Positions 1 to 64,000 of a DNA stretch of 64,000 nt are shown piece by piece. Numbering within the stretch: the first letter of the stretch is position 1; each line of letters starts with the position of its first letter. Location: assembly GCF_006345805.1 (NCBI RefSeq), contig NC_043007.1:32116001-32180000 (forward strand), given 5' to 3'. A program made the position numbers and the translations under genes. The notes beneath the pieces are model-generated. The model was not told the DNA's origin, did no database searches, and saw only the letters and a list, made by a program, of their open reading frames with translations. The DNA comes from Octopus sinensis. Taxonomy: Eukaryota.

Positions 1-109
1 GTGGTGGTGGCGGTGGTGATTTTATATTACATAACTGTCAATTTATCAGATAGATTTGGTAAGCTTTCTCAACTGGACTAATCAAAGACCTTTGTATCTT
101 TATTTCTAG

Positions 110-290
110 GATATCCTTAGCTGAGAGTGTACCTGAAAACTTGACCTATCCTGCAGGTTCACCATCACACCTGACTACCTATGATGGCATCATGTCCCTG
201 ATTGGAAATGCTAAGCATACAATTGAAATAGCCTCTTTTTACTGGTCACTGCAAGCAAAAGATGTATACAATTCCTCGTCATCTTGGCAA
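110..290 (+). CDS. PLD3: PLD3-like paralog A, first coding exon inside the window (equivalent to exon 2 of paralog B)
   Basis: tttctAG acceptor and GTAAG donor; translates ISLAESVPENLTYPAGSPSHLTTYDGIMSLIGNAKHTIEIASFYWSLQ..., the PLD3/4 N-terminal luminal segment; 181 nt, same as the paralog B exon. Confidence 0.93.
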
Positions 291-609
291 GTAAGGGTTC
301 ATATTTCTACCTCTGGTTAATTTGCTTTTTATGTTTATTATCCTGAAAAATTTATTCAACACCATCTTGCATGTATATATTATCATCTATAAAAATAATA
401 ATAATAATGGTATTTTTTTTAAGCTTATAGCGATCACCATGGAAATGATTAAGGAAAATAGTCGAATAATGGGACATATAAGCCCTCAGGAGAAAAAAAG
501 TAGTCTTTCCAGTACATGTGGGACTTGAACCCACATCCCTTTGTTAATGCAACAAAGCTATTCACAAAAATAATAATGTACATTTGATTTCAATTTTTTG
601 GCACAAAAA

Positions 610-842
610 GGTGGCAAGCTGGCAGAAATGTTAGCACGCCAGGTGAAATGCTGAGCGGTATTTCATCTGCCGTTATGTTCTGAGTTCAAATTCCACCAAG
701 GTCGACTTTGCCTTTCATCCTTTCGGGGTTGATAAATTAAGTACCAGTTACGCACTGGGGTCGTTATAATCGACTTAATCCGTTTGTCTGTCCTTGTTTG
801 TCCCCTCTGTGTTTAGCCCCTTGTGGGCAGTAAAGAAATAAG
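610..842 (+). mobile_element. tRNA-derived SINE family B (representative; other copies at ~2530-2705, 16570-16770, 31135-31540, 32905-33150, 37825-38050, 39300-39490, 54040-54262)
   Basis: gcaagctggcagaa..gttagcacgcc head, GAGTTCAAATTCC box B, shared gtcgactttgcctttcatcc core. Confidence 0.82.
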
Positions 843-865
843 AATGAAAATATAATGGATATGTA

Positions 866-1026
866 GAAAGCTTCTTCCCCTACTGGCGATAAAGGGTCTC
901 TCACTCAGAGTGAAAGGTAGATTGTACGACGCATGTGTGGGAACTGCCATGCTTCATGGCAGTGAAACATGGGCCGTGAATACGGAGGACATGCGTAGGC
1001 GCGAAAGAAATGAAGCTAGCATGATT
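866..1026 (+). mobile_element. RTE LINE RT C-terminal fragment
   Basis: RKLLPLLAIKGLSLRVKGRLYDACVGTAMLHGSETWAV, homologous to the 22287-22970 element. Confidence 0.8.
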
Positions 1027-1240
1027 CCTTTTGTTATATATTTGTTTCCCTGATTTTTAAGTGCCATTTCTCCACGATAGAACGGTCAGTTTGGGAAATG
1101 TCAATTTTGACATTTGCGTAGTCTTGGAATTACATAAATCTATTTATTTCTCTACATTTCTAGGATTATAACTTCAACATTTTTAGCTGTGTGTTTATAT
1201 TTTATTTTTTTAGTTGTATATAACTTTTCTTTTACTTTAG

Positions 1241-1364
1241 GGAGAGAACATCTTTAAAAAACTCATTGATGCTGGAAAGAATAGGAAAATTACAATAAAA
1301 ATTGTTCAGAATAAACCGAACCCACGATTTCCTAATACTGATACAAAAATCCTCAGCAAAGAAG
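1241..1364 (+). CDS. PLD3: PLD3-like paralog A exon
   Basis: tttactttAG / GTAAC; GENIFKKLIDAGKNRKITIKIVQNKPNPRFPNTDTKILSKE; 124 nt, phases fit the neighbouring exons. Confidence 0.92.
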
Positions 1365-2984
1365 GTAACTTTATCATAAATGTTTCATTCTAGTGTAAAA
1401 TTTTCTTCAATACTTTTCTCTTCTATGCCAGTCTTGAACCCTCAATGGCTTCCTTCAGCCAGGAACGAACAATATATATGTGCAGGGGCCATGGAAAAAG
1501 CATCCATGCTAGGGTCACATAAAAATCACCTGTACTGGTGCCACATTAAAAGCACTAGGACAGTACCATGTAAAAAGCACCTGGGGCCAGTGTCACATAA
1601 AAATCACCCATGCCAGTGCTATGTAAAAGGTACCCATGCTGGCACCACATAAAAAGCACCTGGGCTGGTGCCACATAAAAAGTACCCAGTACACTCCGTA
1701 AAGTGGTTGGCATAAAGAAGCGCATACAACCATAGAAACTATGCCAAAACAGACACTGCAGCCTGGTGCAGCTCTCTTGCTGGTCAACCCCTGTCAAACT
1801 GTCCAACCCATGTCAGTATAGAAGACAGACATTAAATGATGATGATGTGTGACTGTGAGAAGTACGGAATGACAGTCAGAGCATGTGTTTCCTATATTGT
1901 GGTTTGGTCTGCTTTTAAATTTTGTGAGTTGTCCTTATTTGGATGATGGACTTTGATAGAGATAGCAACACCAATGTACATTCAGAAGTTGATGACAAAG
2001 ACCATTTAATGATATTCAATGTTAAAGTTTTCTTGTTTATTTCAAGCCCTGGAATTTATAAGGCTGGTTGTTTTGTTTTTATGGTGTATAATCAACTGAG
2101 ATCATAACATTACCTTTGAATGGGGCACAAGTCCATTGCAGGGTTCAAGGCTAATAATTTTGACGGAAGAGGACAAATCAAATGCAGCAACTGGTACTTT
2201 ATTTTATCAACCCCAAAAAGGATGAAACACAAAGTCAACCTCAAAAGCCAGTAGAAACGCCATCAAGCATTTTGTCCTGTAGTGACCCCTGGCGGTCAAG
2301 CAGGAAAGCAAAAGGGAAAAGGGATCTAATGAGAGTAATCTCCCTCGACCTTCTTGAAAATTCTTGGATATTCTAGAAGCTTTCAATTAACTTCTGGATG
2401 ACGTGGAAGTCAAGGTCTTCCAGTTCTTCCTTCATATAAAGCGAACGCAATTCTAATTTCGTGCTCCTTTCGCCTGTCAGTTCCTAGGTGTACACATTGA
2501 GCCACGCTACTCGGACACCTCCACACAAACAGATTAAGTCGATTATATCAACCTCAGTGCGTAACTGGTAGTTATTTAATCGACCCCAAAAGGATGAAAG
2601 GCAAAGTCAACCTCGGCAGAATTTGAACTCAGAATGTAACGGCAGACGAAATACCACTCGGGATTTCACCCAGCGTGCTAACGTTTCTGCCAGCTTGCCA
2701 CCTTTGCGGCAACAGAGAACATTATCATAAAGCTGTAGACTGATCAGAAAGTAGAGAAATATGCAGTGACAGAGATGGAGGTCAGAGATACGTAAGGCTG
2801 GCTAAAGGGAATGAGGTGACAATGGTGGAATGGGGTCGTTGATAGGGGTATGAGAGAGTATTGAGAATGTTAGCAGATATGAGAATTATTAAAGATGAAG
2901 TGTGGCAGGTCTAGAATGTAACTCAGAGGAGGAGGAAAGCTAACTGCAGGCAAAGAAAGGGGGTGATTGGTACGAAATTAAGGA

Positions 2985-3306
2985 GGAGCACTCCGTCGGT
3001 TACGACGATGAGGGTCCCAGCTGATATGATCAACGGAACAGCTTGCTCGTGAAATTAACGTGCAAGTGACTGAGCAATCCAAAGATATGCGTACCCCTAA
3101 CGTAGTTCTCAGGGAGATTCAGCGTGACACACAGTGTGACAAGCTGGTCCTTTGAAATACAGGTACAACTCATTTTTGCCAGGTGAGTGGACTGGAGCAA
3201 CAGGAAATAAAGTGTTTTGCTCAAGGACACAACGCATCGCCGGGAATCGAACTCACGACCTTACAATCGTCAGTCGAATGCCCTAACCACTAAGCCACGC
3301 ACCTTC
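2985..3306 (-). mobile_element. tRNA-derived SINE family D (related copy at ~8195-8520 plus strand)
   Basis: Minus strand gtggcttagtggttagggcattcgac...gagttcgattccc head, followed by a gtgtccttgagcaa.acactt core. Confidence 0.75.
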
Positions 3307-3445
3307 ACGGTACGAAATGTATAGGAAGGGATGATAATGAGAATGATGGGTGGTTGTGCATAGGAAGTAGTTCCAAGAAGAAGTTGGGGGTTAACTGGTG
3401 CCACAAAAGGCGGATGAAGTATGTACCGATTCTGCTCTTTACTGA

Positions 3446-3959
3446 TTAACCCTTTAGCATTTAAACCAGCCATATCCGGCCAAAAGTATTCTGCCTGTTT
3501 TATGTTCAAACTGGCCACATCTGGTCTCTCACACCAGCCCTACAATATCGTTTTAAAAATGAACAGCTTCCTCATCAAAATCTCATAGCACCAAGATAAT
3601 GCCTGATTAGTTCAAGGCAATGTGTTTTTTGTTTGTTCCTTCTCGAGCCATACCTGGCTCATAAGGGCCGGTTTCCCGGTTTCTTTGGCATATATGTTCC
3701 CCACCTGGATGTGACGCCGGTCCGTCGCAGGGGAGCTGCAAGATGCAAGAGGAAAGAGTGAGAGAAAGTTGTGGTGAAAGAGTCAGCAGAAGTTGACTAT
3801 TACCTTCTGCCAGAGCCGTGTGGAACTTAGGTGTTTCGCTCATAAAAACACACATCGCCCGGTCTGAGATTCGAACCCACGATCCCTTGTCTGTGAGTCC
3901 GTTGCTCTTACCACTAGGCCATGTGCCTCCACAAGGCAATGTGGATAAAAAAGGATTAA
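3446..3959. mobile_element. TTAA-flanked MITE-like element interrupted by a tRNA-derived SINE (3625-3931, minus strand)
   Basis: TTAACCCTTT left end, degenerate right end; 12-bp target-site duplication CAAGGCAATGTG at 3613-3624 and 3932-3943. Confidence 0.7.
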
Positions 3960-4080
3960 TTTTGGCAGAATAATGCAAACACTAAATGATTAAGGAAACA
4001 GTAGGAATAATTAATTTGGAAATGATATGATTTTAATTGCTTTTTTTTTTCTACTTTCTCTCTTCTTTTTCTTTCTTTAG

Positions 4081-4214
4081 CTTCTGCAATTGTTCGGAAT
4101 TTAGATGTGCCAAAACTTATGCACGCTGGAATTTTGCACACCAAGATGTGGCTTGTAGACAGAAAGCATTTTTATGTTGGAAGTAATAACCTTGACTGGC
4201 GTTCATTCACTCAA
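4081..4214 (+). CDS. PLD3: PLD3-like paralog A exon with first HKD motif
   Basis: Long polypyrimidine tract + AG, GTAAG donor; ...AGILHTKMWLVDRKHFYVGSNNLDWRSFTQ (HxKxxxxD-x6-GSxN). Confidence 0.96.
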
Positions 4215-5854
4215 GTAAGAATTTTTTCTTTTTCCAACTTGTGTGTTAGGTTCAGATGTGGCTGTGTGATAAGAAGTTTGCTTCCCACCCAGTTGGTTTC
4301 AGGTTCAGTCCCACCATGGGTGCAGTCATGGCTGTTTGGTAAGAAGCTTACTTCCCAATCACATGTTTCCGGGTTCAGTCCCACTATGTGGCACCATAGG
4401 CAAGTGTCTTCTACTATAGCCTCGGGCCGACCGAAGCCTTGTGAATGGATTTGGTAGATGGAAACTGAAAGAAGCCCGTCATCTTGTGTAAGTTTCTTCT
4501 ACTGAAGGTGACCAAAGCCTTGTGAGTAGATTTAGTAGACGGAAACTGGAAGAAGCCCTTGTATATAAGGAGGTTTGTGTTACTGTCTCCTTGCCTTGAC
4601 ATCATGTGATAGTTGTGAGTGTTGCTGTCATCATCATCATCATCATCATCATTTAACGCCCGTTCTCCATGCTAGCATGGGTTGGACAGTTCGACCGGGG
4701 TCTGGGAAGCCATAGAGGCTGCACCAGGCTCCAGTCTGATCTGGCAGTTTTTCTACAGCTTGATGCCCTTCCTAACACCAACCACTCCATGAGTGTAGAG
4801 GGTACTTTTTACGTGCCAGGGGAGGCTGGCAAACGGCCACAATTGGTTGGTGCTTTTACATGTCACCGACACGGACGCCAGTCAGGCGGCGCTGGCATCT
4901 GCCACGTTCGGACGGTGCTTTTTACGTGTCACCAGCACAGGTGTCTTAACTACAATTTCCATTTGATTTTTATTTTGATGTTGGTGTTGACGTACTTGAC
5001 TCAATAAGTCTCCTCAAGAACAGCAGGTCAGATATCCTTCAGTTCCAATCTTCCATGAACACCTGTCAGGTAATGGCAAAATATTACATTACTAGGAAAA
5101 CAAATGAGGGTTGGTGACAGGGAGGGAATCCAACCATAGAAAAATCATCTCAACAAATTCTATCTGACCCATGCCATCATGGAAAAGTCAATGTCAAAGC
5201 GATAATGAATGATGATGATGATATTAATGGTTTACATATTATTGGGTAATGGTTTACATATTATTGGGTTGGTGCAACCATGGACATGAAGCAATGACAA
5301 TATGAAAATATGACTTACAAATGACTTTTTAATGAAAATTAATTAAACATATAGGTGCAACAATGGCTGTTTGGTAAGAAGCTTACTTCCCAATCACATG
5401 TTTCTGGGTTCAGTCCCACTATGTGGTACCATGGACAAGTGTCTTCTCCTATAGCCTCAGGCCAATCGAAGCCTTGTGAGTGGATTTGGTAGACGGAAAC
5501 TGAAAGAAGCCTGTCGTATGTGTATGCATGTGTGTGCATCCCTATTTATCCCCCACCCCACCCCACCATTGCTTGACAACTGGCATCGGTGTGTTTACGT
5601 CCCCATAACTTAGAAGTTTGACAAGAGACTGATAGAATAAGTCATGGGGTCGATTTGTTCAGCTAAAGGCAGTGCCCCAGCATGGCCACAGTCAAATGAC
5701 TGAAACACTTAAAAGAATATTATGAGATATGAAGAATCCTGCCAGTAAAAAATATTTTGAAAAATAATATAACAAGACAATGAAAAAATTATTCACTTTT
5801 TGTATATTATAAGTTTTTAAAAAATGACATTGTATTTTATTTGTTTATTTTCAG

Positions 5855-6052
5855 ATAAAAGAAATGGGTGCCATAGTCACCAAATGTAGTTCTCTTGCAC
5901 AAGACATGGGGAAGCTGTTTGATGTCTACTGGTATTTGAGTAAAACTGAGAAACTGCCCAGTGTATGGCCAAACTCTTACAGTACTCACTTCAATAAAAC
6001 CAACCCTCTGAATGTGAATTTCAATGGAACCAATTATAATACATATTTGTCA
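5855..6052 (+). CDS. PLD3: PLD3-like paralog A exon
   Basis: ttttcAG / GTAAGT; IKEMGAIVTKCSSLAQDMGKLFDVYWYL...NYNTYLS; 198 nt. Confidence 0.94.
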
Positions 6053-6879
6053 GTAAGTTTCTATTGCCAAAGGTTATTTCATACCAAAAACACTAAGATA
6101 CCAAAAACACTTATGTGTCAAAGTTGTTAAGTTTATAGAGAAATAAGTTATACATTCACCCTTGGCTTCTCGTAAGTTACTCTCTTGGACAAAACACATC
6201 ACTTTACTTGTTTCTATCTACTTTCAGGAAAACAAACAACTCTTTGCTCTCCTTTACTTGTTTCAGTCATTTGACTGTGGCCATGCTGGAGCACCACCTT
6301 TAGTCGAGCAAATCGTCCCCAGGACTTATTCTTTGTAAGCCTAGTACTTATTCTATCGGTCTCTTTTGCCGAACCGCTAAGTTACGGGGATGTAAACACA
6401 CCAGCATCGGTTGTCAAGCGATGTTGAGGGGACAAACACAGACACACAAACATATACACACACACATACATATATATATATATGACGGGTTTCTTTCAGT
6501 TTCCGTCTACCAAATCCACTCACAAGGCTTTGGTCCGCCCGAGGCTATAGTAGAAGACACTTGCCCAAGGTGCCATGCAGTGGGACCGAACCTGGAACCA
6601 TGTGGTTCGTAAGCAAGCTACTTACCACACAGCCACTCCTACGCCTATTCTATTCTAGGAATTAAGTTAAAAATTTGGTAAATTTTGATATTTTAACCCA
6701 CATGATTTTCACTAAGAAACAAGAAAAAAAACTCAGATTTTTTGCATGGAATCAAGTAACCTGACCTCCTAATATGTCGCAAACCCCTATTTATGTTCAC
6801 AAAAAAGGGGTGGGTGTGAAACCGCCCCATCCTGGAATCATTGGAATTTTTTGTATTCACCCCACCCACCTATCTACTA

Positions 6880-7180
6880 GGCACATGGCCTAGTGGTTAG
6901 AGCAGCGGACTTGCGGTCGAGGGATCACGGGTTTGAATCTCAGACCGGGCGATGTGTGTGTGTTTATGAGTGAAACACCTAAGCTCCACGCAGCTCCAGC
7001 AAAAGGTAATGGTGAACTTCTGCTGACTATTTCGCCACAACTTTCTCTCACTCTTTCCTCCTGCATCTAGCAGCTCACCTGCGACGGACCGGTGTCCCGT
7101 CCAGGTAGGGAACCTATACACCAAGGAAACCAGAAACCGGCCCTATGAGCCAGGCGTGGCTCGAGAAGGAACACACAAAA
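6880..7180 (+). mobile_element. tRNA-derived SINE family C (also 36829-37145 plus strand, 3625-3931 minus strand)
   Basis: tggcctagtggttagagcagcggact...gggtttgaatctc tRNA-like head and shared body. Confidence 0.8.
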
Positions 7181-7296
7181 CCCCTTTTTGTAGCCATAAA
7201 ACTCTTTCCTCCGGAAGTATTTTTCAAAATTTTTTATGATCTCAGAAAATATATTATTTCTTAAATATATGAATTGAAACCCATTTTTTCTTCCAG

Positions 7297-7436
7297 AGTT
7301 CGCCTCCACCTTTCTGTGCAAATGGACGAACAGGTGACATCGATGCAATTCTGGACGTTATCCATTCTGCTAAGAAGTTTATCCACATTGCTGTTATGGA
7401 TTATGCTCCTGCTCTAATCTACACTTATCCTAAAAA
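7297..7436 (+). CDS. PLD3: PLD3-like paralog A exon
   Basis: ttccAG / GTAAGT; SSPPPFCANGRTGDIDAILDVIHSAKKFIHIAVMDYAPALIYTYPK; 140 nt. Confidence 0.94.
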
Positions 7437-7489
7437 GTAAGTTGCTGTTAATGTTATCACTATTTTAGTTTCTTTCACTTTTGTAAAGA

Positions 7490-8010
7490 GAATCTGCATC
7501 AAATTTTGCCAAAAGCTTGGTGATCCCTGCTCAGGGGCCCACACAAAGTTTTCATCATTCTCAACACTATCAAGTTCTTGTGCAACTGAAACTCCGAGTG
7601 TCCATTTGGTCAGCTGAAAGCAGTTTTGGTACAAACTTGGCAGACAGGCATCTCATACCCAAATCTTCAGTGATTATCGATTGCACTGAACCATAACTAA
7701 TCTGCACATCCCATGATAACTCATGGGTGGTGACTTAATGATTTCCCCTCACAGCTACATGCATATCTGTGATGTTTTTCACAGTTCTGCTAATTGCAGG
7801 CCTCCTAAAACGTTCGTTACTATCAACATATTTTCGGCCATCTTAGAAATATCTGAACCACTCATACACTTGTGTGCAGCTCATACACTCCTCCCCATAC
7901 TCTTTCTGCAACTTTGTGTAGGTCTCTGAACAAGTATCGCCATGACAAATTTCTCTGTCATGGTCAGTCAATGCAACGATCACACGCTACACACCTTCCT
8001 TCCAAGCACT
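7490..8010 (-). mobile_element. Decayed mariner transposase N-terminal (HTH) fragment
   Basis: Minus strand ETYTKLQKEYGEECMSCTQVYEWF...ISYGSVQSIITEDLGMRCLSAKFVPKLLS with stops; a short inverted ICIKFCQKLG piece at the left edge. Confidence 0.78.
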
Positions 8011-8520
8011 GCTGTGAACGGTAGAAGTGAACTAGAACATTAAAACTTAGTCTGAATGCACAGCAGAGTTCAAGCTCAATCTGTGCCAAGTGGCTTCAAT
8101 CAGCAGGCTTTAACTTCGTTACTATGGCAACAGTCCAGATACTTATTGATCAGACCTTGTAATATATGTAATATGTTTGTTTGTATATGACTCAGAGGTT
8201 AGAGCATTGGGCTCACAATTATGAGGTAGTGAGTTCAATACCCAGGCTGGGGTGTGTGTTGTGTTCTTCAGCAAGACACTTTATTTCACGTTACTCCAGT
8301 TCACTCAGCTGTAGAAATAAATTGTGATGTCTCTGGTGCCAAGCTGTGTCGGCCCCTTTGCCTTTCCCTTGGATAACATGGGTGGCATGGAGAGAGGAGG
8401 TTGGTATGCAAGTGCGACAGCTGGTCATCCATAAACAACCTTGTCCAGACTTGTGCCTCAGAAGAGAACTTTCTAGATGTAATCCCATGGTCATTCATGA
8501 CCAAAGGGGGTCTTTACCCT

Positions 8521-8555
<35 letters not shown>

Positions 8556-8711
8556 TCAGGGGTGGCTGTGTGATAAATAGCTTGCTTACCAACCACATGA
8601 TTCTGGGTTCTGTCCCACTGCATGGCACCTTGGGCAAGTGTCTTCAGCATTGGGCTGACCAAAGCCTTGTTAGTGGATTTAGTACACGGAAATTGAAAGA
8701 AGCCCGTTGTG

Positions 8712-8754
<43 letters not shown>

Positions 8755-9735
8755 CTGTGTCGTCCCCCAACATCGCTTGACAACCGATGCTAGTGTGTTT
8801 ACACCCCCGTCACTTAGCGATTCAGCAAGAGAGACTGATAGAATAAGTAAGTACTAGGCTTACAAAGAATAAGTCCTGGGGTCGATTTGCTCGATTAAGG
8901 GTGATGCTCCAGCATGGCCACAGTCAAATGACTGAAACGAGTAAAAGAGTGTATATATTGACACACACGTATAGTCTTTAAGTTAAGAAGTCCACTTCGC
9001 ATCCATTTTGTTTTGGGTTCAGTGTTATCCCTCAGCATCTTGGCAAGTGTCTTCTGCTAGAGCCCTAAGAACTGACCTACAGATGGTGATGTTTATTGAG
9101 GAAATTGTCTGCTAGCTTTGTACTTTCAAAGATGAGTGGAATAAAAAAAATCACGTAACCCATACTATGATGGAAATCTAATATATAAAATCCATTCTGT
9201 CTGTGTGTGTGTCTTCTAGGATCTCGGGCATCCTCCATCCGATTGCGCTCAAATTTGATATGTAGATACCGACGATATCAGGGCATGTATAAGTCTTGAA
9301 AAAATTACAAAAATCGATTCCAGGTGAGAATGTGATCAATAAAGCCAAATAAAATCGTTTTTCTTTTGAATAGGAAAAAAGTCTATCTTTATTTCTTCTT
9401 TTGCTGGTGTCTCAAATTTAGGTTAAATCAGTGTTTCTCAAAGGGGAAGCCTATGGGACGGTCGAACAAGTTGTTTTGAGAAAATTTGGTTAAAATGTTT
9501 GACAACTCAGCACCATCCATTGGACGGTGGTGGTGGGTTGCTCATACTGATATAAAACAAAGGAATGAATGTATGTGTGTGGAGTTAGTAACTTAGCAAC
9601 ATTCTTTTAACTGACATATTTTTATCCATTTATGTGAAAATTATTTGAACTCATCCTAATACAACAAAATAGTTTATTCAATACCAGTGCGATACAAAAT
9701 ATAATTTAAAAACTTTTTGTTCCTTTCATTACCAG

Positions 9736-9898
9736 ATTCTGGCCAGTTATTGATAATGCCCTCAGAACTGTGTCATTTAACAAAGGTGTTGAAGTCTTCA
9801 TGATGTGTAGCTTGTGGAAACACACAAAGCCGAGTGTGTACAATTACCTGACTTCTTTGGCTGCTCTGAATGGTACTGGACGAGCTAGAATTCAAGTG
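9736..9898 (+). CDS. PLD3: PLD3-like paralog A exon
   Basis: accAG / GTATGT; FWPVIDNALRTVSFNKGVEVFMMCSLWKHTKPSVYNYLTSLAALNGTGRARIQV; 163 nt. Confidence 0.94.
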
Positions 9899-10916
9899 GT
9901 ATGTACTTTGTGTTTTCAATGTATTTTGATTTTAGGTCGACTTTGCCTTTCATCCTTTCAGGATCAATAAATTAAGTACCAGTTGTGTACTGGGTCGATC
10001 TCATTGACTGCCCCCGCCCAACTCTCCAAAAATTTCAGGCCCTGTGCTTAGAGTAGGAAAGAATATTTAAATGGCTGTGAATTTCAGAATGTTATTTTCC
10101 TTTCAATAAGAAAGAGTCCTTTTTTCCTTGTATCAATGTTTTTATATTCAAATTCTTCGTCAGCATCTGCTGAGGTTGATTTTGCCTTTCATCCTTTTGG
10201 GATTGATAAAATAAATACCAGTTGAGCACTGAGGTCAATGTAATTGACTTATCCCCTAATTGCTGGCCTTGTGCCAAAATTTGAAACCAATATCTCAACT
10301 CCTAAGTGTTGTGAAGCCCTTTACGGTACCAATTTCTTCCCTCGCACCTCTGAACTTTGGAATCCCCTTCCAGTCTTTTCCTCTTCGATATGACCGCCAG
10401 TCTTTTAAGTCTGATGCACATGGCCACCTAATGACTTCTCTCTAGCGTCCATTTTATTCTAATGGCCCTCACGTTTTCAGTGGTCTAAGGACCTTGTAAT
10501 GAGTGAATGCTTTAAAATAAAAATTTTTTAAAATTAAAATAAAAAACAAAAACTGTGGAGTTTATCGTTTTCATATCAGTTCTCACAACATTTTCCCCCC
10601 ACTTTGGGAAAATATTACATTGCTTGAAAACAGGTGAGGGTTGATGACAGGAAGAGCATCCAGCCATATTAAAATCTATCTCAACAAATCTCATCTGACC
10701 CGTGTGAGTATGGAAAAGCGGATATTAAAATGATGATGATGACTTCTCTTCGGCCTTTTGATGTAAATTAACATTTTGTCTCCAAAAGGTTAAACTCATT
10801 TCATATTTTCAATGTTCACCAAATTTTCTGCCCTCATCATGCATGCCGCCAACAAACATCACGATTCTTTCACATAATGTTATCTACAATAGTTGCTATT
10901 TCTTTTGCAATTTCAG

Positions 10917-11019
10917 AAATTCTTCCACGTTCCAAGTTTTACTCCTGAACAGGATAAGATTCCTTTTGCACGTGTTAACCATGACAAATATATGGTCACG
11001 GATACTGATGCCTATATTG
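10917..11019 (+). CDS. PLD3: PLD3-like paralog A exon with second HKD motif
   Basis: tttcAG / GTAAG; KFFHVPSFTPEQDKIPFARVNHDKYMVTDTDAYI; 103 nt. Confidence 0.95.
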
Positions 11020-11680
11020 GTAAGATAGTTTTCATTTGTTTTTTGGGGTTTTTTTCAAGAAGTTAAAACAATTATGAACTCTGAAATTCAGTTGTTACCT
11101 GTATAGCAGAAATTTGAATTCATTTCGAGCAGGTCGTTGCCAGTATCACTGGACTGGCTCTTGTGCAGGTAGCACGTAAAAAGCACCATTTGAGCGTGGC
11201 CGTTGCCAGTACTGCCTTACTGGCCCTCATGCCGGTGGCACATAAAAAGCATCCACTACACTCTCGGAGTGGTTGGCATTAGGAAGGGCATCCAGCTGTA
11301 GAAACTCTGCCAGATCAAGATTGAAGCCTGGTGTAGCCATCTGGTTCACCAGTCCTCAGTCAAATCGTCCAACCCATGCTAGCATGGAAAGCAGACATTA
11401 AACGATGATGATGATGATGATGATGATTTCAAATGCAGAGAAAGTTTTTTTCTTTTTCTTATGACTATTAATCTACCATTTGTCAATTCCCAGTCACTTA
11501 TGCTATCTGCTTCTATCAAATTCCTGGTAACCACTTTATTAATCACACCCCAGAACATCAATGATTCGAACCCATTTTATCCTTTTGTAGTATTCTATTT
11601 ATTTCACTCTTCTTTAATTCCTAAATGCAGATTTTGACAAACTGGAAAGAATTGTATTATATTTCTTTTACTTGTTGCAG

Positions 11681-11841
11681 GAACGTCCAACTGGAGCGGT
11701 GATTACTTTACATCCACAGGAGGTTTGGGAATAATTGTCAGACCAACAAATACAAAAAAACCAAATTTGCGCCAGCAACTTGAAGATGTCTTTCAAAGAG
11801 ACTGGAACTCTAAATATTCACATCCCGTAAAAAGAAGATAA
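11681..11841 (+). CDS. PLD3: PLD3-like paralog A last coding exon
   Basis: ttgcAG acceptor; GTSNWSGDYFTSTGGLGIIV...LEDVFQRDWNSKYSHPVKRR, stop TAA at 11839-11841. Confidence 0.95.
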
Positions 11842-11847
11842 TCTCAG

Positions 11848-11863
11848 AATAAATGTCAATAAA
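11848..11863 (+). terminator. Tandem AATAAA polyadenylation signals of paralog A (candidate)
   Basis: AATAAA at 11848-11853 and 11858-11863 just after the stop, followed by AT-rich sequence. Confidence 0.5.
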
Positions 11864-14609
11864 TATTCCAAAATATAATTTTATACTCAAGTGTAATATT
11901 ACAATAATTCAACAGGTTATCATTTCTTACTTTCAAGGAAACAAAACAGCTAAATTATTCTGATTTCTAAATTCATAATAATTTACCAGAACTTGTCATA
12001 GATTTCTGTAAAAATATCATCACAACATTTTCTTGTTAAATAAATACAATCTTGTCATAAGTGTCAGCTGTATACCAACTTCCATTTTGTAACTTCTCAA
12101 ACATCCACTCATTCTCATCATCATCATCATCATCATCATTTAACGTCCACTTTCCATGCTGGCATGGGTTGGACGGTTTGACGGGAGCCAGCCAGCTGAC
12201 GAGCTGTTCAGGCCCAGTCTGTTTTGGCATGGTTTGTATGGCTGGATGCCCTTCTTAATGCCAAACATTTTACAGAGTGTACTGGGTGCTTTTATACAGC
12301 ACTGGCATGGGTGGTTTTTACATGGTACCACCACCTACGAGCCCACAAAATTAGGGATGCTCAGCTGGAGAGGGTTTCAGGGGACAAGCCTGTATGCAAG
12401 GGTAAGCACTTTGTTACTTAGCTTGACATGTCTTTTCAAGATAGTGATGTGATGGGGCATACAACCAAATTAATGGAAAGTGTGTACAGTGAAGGGGACT
12501 GGGGTTTGGAGAGTGGGTGGGTAAGTTTGTGAGATTGCGAAAGGAGAGGGGAGAATGTTATGAATGGGCACATTTAGGGGAAAGGGGTATTAAGAGGATA
12601 TGCTGTGCGGAAATGATTTGAGAGGGACATATTGTGTGCATGAGGGATTGAAGGGAGGAGAATACAGTGGTGGGTTTTAGAAAAATGGGATGTGGAGGAG
12701 AGATTTCTCAGGGATAGATTGTAGGGTGGGTGTGCACAGATATGAAACACCTGCCTTTATGGCCTTCATTTTACTCAGTTGGGTGGATCTTCTCAAACAC
12801 AGCAAATCGCCAATTGCCCCAGTTCTTTGTCATCTCCTTTGTGAGGCTCAGCATCTGAATGAAGATCAGTTTTCATCACTTCATCCCACATCTTCCTCTT
12901 TCACAGGTATCCGCCATATTTAGAGATTAATTGTTCCTTATGTGATCGTTACCAGCGTCGCGTTATTGGCATTCGAGCCCTGTGCTAGTAGGGTGCTAAG
13001 AACACCATCCGAGTGTGGAAGATTCAAGCGAGGTCGTTGCCAGTACCACCTGACTGGCCCCGTCCCAGTGGCACATAAAAGCACCCACTACACTCTCGGA
13101 GTGGTTAGCGTTAGGAAGGGCATCCAGCCGTAGAAACTCTGCCAGATCAAGACTGAAGCCTGGTGTAGCCATCTGGTTCGCCAGCCCTCAGTCAAATCGT
13201 CCAACCCATGCTAGCATGGAAAGCGGACGTTAAACGATGATGATGATGATATGCAGTTTTATGCGTGTATATTTGTGTCTCCTTGTCTTAACATCACGTT
13301 AGTTTTGTTACTGTTGTAGAAGGATTCTGACCACCCCAAGTGAATGAAGGTGGGCTGTCTCGTTATAAAACAAAGAACTGTGAGCAATTGGGGTTTCGTG
13401 TCGGTAAGCCGTTCGCTGTTAGCCGTGATATAGAGCGTAGAGTCTCATGTAATAGAAATAGTAGTGCACCATGTATATACTTTCTTTCCCCCTGCTTCAT
13501 TATATTATATATCCAATACAAGAATATAAAACTGTCATACAAGCAATATCATGCATTTCCATTATTATGGGGCAATATTACTTTGCTTGGAAACAGGTGA
13601 GGGTTTTGTGAGAAAAAGAGCATCCAACTATGGATAATCAGTCTCAATAAATTCTATTCAACCCATGCAAGCATGGAAAAGTGGATATTACAACAATGAT
13701 AATATTTGTACTCAAAACTATATTTCATGAAATGCCATTACATTAACTCAGGAAAGAACAAGGTATTCATATATCATCATTTAACATCCACTTTCCATGT
13801 TGGCATGGGTTGGATGGTTTAATAGGAGCTGGTCAGCACCACACACACACTCTATACACTGCTTCATATTGGTAGGAAGTACGTTTGAATTGATCAGGTA
13901 TGGGCAATAGAAGCAACCTTACCACTTGAGTTGCCTGGTAAGTATTTTATCATGCTTGATTGAAAGCCTTCATTTTATATTAACAGGCATTGAACTAAAA
14001 ATGTCAGGGAAGAGAACAAAGATTATGCCTGTCCCCCTAACCTTTGGGGTTGTATTGAATAATATTGACACAGTTTTATAGAAATCCAGTCAAGCGTTTG
14101 AATCGTTGAAAATTTGAAAGTATTTATCAAAGGGGTCATCGTTCCAGGACTCATTTATTAACTAGAAACCTACTGAAATTTAAAACTTTGACTTTAAAGC
14201 ATTCATACAATACACCCCCGCAAACATTTTTCTTTATTTCAATTCAAACTACGGGGAATTGTGTTAAACCATGACGCCCTCGTTTTATCGACAGGTTGTC
14301 ATGTGACTTCGACTTTTATAATAGAATTGATGACAATTAAAATAAATACTGCAGTTATTTTCATTGTTGAATGTATGTATTACACACAAAATCAAAAAGG
14401 ATAGGCAGATGATACCTCGCTGTCAGCTTGATTTCAATTGACAGCATTTACGGTTTAACCACGGAGCTTCGAAGGAAAACTGTCAACCTAATGAAACTTC
14501 TTGGGTGTCAACTTTTAGTCGTAACCTGAAGATCTAACGATTTTGCGCCCGCACCACTAAGGTCTGCATATTATACGTCAAACATTACTAGATTTTCTTA
14601 ATGTATGTG

Positions 14610-14646
<37 letters not shown>

Positions 14647-15017
14647 TCATTCACACACTGGGGTTATGTATAGTGTTTTTCAGTAAGAGTTGCGGGACTT
14701 AAAGGACACTTGTTCATTTAAGCATGGTTTATATATTTTTAACCCTTGCTCGCCCCCTTTTTTAAAAATTGTTTCAGGATATTATGGGATTTAGAATCTG
14801 TGAAAAAAATTTCAAAACAAATTTTTTAAAATAGTATAAAAAGAACTTGGGGAAATAACTAACGTTTTCAATCTAATACTTTTTAAATCCATATATTAAT
14901 GATGCGGAAAAAGAACAAAAATATCTTGTAATTGCTGTATAACTTTTCAACATAATATTATGTTTTGTTTTTGGATTTGGTTTGCATGATTCTTTATATG
15001 AATTCGTGTGTTGAAGC

Positions 15018-15179
15018 ATATTCTGTAGTGTCTGGGGAGAGTCATTTTCTTTTTGTGCCTTATAATGTAACAAAATTTCAGGAAAATAAAAATAAGAGAA
15101 AAGTGGAAATTTTACCGGTGAGTGTGTTACATTATAAGGCACAAAAAGAAAATGACTCTCCCCAGACACAACAGAATAT
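15018..15179. mobile_element. Short member of the same foldback family; 55-bp arms with one mismatch
   Basis: Arms at 15018-15072 and 15125-15179 share the tgtctggggagagtcatt core with 45014-45457. Confidence 0.78.
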
Positions 15180-17864
15180 TATGTATTCTATATCAAAAAC
15201 AGTATTGTAATACTGTAGTTTAAATTCATTAAGGATGAACGTGTAATTACAAATGCACACAAAATTTATATAGGCATATTAGAAAAAGTACTTTTATGTT
15301 CGTAAATATATTTCGTTTTAAAAAAATAGAAACTTAAAACAGTGTCCGATTTAAAACAAAGCAGAAATTCTCAATCGTTGATGCTAAAACATAAAAATCC
15401 TAAGACTTTAGGGAAAACGAAAAGCATAAGTCAGAATGGAGCATGATTAAATCCGCACGTGAATGAACAAGTGCCCTTAAATGTCCCTACAAAAATCTTT
15501 ATTTTATATCTTTTTTTTTTATCAGTTTCATACATACAGAAAGTAAATTTTATTGCCTCCACTGACTTTTTGTTTCCTCAAATTTATCATAAATTAGTGA
15601 AATTGCGTGAAAATTAGCAATGTATCGTATAATTATTAATTGTTACTCTTAATACTGTTTTTATTTAAAAGTAAATGGTTTCGTCCAGGAGCGCTCCTGT
15701 AGTTAGATCATTTGAACTTACGCTGTAGAGTTGTGTGTACGTGGTCGAGTATTCCTAAGACAAGGTAATTTTCAGGGAGAAACGGTGTGATAAGCTTGTC
15801 CTGTTAAATTACATGAGTTCTATCCGCAGAGCTTCCTATATAACTTCCGTCGGTGGACTTTCGGAAGAGATATCAGTCTCTCCCTCAATTGGGGAAAGAA
15901 AAGGGGCAAGACATGGGATGGGAATTTTTTATCTTTTTTTTTTTTCAAAAAATTTAATTGCTGTTTTTTTTTAAATTTTTGATCTCCAATTCGTTGCCAT
16001 TTCTCTTCCCTCTGTGGTAATGCTAACTATCCCGGAAGTCCGCTGTTACGTCTACGCTATTTCAACAAGTCAACCCGCGACCATAATAAAATACATTTAC
16101 TCTAAGTGCCGTGCGGTGGGATCGAAACTGAGCCATGTGGTTGCAAAGCATCTACTTGCGCGCGTGGACGCACACAAGTTTATTTTGACGAAAAAGAGCA
16201 TTCGATACCATAGTGAAAATTAATTTTTTTTTTTTCTGTTCTCATTGATCGAGTCCACTCTCTTGCTACTGTTTTGTTTGAGGGTCTTCAGGCAAGTTAC
16301 GAAGACTTGTACACTCACAGACGAAAACCAGAGTCGAGAAACTAAACTCGACTCCATATATATTAAAAATGAGGAAGGCCAGTCTATGGGATCACCTTAG
16401 CTTTCCCGTCCATAAAGGGTTTAGCTTTATAGCATATCGTCAAATCCCTAAAAACTTCTTAGTACAAAATTGAATTTTATCACATCAGAATAAATAAAGG
16501 ACATTCACATTTGAAAATTACCGCCACTGCCTAAACGACCCAGATGTCACACAGGCGTATATATTATATATTTCTTTATTGCCCACAGGGGGCTAAACAT
16601 AGAGGGAACAAGCAAGGACAGACAAAGGGATTAAGTCGATTACATCGACCCCAGTGCGAAACTGGTACTTTATTTAATCGACCCCCGAAAGGATGAAAGG
16701 CAAATTTGAACTCAGAACGTAACGACAGACGAAATACCGCTAAGCATTTCGCCCGGCGCAAGCGCTATATATATGGTGTGGTCTAGGGAAATTTAGCTTG
16801 GTAACTGTAGCGAGTAGGACACGCACTGCTAGTGAATATATCTAGAAATTCTTCCACGTGTTTATGGTGTTTCTCTGCTTGCTTTATTTATATTGAAAAC
16901 TCCAACTAGACTCGAGCCCTTATGTGGTCACTCGAGTTCTTAGAAACAGCAGCTAAATTTCCCTTGACCACACCATATCGTTATTGATATATATGAAGGC
17001 GCATACATTAGACAATCTAGTCTCTGATATATATAAAAAGGCCAGATGGGCCGCCTTTGGTTGTAGGGCCAGCCGTGGGGCTAAGTAACATTAGAAAGCA
17101 CAAACTTTGTAAAACTGTGTCATGTTTACAAGTATTTGATATTGGATTTTCTGTTCATATCACTTTATGTTCGCTCTATTTATCTTTGCATTTTTATATC
17201 CAATATAACAAATATACAGTTAACTTCAATTGAAAAAATAAGTCATGTCATTACTGGTATACCATGTAATTTTTAAATTATTACTTTCATTTATTTTTAT
17301 GGCCTAGTTTGCGGAGGAAGGGCAACGCCTATTAGTCAAGTCCTCGTAAACTAGTAGGAAGAAGTTTTCCTCAAACCGAAGATCTGGTCATAAAATGTTT
17401 GCCACGGAGTCCGCTAAAGGGTCACGATACGATGTTAAAACAGGGACTGATTTAGGTATGATCACTCTAAAACAGGATGGCCTGTCTGGCAAACTTCGGC
17501 TTAAGTTTCGATACAAAAGTAGATTCTCCTATCGTAAACGACAGACGAGGCTTCCGCAACTTCTTGCTTAACAACTTTCATAGATGATTTGTTTATAGTG
17601 ATCAAATAAAGGTTGTGTTGTACATTAGCTCCCTCCGTACAGGTGCACGGGTGCCACACGTCAGGTGTCGAAACGATCGCAAATCAACGCGGAATGAAGT
17701 GCTTTGCTCAATAATACAACCGGACCACCTGGTCAGGGAATCGGGACTATTGCAGAACCCAAAGTGCAGGCTCGAACTAGAAATCACATAGTTCGCAAAC
17801 TTTTATCTGAGATCCATAGATGTCTTCTGTATTTGAAGGGACTTCCACAACAAAGTTTGTAGGA

Positions 17865-18026
17865 GTGGCTGTGTGGTAAGTAGCTTGCTTACCCACTACA
17901 TGGTTCCGGGTTCAGTCCCACTGCGTGGCACCTTGGGCAGGTATCTTCTACTATAGCCTCAGGCCGACCAAAGCCTTGTGAGTGGATTTGGTAGACGGAA
18001 ACTGAAAGAAGCCCGTCGTATATATG

Positions 18027-18059
<33 letters not shown>

Positions 18060-18290
18060 ATGTGTGTGTGTGTGTGTATGTTTGTGTGTCTGTGTTTGTC
18101 CCTCCACAACATCGCTTGACAACCGATGCTGGTGTGTTTACGTCCCTGTAACTTAGCGGTTCGGCAAAAGAGACCGATAGAATAAGTACTGGGCATACAA
18201 AGAATAAATCCTGGGGTCGATTTGCTCGACTAAAGGCGGTGCTCCAGCATGGCCACAGCCAAATGACTGAAACAAGTAAAAGCGTAAGCA
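17865..18290 (+). mobile_element. tRNA-derived SINE family A (representative; other copies at ~5360-5715, 6245-6645, 8555-8950, 19255-19650, 35205-35580, 42310-42670, 46340-46730)
   Basis: Box A-like GTGGCTGTGTGG, box B-like GGTTCAGTCCC, internal (TA)n(TG)n microsatellite, shared 3' body. Confidence 0.85.
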
Positions 18291-20724
18291 TACTTACATG
18301 CATGTATATGTACGTACATACACACACACACACACTCATTAATTCCGTCAATGTGTCTCTGTTAGAGATAGTATTTCAAAAACCTCTTAACTTCATAACC
18401 GTACTTGTGTCCACTACTCTAGAGTTGTAGAGCTTCTACAATTTCCTCTGCCAACACCTAAGAGGCTTAAATGCAGCGCAACAAGTGTATTTATAGTCTG
18501 TTCGAGAAATTTCCGGTTTTTAATAGGGATAGAAGTCTGCAATTATGTTATTTTATATATTTTACAATTGAAAGAACTAACATATTTAATCCGAAATCAT
18601 GGAAGGATGAATGAAATCCGACATTGACTTTCAAGCTCAAATCAAAATTCAAGAAGTTCCTCGTAACTTAGTGGTTCGGCAAAAGAGACAGGTATAGAAT
18701 AAGAACCAGCTTTAAAAAAAAATTAAGTACTGGGGTCGATTTATTCGACTAAAATTCCTCAAGGTGGATGCAACAAGTATTTCTCAGCTCTTGAAATTCT
18801 CTTGAAGTTCTATTCCACACGAGTTATTCGTGCGAACTTATTTGTGGTTTCTCTTCCTGATTGGATTGTCGGCGTGAATTTTAAATGGCCCAGCTGTCCG
18901 GCGGTAAATTTGCATTATCTTTTCTGTTCTTCCTCTGCTAAAATTCAAGGTCCTGCAGATCTTTGATCTGGAGATCATCTGTAACGTATCAATAATAAGG
19001 GGGTTAAATTCTTTCTTCAAGAACCTGAGTTAAACTATACTTTGATTCGAGCGGGTCGCTCTGTTGTTAGTGAATATCAAGCTTAAAGTATACTTCAAGT
19101 ATTGAATTCGTAAACATTTGTGATCCGTAGATGTCTTCTGTATTTGAAGAGACTTGCATGCGTGCGTACACACACACGCATTCATTCATTCATTCATTCC
19201 GTCAATATGTTCCTGTTAGAGTCAGAGTTTCAAAATCTCTATTTCATTTATATGATACTCTTTTACTTGTTTCAGTAATTTGACTGCGGCTATGCTGGAG
19301 CACCGCCTTTAGTCGAGCAAATCGACCCGGGACTTATTCTTTGTAAGCCCAGTACTTATTTTATCGGTCTCTTTTGCCGAACCACTAAGTGACGGGAACG
19401 TAAACATACCAGCATCGGTTGTCAAGCAATGCTAGGGGGACAAACACAGACACACAAACATATATATATATATATACATATATACGACAGGCTTCCTTCA
19501 GTTTCCGTCTACCAAATCCACTCACAAGGCTTTGGTCGGCCCGGGGCTATAGCAGAAGACACTTGCCCAAGATGCCACGCAGTGGGACTGAACCCGGAAC
19601 CATGTGGTTGGTTAGCAAGCTACTTACTACACAGTCACTCCTGCGCCTATGATATTGATTATTAAGAAACAAATCTCCATTCTTGGAATTAAAGAACATC
19701 AACAATTGTACCGATTTTAAAGAAATGTCTTGCATATTTCCAATGCTCTGTCACAGCTCGAAGTATGGGTTCATGCCATGTATCTTCATGACTGGTTAAG
19801 AAGCCCCGTTTTGCAATCACATGGTCCAGTCCCATCGCGCGGCACCTTGGGCAAGTGTCTTCTATTATAGATACGGGTCGACCAGTGCCTTTTAAGTGAA
19901 TTTGATAAACAGGAACTGTGTGGGAGAGAACGATAAAACAGGTACCAGACATAATTTTAAAATAATAATTAAAAAAAAAAACAAGTACCATGGTCGATTT
20001 GTTTTGCCTAAATGTTTCAAGGCAGTGCCCGAGCATGGCCACAGTACAATTGTCGAAACAAGTAAAGAGATGAAAAGTTATAAAGAAGTTGATTGCAATT
20101 TAGACATCAACAACCATAGCCCGTCCTCATCATTACAGTAACAGACAGCAGACCACAGTAGTCATTTGAATGTTTGTTCTAGACTGTTGTATTAACGTCA
20201 TTCCCGTTGGTAATCTTCCATTAATATAATGAGAGGAATAAATCATCCCTTTTTCAACTTATTCATATTTTACCATTCTTCTTTCCACACCACATCATTA
20301 CAAATGGTGACCTATGAACATTATAGTTCCTTATTTTTGAACTATAACGATGTGGAAACGTGAAACTTTAAATTTAAAATACCCAAATATGATCACGTTC
20401 TCCTATGGGTATTAATCATTCTTTCTTATATACCCCACAACATTTCTAGCTCTACACACACATCCATCCTTCCATAGTGTGTAATCGGGTGACATGGGTA
20501 TATCTGTATCTTTAAATCGTAAATCAATCTTGACACATTTATTGTTATTGTACACTACATGGCTGTTACTAATTTCTTTATGCTGAAGTCTGGGTACGCC
20601 ATAAATCCTGATCATATCTATCTAGCTATCTATCTTTAATCTATCTGTCTGTCTGTCTGTTTGCCTAACTACCTACATACCTACTTACCTACCTAACTAT
20701 ATGTCTGTTTGTCTGTCTGTCTGC

Positions 20725-20735
20725 ATATCTATCTC

Positions 20736-20810
<75 letters not shown>

Positions 20811-20811
20811 C

Positions 20812-20855
<44 letters not shown>

Positions 20856-20858
20856 CCT
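20725..20858. repeat. (TATC)n tetranucleotide microsatellite
   Basis: Direct reading. Confidence 0.95.
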
Positions 20859-21192
20859 ATCTCTTTAAATATATATATATTTATATTTAAACACACACAC
20901 ACGCACATACATACACAGACATATATATATCATCATCATCATCGTTTAACGTCCGTTTTCCATGCTAGCATGGGTTGGACGGTTCGACTGGGGTCTGGGA
21001 GGCCAGAAGGCTGCACCAGGCTCCAATCTGATCTGGCAGTGTTTCTACGGCTGGATGTCCTTCCTAACACCAACCACTCCGTGAGTGTAGTGGGTGCATT
21101 TTACATGCCACTGGCATAGGGGCCAGGTGAGGCTGGCAACAGCTACGATCGGTTGGTGCTTTTTACGTGCCACCGGCACGGATATATATGTA

Positions 21193-22968
21193 TCATCATC
21201 ATCATCATTTAGCGTCCGTTCTCCATGCTAGCATGGGTTGGACGGTTCAACTGGGGTCTGTGAAGCTGGAAGGCTTCATCAGGCCCAGTCAGATCTGGCA
21301 GTGTTTCTACGGCTGGATGCCCTTCCTAACGCCAACCACTCCGTGAGTGTAGTGGGTGCTTTTTACGTGCCACCCGCACAGGTGCCAGACAGAGCTGGCA
21401 AACGGCCACGAACAGATGGTGCTTTTACGTGTCACCGGCACGGGACCAGGCGAGGCTGGCCACGGACACGAACGGATGGTGCTTTTACGTGCCACCAACA
21501 CGGGGGCCAGACAGAGCTGGCAAACGGCCACGAACGGATGGTGCTTTTACGTGTCACCGGCACGGGGGCCAGGCGAGGCTGGCAACGGACACGAACGGAT
21601 GGTGCTTTTACATGCCACCGACACGGGACCAGACAGGGCTGGCAAACGGCCACGAACGGATGGTGCTTTTACGTGTCACCGGCACGGGGGCCAGGCGAGG
21701 CTGGCAACGGACACGAATGGATGGTGCTTTTACATGTCACCGACATGGGGGCCAGACAGGGCTGGCAACGGCCACGAACGGATGGTGCTTTTACATGTCA
21801 CTGACATGGGGGCCAGACAGGGCTGGCAAACGGCCACGAACAGATGGTGCTTTTACATGTCACTGACATGGGGGCCAGACAGGGCTGGCAAACGGCCACG
21901 AGCGGATGGTGCTTTTACGTGTCACCGGCACGGGGGCCAGACAGAGCTGGCAAACGGCCACAAACGGATGGTGCTTTTACGTGTCACCGGCATGGGGGCC
22001 AGGCCAGGCTGGCAACGAACACAAACGGCTGGTGCTTTTACGTGCCACCGATACGGGGGCCAGACAGGGCTGGCAAACGGCTACGAACGGATGGTGCTTT
22101 TACGTGTCACCTGCACGGGGGCCCTGATGTTGATCGACCTCAATTTGGTTTGATTTGATTTTGACTGTTCTCACTGGTCTTGCCGGTTTTCTCACGCACA
22201 GCATACTTCCAAAGGTCTCGGTCACTGGTCATTTCCTTGGTGAGACCTAAAGTTCGAAGGTCGTGCTTCACCGCCTCGACCCAGGTTTACCTGGGTCTAC
22301 CTCTTCCACAGGTCCCCTCAACTGCCAGGGTGTGGAACTTTCGCACACAACTATCTTCAGCCATTCTTGCCACATGACCATACCAGCGCATACGTCTCTC
22401 TTGCACACAACAACTGATGCTTCTTAAGTTCAACTTTTCTCTCAAGGTACTTACACTCTGTCGATTATGAACACTGACGTTACACATCCATCGGGGCATA
22501 CTAGCTCCATTTCTTGCGAGCTTACGCAAATCCTCAGCAGTCACAGCCCAAGTTTCACTACCATGTAGAATGGTTGTACGTACACATGCATCATACAGTC
22601 TGCCTTTTACTTTGAGCGAGAGGCCTTTTGTCACCAGCAGGGGTAAGAGCTCTCTAAACTTTGCCCAGGCTATTCTTACTCTAGCAGTTATACTTTCAGT
22701 GCACCCACCCCCGCTACTGACTTGGTCACCTAGGTAACGGAAACTATCAACTACTTCTAGCTTTTCTCCCTGGAAAGTGACGGAAGTTGGTCTCAGAGCA
22801 TTTTCAGTGTTTATTGTTCCTGAGCATCTGCCACATACAAAAACCATCTTCCTAGTTAGCCTTCCTTTGACATTGCTGCATCTCTTATGTGTCCATAGCT
22901 TACACTTGGTGCATCTTATAGAGTTTCTACCTACACCTTTTCTACAGATCGAGCAGGGCCATCTACCT

Positions 22969-22970
<2 letters not shown>
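21193..22970 (-). mobile_element. 5'-truncated RTE-type non-LTR retrotransposon (PHD finger, end of RT, C-terminus, minisatellite-bearing 3' UTR, (GAT)n tail); dead copy
   Basis: Minus-strand translation ...LEVVDSFRYLGD...RIAWAKFRELLPLL...LYDACVRTTILHGSETW...RWYGHVARM...GRGRPR*TWVEAVKHDL (premature stop where K is expected); C4HC3 finger at 22824-22955. Confidence 0.88.
21356..22120. repeat. 61-62 bp minisatellite, 12 units of two types (ABABABAAAABA), inside the LINE 3' UTR
   Basis: 13 GTGCTTTT anchors; A = ccagacag(a/g)gctggcaaacggcc, B = ccaggcgaggctggcaacggacac. Confidence 0.9.
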
Positions 22971-23025
<55 letters not shown>

Positions 23026-23368
23026 ATATATATATACCACACACTTACATACACGCACGCACACACACACACACATATGATCAGCATCATTATCATCATC
23101 ATTATTCAGCATCCGCCTTCCATCCTGGCATGGGTCGGACGGTTTGCAAGGAGCTGGCCAGGCAGGAGCCTGCACTAGACTTCTATAGCTGTTTTGGGTG
23201 GGTTTTTACAGCTGGATGCCCTACCTAACACCAACCACTCAGCAGAGTATACACACACACACACCTACATACATACACATACACGTGCATACACACGCAC
23301 ACACACACACACACACATATGATAAATTATGTATATATTCATGAAATTTTGTTGTTGTTTTTTTATAG

Positions 23369-23405
23369 ATTGCTAATGAAGTGAGCTGCATCAAAGGCTT
23401 GAACA
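23369..23405 (+). other. 5' UTR part of the first coding exon of paralog B, containing a Met-Lys-stop uORF
   Basis: Acceptor ttttatAG ends at 23368; ATG AAG TGA at 23376-23384 and a further in-frame TGA two codons before the main ATG; implies an unlocated upstream non-coding exon. Confidence 0.65.
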
Positions 23406-23494
23406 ATGACCTTAGTTATTTTTTTTGCAAGCCTTTCTGTGATTATCTTAACTTTCCTTCTGGAAAATCGTCAAGCCTTTGTCGACGACTGTTG
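23406..23494 (+). CDS. PLD3: PLD3-like paralog B coding exon 1 (signal peptide / signal anchor)
   Basis: MTLVIFFASLSVIILTFLLENRQAFVDDC(W); phase-2 donor GTAAGT joins in frame to exon 2, giving DDCWISLVETVP (compare PLD3 DPC..VLVESIP). Confidence 0.85.
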
Positions 23495-24189
23495 GTAAGT
23501 AGATTCCATGTATGCAAAATGGCATTACTATATTAATTATAATTATTAACTGTAAAGTTTTGCAATATTTTAGTCACTTAATTGGGATCTTTATCTTTTG
23601 ACTGACAGATTTTAAAAACTATTTTTTGTAACTATATACAGAGTGTATTGGGTTGCTTTTTATGTGGCCCCAGCTCATGTGCTTTTTATACCAATACATT
23701 AATTGCAGGTGTTTTCCCTGTATTTCATAGCAAGTTGACAACAATTATTTTCATAGAAAAATTACTATTTTTAAATCTCACAACGTGAGATATTCAGCAA
23801 CAGTACTTTGTGGCAAAGATTTTCTAATTTATAGATCAGTGACTAGTTGTCACTTTGAAAACTATATATTTCGAATGGGAATTTGGCAGTGCCACCTCTA
23901 GCCGAACAATTATTCTGTGCTGATGAAGGGAAATAACCCGGAAATCGCGATACACAGATATTGTTTTGAGCTGAGTGGGGGTGCTAGATTCCCTTGTTCG
24001 GAAACATAAGGACACAGATCGTGTCTCCTGGGGCTAAATTACAGCAACATTCATCCTAAACTAGGACTGCCATGTTATGTTGGCAAACAATTTTTACTAC
24101 AATTATTTTCGTTATTCGCATTTTATTTAATTACTTTCACCAAATTTTTCATCTCAACTGATAATGAATCTTTCATATTTCTATTTCAG

Positions 24190-24370
24190 GATATCCTTAG
24201 TTGAGACTGTCCCTAAAGATATGACCTATGCCCCAGGTTCACCATCACACCTGTCTACCTATGACGGTCTTTTGTCTTTGATTGAAGAAGCCAAGGACAC
24301 AATTGAGATAGCCTCTTTTCATTGGATACTGGATGCCCAAGATGTACATTCACTGCCATCAGAGTGGGAA
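24190..24370 (+). CDS. PLD3: PLD3-like paralog B exon 2
   Basis: tttcAG / GTAAGT; ISLVETVPKDMTYAPGSPSHLSTYDGLLSLIEEAKDTIEIASFHWILDAQDVHSLPSEWE; 181 nt. Confidence 0.94.
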
Positions 24371-25192
24371 GTAAGTTGTTTGGTTTTTTGTTCACTTATT
24401 AATGTGTGATCATCATCATCATCATCGTTTAACGTCCGCCTTCCATGCTAGCATGGGTTGGACGATTTGATTGAGGACTGGCGAACCAGATGGCTGCACC
24501 AGGCTCCAATCTTGATCTGGCAGAGTTTCTACAGCTGGATGCCCTTCCTAACGCCAACCACTCTGAGAGTGTAGTGGGTGCTGTTACGTGCCACCGGTAT
24601 GAGGACCAGTCAGGCGGTACTGGCAACAGCCATGCTCAAATGGGGTTTTTTACATGCCACCTGCACAGGAGCCAGTCCAGCAGCAGCACTGGCAATGACC
24701 TCGCTCGAATGTTTTTTTTTCACGTGCCACCGACACAAGTACCAGTAAAGCAACACTGGTAATGATTACACTCAAATGGTGCTTTTTATGTGCCACCGGC
24801 ATGGAAGCCAGTCAGTAGCCCTGGCAACGATCACGCTTGGATGGTGCTCTTAGCACTCCACTAGCACGGATACCAGTCATCGAATTTGATACATTTTAAT
24901 ATTCTGTTGACCATGATAAGGCAGTGAGCTGGCAGAATGGTTAGCATTGCAGACAAAATGCTTTGTGGAATTTCATCCATCTTTATGCCCTGAGTTCAAA
25001 TTTCACCAAAGTCGACTTTGCCTTACATTCTTTCAGGGTTGATATAAATAAGTACCAGTTGCACATTGGGGGCAATGTAATCTTAGCATCTTCCCTCGTA
25101 AATACTGGCTTTGTGCTAAAATTTGTAACCAATATTCTATGAACCATATTATATAAAATAACAGATAAAAAATTTTACACTTCTTTCTATAG

Positions 25193-25316
25193 GATACAAA
25201 CCTTTTTCAACATCTTTTGTCAGCTGGTAAAAACAGGAACGTAGAAATCAAATTACTTGAAAATAAACCAAATTCTGAAATGCAAAGTCCAGATACAGAA
25301 ATATTAATTGAAGACG
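25193..25316 (+). CDS. PLD3: PLD3-like paralog B exon 3
   Basis: ttctatAG / GTGAGA; DTNLFQHLLSAGKNRNVEIKLLENKPNSEMQSPDTEILIED; 124 nt. Confidence 0.91.
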
Positions 25317-26040
25317 GTGAGAAAATTTCCTATCTTTTGCCTTTACTTGTTTCGGTCATTAAACTGAGGCCATGCTGGGGCACTGCCTTGAAGAATTTTT
25401 GACAAACAAACCGTTCCCTGATATTTATTCTATCAACTGCTTTTGCCAAATTGCTTAGTTACAGTTGTCAAGTGGTGGTCGTGGGGGCAAACACAGACAC
25501 AAAGACACACACATACATATATACATATACACACACACATACATACACGATGGGCTTCTTTCAGTTTCCATCTACCAAATCCACTCACAAAGCTTTGATT
25601 GACTTGAAATTACAGTAGATCAAGGTCATTGCCAGTGCCCAAGGTGCCTTGCAGTAGGACTGAACTCAAAATCAAGTGGTTGAGAAGCAAGCTTATTACC
25701 ACGCAACCATAAAATAATAGTATTTAAATATTTCTTTAATGTAAGACAGTTTGCAAAAGGATGCCAGATTATTGTGCTATGACACCTTTAACCCTTTTGG
25801 CACTCAGAGATTATTCTGTCAAATGTATTCCTTATTTACTCTTTTACTTGTTTCAGTCATTTGACTGCGGCCATGCTGGAGCACCGCCTTTAGTCGAGCA
25901 AATCAACCCCGGGACTTATTCTTTGTAAGCCCAGTACTTATTCTATCGGTCTCTTTTGCCGAACCGCTAAGTGACAGGGACGTAAACACACCAGCATCAG
26001 TTGTCAAGCAATGCTAGGGGGACAAACACAGACACACACA

Positions 26041-26720
26041 TCATCATCATCATCATCATCATCATTTAGCGTCCGCTTTCCATGCTAGCATAGGTTGGAC
26101 GGGTCAACTGGGGTCTGTGAAGCTGGAAGGCTTCGTCAGGCCCAGTCAGATCTGGCAGTGTTTCTACGGCTGGATGCCCTTCCTAACGCCAACCACTCCG
26201 CGAGTGTAGTGGGTGTTTTTTACGTGCCACCTGCACAGGTGCCAGACAGAGCTGGCAAACGGCCACGAACGGATGGTGCTTTTATGTGTCACCGGCACGG
26301 GGCCAGGTGATGCTGGCAACGGACACAAACGGATGGTGCTTTTACGTGCCACCGACACGGGGCCAGACAGAGCTGGCAAACGGCCATGAATGGACGGTGC
26401 TTTTACGTGTCACCGGCACGGAGGCCAGCCGAGGCTGGCAACGGACACGAACGGATGGTGCTTTTACGTGCCACCGACACGGTTGCCAGACAGAGCTGGC
26501 AAACAGCCACGAATGGACGGTGCTTTTACATGTCACCGGCACGGGGGCCAGCCGAGGTTGACAACGGACACGAACGGATGGTGCTTTTATGTGTCACCGA
26601 CACAGTTGCCAGACAGAGCTGGCAAATGGCCACGAACGGACGGTGCTTTTATGTGTCACCGACACGGGGCCAGACAGAGCTGGCAAACGGCCACGAACGG
26701 ACGGTGCTTTTACGTGTCAC
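26041..26720 (-). mobile_element. 3' fragment of the same RTE subfamily with 8 minisatellite units (ABABABAA), inserted into a SINE
   Basis: Near-identical to 21193-21850; flanked by the two halves of a SINE (25835-26040 and 26721-26925). Confidence 0.87.
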
Positions 26721-27179
26721 ACATACATATATATATATACACACACATACATATATATATATACGACAGGCTTCTTTCAGTTTCCGTCTACCAAATCCAC
26801 TCACAAGGCATTGGTCGGCCTGGTTCTATAGTAGAAGACACTTGCCCAAGATGCCACGCAGTGGGACTGAACCCGGTACCATGTGGTTGGTTAGCAAGCT
26901 ACTTACTACACAGCCACTCCTGCGCCTTCACATTGTTTTGAAATAATCATGCATTATCTCATAGCTTTGAGATTATGATGATATAACTGCATATTTTAAG
27001 GCAGCAAGCTGGCAGAAACGTTAGCATGCCTTTCGTCCTTTTGGGGTCGATTAAATAAGTACCAGTTATGCACTGGTGTCAATATGATCGACTTCATCCG
27101 TTTGTCTGTCCTTGTTTGTCCCCTCTGTGTTTAGCCCCTTGTGGGTAATAAAGAAATGGAAATTACAATCTCAAAATTT

Positions 27180-27645
27180 TATGGACGAGGACAGCTGCGT
27201 AAAGAAGTGCCAATCTGTAACTGTGACACAAACCTGTGGAAGAAGTAGACCCAGAAAGACATGGGACGAGGTGGTAAAGCATGATGTTCGAATGCTGGGT
27301 TTTACGGAGGCAATGACAAGTCACTGGGACCTTAGGTGACATGCTGATCTTCAGAAGACTTGTGAAGCCAAGTGAAATCATAGTCTTGGCTGATGCTGGT
27401 ATCATATAACTGGCACCCATACCAAGGGTATGTAAAAGCACCTGTGTCGCTAGCACAGAAACACCTGTGCCGCTGGATGTAAAAAGCACCCATTATACTC
27501 TTGAAGTGGTTGGTGTTAGAAAGGGCATCCAGCTGTAGAAACCATGTCAAATAAGACTGGGACTTGGTGCAGCTCTCCACTTACCAGTACCAGTCAAACC
27601 ATCTAACCCATGCCAGCATGGAGAGCAGATGTTAAATGATGATGT
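27180..27645 (+). mobile_element. RTE LINE 3' end fragment
   Basis: MDEDSCVKKC...CGRSRPRKTWDEVVKHDVRMLG, then the family 3' UTR and GAT tail. Confidence 0.78.
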
Positions 27646-27689
27646 TGAAGATGAAAATTCTTTTCTTTTTTTTCTTTTTTTTTTCTCAG

Positions 27690-27823
27690 CTCATGCTTCA
27701 GTTCGACACATTGACATGAAAAAACTGTTGGGAGGTGGAATTATGCACACAAAGATATGGATTATTGACAGAAGGCATTTCTATATTGGCAGTTCTAATC
27801 TTAATTGGCGCTCTCTCGCTCAA
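27690..27823 (+). CDS. PLD3: PLD3-like paralog B exon 4 with first HKD motif
   Basis: Polypyrimidine tract + cAG / GTAAG; ...GGGIMHTKIWIIDRRHFYIGSSNLNWRSLAQ; 134 nt. Confidence 0.95.
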
Positions 27824-28439
27824 GTAAGAGATATTTTTTTCAAATACTTGGCTTAATTTTTTCTCTAATTTCTTCATTAATAAAAAATTTCATGTATATT
27901 TATTTAGCTTTTAATATTTATAAACCTGTGTAGTAAATATACAATCATGTAAAATTTCTCTGTAGATTGAAAAGATGATGAAAAGAGTCTTAATCAATGT
28001 TTCGATCCTTATTGGGGTTTCATCAGTGGTTTCACCCTCACTTGACTAATCCCAGAGAAACAAGTCATCATCATCATCATCATCATCATTTAACGTCCGC
28101 TTTCCATGCTGGCATGGGTTGGACGGTTTGAATGAGGACTAGCAAGCCAGAAGGCTGCACCAGGTCCCATTCTGATCTGTCAACATTTCTACAACTGGAT
28201 GCTCTTCCTAATGCTAACCACTCCAAGTGTATAGTGGATGCTTTTTACATTCCACCGGCACAAAGGACAGTCAGGCGGCACTGGCATTGGCCATGCTTGA
28301 ATGATGCTTTTTACGTGCCACTGGCAAGGGAGCCGATTGGGCAACACTGGCAACAACCAAACTCGAATGATGCTTTTTAACGTGCCACTGGCACAGGAGT
28401 TGGTTGTTTCAGAGAACCAGAACTGTTAATTTAAGGAAG

Positions 28440-28661
28440 ACAAAAACTCTTTGAAAATGGTCATATGTGACAAACCATGGGTCTATGGCTGTAACCTTGA
28501 AACCAAAGGCAAAAATCAAATCCCACTTGAAAGGAAAAAAATTTCAAGACATTGAAGAAATCCAAGAGAATGCAATGAGGCAGCTCTCACCATTCCATCA
28601 ATGGAAGCAATGCTGGATAAAGTGTGTGGCTTCCGAAGGGGTCTACTTCAAAAGAGATTAA
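28440..28661 (+). mobile_element. Internally deleted mariner transposase fragment
   Basis: WVYG..LETK joined to KIKSHLKGKKFQDIEEIQ...WKQCWIKCVASEGVYFKRD*. Confidence 0.75.
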
Positions 28662-28879
28662 CCCTTTTGATACCAACCCGACTGAAACCACCTCTGGCTC
28701 TGAGTACAAATGTCTTGTTTTCGTAAGTTCTGAATTAAAATCTTCCACCAAACCTTAGTTCATGTTCCTAACACTAGCTGAATGATAACTAAGTTATTTT
28801 ACTAAATTCTTTGTTATAATTAAAGTAATAAATAGAAACATAGAGCATCTCAACAGAAATACGGTAGCGAAAGGGTTAA
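28658..28879. mobile_element. TTAA-flanked piggyBac-like MITE; further copies at 29021-29249 and 41349-41576
   Basis: TTAA|CCCTTT...AAAGGG|TTAA ends; three similar ~220-bp copies. Confidence 0.8.
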
Positions 28880-29450
28880 GAAGAAGAATAATGAGCAGAA
28901 CACATAAGAGGAGACATCGTTGTGGTCACTCTATATGCTAGAAATAATAGCCTATATTTCTTTCAATCCATACCCTTCCAATTGCTTCTAATGTATATCT
29001 GACTAAATGTAGAGGTTTGTTTAACCCTTATGGTACCAACCTGGCTGAAACCGGCTCTGGCTCTGAGTACAAATGTCTTGTCTGCATAAGTTTTCAATTA
29101 AAATCTCCCACCAAACCTTAGTCACAATTTATGTTCCTGACACTAGTTGAATGATAACTAAGTTATTTTACTATATTCTTTGTTAATAATTAAAGTAATT
29201 GAAAGAAACACAGACCATCTCAACAGAAATACGGTAGCGAAAGGGTTAAATGCCGGACTGATATATGTTGTAGTTTTCTTTTTACAGTACCATTCCTGAT
29301 ACTTTTTGATCAAACCTTGTACTAACCACTAAACTATACTGAAGGGTACCTCACTAGGGAGACATTTAGTTGCTCACTGTTCTCAACTATTTGTTAGCTT
29401 TTATCTGTTTTGTTTTCCAGTACATTCATTCATTGTCTTTTCTGTTTTAG

Positions 29451-29648
29451 GTGAAAGATCTCGGGGTTATAATTTCCAACTGCAAATCACTCGCAGAAGA
29501 CATGGGCAAAATATTCGATACCTTTTGGTATCTGACAAAAGTTGATGCAATTCCTAAACCATGGCCAGACGTGTACAACACCACAACCAATAAAGAAAAA
29601 CCTTTGAACATCAATCTCAATGACAGCAATAGCAACGTGTACTTATCG
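29451..29648 (+). CDS. PLD3: PLD3-like paralog B exon 5
   Basis: gttttAG / GTAAGT; VKDLGVIISNCKSLAEDMGKIFDTFWYL...SNVYLS; 198 nt. Confidence 0.94.
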
Positions 29649-32219
29649 GTAAGTTCTCTACATATCAGAATAACATGCAACTAATCATTGTCTTCATTTT
29701 ACATTCACATACCATGTTGGCATAGCTTAAACCAGGCATCGGCAACCTTTTCCGAGAAGCAGGCTGTGTGAGACATTGTTCATCATCAGATGAGCCTCAC
29801 TGCTAAAAATGCCACTACACTCATGGAGTGGTTGGTGTTAGGAAGGGCATCAAGTTGTAGAAACACTGCCAGATCAGACTGGAGCCTGGTGCTGCCACCT
29901 GGCCTCCCAGACTCCAAAAGAGGCCGACTGGTGCTCCACTGGCATTCGCTTCGACAACCTGGCGGGGAGCCTGTGCAGGAAACCATAGTCAGTTCCGGGG
30001 GGGAGTATGGGTGCAAAACAGAAACTTAAAGGAATTGATGGAAAGGTTCCACCAGGAATGGAGCCTGCAGTTTAATTTAGCTCAACACTGGAAAACTCAG
30101 AGTATTTGGATGTCAATCTGATAAGAATCAAAAATCCAGTCAACATCATGTGTTTGCAGTGATCACTAGTGATGGTGATTTTATGCCTCCATTCATCTTC
30201 CCACATGGCCTCAGATTCAACACGGAGGCCGACAGCAAGTACCTGAAGGAGGTAGTACTGCCCTGGGTCAAGACACTGGCTGCTGGAAGACCTTATGTCA
30301 AGCAACAGAACTCTACTAAAAATGTTGACATGCCATTGAGAAAGCCCTGCAGGCTACAGTTTGCCCTTAATAGGGTTAAACAGTGTGACAGGATCCAACA
30401 AGTTAAAGGAGAATCATGTTGTGCTCCGATGTCTTTGATGCGACATGATTTCCACTGCCCCGGATGCTCTTCCTTATGCCACCACTTTGCAGAGTGTACT
30501 AAGTGCTTTTGTTTTTTTCATGGCACCAGCTCTAGTGAGGTTACTTTGAAACTAAAGTCCTTAAAGGGCCACCACTACTAAAAGAGTAAGTGATAGAGTG
30601 TGATGATTGTAGGTGAAGTGGTGAGAAGGAGTAAAATATGATGAAAGGAAAAGATTTATAGTTGTGAGAGAATGGTAGTAGGGAGAGGAACAGAGCAGAG
30701 ACTATGGGCAGAGGGAGTACTGAGGGTACAGGGGGAAGGAGGAAAGGATGAGTGTTAGGATTAGAGAAAGGGAGCATCAGCATGGTGGGAGTGATGAGGT
30801 GGGTGGCAGGGTGGGTCATGTATTGGGGATGTGATCCAGTGCTATCACACATTATGGGTAGAAGGTGTGGAAGGAAGGCGACATGAAATCGATGAGGGTG
30901 GCAAGGATCCTGAGAGAGTCATTGAAAAAAGAAGAGAGATATGGGAAGATTGTGGGGACAGGTCAGAGAGAGAGAGAGAGATGAGAGGATGTTGAGGTGG
31001 CTGAGATCACAATCTCATGAACTTACCCATCCAGTTACCCTCTTCAGTCCACTTCACTATATACACCTCCCTGTAACCTGGGTGTGAACCCCCTTCCACA
31101 ACACATCTTCTCTCTCTCCTCCTCTCCCCTTTCTTATTTCTTTATTGCCCACAAGGGGCTAAACATAGAGGGGACAAACAAGGACAGACAAAGAAATTAA
31201 GTCCATTACATCGACCCCAGTGCATAACTGGTACATCCCGAAAGGATGAAAGGCAAAGTTGACCTTGGCGGAATTTGAACTCAAAACGTAGCAGCAGACA
31301 AAATACCTATTTCTTTACTACCCACAAGGGGCTAAACACAGAGAGGACAAACAAGGACAGACAGATGGATTAAGTCAATTATATCAACCCCAGTGCATAA
31401 CTGGTACTAATTTATCGACCCCGAAAGAATGAAAGGCTAAGTCGACCTTGGCGGAATTTGAACTCAGAACGTAGCAGCAGACGAAATACCGCTTAGCATT
31501 TCGCCTGGCGTGCTAACGTTTCTGCCAGCTTGACGCCTTTCTCTTCACCTGAGGTAGCTATGCTTCTCATCTACTACAAGATGTCCCTCAATACTACTCC
31601 CCAACTCAGTCGAGGAGTCTTGTCTTGCAAGTTTCTTGGTGACCTTACTGGTGGTAGTGCCATGTAAAAAGCACCCGGTACACTCTGTAAACTGATCGGC
31701 AGTAGGAAGAGCCTTCATCTGTAGAAACCATTCCAAAGCACAGACAGCAGAGTTTGGCGCAATCTTCTGACTTGCCAGCTTCTGTCAAACCATCCGACCC
31801 ATGCCGACATGGAAAACAAACAGTAAATCATGATATCTATTCTGAATGTCTTTAAAAGCAGTCAATAGGGACACATGTCTCACATCTGTTGGAGAGGAAT
31901 CGGTCACAGTTTCCATGATATCTACTTAACTGTTTATTTGTTGAAATGTTCAGACTTACTCAGAGAACAAATCATAACACCAGTGGAAAATAAACTCATA
32001 GTTTGTGTACCTTCTCTTCCATTGCTTTTCATTATTGGTCCACTGATTTCCATTACAAATCTCATTGAGGCATGACTGTGCAGTTAAGGATCTCTCTTTG
32101 CGATCACATGGTTTTGGGTTCACTCCCATTGCATGGCATCTTGGACAAGTGTCTTCTACTATAGCCCCAAGTTAACCAATGGGAATGAATTTCGTAGACA
32201 AAAACTGTGTGGAAGCCTG

Positions 32220-32258
<39 letters not shown>

Positions 32259-32839
32259 TGTCCACCACTACTTGACAACCTCCAATCGTTTGTTTACATC
32301 CCCATAACTTAAAAGCTTGGCAAAAGAGATCAGTAGAATAAATGTCAGAGTGAAGGACAATAGAACTGGAGTGGGTCTATTTGACCAGAATCCTTCAATG
32401 CAGTGCACCAGCATGGCCACGGTCCAGTGACTGAACCAAGTAAGAGACATCAGTTTTAAAATGTCATTCAGTGTACTCCAAAGAATGAAATGCCAAACCA
32501 TCATAAAATCGTAGGTGGGACATTTTGTATGTGTTCATAAACAATAGGATATAAGGGGGAAAGAAAGGGGGTGGGGAAGGAGCGTGATAGCAATGCTGGA
32601 AGCGGGGGGGGGGGAAATAGGAGATATATCATTAAAGACAGAGACTGTTGGAATGTGACAGGTTGTATCACATGACCTTATTAATTGGTAGACAAACTAT
32701 CACATGACCAGCAGGCAAGAGAAGAAAACAATGTTATTTTGTTTGTCTGTTCTTTATGATTTTTATGGTATGTTTTTAGTTATAGATTTTTATGTTATAC
32801 ATTAAATAATTTAAGAAAAGATTGGGAAAGTGGACGTCC

Positions 32840-32881
<42 letters not shown>

Positions 32882-33465
32882 AGAGCATAGTATGGTTGGT
32901 AAGCAAGCTACTTACCTATTTCTTTATTACCCACAAGGGGCCAAACACAGAGGGGACAAACAAGGACAGACATAGGTATTGAGTCGATTACATCGACCCC
33001 AGTGCATAACTGGTACTTAATTTATCGACCCCGAAAGGATGAAAGGCAAAGTCGACCTCGGTGGAATTTGAACTCACAACGTAACGCAGACGAAATACCG
33101 CTAAGCATTTCGCCCAGCGTGCTAATGTTTCTGCCAGCTCGCCGCCTTGTGGTAAGCAAGCTACTTACCACACAGCCACTCCTGATTGAGTATGTTATAT
33201 TTTTTGGGCATGATTTTTATGATTGAATGCCTTTCTTCTGCAACACAACTAGAAATTCTATTTTCATTCAGAGTCACCATTCTCCTTGACAAATTACCTC
33301 CATTGGGTTTTGTAGAGACCAAATCTCCAGTCCTTCTTTTTCACATTTTGGAAAAAGTTTTTTGAAACATTTTAGTGTCTTTGCTAACAACATAAATTCA
33401 GTAGACACCAGATATTGGTTGTTTCATGAGGTCAATCAAAAAAATCATTTGTTTTTCTTTCCCAG

Positions 33466-33605
33466 ATTTCCCCACCTGCTTTCTGTGCAAATGGCCGAAC
33501 AGGTGACATCGATGCAATTCTGGACGTTATCAATTCTGCTAAGAAGTTTATCCACATTGCCGTTATGGATTATGCTCCTGCTTTGGAATTTCAACATCCT
33601 CCAGT
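33466..33605 (+). CDS. PLD3: PLD3-like paralog B exon 6
   Basis: cccAG / GTAAGT; ISPPAFCANGRTGDIDAILDVINSAKKFIHIAVMDYAPALEFQHPP; 140 nt. Confidence 0.94.
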
Positions 33606-33715
33606 GTAAGTTTTTTTTTGTGTGGTTTTTTTACTCCTTTGTTGGTTTAATTTTTGTTAAGATTTTATTTCACTGAGTTCACATTGATGTTATTTTATGT
33701 TACACCTAGCTTTGG

Positions 33716-33891
33716 TTACATGGTTATAGTATAATTTTTAATGTATCGACCGGTTTCGAATCTCATTATAAAAAACATGGACCCATTTTCTTCTTAAGAA
33801 AAAATATATTTTCATATAAATTAAACATTGTATCATGAATAGCGATTGCAAAACCGGTCGATACATTAAAAATTATACTATAACCATGTAA
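33716..33891. mobile_element. MITE with perfect 41-bp terminal inverted repeats (TA-flanked, Tc1/mariner-like)
   Basis: 33716-33756 is the exact reverse complement of 33851-33891. Confidence 0.82.
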
Positions 33892-33986
33892 GTGTGCGTA
33901 TTTTCCGTTTTTATTTTTCTTATATACATTACAATCCACCACGTGGGGACAACCGAAATTCCTCTTTTCTGTTACTATATATATAC

Positions 33987-34044
<58 letters not shown>

Positions 34045-34237
34045 AGAATTCACAAAAAAAAAACAAAAGACAAAGATAGGTGGTGTAGACAACAAACAGA
34101 TGTATTAGTATAACGCTTGGGAAGTGAAAAAGTCTTTAATGCTTCGAGCCTATGCTCTTCCACAGAAAGGAACACAGAAAGAAACAAGGAGAGAAAATAA
34201 AGAATGTGTAGTGGCTGGTGATCTATCATGGCGAATA

Positions 34238-34267
<30 letters not shown>

Positions 34268-34278
<11 letters not shown>

Positions 34279-34589
34279 TAGATAAAAACCACCTTTTATC
34301 AATTCAAAATGAAAAATTAAATTACACCATCTAGAAAATTACATATAATAGAAATATTAAATATAAAATAAAAACATATACCAATGATTAAGTAATGTGC
34401 AAAATAATAAATAAAACATATATATTTGGTAGAATAACATTTTATTTATTATTTTGCACATTACTTAATTATCGGTATATTTTTTATCTTATATTTAATA
34501 TTTCTATTATATGTAATTTTCTAGATGGTGTAATTTAATTTTTCATTTTGAATTGATAAAAGGTGGTTTTTTCTAATTTATATATATAT
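34268..34589. repeat. AT-rich foldback: ~150-bp near-perfect inverted repeat arms with a ~23-nt loop, embedded in (TA)n
   Basis: aaattagataaaaaccaccttttatcaattc... versus ...gaattgataaaaggtggttttttctaattt. Confidence 0.85.
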
Positions 34590-34673
34590 GTCATATTTTG
34601 TGAAATTTGATTTAGTATTTCTAAATTGAATTTTTCCCTGTAAGTTTGGAATAATATTCCATCAAATTATTAC

Positions 34674-34711
<38 letters not shown>

Positions 34712-35893
34712 CGGACATTAAATGATGATATATATATATTTATATTTATATCTGTGTGTGTCTGTGTTTGTCCTGCTCTACCACTTGACAACTGGTGTTG
34801 GTGTGTTTACATCCCCATGACCTAGAAATTCAGAGAAAAGAGACCAATAGAAAAGAACCTTGCCTGACAGAAAAAATAAGCCCTGGGGGGTTGATTCATT
34901 CAACTAAAAATACTTCAGTGCAGTGCCCCAGCATGGCCGCAGTCTAATGACTGAAACAAGTAAAAGGTAAAAGATATTTCCAAAGCAAATTACTCTCTGT
35001 CTGTCAATTTTTGGGAAAAATTGAGAATTTCAATTTAGTAATACAACCATTTTTATACCTATTTTATCAACCCTGAGAAGATAAAAGGCAAAGTCAACCT
35101 TGGTGGAATTTGAACTCAGACCTTAAAGAGTTGGGAAAAAAATGAAATGTCACAAAACATTTTGTACAGTATGTCAACAATTCTGCCTTTTTGCCATTTT
35201 TTCTTTTATTCTTTTACTTGATTCAGTCATTTGACTGTGGCCATGCTGGAGCACTACCTTTAGTCGAGCAAATCGACCCCTGGACTTATTCTTTATAAGC
35301 CTAGTACTTATTCTATCAGTCTCTCTTGCTGAACCGCTAAGTGACAGGAACGTAAACACACCACCATCAGTTGTCAAGCGATGTTGCAAGGGACAAACAC
35401 AGACACACAAACACACACACACATACACACATACACGATGGGCTTCTTTCAGTTTCCGTCTACCTGGTTGGCCTGAGGCTATAGCAGAAGACACTTGCCC
35501 AAGGTACCATGCAGTGGGACTGAACTTGGAACCATGTGGTTGGTAAGCAAGCTACTTACCACAGAGCCACTCCTGCGCCTATATTTTATAAAATAATAAT
35601 ATTAATAATAATAATCCTTTCTACTAAAGGCATCAGGCTTGAAATTTGGCGGGAAGGGACTAGTCGATTACATTGATCTCAGTATTTCACTGGTATTTAT
35701 TTTATACTGAAAGGATGAAAGGCATAGTCAACCTCAGCGGGATTTAAACTCAGGACGTAGCGACAAGCGAAATACCACTAAACATTTCATCCAACACACT
35801 AACAATTCTGGCAGCTTTGCTCCCTATTATAATAATTTGATAATAATTTGTAAATTGTTTTATACAAATTGTTTTATAATGTATACAATAATT

Positions 35894-35938
<45 letters not shown>

Positions 35939-36177
35939 TATGTTTGACTTTTGCTTTATATTTGTACAAGTTGGCTCCAAGTCTCACCCAGAGACTTCAA
36001 GAGACAACAGGTTGGAAGTTCACGTTGTTGTTATGCCTAGTGTGCCATATATTTGGTTGGTTTTTTTTGTGTTGTACTAGTGGATATCTTAAAAAAAAAA
36101 ATGTTTGTTTTAAACCTTGAGATTACATAGAAAGTATTTTGCGTAGGATATGAGCAGTTCCCATGAGCACTATCTCA

Positions 36178-36220
<43 letters not shown>

Positions 36221-36407
36221 ATAAAGATTAATATAAACATAAAACCATGGAGTTTACAGTACATGTGGCCCCTCAAGGCATGTGGTGAATAGATTATGAA
36301 TTAGATATAAATGTTGATAAATATTATGATTTATACAGATTTTTTTCTTTATTCCAATGATAATATTATTGATAATAATTCTGTGAAATTAATAATTGTA
36401 TTTATAG

Positions 36408-36570
36408 GTTTTGGCCAATTATTGACAGAGCTCTTAGAAATGTATCATTCACCAAAGGCATTGAAGTTTTTCTACTTGGTAGCCATTGGAAGCACAACAA
36501 AGCCAGTATGTTCAACTTCCTTAAATCTTTGGCTAACTTAAACAGCGCCTCAAAGGCTAAAATGCAAGTG
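36408..36570 (+). CDS. PLD3: PLD3-like paralog B exon 7
   Basis: tttatAG / GTAAGC; FWPIIDRALRNVSFTKGIEVFLLGSHWKHNKASMFNFLKSLANLNSASKAKMQV; 163 nt. Confidence 0.94.
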
Positions 36571-37229
36571 GTAAGCGATTCATTTTCTGAAAAACAAGAA
36601 TTCTTTCTCTAACTCAAATTCCTAATTAATGTCAACACACGAAATATTTTGATACATAAAATAATGTTACTCTGTGTGTGTGTGTGTGTGTGTATGTGTG
36701 TTAAACAATAAATTAATGAGTCTTTTTAACATCAGTCAAATGAAAATATTGTCTGGAATTGGATGAAATAACGATAGGAGATCTGGACAAGACTAGAAAC
36801 AACACCTGTCTATTGTAATCTCCCGATTGGAGGTGCAATGGCCCAGTGGTTAGGGTAGTGGACTTGCGGTCGGAGGATCACAGTTTCGATTCCAAGACCA
36901 GGCGTTGTGTGTGTTTATTGCGTGAAAACACCTAAAGTTCCACGAGGCTCCAGCAGGGGGTGGCAGCGACCCCTGTTGTACTCTTTCGCCCCAACTTTCT
37001 CTCACTCTTTCTTCCTGTTTGTTGTGTAACGCTGCGATGGACTGGCATCCCGTCCAGCTGGGGGGAACACATACGCCATAGAAACCGGGAAACTGGGCCC
37101 ATGAGCCTGGCTAGGCTTGAAAAGGGCACATAAATAAATAAATAAAATCTCCCAGTTAGGGTCTGGGATATTTTGGCAATTTTTAGTTGGCGTTGCTGAC
37201 TCAATACTGCCTTAAATAATGTTTTAATA

Positions 37230-37356
<127 letters not shown>

Positions 37357-38306
37357 GTATTAAGTACTGTTAATGGTAGTGACACGAAATAAGAAGCTGC
37401 CTGGTATATACTGCAAACGGTTGATTTTAGAAACTCTGCCAAAGTTGATACTGGGGCCCAATGCAGTCCTTTGGCCAGCATGGAACATATACATTAAATG
37501 TCCTTCTTCATTTAACTGATGTTTTTAGTTATTTAAACATCTCACCAATTTTCATGTTATAAAAACTTAGATGAGAGAAATATTAAAATATAAATAAGTT
37601 AATTTCATAAATCTTGCAGGAATATTTAGCAATAAAGCTCGGATCACTATATCCAAGGCAAAAAAAACAAAAAACCAATCCAAGAATATGATTACAATTT
37701 GCTAGAATATTACCTATGTCATCAAAAAAAATCTGACCACTCAAGACTTTGTGTGGAATCTAACAATTGCATCTTTGGCACACTTTTTTTGAGTAAGACC
37801 ACCAATATATATTCAGCGCATTTTAAGGGTGGCGAGTTGGCAGAAACGTTAGCACGCCGGGTGAAATACGTAGCCGTATTCCGTCTGCCGTTACGTTCTG
37901 AGTTCAAATTCCACCAAGGTCAACTTTGCTTTTCATCCTTTCGGGGTTGATAAATGAAGTACCAGTTACGCACTGGAGTCGATGTAATCAACTTTATTCG
38001 TTTGTCTGTCTTTGTTTGTCCCCTCTATGTTCAGCCCCTTGTGGTTAGTAAAAAACAAATATTCAGCGCATTTTAGCCACTATGGACAGATGGCAGACAG
38101 TAGCACAACCAGCAGCGGACCAGAACACTGTAACAACACAAAAACAATGGACGGTAACAACAGCAATAGACAATGATCAGTTAACATCAAGAAACTCACA
38201 ACAGTGGCTACTGTCATACCTGGTCCTAGAACAATAAGCTTCAAACTATCTCAGTGTTCATTGTTCATTGTAATGACATTTTTTTGTTTATAATAAAAAT
38301 AGATAA

Positions 38307-38673
38307 TCTCTCTATATATAAACGGCAAAATGTCTGTCTGTGTGTGTGTCCTTTATACAAATCTACAATTTTTCAGTTAGAGGGCTCGCACTTTCTATGG
38401 TCATTCAAAACCATCCAAAGGTGGTCGTGCACATCTTTACATTTCCCCAGTCACCCTGCAAAGCCATTAAAAATCAATAGAAGTGTCTTTTTTGTGAATT
38501 TTCTATCCAAAACTCAATCAAAATGCCCGAAACTTGATACGCCATTTGAATGCCAGCTAGCTGTATGTGATTGGTCGGAGATTTGGACAGTACTCGCATG
38601 TATGTGCGCACGCACGCAGCTGTATATGCATGCACTAGCACTATGACCTGGCAACACCAGGTCATAGTGCTAG
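38307..38673 (+). mobile_element. Non-autonomous Helitron-like element
   Basis: A|TC...CTAG|T boundaries, TCTCTCTATATATAAA start, 3' hairpin; related 5' ends near 9177 and 44925. Confidence 0.7.
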
Positions 38674-38749
38674 TCTTTTATTAAAAATCCCAGACAAACT
38701 GCTGTATTCATTATTGTAACATAATTATTACTTTGATTCTAAATTATAG

Positions 38750-38852
38750 AAAATGTTGGAAGTACCATATTTTACCAAGGAGCAAAAAGAGATTCCTTCT
38801 TTGTGTATTAACCATAACAAATTCATGGTCACAGACACTGATGCCTTTATTG
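38750..38852 (+). CDS. PLD3: PLD3-like paralog B exon 8 with second HKD motif
   Basis: attatAG / GTAAG; KMLEVPYFTKEQKEIPSLCINHNKFMVTDTDAFI; 103 nt. Confidence 0.94.
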
Positions 38853-39561
38853 GTAAGATATCTTTTCAAACTTTTATCTTTCAGTTTTGTCTTTTACTTG
38901 TTTCAAACATTGGACTGGGGCACCACCGAGAAGGTTTTAGCTGAGCAAATCAACACACGCCAGATGTCAAGCAGTGGTACTCGACAACAAATGATATAAG
39001 TAAAAGTTTGTATCATTTGCTCCTTATATATGTTTCACCATTGTGACTGGTGAAATGTATGCAGGGAACACATTATATACACTTGTGTTTAGCATAATTT
39101 CTCTCCAATATTTGCTCTGCATATCACAAGCCAGCACGATACAGAAAGCAGACTGGTTTATGGTAATCTACATACAGCCGTAATCTCAACAATAGTTATA
39201 TATCTACATGTATGTATAAATGTGTGTGTATGTGTATGCATGTATATGTATATGTGTATGTGTGTGTATACATATATGTGTATACATATGTATTATCATC
39301 CATCCAAGATGTTGCCGTTACATTCTGAGTTCAAATTCCGCCAAGGTCGACTTTGTCTTTCACCCTTTCGAGGTAGATAAATTAAGTACCAGTTATGCAC
39401 TGGGGTCGATGTAATCGACTTAATCCGTTTGTCTGTCCTTGTTTGTCCCCTCTGTGTTTAGCCCCTTGTGGGTAAGTAAAGAAATAGGTATGTGCTTCAG
39501 CAAACATTCCATTTACTGTTTACATAAAAATAATTAATTATAAATCTTTATCTTGTTTCAG

Positions 39562-39737
39562 GGACATCTAGTTGGAGTGGGGATTACTTTACACCTGCTG
39601 TGGGCCTCGGATTGGTTGTCAGATCAACAAAAGCACAAAAACATAATTTCCACCATCAACTGGAAGCAGTCTTTCAAAGAGACTGGAACTCTAAATATTC
39701 ACATAACCTAGAAGATATTGATCCTACTAAAGTCTAA
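39562..39737 (+). CDS. PLD3: PLD3-like paralog B exon 9 (last)
   Basis: tttcAG acceptor; GTSSWSGDYFTPAVGLGLVV...LEAVFQRDWNSKYSHNLEDIDPTKV, stop TAA at 39735-39737; summed CDS is 1308 nt = 435 aa + stop. Confidence 0.94.
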
Positions 39738-39929
39738 AACAACTTCTAAAATTTTCTTTACGAATTTGAGTTTACTAACCTCTTGTTAACCACTGCTGCC
39801 TGTGCTGTTACTGTGCGTATTTCTGAGGTGGTTTCTTTTTTGTACCAGTGTACGATGGGTGAATCAAACTCTTTGCTTTGTTTTCATGTTATTTTATCTA
39901 TATGGAGAGTAACTGCAGATGGATGAGTA

Positions 39930-39935
39930 AATAAA
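39930..39935 (+). terminator. Candidate polyadenylation signal of paralog B
   Basis: First AATAAA, about 190 nt after the stop. Confidence 0.35.
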
Positions 39936-42215
39936 GTATTGGACAACCAGCTGCAGTAGTTCTCAGCTAGGGTCCGTATGACCCCTTGTGGTCCCTAAGC
40001 CAAATAGCATATTGGGTCCGTGAAAAAGATTTTGCTTCAGTTGTATTTATTGCAAAAAACAGTTAAGTAGTACTTTACATGATTCATCCTACAAAAGGGA
40101 ATGTTTGATAGGGAAAATAGGAATTTTGAAAGAAAGATCTACAAAACTAGATTTTCAAACATCGGAAGGCTTTTGGGGTCCACCAGAATAAAATGGTAAT
40201 CAAAGGTGTCTTGAGATAAAAAAAATAGTTAAGAACCACTGAGCTAAAGGGTTACAAATGCTATACATATGCTCATAGCCAAGACTCTTCACTTTCAGTG
40301 ATCTAATTCTTATGGCTTGTATGTAGGGACCATCAGGTGGACTGGTTAACCACTAGAAGCAACAGCACACAGGTAAATTTGAATCATGCTTCACTAACTT
40401 GCAATTCTGAAAGGGAGGTGGATTTTTTTTGTTTGTTCATTTTTCATTGTTTTTTTGCTGATAAAATTGCTAGCAATATGACCCTATTTGCAATTATAAT
40501 GATAATGAAATTATTGTATGCAGTGCTCAGGTGCACCACAACTTGTCAAAAGTGCGTATAAAGCATATGCAGTAATGTACAAATGTTTGGAAAGTGAGCA
40601 GTGTATGAGTCAGATACATGCTTGAGTGTGTTTGGAGGGGAGAAAAATCAGGTGTAGTATTGGCGAATCTCAGGAAGCATGGAAGTTTTGAAGGATGCAG
40701 TGCTCCGACAACTAACAACTGATGCCGGCAGTTTGTTCCATGCTTCAGCAACTCTTAGCGTGAAAAAATGTTTCCGAAAGTCATGGAAGGAGCTGTGCTG
40801 TTTTCTGACTTTGTAAACATGTCAACATCACTAAAAAAATTAAAACATGTAGCTATACAACATAAATCAGTATACTCTTTCAGTATTTTAGTAAAAGTAT
40901 CTTCATTCTTTTACAAATTTATATATCTTCCAAGCTGTGATGGATCTCATGAACCATTTATATTATTCAGTTATAATGCTGGCTATATTTAGAGATAAAT
41001 TCTTTTATAGAATTATATATTTTATACGCACTGTGATCTATATAAATATCCTCAACCTAATTACCAAATCTCCATTACCCTAATTACTCTGGTGATATAT
41101 AATCTCAGTGAGAAAAACATATGGTTGTAACTTCTTCCTGAAACTGAATGTGATTCAACTGGATTGAAATAACAACCCTCAAGTTATAATCCCATGAGAG
41201 AATTTGCAGGTCTAAGTTGTTAGACCTGCATGTTCCCTCAAGGGATTATAACCACAAAAATTATTTTAAAGCAAGGCTAGAAATTTATTTGTTTGGAGAA
41301 TTAGTATTTCCTGTGTTATGTTAAATAATTATTATATCTAGAGTATATTTAACCCTTTCGTTACCAACCCAGCTGAAACCGGCTCTGGCTCTGAGTACAA
41401 ATGTCTTATTTTCATAAGTTTTGAATTAAAATCTTCCACCATACCTTAGTCACAATTTATGTTCTAACATTAGCTTAATGATAACTAAGTTATTTTACTA
41501 AATTCTTAGTTATATTTAAAATTAATTGAAAGAAACACAGATCATCTCAAAATAAATATGGTAATGAATGGGTTAATGATAATTTAATCAGTTTAATCAG
41601 TAAAGCTAACTCAAATATTACAACATAGTTGCCCTTATGAAAATGAGATTAAATTTCACTAAAATTAACATAGATATAAACCAGATGCTCAGGTGCAGCA
41701 CAGAATTTTGTCAGTGAACAGGTCGCGGTCTCAAAGCGTCGAAAATATTTTGACAAATTTAATTTAATTGTTGAAGTGAATCTAACAGTTTTTGTGTGTT
41801 TCTTAAATGGCTTATAAACACCTTCCACGCTGCAATAGTTTTCGTTCCAGCACATGATCTCAGATCAGGTCACTTGCTATGCAAGTACATCTCCATAAAA
41901 CTTATATATAGTATTTTGTATATTGGGGGTGATGAATTTTTGTCTAAACATGTAGCTGGTTATGAGTACACATCATTAAAGACCCGAAAAGGCTAAAATG
42001 CACCAAGCATTTTTGCTGGTCGCTGCTGAGGTGCTCTTTTGTTTTCCTATGATATTGTTTTTAACATACATCTGTTATAAAGATTGCAATTATTGTGTCT
42101 ACAGTTATTGAAAATCTATGTGATATCTCTATATGTGTATTTTATATATAAATTTTATTATTATTACATAGAATTTTAAATTTTGGCTTCGAATTATATT
42201 AAAAAAACATATACA

Positions 42216-42254
<39 letters not shown>

Positions 42255-43469
42255 TCATCATCATTTAACGTCCGCTTTCCATGCTAGCATGGGTTATATA
42301 TATATATGTATTCTTTTATTTGTTTCAGTCATTTGGCTATGGCCATGCTGAAGCACTGCCTTTAGTTGAACAAATCAGCCCCAGGACTTATTTTTTGTAA
42401 GCCTAGTACTTATTTTATCAGTCTCTTTTTGCCGACTTGCTAAGTTACGGTGATATAAGCACACCAGTATCGGTTGTCAAGCAATGGTGGGGAGACACAC
42501 ACACACACATACATGACGGGCTTTTTTCAGTTTCCATCTACCAAATCCACTCACAAGGCTTTGGTTGGCCTGAGGCTATAGTAGAAGACACTTTGCCCAG
42601 GGTGCCGTGCAGTAGAACTGAACCCAGAACCATGTGGTTGGTAAGTAAGCTACTTACCACACAGCCACTCCTTATATATATATAAGCTCTACTTCGTGTA
42701 TTGAGTGTTATTTGTAATTCCAAACCTATACATTGGGGTGGGGCTAATCATGTAGTATTAACATGCTTTGCAAAGGTGTATGACCTGGTGGTTAGAGTGT
42801 TGTACTCACAATTGCAACAGCATGGTTTCAATTCCTGGACCATGCAATACATTGTGTTAGTGAGCAAAACAATAAGACAGCAGACTTGCAGAACTGTTAG
42901 CATGCCAGACAAATTGCTTAGCAGAATTTGATTTGCCCTCTGAGTTAAAATGCTACTGAGGTCAACTTTGCCTTTCATCCTTTCGAGGTTGATAAATTAA
43001 GTACCAGTTGAGTGCTGGGGTCAATGTATTTGACTTACACATCCACCCCATCACCCCTCAAAATTGCTTTACATGTGCCATGATTTGAAACCATTATTAA
43101 AGGAATATATTTTAGTAGCGAAGATCAAATGCCGTCAAGGTCAGCTTTGCCTTTTATCCTTTTGGAGTTGATAAAATAAGTACCAGTTGAGTGCTGGGGG
43201 TCAATGTAATTGACTTATACAAAGCAAAACTTAAAATGCAACTAGACCACCCTAACACAAACCAATTACCACAACTGTTTCATGGTTTCATTGCTCAAGA
43301 AATCTGGTCAAGAATCTGTGTAAATTGTCACCATTTTATATTTTTAATTTAGTAGGGTCAATTGGGCAATGTCTGTGAGAAAAACAGCACCATGATGCAA
43401 TTCACTCTACCAGAAATTTGGAAATGACATGCTGTGCTGCTTGGCATTCGTGCCAGAAACTCCAATACG

Positions 43470-44130
43470 AACATTTCAGAGTATTTGGGTGTCAATCTGA
43501 GGACAGTGAAATCTGAGAACATGTACTGAGAGTGATAAGAATCAAAAATCCAGTCAACATCATGTGTTTGCAGTGATCACTAGTGATGGCAATGTTATGC
43601 CTCCATTCATCTTCCACATGGCCTCAGATTCAACACGGTGGCCTACATCAAGTGCCTGGAGGTGGTAGTGTTGCCCTGGGTCAAAAGGGTGGCTGCTGGA
43701 AGACCCTATGTCTAGCAGCAGGGCTCTGCACCATGCACGCAAGCAGGAGAACCCAGTCATGGCTGTCAGACAATTTCTGCAACCACATCACCCCTAACAT
43801 CTGGCCACCTAACTCCCCAAACTGCAACCCCCTTGATTATTATGTGTTGGATGAGTTGAGTAAGAGGCCAACAGAACTCTTTATAATACCAAAGATGAAA
43901 TGAAGACAAGGATTATGGCAGCATTCACCAACTTAAACATGGTGATCGTCCAGAAGAGTTGCAGGAGATTCTGAAGTCATCTGGAGGCCATTGAAGCCAA
44001 TGGTGATTTTATTGAATAAATTTATTCTTTGGAATTTCAAGATATTTTGGTAAATATATCTGTTAAAATGAGATGTCAGTATTATTTTCATTTTTGTGTA
44101 ATTTAGACGACAGTTTATTCACCACACCCT
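43470..44130 (+). mobile_element. Tc1/mariner-superfamily transposase relic (DDE region); shorter copy at about 30100-30330
   Basis: VFAVITSDG.VMPPFIF...RRTQSWLSDNFCNHITPNIWPPNSPNCNPLDYYV...EANGDFIE*, frameshifted. Confidence 0.8.
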
Positions 44131-44334
44131 GTATATATATATGTGAAAAAAGTTCTGCATGATGCCTAGAAATGATCTAGATAGAAATTCCATTCAGGGC
44201 ACTCAGTGTGAGCAATGAACAAACAAGAAACGCAATGGAATCAAGGAAGGTTAACAGAGAAAATAGATTTTGTATGAGGCAGAGATGTAGGAGCAATGTA
44301 TACTAAGAACACATAGGAAATAGATTTTCTTGAA

Positions 44335-44580
44335 TGCCCAGGAAGTTCCCTAGAGGTAGTAGATGGTTTCTGTTACTTGGGTGACCTAATTAGTAGTGGA
44401 AGAGGATGTTCTGAAGATATAGTTTCTAGAATAAGAACAGGATGGAGAAAGTTCAAAGTGTTATTATCTCTGTTGGAAACAAATTGTCTCTCTCTCTCAG
44501 AGTAAAGGACAGATTGTAAGATGCTTGTACCCAAGCAGCAATGCTATGTAGTAATGAGATAAGGGCTCTGAATGTAGGGA
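44335..44580 (+). mobile_element. Decayed RTE LINE RT fragment
   Basis: LEVVDGFCYLGDLISSGRGCSEDIVSRIRTGWRKFK, with later frameshifts and stops. Confidence 0.75.
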
Positions 44581-45013
44581 ACCTGCTTCCACACTGTTTC
44601 CATCAAATTCACTCACAAGGAATTGGTCAGCCTGGAGCTATTGTAGAAGACACTTGTCCATGGTACTTTGCAATGGGACTGAACCTGAAACCACATGGGT
44701 GAAAAGTAAGCTTCTTAAGTATACATTCACGCCTGTTCTTATAAGCAAAGGATGTGCCAGAAGAGGGACGTAAAGCCACAACCCTCAGGAATTAACACAG
44801 TCTGCTCACTGAGCTATGTTAATTTTTTCTTTTTTTTTGTGGTGGTGAATGTCAAGAATTATCTGTTTTGTTCCAGTCATTTTCCCTTTCACTGTTTTTG
44901 ACTCGGGTTCCATTTATATTTAATCTCTCTATATATAAAACTGAAGTTGTCTCTGTATAGCAGGTTTGGTAGCCTTCAACTAACACTATCTCCTCCTTGA
45001 CCCTGCGGCGCAA

Positions 45014-45457
45014 GTTCCTAATCGTGAAATTTCAGAAAAAAGTTCTCATGAATTAAATGTGTACAGAAAGATCATTCTTAGTTGAAAGACATGAAATCCT
45101 GACCAAAGTTCTGTGCAAGAATCCAGAAAATACTTTCTAAATTTTATTGTGTCTGGGGAGAGTCATTCTCTTTTAGTGCCTTAATATTTAACACACTCAT
45201 TGGTTTGATTTCCATTCATTTACTTGAAAATTTTAGCAAAAAGAAATAAGTGAGTGGAAATCAAACCAGTGTGTGTGTGTTAAATAATAAGACACTAAAA
45301 GAGAATGACTCTGTCCAGACACAATAAAATTTGGAAAGTATTTTCTGGATTCTTGCACAGACTTTTGGTCAGGATTTCATGTCTTTCAACTTAGAATGGT
45401 CTTTCTGTACACATTTAATTCATGAGAACTTTTTTCTGAAATTTCACGATTAGGAAC
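45014..45457. mobile_element. Foldback-type element, ~205-bp inverted arms with a short loop
   Basis: gttcctaatcgtgaaatttcagaaaaaagttctc... mirrored by ...gagaacttttttctgaaatttcacgattaggaac. Confidence 0.85.
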
Positions 45458-47449
45458 CCACAGTATACAGATGCATACACAATTAGTATGAACTACATTA
45501 AAAATTCCTGGATATATATATAAGCCATATATGTTGCTGTATATTATAATACTGGAGGAGCCACATTCTTTTATACTTCATCAATAGCTTAACAATTAAT
45601 ACCATTCCAACATGGAAGGCACAATCATCTGTTTGTTAGAAAAAAGCCACATTCCTCTGATTCTATATTTCAATGAATTCAGTCAGAAACTGGTACCCAC
45701 TGCAGACGGTAATACCAACAAATGAACGAATCTAAACTTTTTGGTACTTAATCTTCTCATTTACAATTTGTCCCACAGAAACAGGGTCTCTTAGGTTTAT
45801 TCCTGAATCTTTTAGGTGGAGAATGGTCTTAATCTGTTTTCCCTTACACATCTCTAATGCTTAGGTACCAGTAATTCAAGAGGAATTTCTTTCCATTTCC
45901 ACTTTTTTTTTTAATGGGATATCAAGCATTATTGAAGGTTTTCTCTTGATTCTCATGATTTTCTTTCTTGAATAATTTTCCAGCAGGGCTCAATAAGGGC
46001 TCTTTTGTGCACTTAACATTCCTGGAACTGAAGGCACGAAGGCAGAAGTTCCTATAGCAACTTTGAATAGCCCATTTGATTCATATGGCTGTACTAGCGT
46101 AACTGCTATTTCTGAAATAATTCAGAAATGGTTGACTGGTCAAAGCTAATTTGTCAAAGAACATTCTGCAGATAGGCAAAAAATACAATGTGAAAAAAAA
46201 CAAACAAACAAAGGAAAAACAACTGGTGTGGCTGTGTAGTAAGAAGTTTGCTTCTTAACGACATGGTTCCGGGTTCAGTCCCACTGTGTGGCATCTTGGA
46301 TAGGTGTCTTCAACTACAACCTCAGGCAATATATAGGTGTAGGAGTGGCTATGTGGTAAGTAGCTTGCTTATGAACCACATGGTTCCGGGTTCAGTCCCA
46401 CCGCGTGGCACCTTGGGCAAGTGTCTTCTATTATAGCCTCGGGCCGACCAAAGCCTTGTGAGTGGATTTGGTAGATGGAAACTGAAAGAAACCTGTCGTA
46501 TATATGTATATATATATGTGTGTGTATGTGTTTGTGTGTCTGTTTGTCCCTCCAACATCGCTTGGTAACCAATGGTGTGTTTACGTCCCCATAACTTAGT
46601 AGTTCAGCAAAAGAGACCAATAGAATAAGTACTAGGCTTACAAAGAATAAGTCCCGGGGTCGATTTGCTTGACTAAAGGCGGTGCTCCAGCATGGCCGCA
46701 GTCAAATAACCGAAACAAGTAAAAGAGTGATGATGATGATATATATATATATATATAAAAGATGCTGGTGCCACATAAAAAGCACCCATGCGTTAGTGCT
46801 GTGTAAACACACCCATGCTAGTAGTGCATGAGCACACCCATGACAGTGGCACATAATACGCACCCACCATACTACATTAAGTTGTTGGCGTTAGGAAGGG
46901 CATCTAGCTGTAGAAACCCTGCCAAAACAGACAACTGGAGTCTGGCCAGCTCCATGGCAAACCGTCCAACCCATGCCAGCATAGAAAAAAAGAGACGTTA
47001 AACGATGACGATGATGATGGTGATAGTGGTGGTAGTGATGGTGATGATGATGATGATGATATCAATAAAAGAAAACTCAAACTTATTGGTTTCAGTAAAA
47101 ATTATTTGCATAAGTGCTTCTGTAGTGACTGGAGAACATTGGTAAGCATTAATTTTATCATGAAACGACAAACCAATTCAAAAAGTCCATTCAAAGCATT
47201 ATGTTTGAAATGTATTTAAAAACTAGCATAAAATGAACAATGAAAAAAGATAACAGGTGTTAATAAAGAATGATAGGTTTCAATTTTTTGTTTTTCATTT
47301 AACAGAAATTGTAAATGATTTTTTTTTTTTTTAACCTTAGAAAAAATTTTATTTCTTATCCATTCATAAGTACAGAACAACACACAATTAAAGACTTTGT
47401 ATTCCTCAATATTCAAAGCTGATTGAATTTTCCTGAAATTATTTTGGGT

Positions 47450-49500
47450 TGGAGACTTCTGTAGCCTCGTTTTCGACCTCTGCTTCAAAATCTTCGCCAA
47501 AAATTCTTCATTTCTGACAAGTTTTTTGCAGAATAATAATCTGGCGATTTGCTCGTGTAATATATTTGTTTTATTTGTAAAACAAAGCCTATTACTTTGT
47601 TTAATCTTATTTAGTCTTCATCAACGACTTCTCGTCGTAATGGATATCTGATACAGAAAATATTTATGAATTAAATCTGGACAAAATGTCTTTATGTAAA
47701 GAATTTAATGTTCTTAATAACGGTTAAGCACGCATAGAAATATTTTATTCGCTTTAATTCTAACGAATTTCAGATCGTTACGTATTTTTTTATTTCGCTT
47801 ATCAAGTTAGTGTAGAAACGTATCTGTATTTATAAACACACCATAAGAGTGTTTGTTTTTTAGTATTATTTTCTCTTCTCATTAAACGATGTCTTTTATT
47901 CTTTTCGTTGCACATGGCTAAACACAGAAGCAAATAAAATTTTGCATATTTATGTTAAGTGATAAATAAATTTATTTATATAGAACAGAAATTTTAAAGC
48001 TTATAAGTAAAATAAGAAATGCTCCTTCTCTAAGTATATATGAAATAACAATTAAAAATCAGAATGCTATGATTCATTTTAAACATGGAAGCTGAATCAT
48101 GGATGGAATGATAATTACTAATTAATGTCGAAAAATAATTTTTAATCAAATTTAGTCGCTTAGTCATTTGGGTCTGACGCCTCTTATCTCCCCTTGGCTA
48201 TCTTACTGTTTTTTCCTTCCTGTAGATGGCAGTCTACTACTTCCCCCTTTACCTTCATTTTACACTTTGTTCCATTGACATCGTTTTTCTTTAAAACTAC
48301 TTTTCATGAAAAGTGGGTAGAGAGAAAAAAACAGACATTAGAATGTACGGCAGACTCGTTTGCCTGCATGTAGCTCGTTTCAGATCGTGTTTTTGCGAGT
48401 AGCATTATGTTCTTTTGGTTGAAAGAATTATAGACGCAACCGTCAAGGGAAGTAATTTTGTGGTGAATGCTCAACAATGGCCTCGAATGAGCCAAGAGAG
48501 GACTCGTCGTTTTCGGGTTCATTGGAAGCCGACTTAAGCGAACAATGTACAGCTAAAAACAACGACCAGCTCGCTCTTTCCCAGATGAAAAAGGTTAGTG
48601 CAATAAACACATGCATTTTTGTCTCCTTCGCTACTATTTCTAAATCAGCGCTCTACGTTCGATTTTGTTTCGGTGGTTTCAGCTACTTATTGTTTGATCA
48701 AAGCCAACAACAAATTCTTCCTCTTTGCTCAAAACATTTCTCGCATTTCTTTATCAAATCGTGAATTTAATGTCGCTTTGTCGAAGGTGGATGTTTTAAT
48801 TGTAAAATCCATGTTAAATTTAAACCGATTTCTTTAGATTTTGTCTCCAGATCTCGATGGTTGCAGCCAAAATTCCACCCACGCCACTACACTGATGCAC
48901 CTTATTCACCAAATATCATACATTTTCCCCTTTTTTCCTCGCTTGTTTTTGTTGATTTACAAAAAACTACGACACCAAGTTAGAGAAACGAATAAATAAA
49001 CAAGTAAAATCGGTCAATGAAACTCGGAAACAAGCAGGATATATCTATATATATTCCTATCTCCTGCTTCTTTTATTCGTTGACGACATATTAAACCCGC
49101 TCTCGATCATTTTGTTAATTTCTTGCTGGTCGTTTATTTTCTCTGCACGGTTATGGCTTGTCGCTTCTTTATATCTCCATGCCATTGATAACATTTACTG
49201 TGCAAGGCGATCGCTTGGTGATCTCGCTGACAGTCAGGAAATCAACAGTACGAGGGTGGACCCTATTTCTTTTTTTCAAAATATTATGCTTTGTTAGGGA
49301 GACTCTAATCTTGAGTGAAGAGGCGGAGGGGGTCCACCTCAATTAACTGCTTTCGCTGGCGAAAAACCATTAAAATCCACCTCGAAATAATGCAATATTA
49401 AACAATATCTCATCCGGCAGAAGGCGATCTATCGATTATATATTCCCCCACTATCGATTAACCATAAATATATACATATATGTGTTCTTTAATCAATCAT
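47450..49500. promoter_or_regulatory. Repeat-free, locally CpG-enriched island around the candidate first exon of gene 3 (probable promoter)
   Basis: Visibly higher CG dinucleotide density, no SINEs, contains the Kozak ATG exon. Confidence 0.45.
48477..48593 (+). CDS. Candidate first coding exon of gene 3 (unknown large low-complexity protein)
   Basis: Strong Kozak context acaATGG; MASNEPREDSSFSGSLEADLSEQCTAKNNDQLALSQMKK; donor AAG/GTTAGT, phase 0, matching the phase-0 acceptor at 60384; lies in a locally CpG-rich, repeat-poor island. Confidence 0.6.
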
Positions 49501-49898
49501 AGGAACCTCGCACAATGGTTTCTTATTTTATTAGGTTACGTTTTTTTTTTTTCCCCATTTTCTTTTTTCTTATTTTTTTTCCCATTTTTTCTCCCCCAAA
49601 TTATTTCTTTCGTTTCCAGCTTTCAACTAATTTAAATATTATTATTGTTGTTTCTTTCTTTGTTTGTGTAATCGCTGTTCTATTTTTACACAGTAAATAT
49701 TTACCTTTGAAGAAAGAAGTGTTTTTTTTATTTTTTTATTTTTTTCTGTTTCATCTTGTATTTTATATATATATTTGCTGAAATTTCTAATTACAATGGG
49801 ATAATTTTTCTCGGATACAGTTTACTTAGATGAGTGACTCTGTATGTATATATGAATATGAAAAATATGCTTTTTGAAACTACATAGAAGTATGACTG

Positions 49899-49938
<40 letters not shown>

Positions 49939-52900
49939 GGTAATATGCTTGTGCACTTTTCCGTATGTGTATATAATTATATAGCATCCGTGTGTATATA
50001 TATATTAAATAAATGTATATATATATATATATATTACATGTACTAATTCATTGTGATGCTGAGATTAAACTCGGTTACTCCGAGTTTTGCAACCGTTGTG
50101 GATCATATAACTTATTTTCATATATTTAAGATATGTTATTTACAACAAAATAATGAGTAAGCGCTCACCAAAAGGATCTTTATAAAAAAGGAAAAATTAT
50201 TTAATATATACTGTGTATAAAAGTGGTGTGTTTATATATATAATTAAAAATAGAAATGTGTGTGACCATCGTCATCATATTTGTATCCATTTTTTCCATG
50301 CTGGTATGGGTTGAACGAGAGACTTATTGAGGCAGTACTCTTTGACCATGTGCCGTTCCGTCTTCGACACTTGTTTGTTTATGGTTTTCTGGTCCTTCAC
50401 ACTTTGATTTCGATGAAACTGTCATGGGATGCCGATGTGCCTGCGTGGCTAAGATGTTCGCTTCCCAACCACATGGTTACAAGTTCAGCCCTGCTTCGAG
50501 ATACCTTTGTGCATTTGGTGGACGGTAGCTGAGAGAAGCCCACCGTGTGAGGTCTTAGGCCAACAGGTTTTGGTGTCTGACGATACTCCATGGACCTAAA
50601 AAGCCTTTATGGACGGGGAAACCCAGGGTAATCTCAGAAACCGGCATTCTTCATTAATATATAAACTGCTCTACATCTTAGAGTGTGCTTCTCTGAATTT
50701 ATGTTTTTTTACAAACGATGTAAATATATATATGTATATATAGGGAGAGTTTACGAAAAAAAAACAAAAGACGAAGACAGGTGGTGTAGAAAACAAACAG
50801 ATGTGTTAGTATAACGCTCGGGAATTAAAAAAAGTCCTCTACGTTTCGAGCCTACGCTCTTCCACAGAAAGAAACAAGGAGAGAAATATATATATATATA
50901 TCAAGAGAGAGAGAGATGTGTGCGCGTGTCTTTTAGTTTGGGCATTGCGTCATGGTTGTAATTGAGTGTCACTTTCCAGCAGGTAGTGCCATTCTTTTTC
51001 AGTATTTTGTGTAAATATGTTTGGCCATGGGGGAATAATACCTTACTGGAGGGCTGTAAGAGAATCTGCCACAGTAAACTCTGTCCAGCCTGTGCGAGTG
51101 TGGAAAAGCGGATTGTTAAAACGATGATGAGGATGTTGACCACTTTGTAGATTACCAACAACTTTTATTCCTCACCATCGTCACAAAACGTCCACTTTTC
51201 CATGGTTGCACGGTTCGGATGGAATTTGATGAGGCAGATTTTTTTATTCTATGGCCAGATGCTCTTCCTGTCACCAACCTTCACCAGTTCTCAAGCAAGG
51301 TAATATTTCCCCATAGTTAAACATATTTTTAACAAAAGATGAGGAATGAATAACGTCAATTATGTGAGGGTGAAGCTCCCTTACAACCATTGCATAATGT
51401 CACAACAAAGGTACACCCTAACGCACACATTTACATACATACATGATAAGACCCGACAAATAATGTGAGTTCATGGCTGTTTCCTGCAACAGCTTCACAT
51501 AGAAGCCCCAGCCCATCCAAAGTGCCTTGGATTGCAGGACAGCCTGCTGTGATTACCTTGGATTGTAGGGTGACCTGCTGTGTTTGAGGAGACCTATTGA
51601 GTCAAGTACATCATCATCAAAAAAAAAAATCAAATGGAAATTGTAGTTGTGATACCTGTGCCGGTGGCACGTAAAAAGCACCACCTGTATGTGGCTGATG
51701 CCAGCGCCGCCTTGACTGGCTTCCGTGCTGGTGGCATGTAAAAAGCACCAACTGAATGTGGCCGTTTGCCAGCCTCCCCTGGCACCTGTGCCAGTGGCAC
51801 ATAAAAAGCACCCATTACACTCACAGAGTGGTTGGCGTTAGGAAGGGCATCCAGCTGTAGAAACACTGCCAGATCAGACGAGCCTGGTGCAGCCTCCTGG
51901 TTTCCCAGACCCTGGTCAAACTGTCCAACCCATGGTAGCATGGAAAACGGATGTTAAACGATGATGATGATACATACATATATGTACACACACTCATGAC
52001 AGGCTTCTTCCTTCAGTTTCTGTCAACCAAATCCACTCACAAAGTCATAATAAAATGAACCTAGTACACTCTATAAAGAGGTTGACGAGTGTTTTGAAAA
52101 CTATATTTAGTCTTGTTGAGGGCATGTCAACCTCTCTTGTGTTGGTGTCATAATGAAACACACTTAATGCAATGTTAAGTGCAGTGGAGGATTGGTTCTA
52201 GGAAGAACATCCAGCCAAAGAAATACAACAAAATAATAAAAAAAAGCAAGTAAAATGAAAGAGCAAAATGTGACCCTTTTGTCTAAAAAGAGCAGCTCCT
52301 GTGAAAAGAACCAACTCAGTCCGTGGAAGCCCCTCCAGCTCCTACCAGCATGGAAAGTAGACATGAAAGCGTGATGATGATGATGCTCATGTATATGATT
52401 ATCCAAGGATTTGTTTGTATCTAATTTGATATATATTGGTATATAGATTTCTGTCTGTTTGTATATCCGTCTAGTCTTATATTTGTCTATCTTTATATGG
52501 CACAAGCACAGGTGAAGTCAGTTTTGGCACAGTTTCTACAGCTGGATGCCCTTCTGAACACCAACCACTTTACAGTGTTGACTGGGTGCTTTGAAGTGGC
52601 ACTGCACTGACAGGGTCACCAAGTACTTGCAAGACAAAAAAAAATTAAGAGTGGGAGGGTGCATTGGAGGAGGTGATCTTGGATGATGAAAGGTTATAGT
52701 GAGACTGAGAGACACAAACAGGTGCCTTGCTGTAGAGAAGGTACAAGGTTATCCGGCCGGAGAGAGAGAGATCAGGAATGAAGATGGAAATACATGGTTA
52801 ACCGACCTGAATTAATTGGACATAATAATCTCATGCTGCACAAAATTTTGTCAGTGAACAGGTTGCAGTTTCAAAGCAACGAAAATATTTTGACAAATTA

Positions 52901-53627
52901 AATTTAAATGTTGATGTGAACCTAACAGTTTTTGTGTGTTCTTAAATGGCTTATAAACACCTTCCATGCTGCAATTGTTTTTGTTTCAGCACATGATCTC
53001 AGATCAAGTCACTTGCTATGCAAGTACATCTCCGTAATATGTGAATATAAATTGGTCTGGTACCTGGTGATTGCCTGTTTATGCTTCTGTTCAATTATAT
53101 TCTACCTTCATCAGCTTATCTAGGCATCTCCTGCATCCCTACACTTAACGGAGTTTAGGCACTGATTTGACCTGAGCACTTATTGTATTACCTTATGTCC
53201 TTTCACATCTTACTATCCACCATACACACACACACGCATTCATATATTTTAGGATATCAAGTAATGGTATCTTGTGGAATCCAAAACTAGTATGTACTTT
53301 ATATATATATATGGGTTGGGTAATGCACAGTGGTGGGGAAGAGTGAACATGGGTGATGTGAGAATCTGGTGAAAGGAAGGGAGAAATGTATGTGTATGGC
53401 AAAGGGCGGGTGGGTGTCTTCATATGTTCATTGATGTATTTATGAATGAACGTGTATCATCATCATCATTTAATGTTCGTTTTTCCATGCTGGCATGGGT
53501 TGGATAGTTTGGCAGGAATTGGCAAGCCAGAGAGTGGCACCTGACCCCAGTCATCTGTTTTTTGCATGGTTTCTGCAGCTCAATGCCCTTCCGAATGCCA
53601 ACCACTTTACAGAGTATACATACATAC

Positions 53628-53668
<41 letters not shown>

Positions 53669-55554
53669 TATATACATGTATGTATAAACTGTGTATACAT
53701 GTATGTATAATTTTTTGATATATATGTATATATACACAGTTATATATTTGTATGTGGATATATATATATATATATATATGTACATATAAATCATTTAAGC
53801 CACATGCACTTGTGTGTGTACATATACATACAGGCATATAACCAAAATCTGAATCAAAATGTTTTAATTAGGAAAATTTCCTGAAACTACAGATCGCAGT
53901 AAATAAAGTGGACAGGAAGGACCCTGGTATTATCAGGAAAATTGCTTTGCCTGATAGGCTCTAAGTTAAGGATACTCATAAAATGTAGTGGAATCACAGG
54001 GGCAAGAAACAGATGGCATTATGCTTCGTATATGTTATATGGCAGAAACGTTAGCACGCCGGGCGAAATGTGTAGCCGTATTTCGTCTGCCGTTAAGTTC
54101 TAAGTTCAAATTCTGCTGAGGTTGACTTTGCCTTTCATCCTTTCAGGTCAATAAATTAAGTACCAGTTACGCACTGGGGTCGATGTAATCCACTTAATCT
54201 GTTTGTCTGTCCTTGTTTGTCCTCTCTATGTTTAGCCCCCTGTGGGTAGTAAAGAAATAGGTATATGCACTACGAGCTCACTTGTAATGGACTTTCTTTA
54301 AATGCTTGGCAGGTTCACAAGAAATAGTTGATAGCATCTGTTACGGAACTGACATGAGCAGAGGAGGTGGTTTTTCAGAAAGTAGGATAGGTGGAGTAAG
54401 AAAGGGTTTTGGGAAAGTGCAAAGCACAATTACGTCTACTGGCAACTAAAGCCATTATTTTGTCAGAATGAAAGGTAGATTGTATGATGCTTAAGTTCGA
54501 ATTATGGTAGTCAGAGATGGGCCTTGAATGCAGAAAACTTGCAAAAGCTAAAACTGGAAAGAAATGAGGTTACTACGCTCCATTGAATATGTAATGTTAG
54601 CATGCATGGATAGTAGAGCATGAATAAAATTGGCAAATACTGTGTATAACGTGTTGTGTACAAGAGAGAGGCTGTACTGGTATGGGCATGTATGTGTGTT
54701 TTTATATATATATATATATATCTCCATATGTGTGTGTGTGTATGCATATATATTCCCCAGGGCTGTGCTTAAGGAGACCTATTGAGTCAAGTACATCAAC
54801 ATCAAAATAAAAATCAAATGGAAATTGTAGTTGTGATACCTTTGCTGGTGGCACGTAAAAAGCACCATCTGAACGTGGCCAATGCCAGCGCTGCCTTGAC
54901 TGGCTTCCGTGCCAGTGGCACGTAAAAAGCACCAACCGATCGTGGCCACTGCTAGCCTCCCCTGGCACATAAAAAGCAACCACTACACTCACGGAGTGGC
55001 TGGCGTTAGGAAGGGCATCCAGTTGTAGAAACACTGCCAAATCAGACTGGAGCCTGGTGCAGCCTCCTGGCTTCCTCCACCTCAGTCAAACCGTCCAACG
55101 CATGCTAGCATGGAAAACAGACGTTAAACGATGATGATGATGGCTTCATATAAACATGCTCAGGCAACTTAGAATAACAAACTCAAAGACCAAGTATTAA
55201 CAAATTTAATTCACAAATTTTGCTTTCAACACAATATATTTCTTAGTAGTATGTAATTATTTAACGTATATAGAGAACCCAGGTAGAAGCACAGATATAC
55301 AGACTTAGAAATGGGGTGGTGGAAGATATCCTGGGTGGTTTGTATAGATTGTATGGATGAGCCTGTAATGGCATCCCAAAGGGGAGAGTTTGATGTTCTG
55401 GGTAGATCAACTTGTTACCTGGTACACCTCTGAAGGAAGTCAAATGTTTCACTTATCTCTGAAGTAATAATTCATCCACCAAAAAAAAGTGTATCAATCC
55501 ACTTAGCAAAAGCATGGAGCACACTGAAAAAAAAAAAATCAAGGATAATTTGGG

Positions 55555-55900
55555 AGTCTACACCATTTGAAAAGGGAATTCTTCATATCTATAAGAGAAT
55601 CAGTTCTTTATGGTTCGTCTGTATGAATTCTGACAAAAAGATAGCAAGCTTCTTGGGACCTGCACACATGTGTTACATGCTGTTCTCAATAGATCATGGA
55701 AACAATGTCCAATGAAGGAAGAGCTTTATGGAAATGTCCACAACATAATATCAATCATTTGAGAGCAGAGGACAAGATTTGCTGGTGACTGCTATCGGAT
55801 CGGAGATGAATTAGTGAATGAGCTCGTTCTGTGGGTTCCAAGCCATGAGAATTCTCGTGTCAGTTGACCCAGAATGGCGTACATTGATCAACTCTCTTGT
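55555..55900 (+). mobile_element. Decayed fragment of a different RTE-like LINE family
   Basis: Remnants of ESVLLYG...EELYGN...RFAGxCYR...ELVxxLVLW...GRPxxxYIDQL type C-terminal motifs. Confidence 0.6.
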
Positions 55901-56249
55901 GATGTAGAGTTACAAATAGAAGACAGGAATGCTTGTAGAGTAAGAGTGGTTTTCGTCCAGGTAACCTGTCTGAGGTGATGGATAGCTGTTGATGATGGTG
56001 AGGCGTGAAGAGGTAATAAAGGTGGGTTTAGTGTTGCTGTTTATGGTAATTATGGTGTAGAAGTTGCTTGGGTTGAAGGTTGTGGTGAAGAGGTATAATT
56101 GGAGATAGTAACAGTGAAGGAGGCAGTGGTCACAGTTGAATGGTGATGGTTCTAGTAACAATGGTATAGCTGGGCAGGTGTGGCTTTTTAGACCACAAAC
56201 TGATATCATCATTATTGTTGTCATCATTATTTTGTTGTTGTTGTAGCAG

Positions 56250-56899
56250 TAGCAGCGAGCTGGCAGAATCATTAGCATGCAAGGCAAGATACTTCGCGGC
56301 ATTTCATCCATCCTTACATTTTGAGTTCAAATTCCACCAAGGTCGACTTTGCCTTTCATCCTTTCAGGGTTGATTAAGTACCAGTTACGCACTGGGGTCA
56401 ATGTAATTCCCCAAAATTTCAGGCCTTGTGCTTTTAGTAGAAAGGATCATTATTATTTTTATTAGGGCAGCAAGCTGACAGAATTGTTAGCACGCCGGGC
56501 AAAATGCTTAGTAGCATTTCATCCGTCCTTACATTCTGGGTTCAAATTTTGCCAAAGTCGACTTCGCCTTTCATCCTTTCGGGTTCGATAAAGTAAGTAC
56601 CAGTTATGTTCTGGGGTCGATGCAATCGACTAGACCCCCCCCCCCAAGTTTCAGGCCTTGTACCTATAGCAGAAAGGATTATTGTTGTCATTAAGGTGGC
56701 AAGCTGGTAGAATCATTAGCTCAGCAGGCAAAATGCTTAGTGGCATTTCATCTGTCTTTACATTCTGAGTTCAAATTCCACTGAGGTCAACTTAGCCTTT
56801 CTTCCTTTCAGGGTCGATAAAATAAATACCACTGGCAGTGATGTTATTGACTTAACCCATCCCATGTAATTGCTGCCCCTGTGGCAAAATTTGAAACCC

Positions 56900-56936
<37 letters not shown>

Positions 56937-57330
56937 GGTGACGAGCTGGCTAAATACATAGCTGCATTTCTTCTGGTTTTATGTTCTGAGTTCAAATCCA
57001 CCAAGGTTGACTTTGTCTTTCATCCTTTTGGGGTCAGTGAAATATATACCATTTGAGCACTCAGGTTGATGTAATCAACTTTGTCGTCCCCTCAGAATTG
57101 CTGGCCTTGTGCCTAAAATTGATGAGCTGGCAGAATTGGTAGCACATGAGAAAAATGCTTAACAACATTTCTTCTTGCTGTTTATGTTCTAAGTTCAAAT
57201 TCTGGCAAGGTCAGGTTTGCCCTTCATCCTTTCAGGATTAATAAAACAAAGCACCACTCAAGTCCTGGGGTTAAGGTAATCAACTAATCCCCTCCTTCTG
57301 AAATTGTTGGCCTTGTGCCAAAATTTAAGA
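56250..57330 (+). repeat. Head-to-tail array of about five SINE family B copies separated by ATT-rich tails
   Basis: Repeated gcaagctggcagaat...gagttcaaattcc...gcctttcatcctttc units about 190-240 bp apart. Confidence 0.75.
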
Positions 57331-58394
57331 CCAAGGGACTGAACCGGAAACCTTGTGGTTGGGAAGGAGACTTCTCACCACACAGCCACGCCTGCTCACC
57401 TACATTATATTTCCTATGGAGCATACTAAGCTTCATTCCTTTCTAATGTTTTCATGTCTTCAGCTTTCAGGGCCCTTGTCTCTCTACCATGTAGCATTGG
57501 AGTTTGTACACAAGCATCATACAATCTGCTTTTCACTCTGAGGGAGAAACCTTTTGCTACCAACAGAGGCAAAAGCTCTCTGGGTTTTCTCTAGTCTGTT
57601 CCTATTCTAGCAAATCTTTGCATTTCTTTGTTTTCGTGTTTTCACACATTCATAGTTAACAATGACAGTGTCATACAAGCTTTGTTGTTTATTTGCAACC
57701 TCATGTTGAAATGTATCTGGATTAGTAGAAAACATCACCTTGTGGGAAAACACATGAAGGTTGGCATCAGAAAGAGCATCCAGCTGTAGAAAATCTACCT
57801 CAACAAATTTCATATACAGATGTGTGTGTGTGTATTTATTATGAAAGATGAGTGAGGTCATGTTTGTGTGTGTGAGAGAGAGAGAGAGATAAAAGAAATA
57901 CTGGAGATGAAAAAAATGTAGAATTTAATGCGACACACTGTTAATGTTTCTTTACCTCACACAAACATTGCCACTTATCCAGCACTCCATATTTACATCT
58001 TTCTTGACTGAGCCCATTTTATTCCAAATAGACCTCCGGCCTGGGATTTTTTTTTTTTTTGACATATAAATATTGAAGCTTGAGTGTAAGGATATGATGA
58101 AGTAAGATATACAAGGGTTTATAATGTAAATCAGGCATAAAGGAGATATAATGACACTAAGGAGAGCATAGTATAATTAGAAAATTTAAAATATGAGATT
58201 TGTAATAGTGTGTGGTAGCACAATTGGAAGGTGTCTGTAAGGGTATGTTTGTATATATGAGTTGGAACTGCAAGCCAAAGGGAGAGTAGTGGATCAATGT
58301 TAGAGATGGAATTTCAAAAGGTGGTAAGGCAAGGTATAAAAGAGGTGATGATAATGAGCAAAACCTGGAAATTTGTAGACAAGGACAGATGTGT

Positions 58395-59330
58395 GACAAG
58401 TTCAAAAGTTCTTAAAAGCTAGAACAATATTATTCAGTAGACAACGTGAAAGTTATATAAGATGAATTTATTTGGGTAAAGGCAAGAAGGAACCAACTCC
58501 AGTTTTGAATTTAAAAGCTGTAGAAGTTATCAGATTTTTGTACTTCTTAAAGCTATTGATACGTGTAGGAATAGTTTTAATTATTGCTGAATTAATATTG
58601 TAATCAAAGCTACTTTTATTCTTTAAATCCCAGATGTACTTGGAGAGCATTGTTGTGTCTTTTCTATCATCATGTCTAAATGGTTATGTATGAATATAAA
58701 AGTATCCTCAGGACTTTAGCACACTCAACAGCTTCTTTTGAAGGTATTTACTTTTTATAGGCTAAGTGTTGCTAGTATGGTAGTTGCATATGGTAAAGAA
58801 TCTTGTGTGATTGGTATGCTAATGTTCTTATATTGATACATACTAAGTGGGTAGTGAAATGGTATGTGTAGTTGTAACTTAACATTATTTGTATTAAAAA
58901 TCTTATGAAACTTATGGCTGGTAGAAAAGTGTTTACTAATTAAATTTAGAAAGGAAGAAGCAATATTCGAACTAACATTTAAACTGAAAGGTGGGTTAAA
59001 CCATGACTCTTGGTATTGTTATCATTAGAAGTATTTTGTCTGGGTCTGTTTTTAATTTTGTTAGTGAAACTGCTTATTGGAAGATATTCTGGAAATTCAT
59101 TTTCTGATATTTCTAAGCAAATTTCTCAGAATAGTAGTGGGGTGATTAGAGTCTTTATGAATACATTTTATAAAGTGCTTGAAAATGAATCAAAAGTGAT
59201 ATCTAAAAAAAAATTTTTTATTAAAAAAGATTTTTTAATTCAGCAATAACAAAGAGTTGTTTTATGAAACCAGTATAAATTCACAATTATTTTAGAATGT
59301 AATTGAAATACGTAAGGGGTGTATTTTGGT
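58395..59330 (-). mobile_element. Decayed Penelope-like element fragment (RT C-terminus / GIY-YIG region)
   Basis: Minus strand WFNPPFSLNVSSNIASSFLNLISKHF..SHKFHKIFNTNNVKL and LSKYIWDLKNK. Confidence 0.75.
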
Positions 59331-59414
59331 TAGAAATATCATAGCAAAAGGGTTCATGAAGTACTGGCTTGGAGCTTCAATTTAAGTACTTAATTCAACT
59401 AAATCATAATTATA

Positions 59415-59452
<38 letters not shown>

Positions 59453-60383
59453 TATATGCTGGTGTTTCGTAATTGGCACGTTAAAGGCACCCACTACACT
59501 CTTGGAGTGGTTGGCGTTAGGAAGGCCATCCAGCTGTAGAAACCTTGCCAAATCAGATTGAAACGTGGTGGAGCTCCCCAGCTTTAACAGTTTTCAGTCA
59601 AACTGTTCAACCCATGCTAGCATGGAAAACAGACATTAAATGCTGATGATCATATATTCTAAGCCTACTAAATTCAATGTTTATCCTATTTTACTTTTAG
59701 GCAAGTTTCAATTCAGTCAAATAAGATAAAAATAAGTATAAGTCTGAATTCATTGCATAATTAATTAAAAAACACCACCAGATATTTTACAAACATCCAT
59801 TGATTAAAATGTTCTTCATTTATAGTAGTATGGGACATAATATTTTAATGTCTGTTAAACCAGTTTTAGTTTTTAGATGAGATGCAGGTGTTTTTTTTTT
59901 CAGTTACCCCAAACCTAAATGGTCTTCAGAAGAAAGTCATTTATTACCAAATAAATGGCTTTCAACCTCTATCTGAAAGATGCAGCGATTTGTTGCATAG
60001 ATCTTCTATTGCTGGATTTTTTATAACTGTATTTTTTCGTTCCTATGATGTGTAGCCATATTGGATTTTTAAACTCCCATTTTAACCATACTAGTCTTAC
60101 CATCTTGTAGTCAGGCCCCTTTTAAAGCTATAAACAGTGACCCTTTCACAGTCAAAACTCATATCCCTTCTTTGTCAGTAACATTGTTTTGATTAGTTCA
60201 TCATTATTGAGAAATGATTCTATTTTAAACTTTTATGGGTTATCTGTTTGTGTCTCCTAAAATTTACTTGTAAAATTATGATTTGAAGATTTATGGAAAC
60301 TAATTTTTCAATTTAAGCATGAATGCTAAATATTTTAGTAAAACTATCACCTTTAATACGTTATTTTCGTTTTCTTTATCTAG

Positions 60384-63300
60384 ACAGGGGACAGTGGTTT
60401 GCAACCCAGGAATATACAAGTCCACAGTACAGCTTACAGTACAAGAGAAATGAACAACACTGAACCAGATTCTGTGAGAAATATGTGGTCTCAAGCTCAT
60501 ATGACATCTACTGCTTCTAGTTCTTTGAATTCAGTTCCTGGCTGCCAAATTCCACCTCCTTGGCCCGAAACCTTGGTCATGAGCACAGCTGCTTCTGTAC
60601 CATCTACTAAAAACTACAACATGCCAACCCAGTCCTCAGCAAATAACTATCCTAACGTTAACCCAGTAAACTCTTATTTATTACCCAACAGTTCAAATAG
60701 TTTACCATTATCTAGTTGTGGAAACCTCAAAGGACCTACCTATTCTGATAGTATCCAAAAAGTTCCTACAAGTAATCAAGTTCCATTTTTCAGTCCAACA
60801 TCCAGCTCCAAAAAGAATAATTCTGTTAAAATTCTCTCTGCTTCTAGTACTTATAGTAAAACCGCTGCTGGTTTCCCCAGTTCAACATTAGGTCAGATAG
60901 GGTTCACTACAACTTCTGCTAGTTCTACAAGTTCAACAAACCCGCTAATGAATCCTTGTCCTAAATATTCTGCTCAGAGTCTTGGAAAACCATCTGGCCT
61001 AATAACATCAAGTAACATTAGCTCTATTGCTCCGAACTTTTCAAATTCTGGAACAGAACCCACGATTATTTCAAAAAGTTTTTCAACTCCAGTAAATTCG
61101 ATGCAGTTATCTCATAGTAATGACAGTCCGGTAGGGGTGACTTCGACGGAAAGTTATCAACAGTCCACACCAGATATTAACTCTATGAACATAACTCAGG
61201 TTTCAAATAGTTCTGTGAGTGCTGGACAAATGCCGAGCAGTTCAGTGATTCATATGGTTGCTGGTTCCAAGAAAGCTGGCCAGATGAGACCCATTTCTGT
61301 TAGTCCAAGTCATATATTATCTAGTTCTGTAAGTTCTGGACATCTGGAATCCAGTTCGTTGAACCAGGGTCATATCTCAAGTAGTTCTGTTACTTCTGGC
61401 CATTGTATTGAGGGATCGATGAATTTAGGTCATATGGTCAACCCAGTAAATCCTAATAATGCTTTGTTGACACCCAGTCATATGCAAAATAATGCTCTGA
61501 AAACAAGCCATGGCCAGATGTTACCTAGTACATTACAACAACAACAACACCAGCAACAACAACAACAACACCAGCAACAACAACAACACCAGCAACAACA
61601 ACACCAGAGTCAAATTTCTAGTGGTCAAATACACCCTGCACAAGTACAGGGTGGTTCATTGCACACAAATCAAATACCCCCTGGTCCAAAACATTCGAGT
61701 CAAATGCCTGGTGTTCACACAATGCATCCTATTCAGATGATAAATACTCCTATGAATCAAGGGCCAGGCTCTGTGCATCAGCCTCAAGTTCCTGCTGGAA
61801 TCATGCATCCCAGTCAAATGCCAGCAGGGCATATGCAGGGAAAGCCAATGGAGCATAGTCAGCGGTCAGGACATATGCATCCTGACCAAATGTCAAACAG
61901 ACCAATGCTTTCCGGTCAAATATCAGACATACCCATAAGCACTCCTCAGTCTACTGTTGGTTCTTTACAAACTGGCTTTGTAGCTAGTTATATGAATTCT
62001 AACCAAAGTTCCGTTTCTAGTAGCTCTCTTCAGCCAACACAGGCTCCTAGTAGCTCTGTATATTCTCCACAAGGATCAGTCAGTTCTAGTTACAATATAC
62101 AAGATTCTATTTACTCAATGCAAAGATCTAGCAATTCCTCCTATCCAGGACAAATGTCAGGAGGTTCTGTTCATCCTGCTCAGGTGTCAGGGGGCTCTAT
62201 ACACCCGGCACAGGTGTCAGGTGCTTCTGCACACCCTGCACAGGTGTCAGGTGCTTCTGCACACCCTGCTCAGGTGTCAGGTGCTTCCACACACCTTGCA
62301 CAGGTGCCAGGAAGTTCTGTACAACCTGTTATGGTGTCAGGTACTTCCACACACCCTGCAAAGGTATTAGGTACTCCTGTACGCCCAGCTATGATGCCAG
62401 GCAACTCCGCACACCTAGCACAGGTGTCAAGTAGCTCTGCACACCTGGCACAGGTGTCAGGCAGCTCTGCACACCCTGCACAGGTGTCAGGCAGTTCTGC
62501 ACACCCTGCACAGGTGTCAGGCGGCTCCACACTCCTTGCACAGGTGTCAGCCGGCTCCACACAACCTGTACAGGTGTCAGGTAGTTCTCCATACCCTGCA
62601 CAGGTGTCAGGCAGCTCTGCACACCCTGCACAGGTGTCAAGTGGCTCTGTACACTTTGCACAGGTGTCAGGCAGTTCTGCACACCTTGTACAAATGTTGG
62701 GTAATACTACCCAGGTGCTAGGCAATTCTGTTAACTCTACTCCAGTCGCTTGTAGCTCTGCCAGTTCTTTACAGATGTCAGATAATGTATCACAGCTTTC
62801 CCAAGTATCAGGCAGTTCTGTGCATCCATCACAACTATCAGACAACGCTGTGCATCTATCACAAATGGCTGCCAGCTCGGTGCATTTACCACAAGGATGT
62901 AGTAATTCTACTTCGTCAGCACAGATATCTGATAGCTCTCATGTAACACACCTACCCAGTGGCTCTGTGGATCCTCTGCTGGTTCCTGGTAGTTCTTCCC
63001 ACATCATGCAGAAACCAGCTAGTTCTACTCACCTTTTACAAGCCTCAAACACTTCTGCACATGTGTCATCGGTTTCACATTTGAGCACAGTTGGGCCTCA
63101 ACTGCATGGTACTTCTGGAAAGCCACTAGCTGCAAATTATACACCCACTGCACCAGTTCCAGTAAGCTCTGGTAAACAAAGCTTGAATAATCCTGTTGCT
63201 CCAGCAAGAACTGCCTCGGACCCCACTAAGTTACGGAGCCCCTATGGGAATGCTAACTTTATGAAATTGAACCAAGTGTCTAGTAGTAGTTCTGAAAGTC

Positions 63301-64000
63301 GGGGTCTGAAAACTAATAACTTGTTGTCACACAGTCAGGGTACAACAAGCTCTTATAAAGATTCAACCAATCTCAGCAAAACAGAACAGACTGTCGACAG
63401 TGTTACTAACACTGCTTTTATTTCCAGTAACACTTCTCCGGTTGAAAGACCTGTTAGTAGTCTCCCCAATATAAGCCAGGTTATTGAGGAGTCATTGAAT
63501 ACTAACATGATTTCAGATGCTTGCAGGAAAGATAATAGTTCAAACTCGTGTAAAAAAGTCAAGCCATCTACTGAGGTTTCTAACACTTTTCAAGCTTCAT
63601 CTAGTTCTCTCCCCAACCAAACAATTGAAAATGTTTCAAAATTAAATTATATTTCCGGGAATGTAGTTAAAACTGACAAAATGTATGGCAGTTCTTTAAA
63701 ACCTGAACAGTTACCATCAAGTCTTGTCACAAATGTACAGGCACCCAATAACTCTCGAAAGACTAGTGAAATGTCTGGAAATTCCAAAACTGATCAGATG
63801 GTGGCTGGTTACAGTGGATTTGGTCAAATATCTAATACTGCTCTGAAGACTGGTGTAGTGGAAAGCACTTTACCTGGTAACATTGTAAAACCTTCAACAG
63901 CTGACAATTCTAAGAAACCTGAAACTACACTGGGAAGTAATGACAATTCCATGAACACTGCCTCTGTAAGTACCAATTCTTCGAGAACTGGTCAGTTGTT
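60384..64000 (+). CDS. Giant coding exon of gene 3, >=1205 codons, open to the window end; S/Q/P/H/N/T-rich, probably disordered
   Basis: Acceptor tttctttatcTAG ends at 60383; hand translation (TGDSGLQPRN...MNNTEPDSVRNMWSQ...SSRTGQL) shows no stop to 64000; first internal ATG at 60450; not in the ORF track because no stop lies in the window. Confidence 0.88.
61536..61607 (+). repeat. Coding (CAA)n tract interrupted by CAC CAG: Q4-H-Q6-H-Q5-H-Q4-H-Q
   Basis: Read directly in the gene 3 frame. Confidence 0.9.
62172..62711 (+). repeat. Coding 30-bp minisatellite, about 18 units, consensus HPAQVSGSSA
   Basis: Repeating cac cct gca cag gtg tca ggc agc tct gca in the gene 3 frame. Confidence 0.92.

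Follow-up and report, generated by a model that had tools for sequence, protein, structure and literature searches.

PLD3 and PLD4 remove single-stranded nucleic acids from endolysosomes, thereby setting the threshold of TLR7/TLR9-type sensing. Vertebrate PLD5 ("inactive phospholipase D5") has the same family fold with eroded motifs, and its gene is kept intact without the full catalytic set; we know of no function for this protein.

The working parts of PLD3 have been described in several studies. Its nucleophile is the second His, which is positioned or activated by Glu229. Asn218 and Asn432, together with two lysines, grip the scissile phosphate and also that of the 3-phosphohistidine formed on the second His, to which both asparagines hydrogen-bond (PMC10690185, PMC12749308). 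Tyr126 and the backbone of Tyr411 bind the 5'-OH of the substrate in a narrow pocket that has no room for a 5'-phosphate; Tyr411 also stacks against the first base, and the second base is touched by Thr441 (PMC12749308). Asp220 makes a water-mediated contact to the first nucleotide (PMC10783504). In human PLD3, the N432A mutation abolishes exonuclease activity and leaves lysosomal localisation normal (PMC10783504). The E229A mutant is inactive, and Y411A, the activity of which is reduced, still dampened TLR9 signalling in cells (PMC12749308). PLD3 and PLD4 also have a slow 5'-phosphatase activity (PMC10690185) and a synthase activity for the lysosomal lipid BMP (PMC12055030).

Here we analyse a window of 64,000 nucleotides (the whole stretch of DNA presented above) from Octopus sinensis, which its base composition, its intron-rich genes and the best protein matches identify as octopus nuclear DNA. 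Two PLD3-like genes lie in it in tandem, head to tail, on the + strand (Table 1). Their proteins, A and B, are 60% identical, and their exon lengths are equal except for the first and last coding exons (181, 124, 134, 198, 140, 163 and 103 nt). Reading frames are open throughout both genes, and all introns are flanked by AG/GT. A is 99% identical to the O. vulgaris protein P0004. The assembled 435-residue B protein is identical to RefSeq XP_029642904.1, named "5'-3' exonuclease PLD3-like [Octopus sinensis]", a name that derives from homology only. Exon 1 of B is supported by a tblastn search with the O. vulgaris N-terminus, by an in-frame stop upstream of the ATG and by a GTAAGT donor. In O. 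bimaculoides and Argonauta hians, too, A is followed by B and then by a large gene of ~2120 aa, the product of which has a weak PHD match in Argonauta. A tRNA scan of the window found no tRNA, and a literature search for octopus PLD3 gave no relevant paper.

Table 1. Features of the two PLD3-like genes in the window, with residues of B and their human PLD3 counterparts.
Feature	Position	Strand	Remarks
Paralog A (canonical copy)	110..11841	+	exon 1 is upstream, outside the window
Paralog A exons	110-290, 1241-1364, 4081-4214, 5855-6052, 7297-7436, 9736-9898, 10917-11019, 11681-11841	+	
A, Asn codon AAC of GTSN	11689-11691	+	in exon 9, which begins at 11681
Paralog B gene	23406-39737	+	9 coding exons, 435 aa
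B exon 1	23406..23494	+	ATG and hydrophobic N-terminal signal/anchor, MTLVIFFASLSVIILTFLL...DDCW
B exon 2	24190..24370	+	holds SFHW; His74 at the position of human Tyr126 (5'-OH contact)
B exon 3	25193..25316	+	first codon Asp91, at the position of human Gly144
B exon 4	27690..27823	+	first HKD motif; H151, K153, D158 and N168 retained; Asn170 for Asp220
B exon 5	29451..29648	+	begins VKDLG; Asp179 (GAT 29457-29459) for Glu229
B exon 6	33466..33605	+	
B exon 7	36408..36570	+	Trp316 and His318 kept (human W367, H369)
B exon 8	38750..38852	+	IPSLCINHNKFMVTD; second HKD residues H365, K367 and D372 retained; Ser360/Leu361/Cys362/Ile363 for human Tyr411/Ala412/Arg413/Val414; Ser360 codon TCT 38798-38800
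B last intron	38853..39561	+	most of the interval 38798-39575, of which only both ends are coding
Microsatellite in B last intron			(TG/TA)n
SINE-like interspersed repeat in B last intron	~39300-39480		
B exon 9	39562..39737	+	GTSSWSGDY; Ser381 (AGT 39570-39572) for Asn432; Ala390 for Thr441
B stop codon	39735-39737	+	in exon 9

An AlphaFold2 model of B, built from a 60-sequence alignment, has a mean pLDDT of 92.1 and a pTM of 0.90, and its N-terminal helix (residues 2-21) is consistent with a signal anchor. Superposition of a predicted structure on PLD3 had been proposed in the preliminary description of this DNA, and it gives the PLD3 fold at a TM of about 0.9: Foldseek superposes the model on human and mouse PLD3 and on PLD4 at TM values of 0.83-0.94, those for 8q1k, 8v05 and 9vbg being 0.87-0.92, and at an rmsd of 1.4-2.0 A. 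As modelled, the bilobal PLD3 fold of B is intact. Poxvirus K4 and F13 are also among the PDB matches. The Pfam domains PLDc_3, PLDc_2 and PLDc are found in B with scores equal to those of A. Thus B resembles PLD3 and PLD4 (PDB 8q1k, 8v05, 9vbg and 9vbj) in its Pfam set, its bilobal fold, its N-terminal hydrophobic anchor and its two HxKx4D motifs, whereas it does not have the long cytosolic N-terminal tail of the vertebrate proteins and, being an octopod-specific duplicate, is the ortholog of neither. The N-terminal hydrophobic segment and homology suggest an endolysosomal, luminal location for B.

Residues of B were matched to those of human PLD3 by alignment to the PLD3 sequences in the PDB (E about 1e-103, 41-42% identity), and human numbering is used below for substitutions. 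The preliminary description had read GTSSWSGDY in B for GTSNWSGDY in A, IPSLCINH for IPFARVNH, and VKDLG, NLNWRS and SFHW at other places in B, with both His/Lys/Asp triads kept. All of these readings are confirmed in the sequence, the triads being H151-T-K153-x4-D158 and H365-N-K367-x4-D372 in the numbering of B, and its premise that the Asn hydrogen-bonds the scissile phosphate is true of PLD3, in which the bond is to the scissile or covalent phosphate (PMC10783504, PMC12749308, PMC10690185). What that description did not contain is that SFHW, NLNWRS, VKDLG and IPSLC all coincide with residues of the PLD3 catalytic cavity for which a role has been published: the first, second and fourth at 5'-nucleotide contacts, and VKDLG at the Glu that supports the nucleophile His. 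Since they all fall in the 5'-nucleotide pocket or in the support of the nucleophile, the further substitutions of B are not scattered.

Compared with PLD3 and PLD4, B carries N432S, E229D, Y126H, D220N, Y411S, R413C, V414I and T441A, in or adjoining the catalytic cavity. The aromatic residues of the 5' pocket are absent from B, with His74 and Ser360 in their place, and of the two phosphate-gripping asparagines the one after motif 1 is present (N168, human N218) while the one after motif 2 is replaced by Ser381. On the other hand, H201, K203, D208, N218, F335, W367, H369, H416, K418 and Y437 are all kept in Octopus B, including the contacts to nucleotides 2-3 (W316, H318, Y386 and F284 of B, for human W367, H369, Y437 and F335). 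A keeps all catalytic and pocket residues, and its Phe at 411 is a common alternative to Tyr.

How unusual these changes are was judged from 254 homologs: a word-indexed search gave 97, an exhaustive HMMER search gave 144 representatives (<=50% identity), and cluster members were included as well. Position 229 is Glu in 243 of the 254 and Asp, a conservative change, in 5; position 411 is Phe or Tyr in 213. Among 198 canonical homologs, Gly144 and Glu229 are invariant (198/198 each), as is Asn432, the last by construction of the set, and Tyr126 is 95% conserved. Of the 66 positions with at least 90% conservation in these 198 sequences, 10 are changed in Octopus B, 18 in Argonauta B, 4-5 in A and 3 in the Sepia sequence.

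Could B nevertheless be an ordinary exonuclease, that is, a faster-evolving PLD3 isozyme in which Ser381 and Asp179 stand in for Asn and Glu, and which may differ in tissue, pH or sequence preference? Its fold, its catalytic His/Lys pairs and most of its DNA-backbone contacts are kept, its RefSeq name says as much, and within Octopus the purifying selection on B is similar to that on A (see below). We nonetheless consider this unlikely, given the invariance of Asn432 and Glu229 among canonical homologs, the conservation of Tyr126, the loss of activity in the N432A and E229A mutants (PMC10783504, PMC12749308), the five pocket residues that have changed together in B, and the clear loss of the catalytic Lys203 in the B ortholog of Argonauta. 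The RefSeq name probably overstates the activity of B.

The preliminary description had allowed that the AGT codon of Ser381 might be an assembly error or a private polymorphism. Both are rejected: the Ser codon is found in three independent assemblies, with a synonymous difference between them (AGT in O. sinensis and O. vulgaris L004, AGC in O. bimaculoides L001). The O. bimaculoides B gene also reads IPSLCINH. The GenBank protein of O. vulgaris B (P0002) contains a frameshift, but the genomic DNA (L004) has an intact reading frame; the frameshift is therefore an annotation artefact and was rejected as a real lesion. A second concern of that description, that GTSS might be common in active PLD3 homologs, is dispelled by the column of 254 homologs at position 432, which holds 216 Asn, 16 Asp (mostly in PLD5-like proteins), 4 Ser, one each of Gly, Thr and Ala, and 15 gaps. 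Two of the four Ser entries are O. bimaculoides B itself, and the other two (P0160 and P0165) also lack a catalytic His or Lys. Thus, as far as these alignments go, Ser432 together with both intact His/Lys pairs is seen only in Octopus B.

To place the duplication, a neighbour-joining tree was built from 376 ungapped columns. The B genes of three Octopus species and Argonauta form a clade with 100% bootstrap, the A genes one with 97.5%, and octopod A and B together one with 90.5%, with the cuttlefish and a squid-like sequence outside it. This topology places the A/B duplication in stem octopods, so that B, beyond what was described before, is an octopod-wide paralog. B has the exon-intron structure of A, which has evolved at about half the rate of B, and the cuttlefish and squid-like sequences are single. 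Unique changes are about 2-fold more numerous in B than in A for Octopus and 3.4-fold for Argonauta (Tajima tests, chi-square 7.5-35).

All B genes have in common Y126H, G144D/E, E229D, Y411S, V414I and the loss of R413 (to C or W) and T441 (to A or S). D220N and N432S are confined to Octopus, which dates N432S, on the sequences compared, to after the split from Argonauta and before the split between O. bimaculoides and O. sinensis. The Argonauta hians ortholog (P0007) lies at the syntenic position and shares with Octopus B the substitutions at 126, 144, 229, 411 and 414 and the losses of R413 and T441. Unlike Octopus B, it keeps Asn432 and Asp220, and it differs further by K203N (the catalytic lysine), S216T, R222N, W367L and H369Q, all confirmed in genomic DNA, as well as by two small deletions and a poly-Ser insertion. 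Hence, the catalytic apparatus is not conserved across the B clade. Both O. vulgaris and O. bimaculoides have B exons of the same lengths and an intact reading frame. Argonauta hians B also has an intact frame, with exons 6, 7 and 9 changed by in-frame indels. The annotated start of Argonauta B is a TTG, with an ATG two codons upstream.

Selection was estimated by the Nei-Gojobori method on 393 shared codons. Comparing O. sinensis with O. bimaculoides gives a dN/dS of 0.27 for B against 0.24 for A. Comparing Octopus with Argonauta, where dS is saturated, gives 0.22-0.25 for B against about 0.10 for A. B has a dN 1.6 times as large as A has. In B, non-synonymous changes accumulate at far below the synonymous rate (Fisher p = 2e-8). 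At synonymous sites, Octopus and Argonauta have diverged by more than 1 per site, and A and B to saturation (dS 0.9-2.0). Of the 43 differences found over 435 residues between O. sinensis and O. bimaculoides B, only 1 falls within the two motif windows, which total 60 residues and in which ~6 would be expected (binomial p = 0.015). Given both the purifying dN/dS and this conservation, B is being maintained, and in Octopus there is still constraint on the region of its former active site.

These values bear on two points raised in the preliminary description. Its proposed comparison of dN/dS across octopod orthologs gives 0.22-0.29 for B, which is purifying, and its leaning away from decay holds, with an intact reading frame in four genomes and the dN/dS of 0.27. 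An artefact or dying gene, in which the Ser is an error or a private variant or B is an unexpressed pseudogene, might have been suspected from the frameshifted O. vulgaris annotation, and also because in the protein collection the exact B protein occurs on one genomic contig only and on no transcript contigs. However, the Ser codon recurs in three assemblies as AGT or AGC, the O. vulgaris DNA is intact, the reading frame and all splice sites are preserved in four genomes despite an Octopus-Argonauta dS above 1, and dN/dS is far below 1 (p = 2e-8). A pseudogene is rejected on these grounds, and the explanation as a whole is essentially ruled out; the very slight probability still accorded to it concerns only a B gene that is not expressed.

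What is established here is the structure of the B gene, its substitutions and how rare they are, when it was duplicated, the selection acting on it and its fold. The reading that we favour, with moderate confidence, is that B is a selected, folded PLD3 paralog that has lost its canonical 5'-OH exonuclease activity, or most of it, on a path like that of PLD5. By analogy with the human mutants, that activity is probably lost or much reduced. B is the product of an octopod-specific tandem duplication of a gene for a lysosomal PLD3-type 5'-to-3' single-strand exonuclease. In the ancestor of Octopus and Argonauta, the 5'-nucleotide pocket and the support of the nucleophile His were rebuilt (Y126H, E229D, Y411S, R413C/W, V414I, T441A/S), followed by different losses of catalytic and substrate-contact residues in the two lineages (N432S and D220N in Octopus; K203N, R222N, W367L and H369Q in Argonauta). 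Octopus B would thereby have lost, wholly or largely, the efficient link-and-release hydrolysis of 5'-OH ssDNA and RNA, and may persist in a role with little or no catalysis, for instance as a binder of nucleic acid or lipid in the endolysosome. It would be an independent and still incomplete parallel to vertebrate PLD5.

The strongest argument for this loss is the difference between the two lineages: that sister descendants of one remodelled ancestor have lost different catalytic residues is what would be expected once catalysis is no longer selected. The human N432A and E229A data come second. The convergence with PLD5 (Y126H, V414I and the loss of R413 and Asn432) fits as well. A resemblance to PLD5 had already been suggested in the preliminary description, and it holds for PLD5-like fish proteins, which likewise have Y126H, V414I and a loss of R413. 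PLD5 and B are also alike as intact genes kept without the full catalytic set. However, Lys203 and Asn218 are missing from PLD5, as the histidines often are, and its residue at 432 is Asp rather than Ser, while Octopus B keeps Asn218 and, in three species, both His/Lys pairs. Moreover, B branches within the cephalopod PLD3-like clade, and its origin is therefore independent of PLD5. By sequence, domains and fold, B belongs to the PLD3/4/5 family. Of the features that mark active PLD3/PLD4, it does not have three (the Asn after motif 2, Glu229 and an aromatic 5' pocket), nor does it have those that define PLD5 (His/Lys loss and orthology with the vertebrate protein). From this mixed outcome we infer that B is an independent, lineage-specific, partly eroded PLD3 paralog.

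Several observations speak against a loss of catalysis. Octopus B keeps both His, both Lys, N218, W367, H369, Y437 and F335. The human precedent is N432A, not N432S, and the Ser hydroxyl could reach the phosphate directly or through a water; E229D is conservative, and Ser with Asp is milder than the Ala mutants that have been tested. The motif windows have changed less than the remainder of the protein, as would be expected of a site at which a ligand is still bound or turned over, and the recent dN/dS of B is not above that of A. Finally, D220N and N432S both date to the Octopus branch, and one could compensate for the other.

Several of these observations would also suit a changed substrate or chemistry, with Octopus B acting as a phosphodiesterase or transphosphatidylase that has an enlarged, His-lined 5' pocket (Y126H, Y411S, R413C) and a re-tuned phosphate clamp (N432S with D220N). 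Candidate targets are 5'-phosphorylated or blocked ends, dinucleotides, or a lipid such as BMP precursors. The two HxK pairs, N218 and the nucleotide 2-3 contacts are kept in three Octopus species, the motif regions are more constrained than the rest of B, and the paired changes on the Octopus branch are compatible with compensation. The residues replaced in the pocket, Tyr126 and Tyr411, are those that in PLD3 hold the 5'-OH in place and keep a 5'-phosphate out (PMC12749308), and PLD3 and PLD4 themselves have slow 5'-phosphatase (PMC10690185) and BMP-synthase (PMC12055030) activities. But N432A kills human PLD3 (PMC10783504), no Ser432 homolog with intact His/Lys is known to be active among the 254 examined, and the Argonauta ortholog has the pocket changes without Lys203, Trp367 or His369. 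Given these Argonauta losses, any new catalytic activity of B would not be conserved across the clade. We regard a changed substrate as a serious rival, albeit on the unlikely side. A narrower version, in which an active Octopus B has gained a different end specificity and acts on 5'-phosphorylated or blocked nucleic acids, or on a lipid phosphodiester, beyond the reach of A, is doubtful. There, Tyr126 to His and Tyr411 to Ser would open the narrow pocket that rejects a 5'-phosphate and add positive charge, and the paired N432S and D220N would reshape the phosphate clamp.

The preliminary description had proposed that B is either a weakened or dead nuclease or an enzyme with a changed substrate, and had preferred altered chemistry because both histidines are kept. 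As a set, these proposals stand. The preference is not supported, in view of K203N, W367L and H369Q in Argonauta; as read from its sequence, the Argonauta ortholog tilts the balance towards loss of catalysis.

If catalysis is indeed being lost, B would be a natural experiment, an independent PLD3 paralog half-way to the PLD5 state: in Octopus the pocket is rebuilt with the histidines intact, and in Argonauta the catalytic lysine is already gone. It would thus inform which residues go first when a PLD3-type enzyme drops or changes its catalysis, and A and B together would offer a tractable pair for the role of non-catalytic PLD3-like proteins. Duplication with active-site divergence is a common pattern, and the significance of B, as a clean and well-dated case of active-site erosion in a family that now attracts biomedical interest, is moderate.

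A-to-I RNA editing occurs in coleoids. It cannot make an Asn codon from the AGU of Ser381, and hence cannot undo the observation at that position. The Asn170 codon AAU could, in principle, be edited to GAU, which would bring back the ancestral Asp.

Several changes in B, the PLD3-like paralog under study, recur in other members of the family (residue changes follow human PLD3 numbering). Fish proteins named "inactive PLD5-like" (P0086, P0089, P0096 and others) have Y126H and V414I in common with octopod B, and both lack R413 and Asn432. These common changes suggest that PLD3-type proteins quitting exonuclease function lose residues in a repeatable order. The homologs P0121 and P0153 keep both His/Lys pairs and carry Asp at the Asn432 position, with E229D and Y411R additionally present in P0121; a similar change may thus have arisen independently in each of these two.

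The change D220N, which is specific to Octopus B, results from GAT becoming AAT at the codon for Asn170 (B numbering) in exon 4 (27690-27823). Coleoid A-to-I editing at the first A of this codon would give a hypothetical GAU (Asp) reading, by which the ancestral residue would be regained in the RNA. The codon for Ser381, AGU, cannot be returned to Asn through A-to-I editing.

Two deposited gene models of B were also considered. The O. vulgaris protein (P0002, CAI9730715.1) carries a frameshift that begins at the exon 7/8 junction and runs to its end. Because all 9 exons of the ORF are as intact in the O. vulgaris DNA as they are in O. sinensis, a mutation is ruled out as the source, and the frameshift is a gene-model error. 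For Argonauta hians B, the annotated start codon is TTG (L003, the Argonauta locus, 9995-10083). Since an in-frame ATG (MSLVIFY...) lies two codons 5′ of it, the real N-terminus of Argonauta B agrees with that of Octopus B.

B spans 16.3 kb in the O. sinensis window versus 8.4 kb in O. bimaculoides. A SINE-like interspersed repeat, accompanied by (TG/TA)n microsatellites, is present in the window in more than 20 copies, on both strands and in introns as well as intergenic DNA; the final intron of B contains one of them, within 38798-39575.

The DNA 3′ of B (39744-53579) can be aligned in the same order with that of O. bimaculoides, the two being 81-92% identical; from this collinearity, the following gene should have its predicted start near the beginning of an ORF at 48477. 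This gene encodes 2120 aa in O. bimaculoides, and its 2139-aa Argonauta counterpart has a weak PHD match. Finally, a 191-aa open frame is an imperfect tandem repeat with a unit of about 8-10 aa (CAELPDTCAG...).

Positions of features in the window and, where stated, in O. vulgaris
Feature	Position	Remark
Candidate start of gene following B	48477	MASNEPRED...
191-aa open frame	62270-62845	minus strand
SINE-like repeat, examples	39180-39480, 600-840, 16580-16760, 31140-31540, 32920-33150	
SINE-like repeat, further examples	37830-38060, 54040-54260, 56290-56830	
Frameshift in deposited B model	16502-17489	O. vulgaris locus L004 (OX597824.1)
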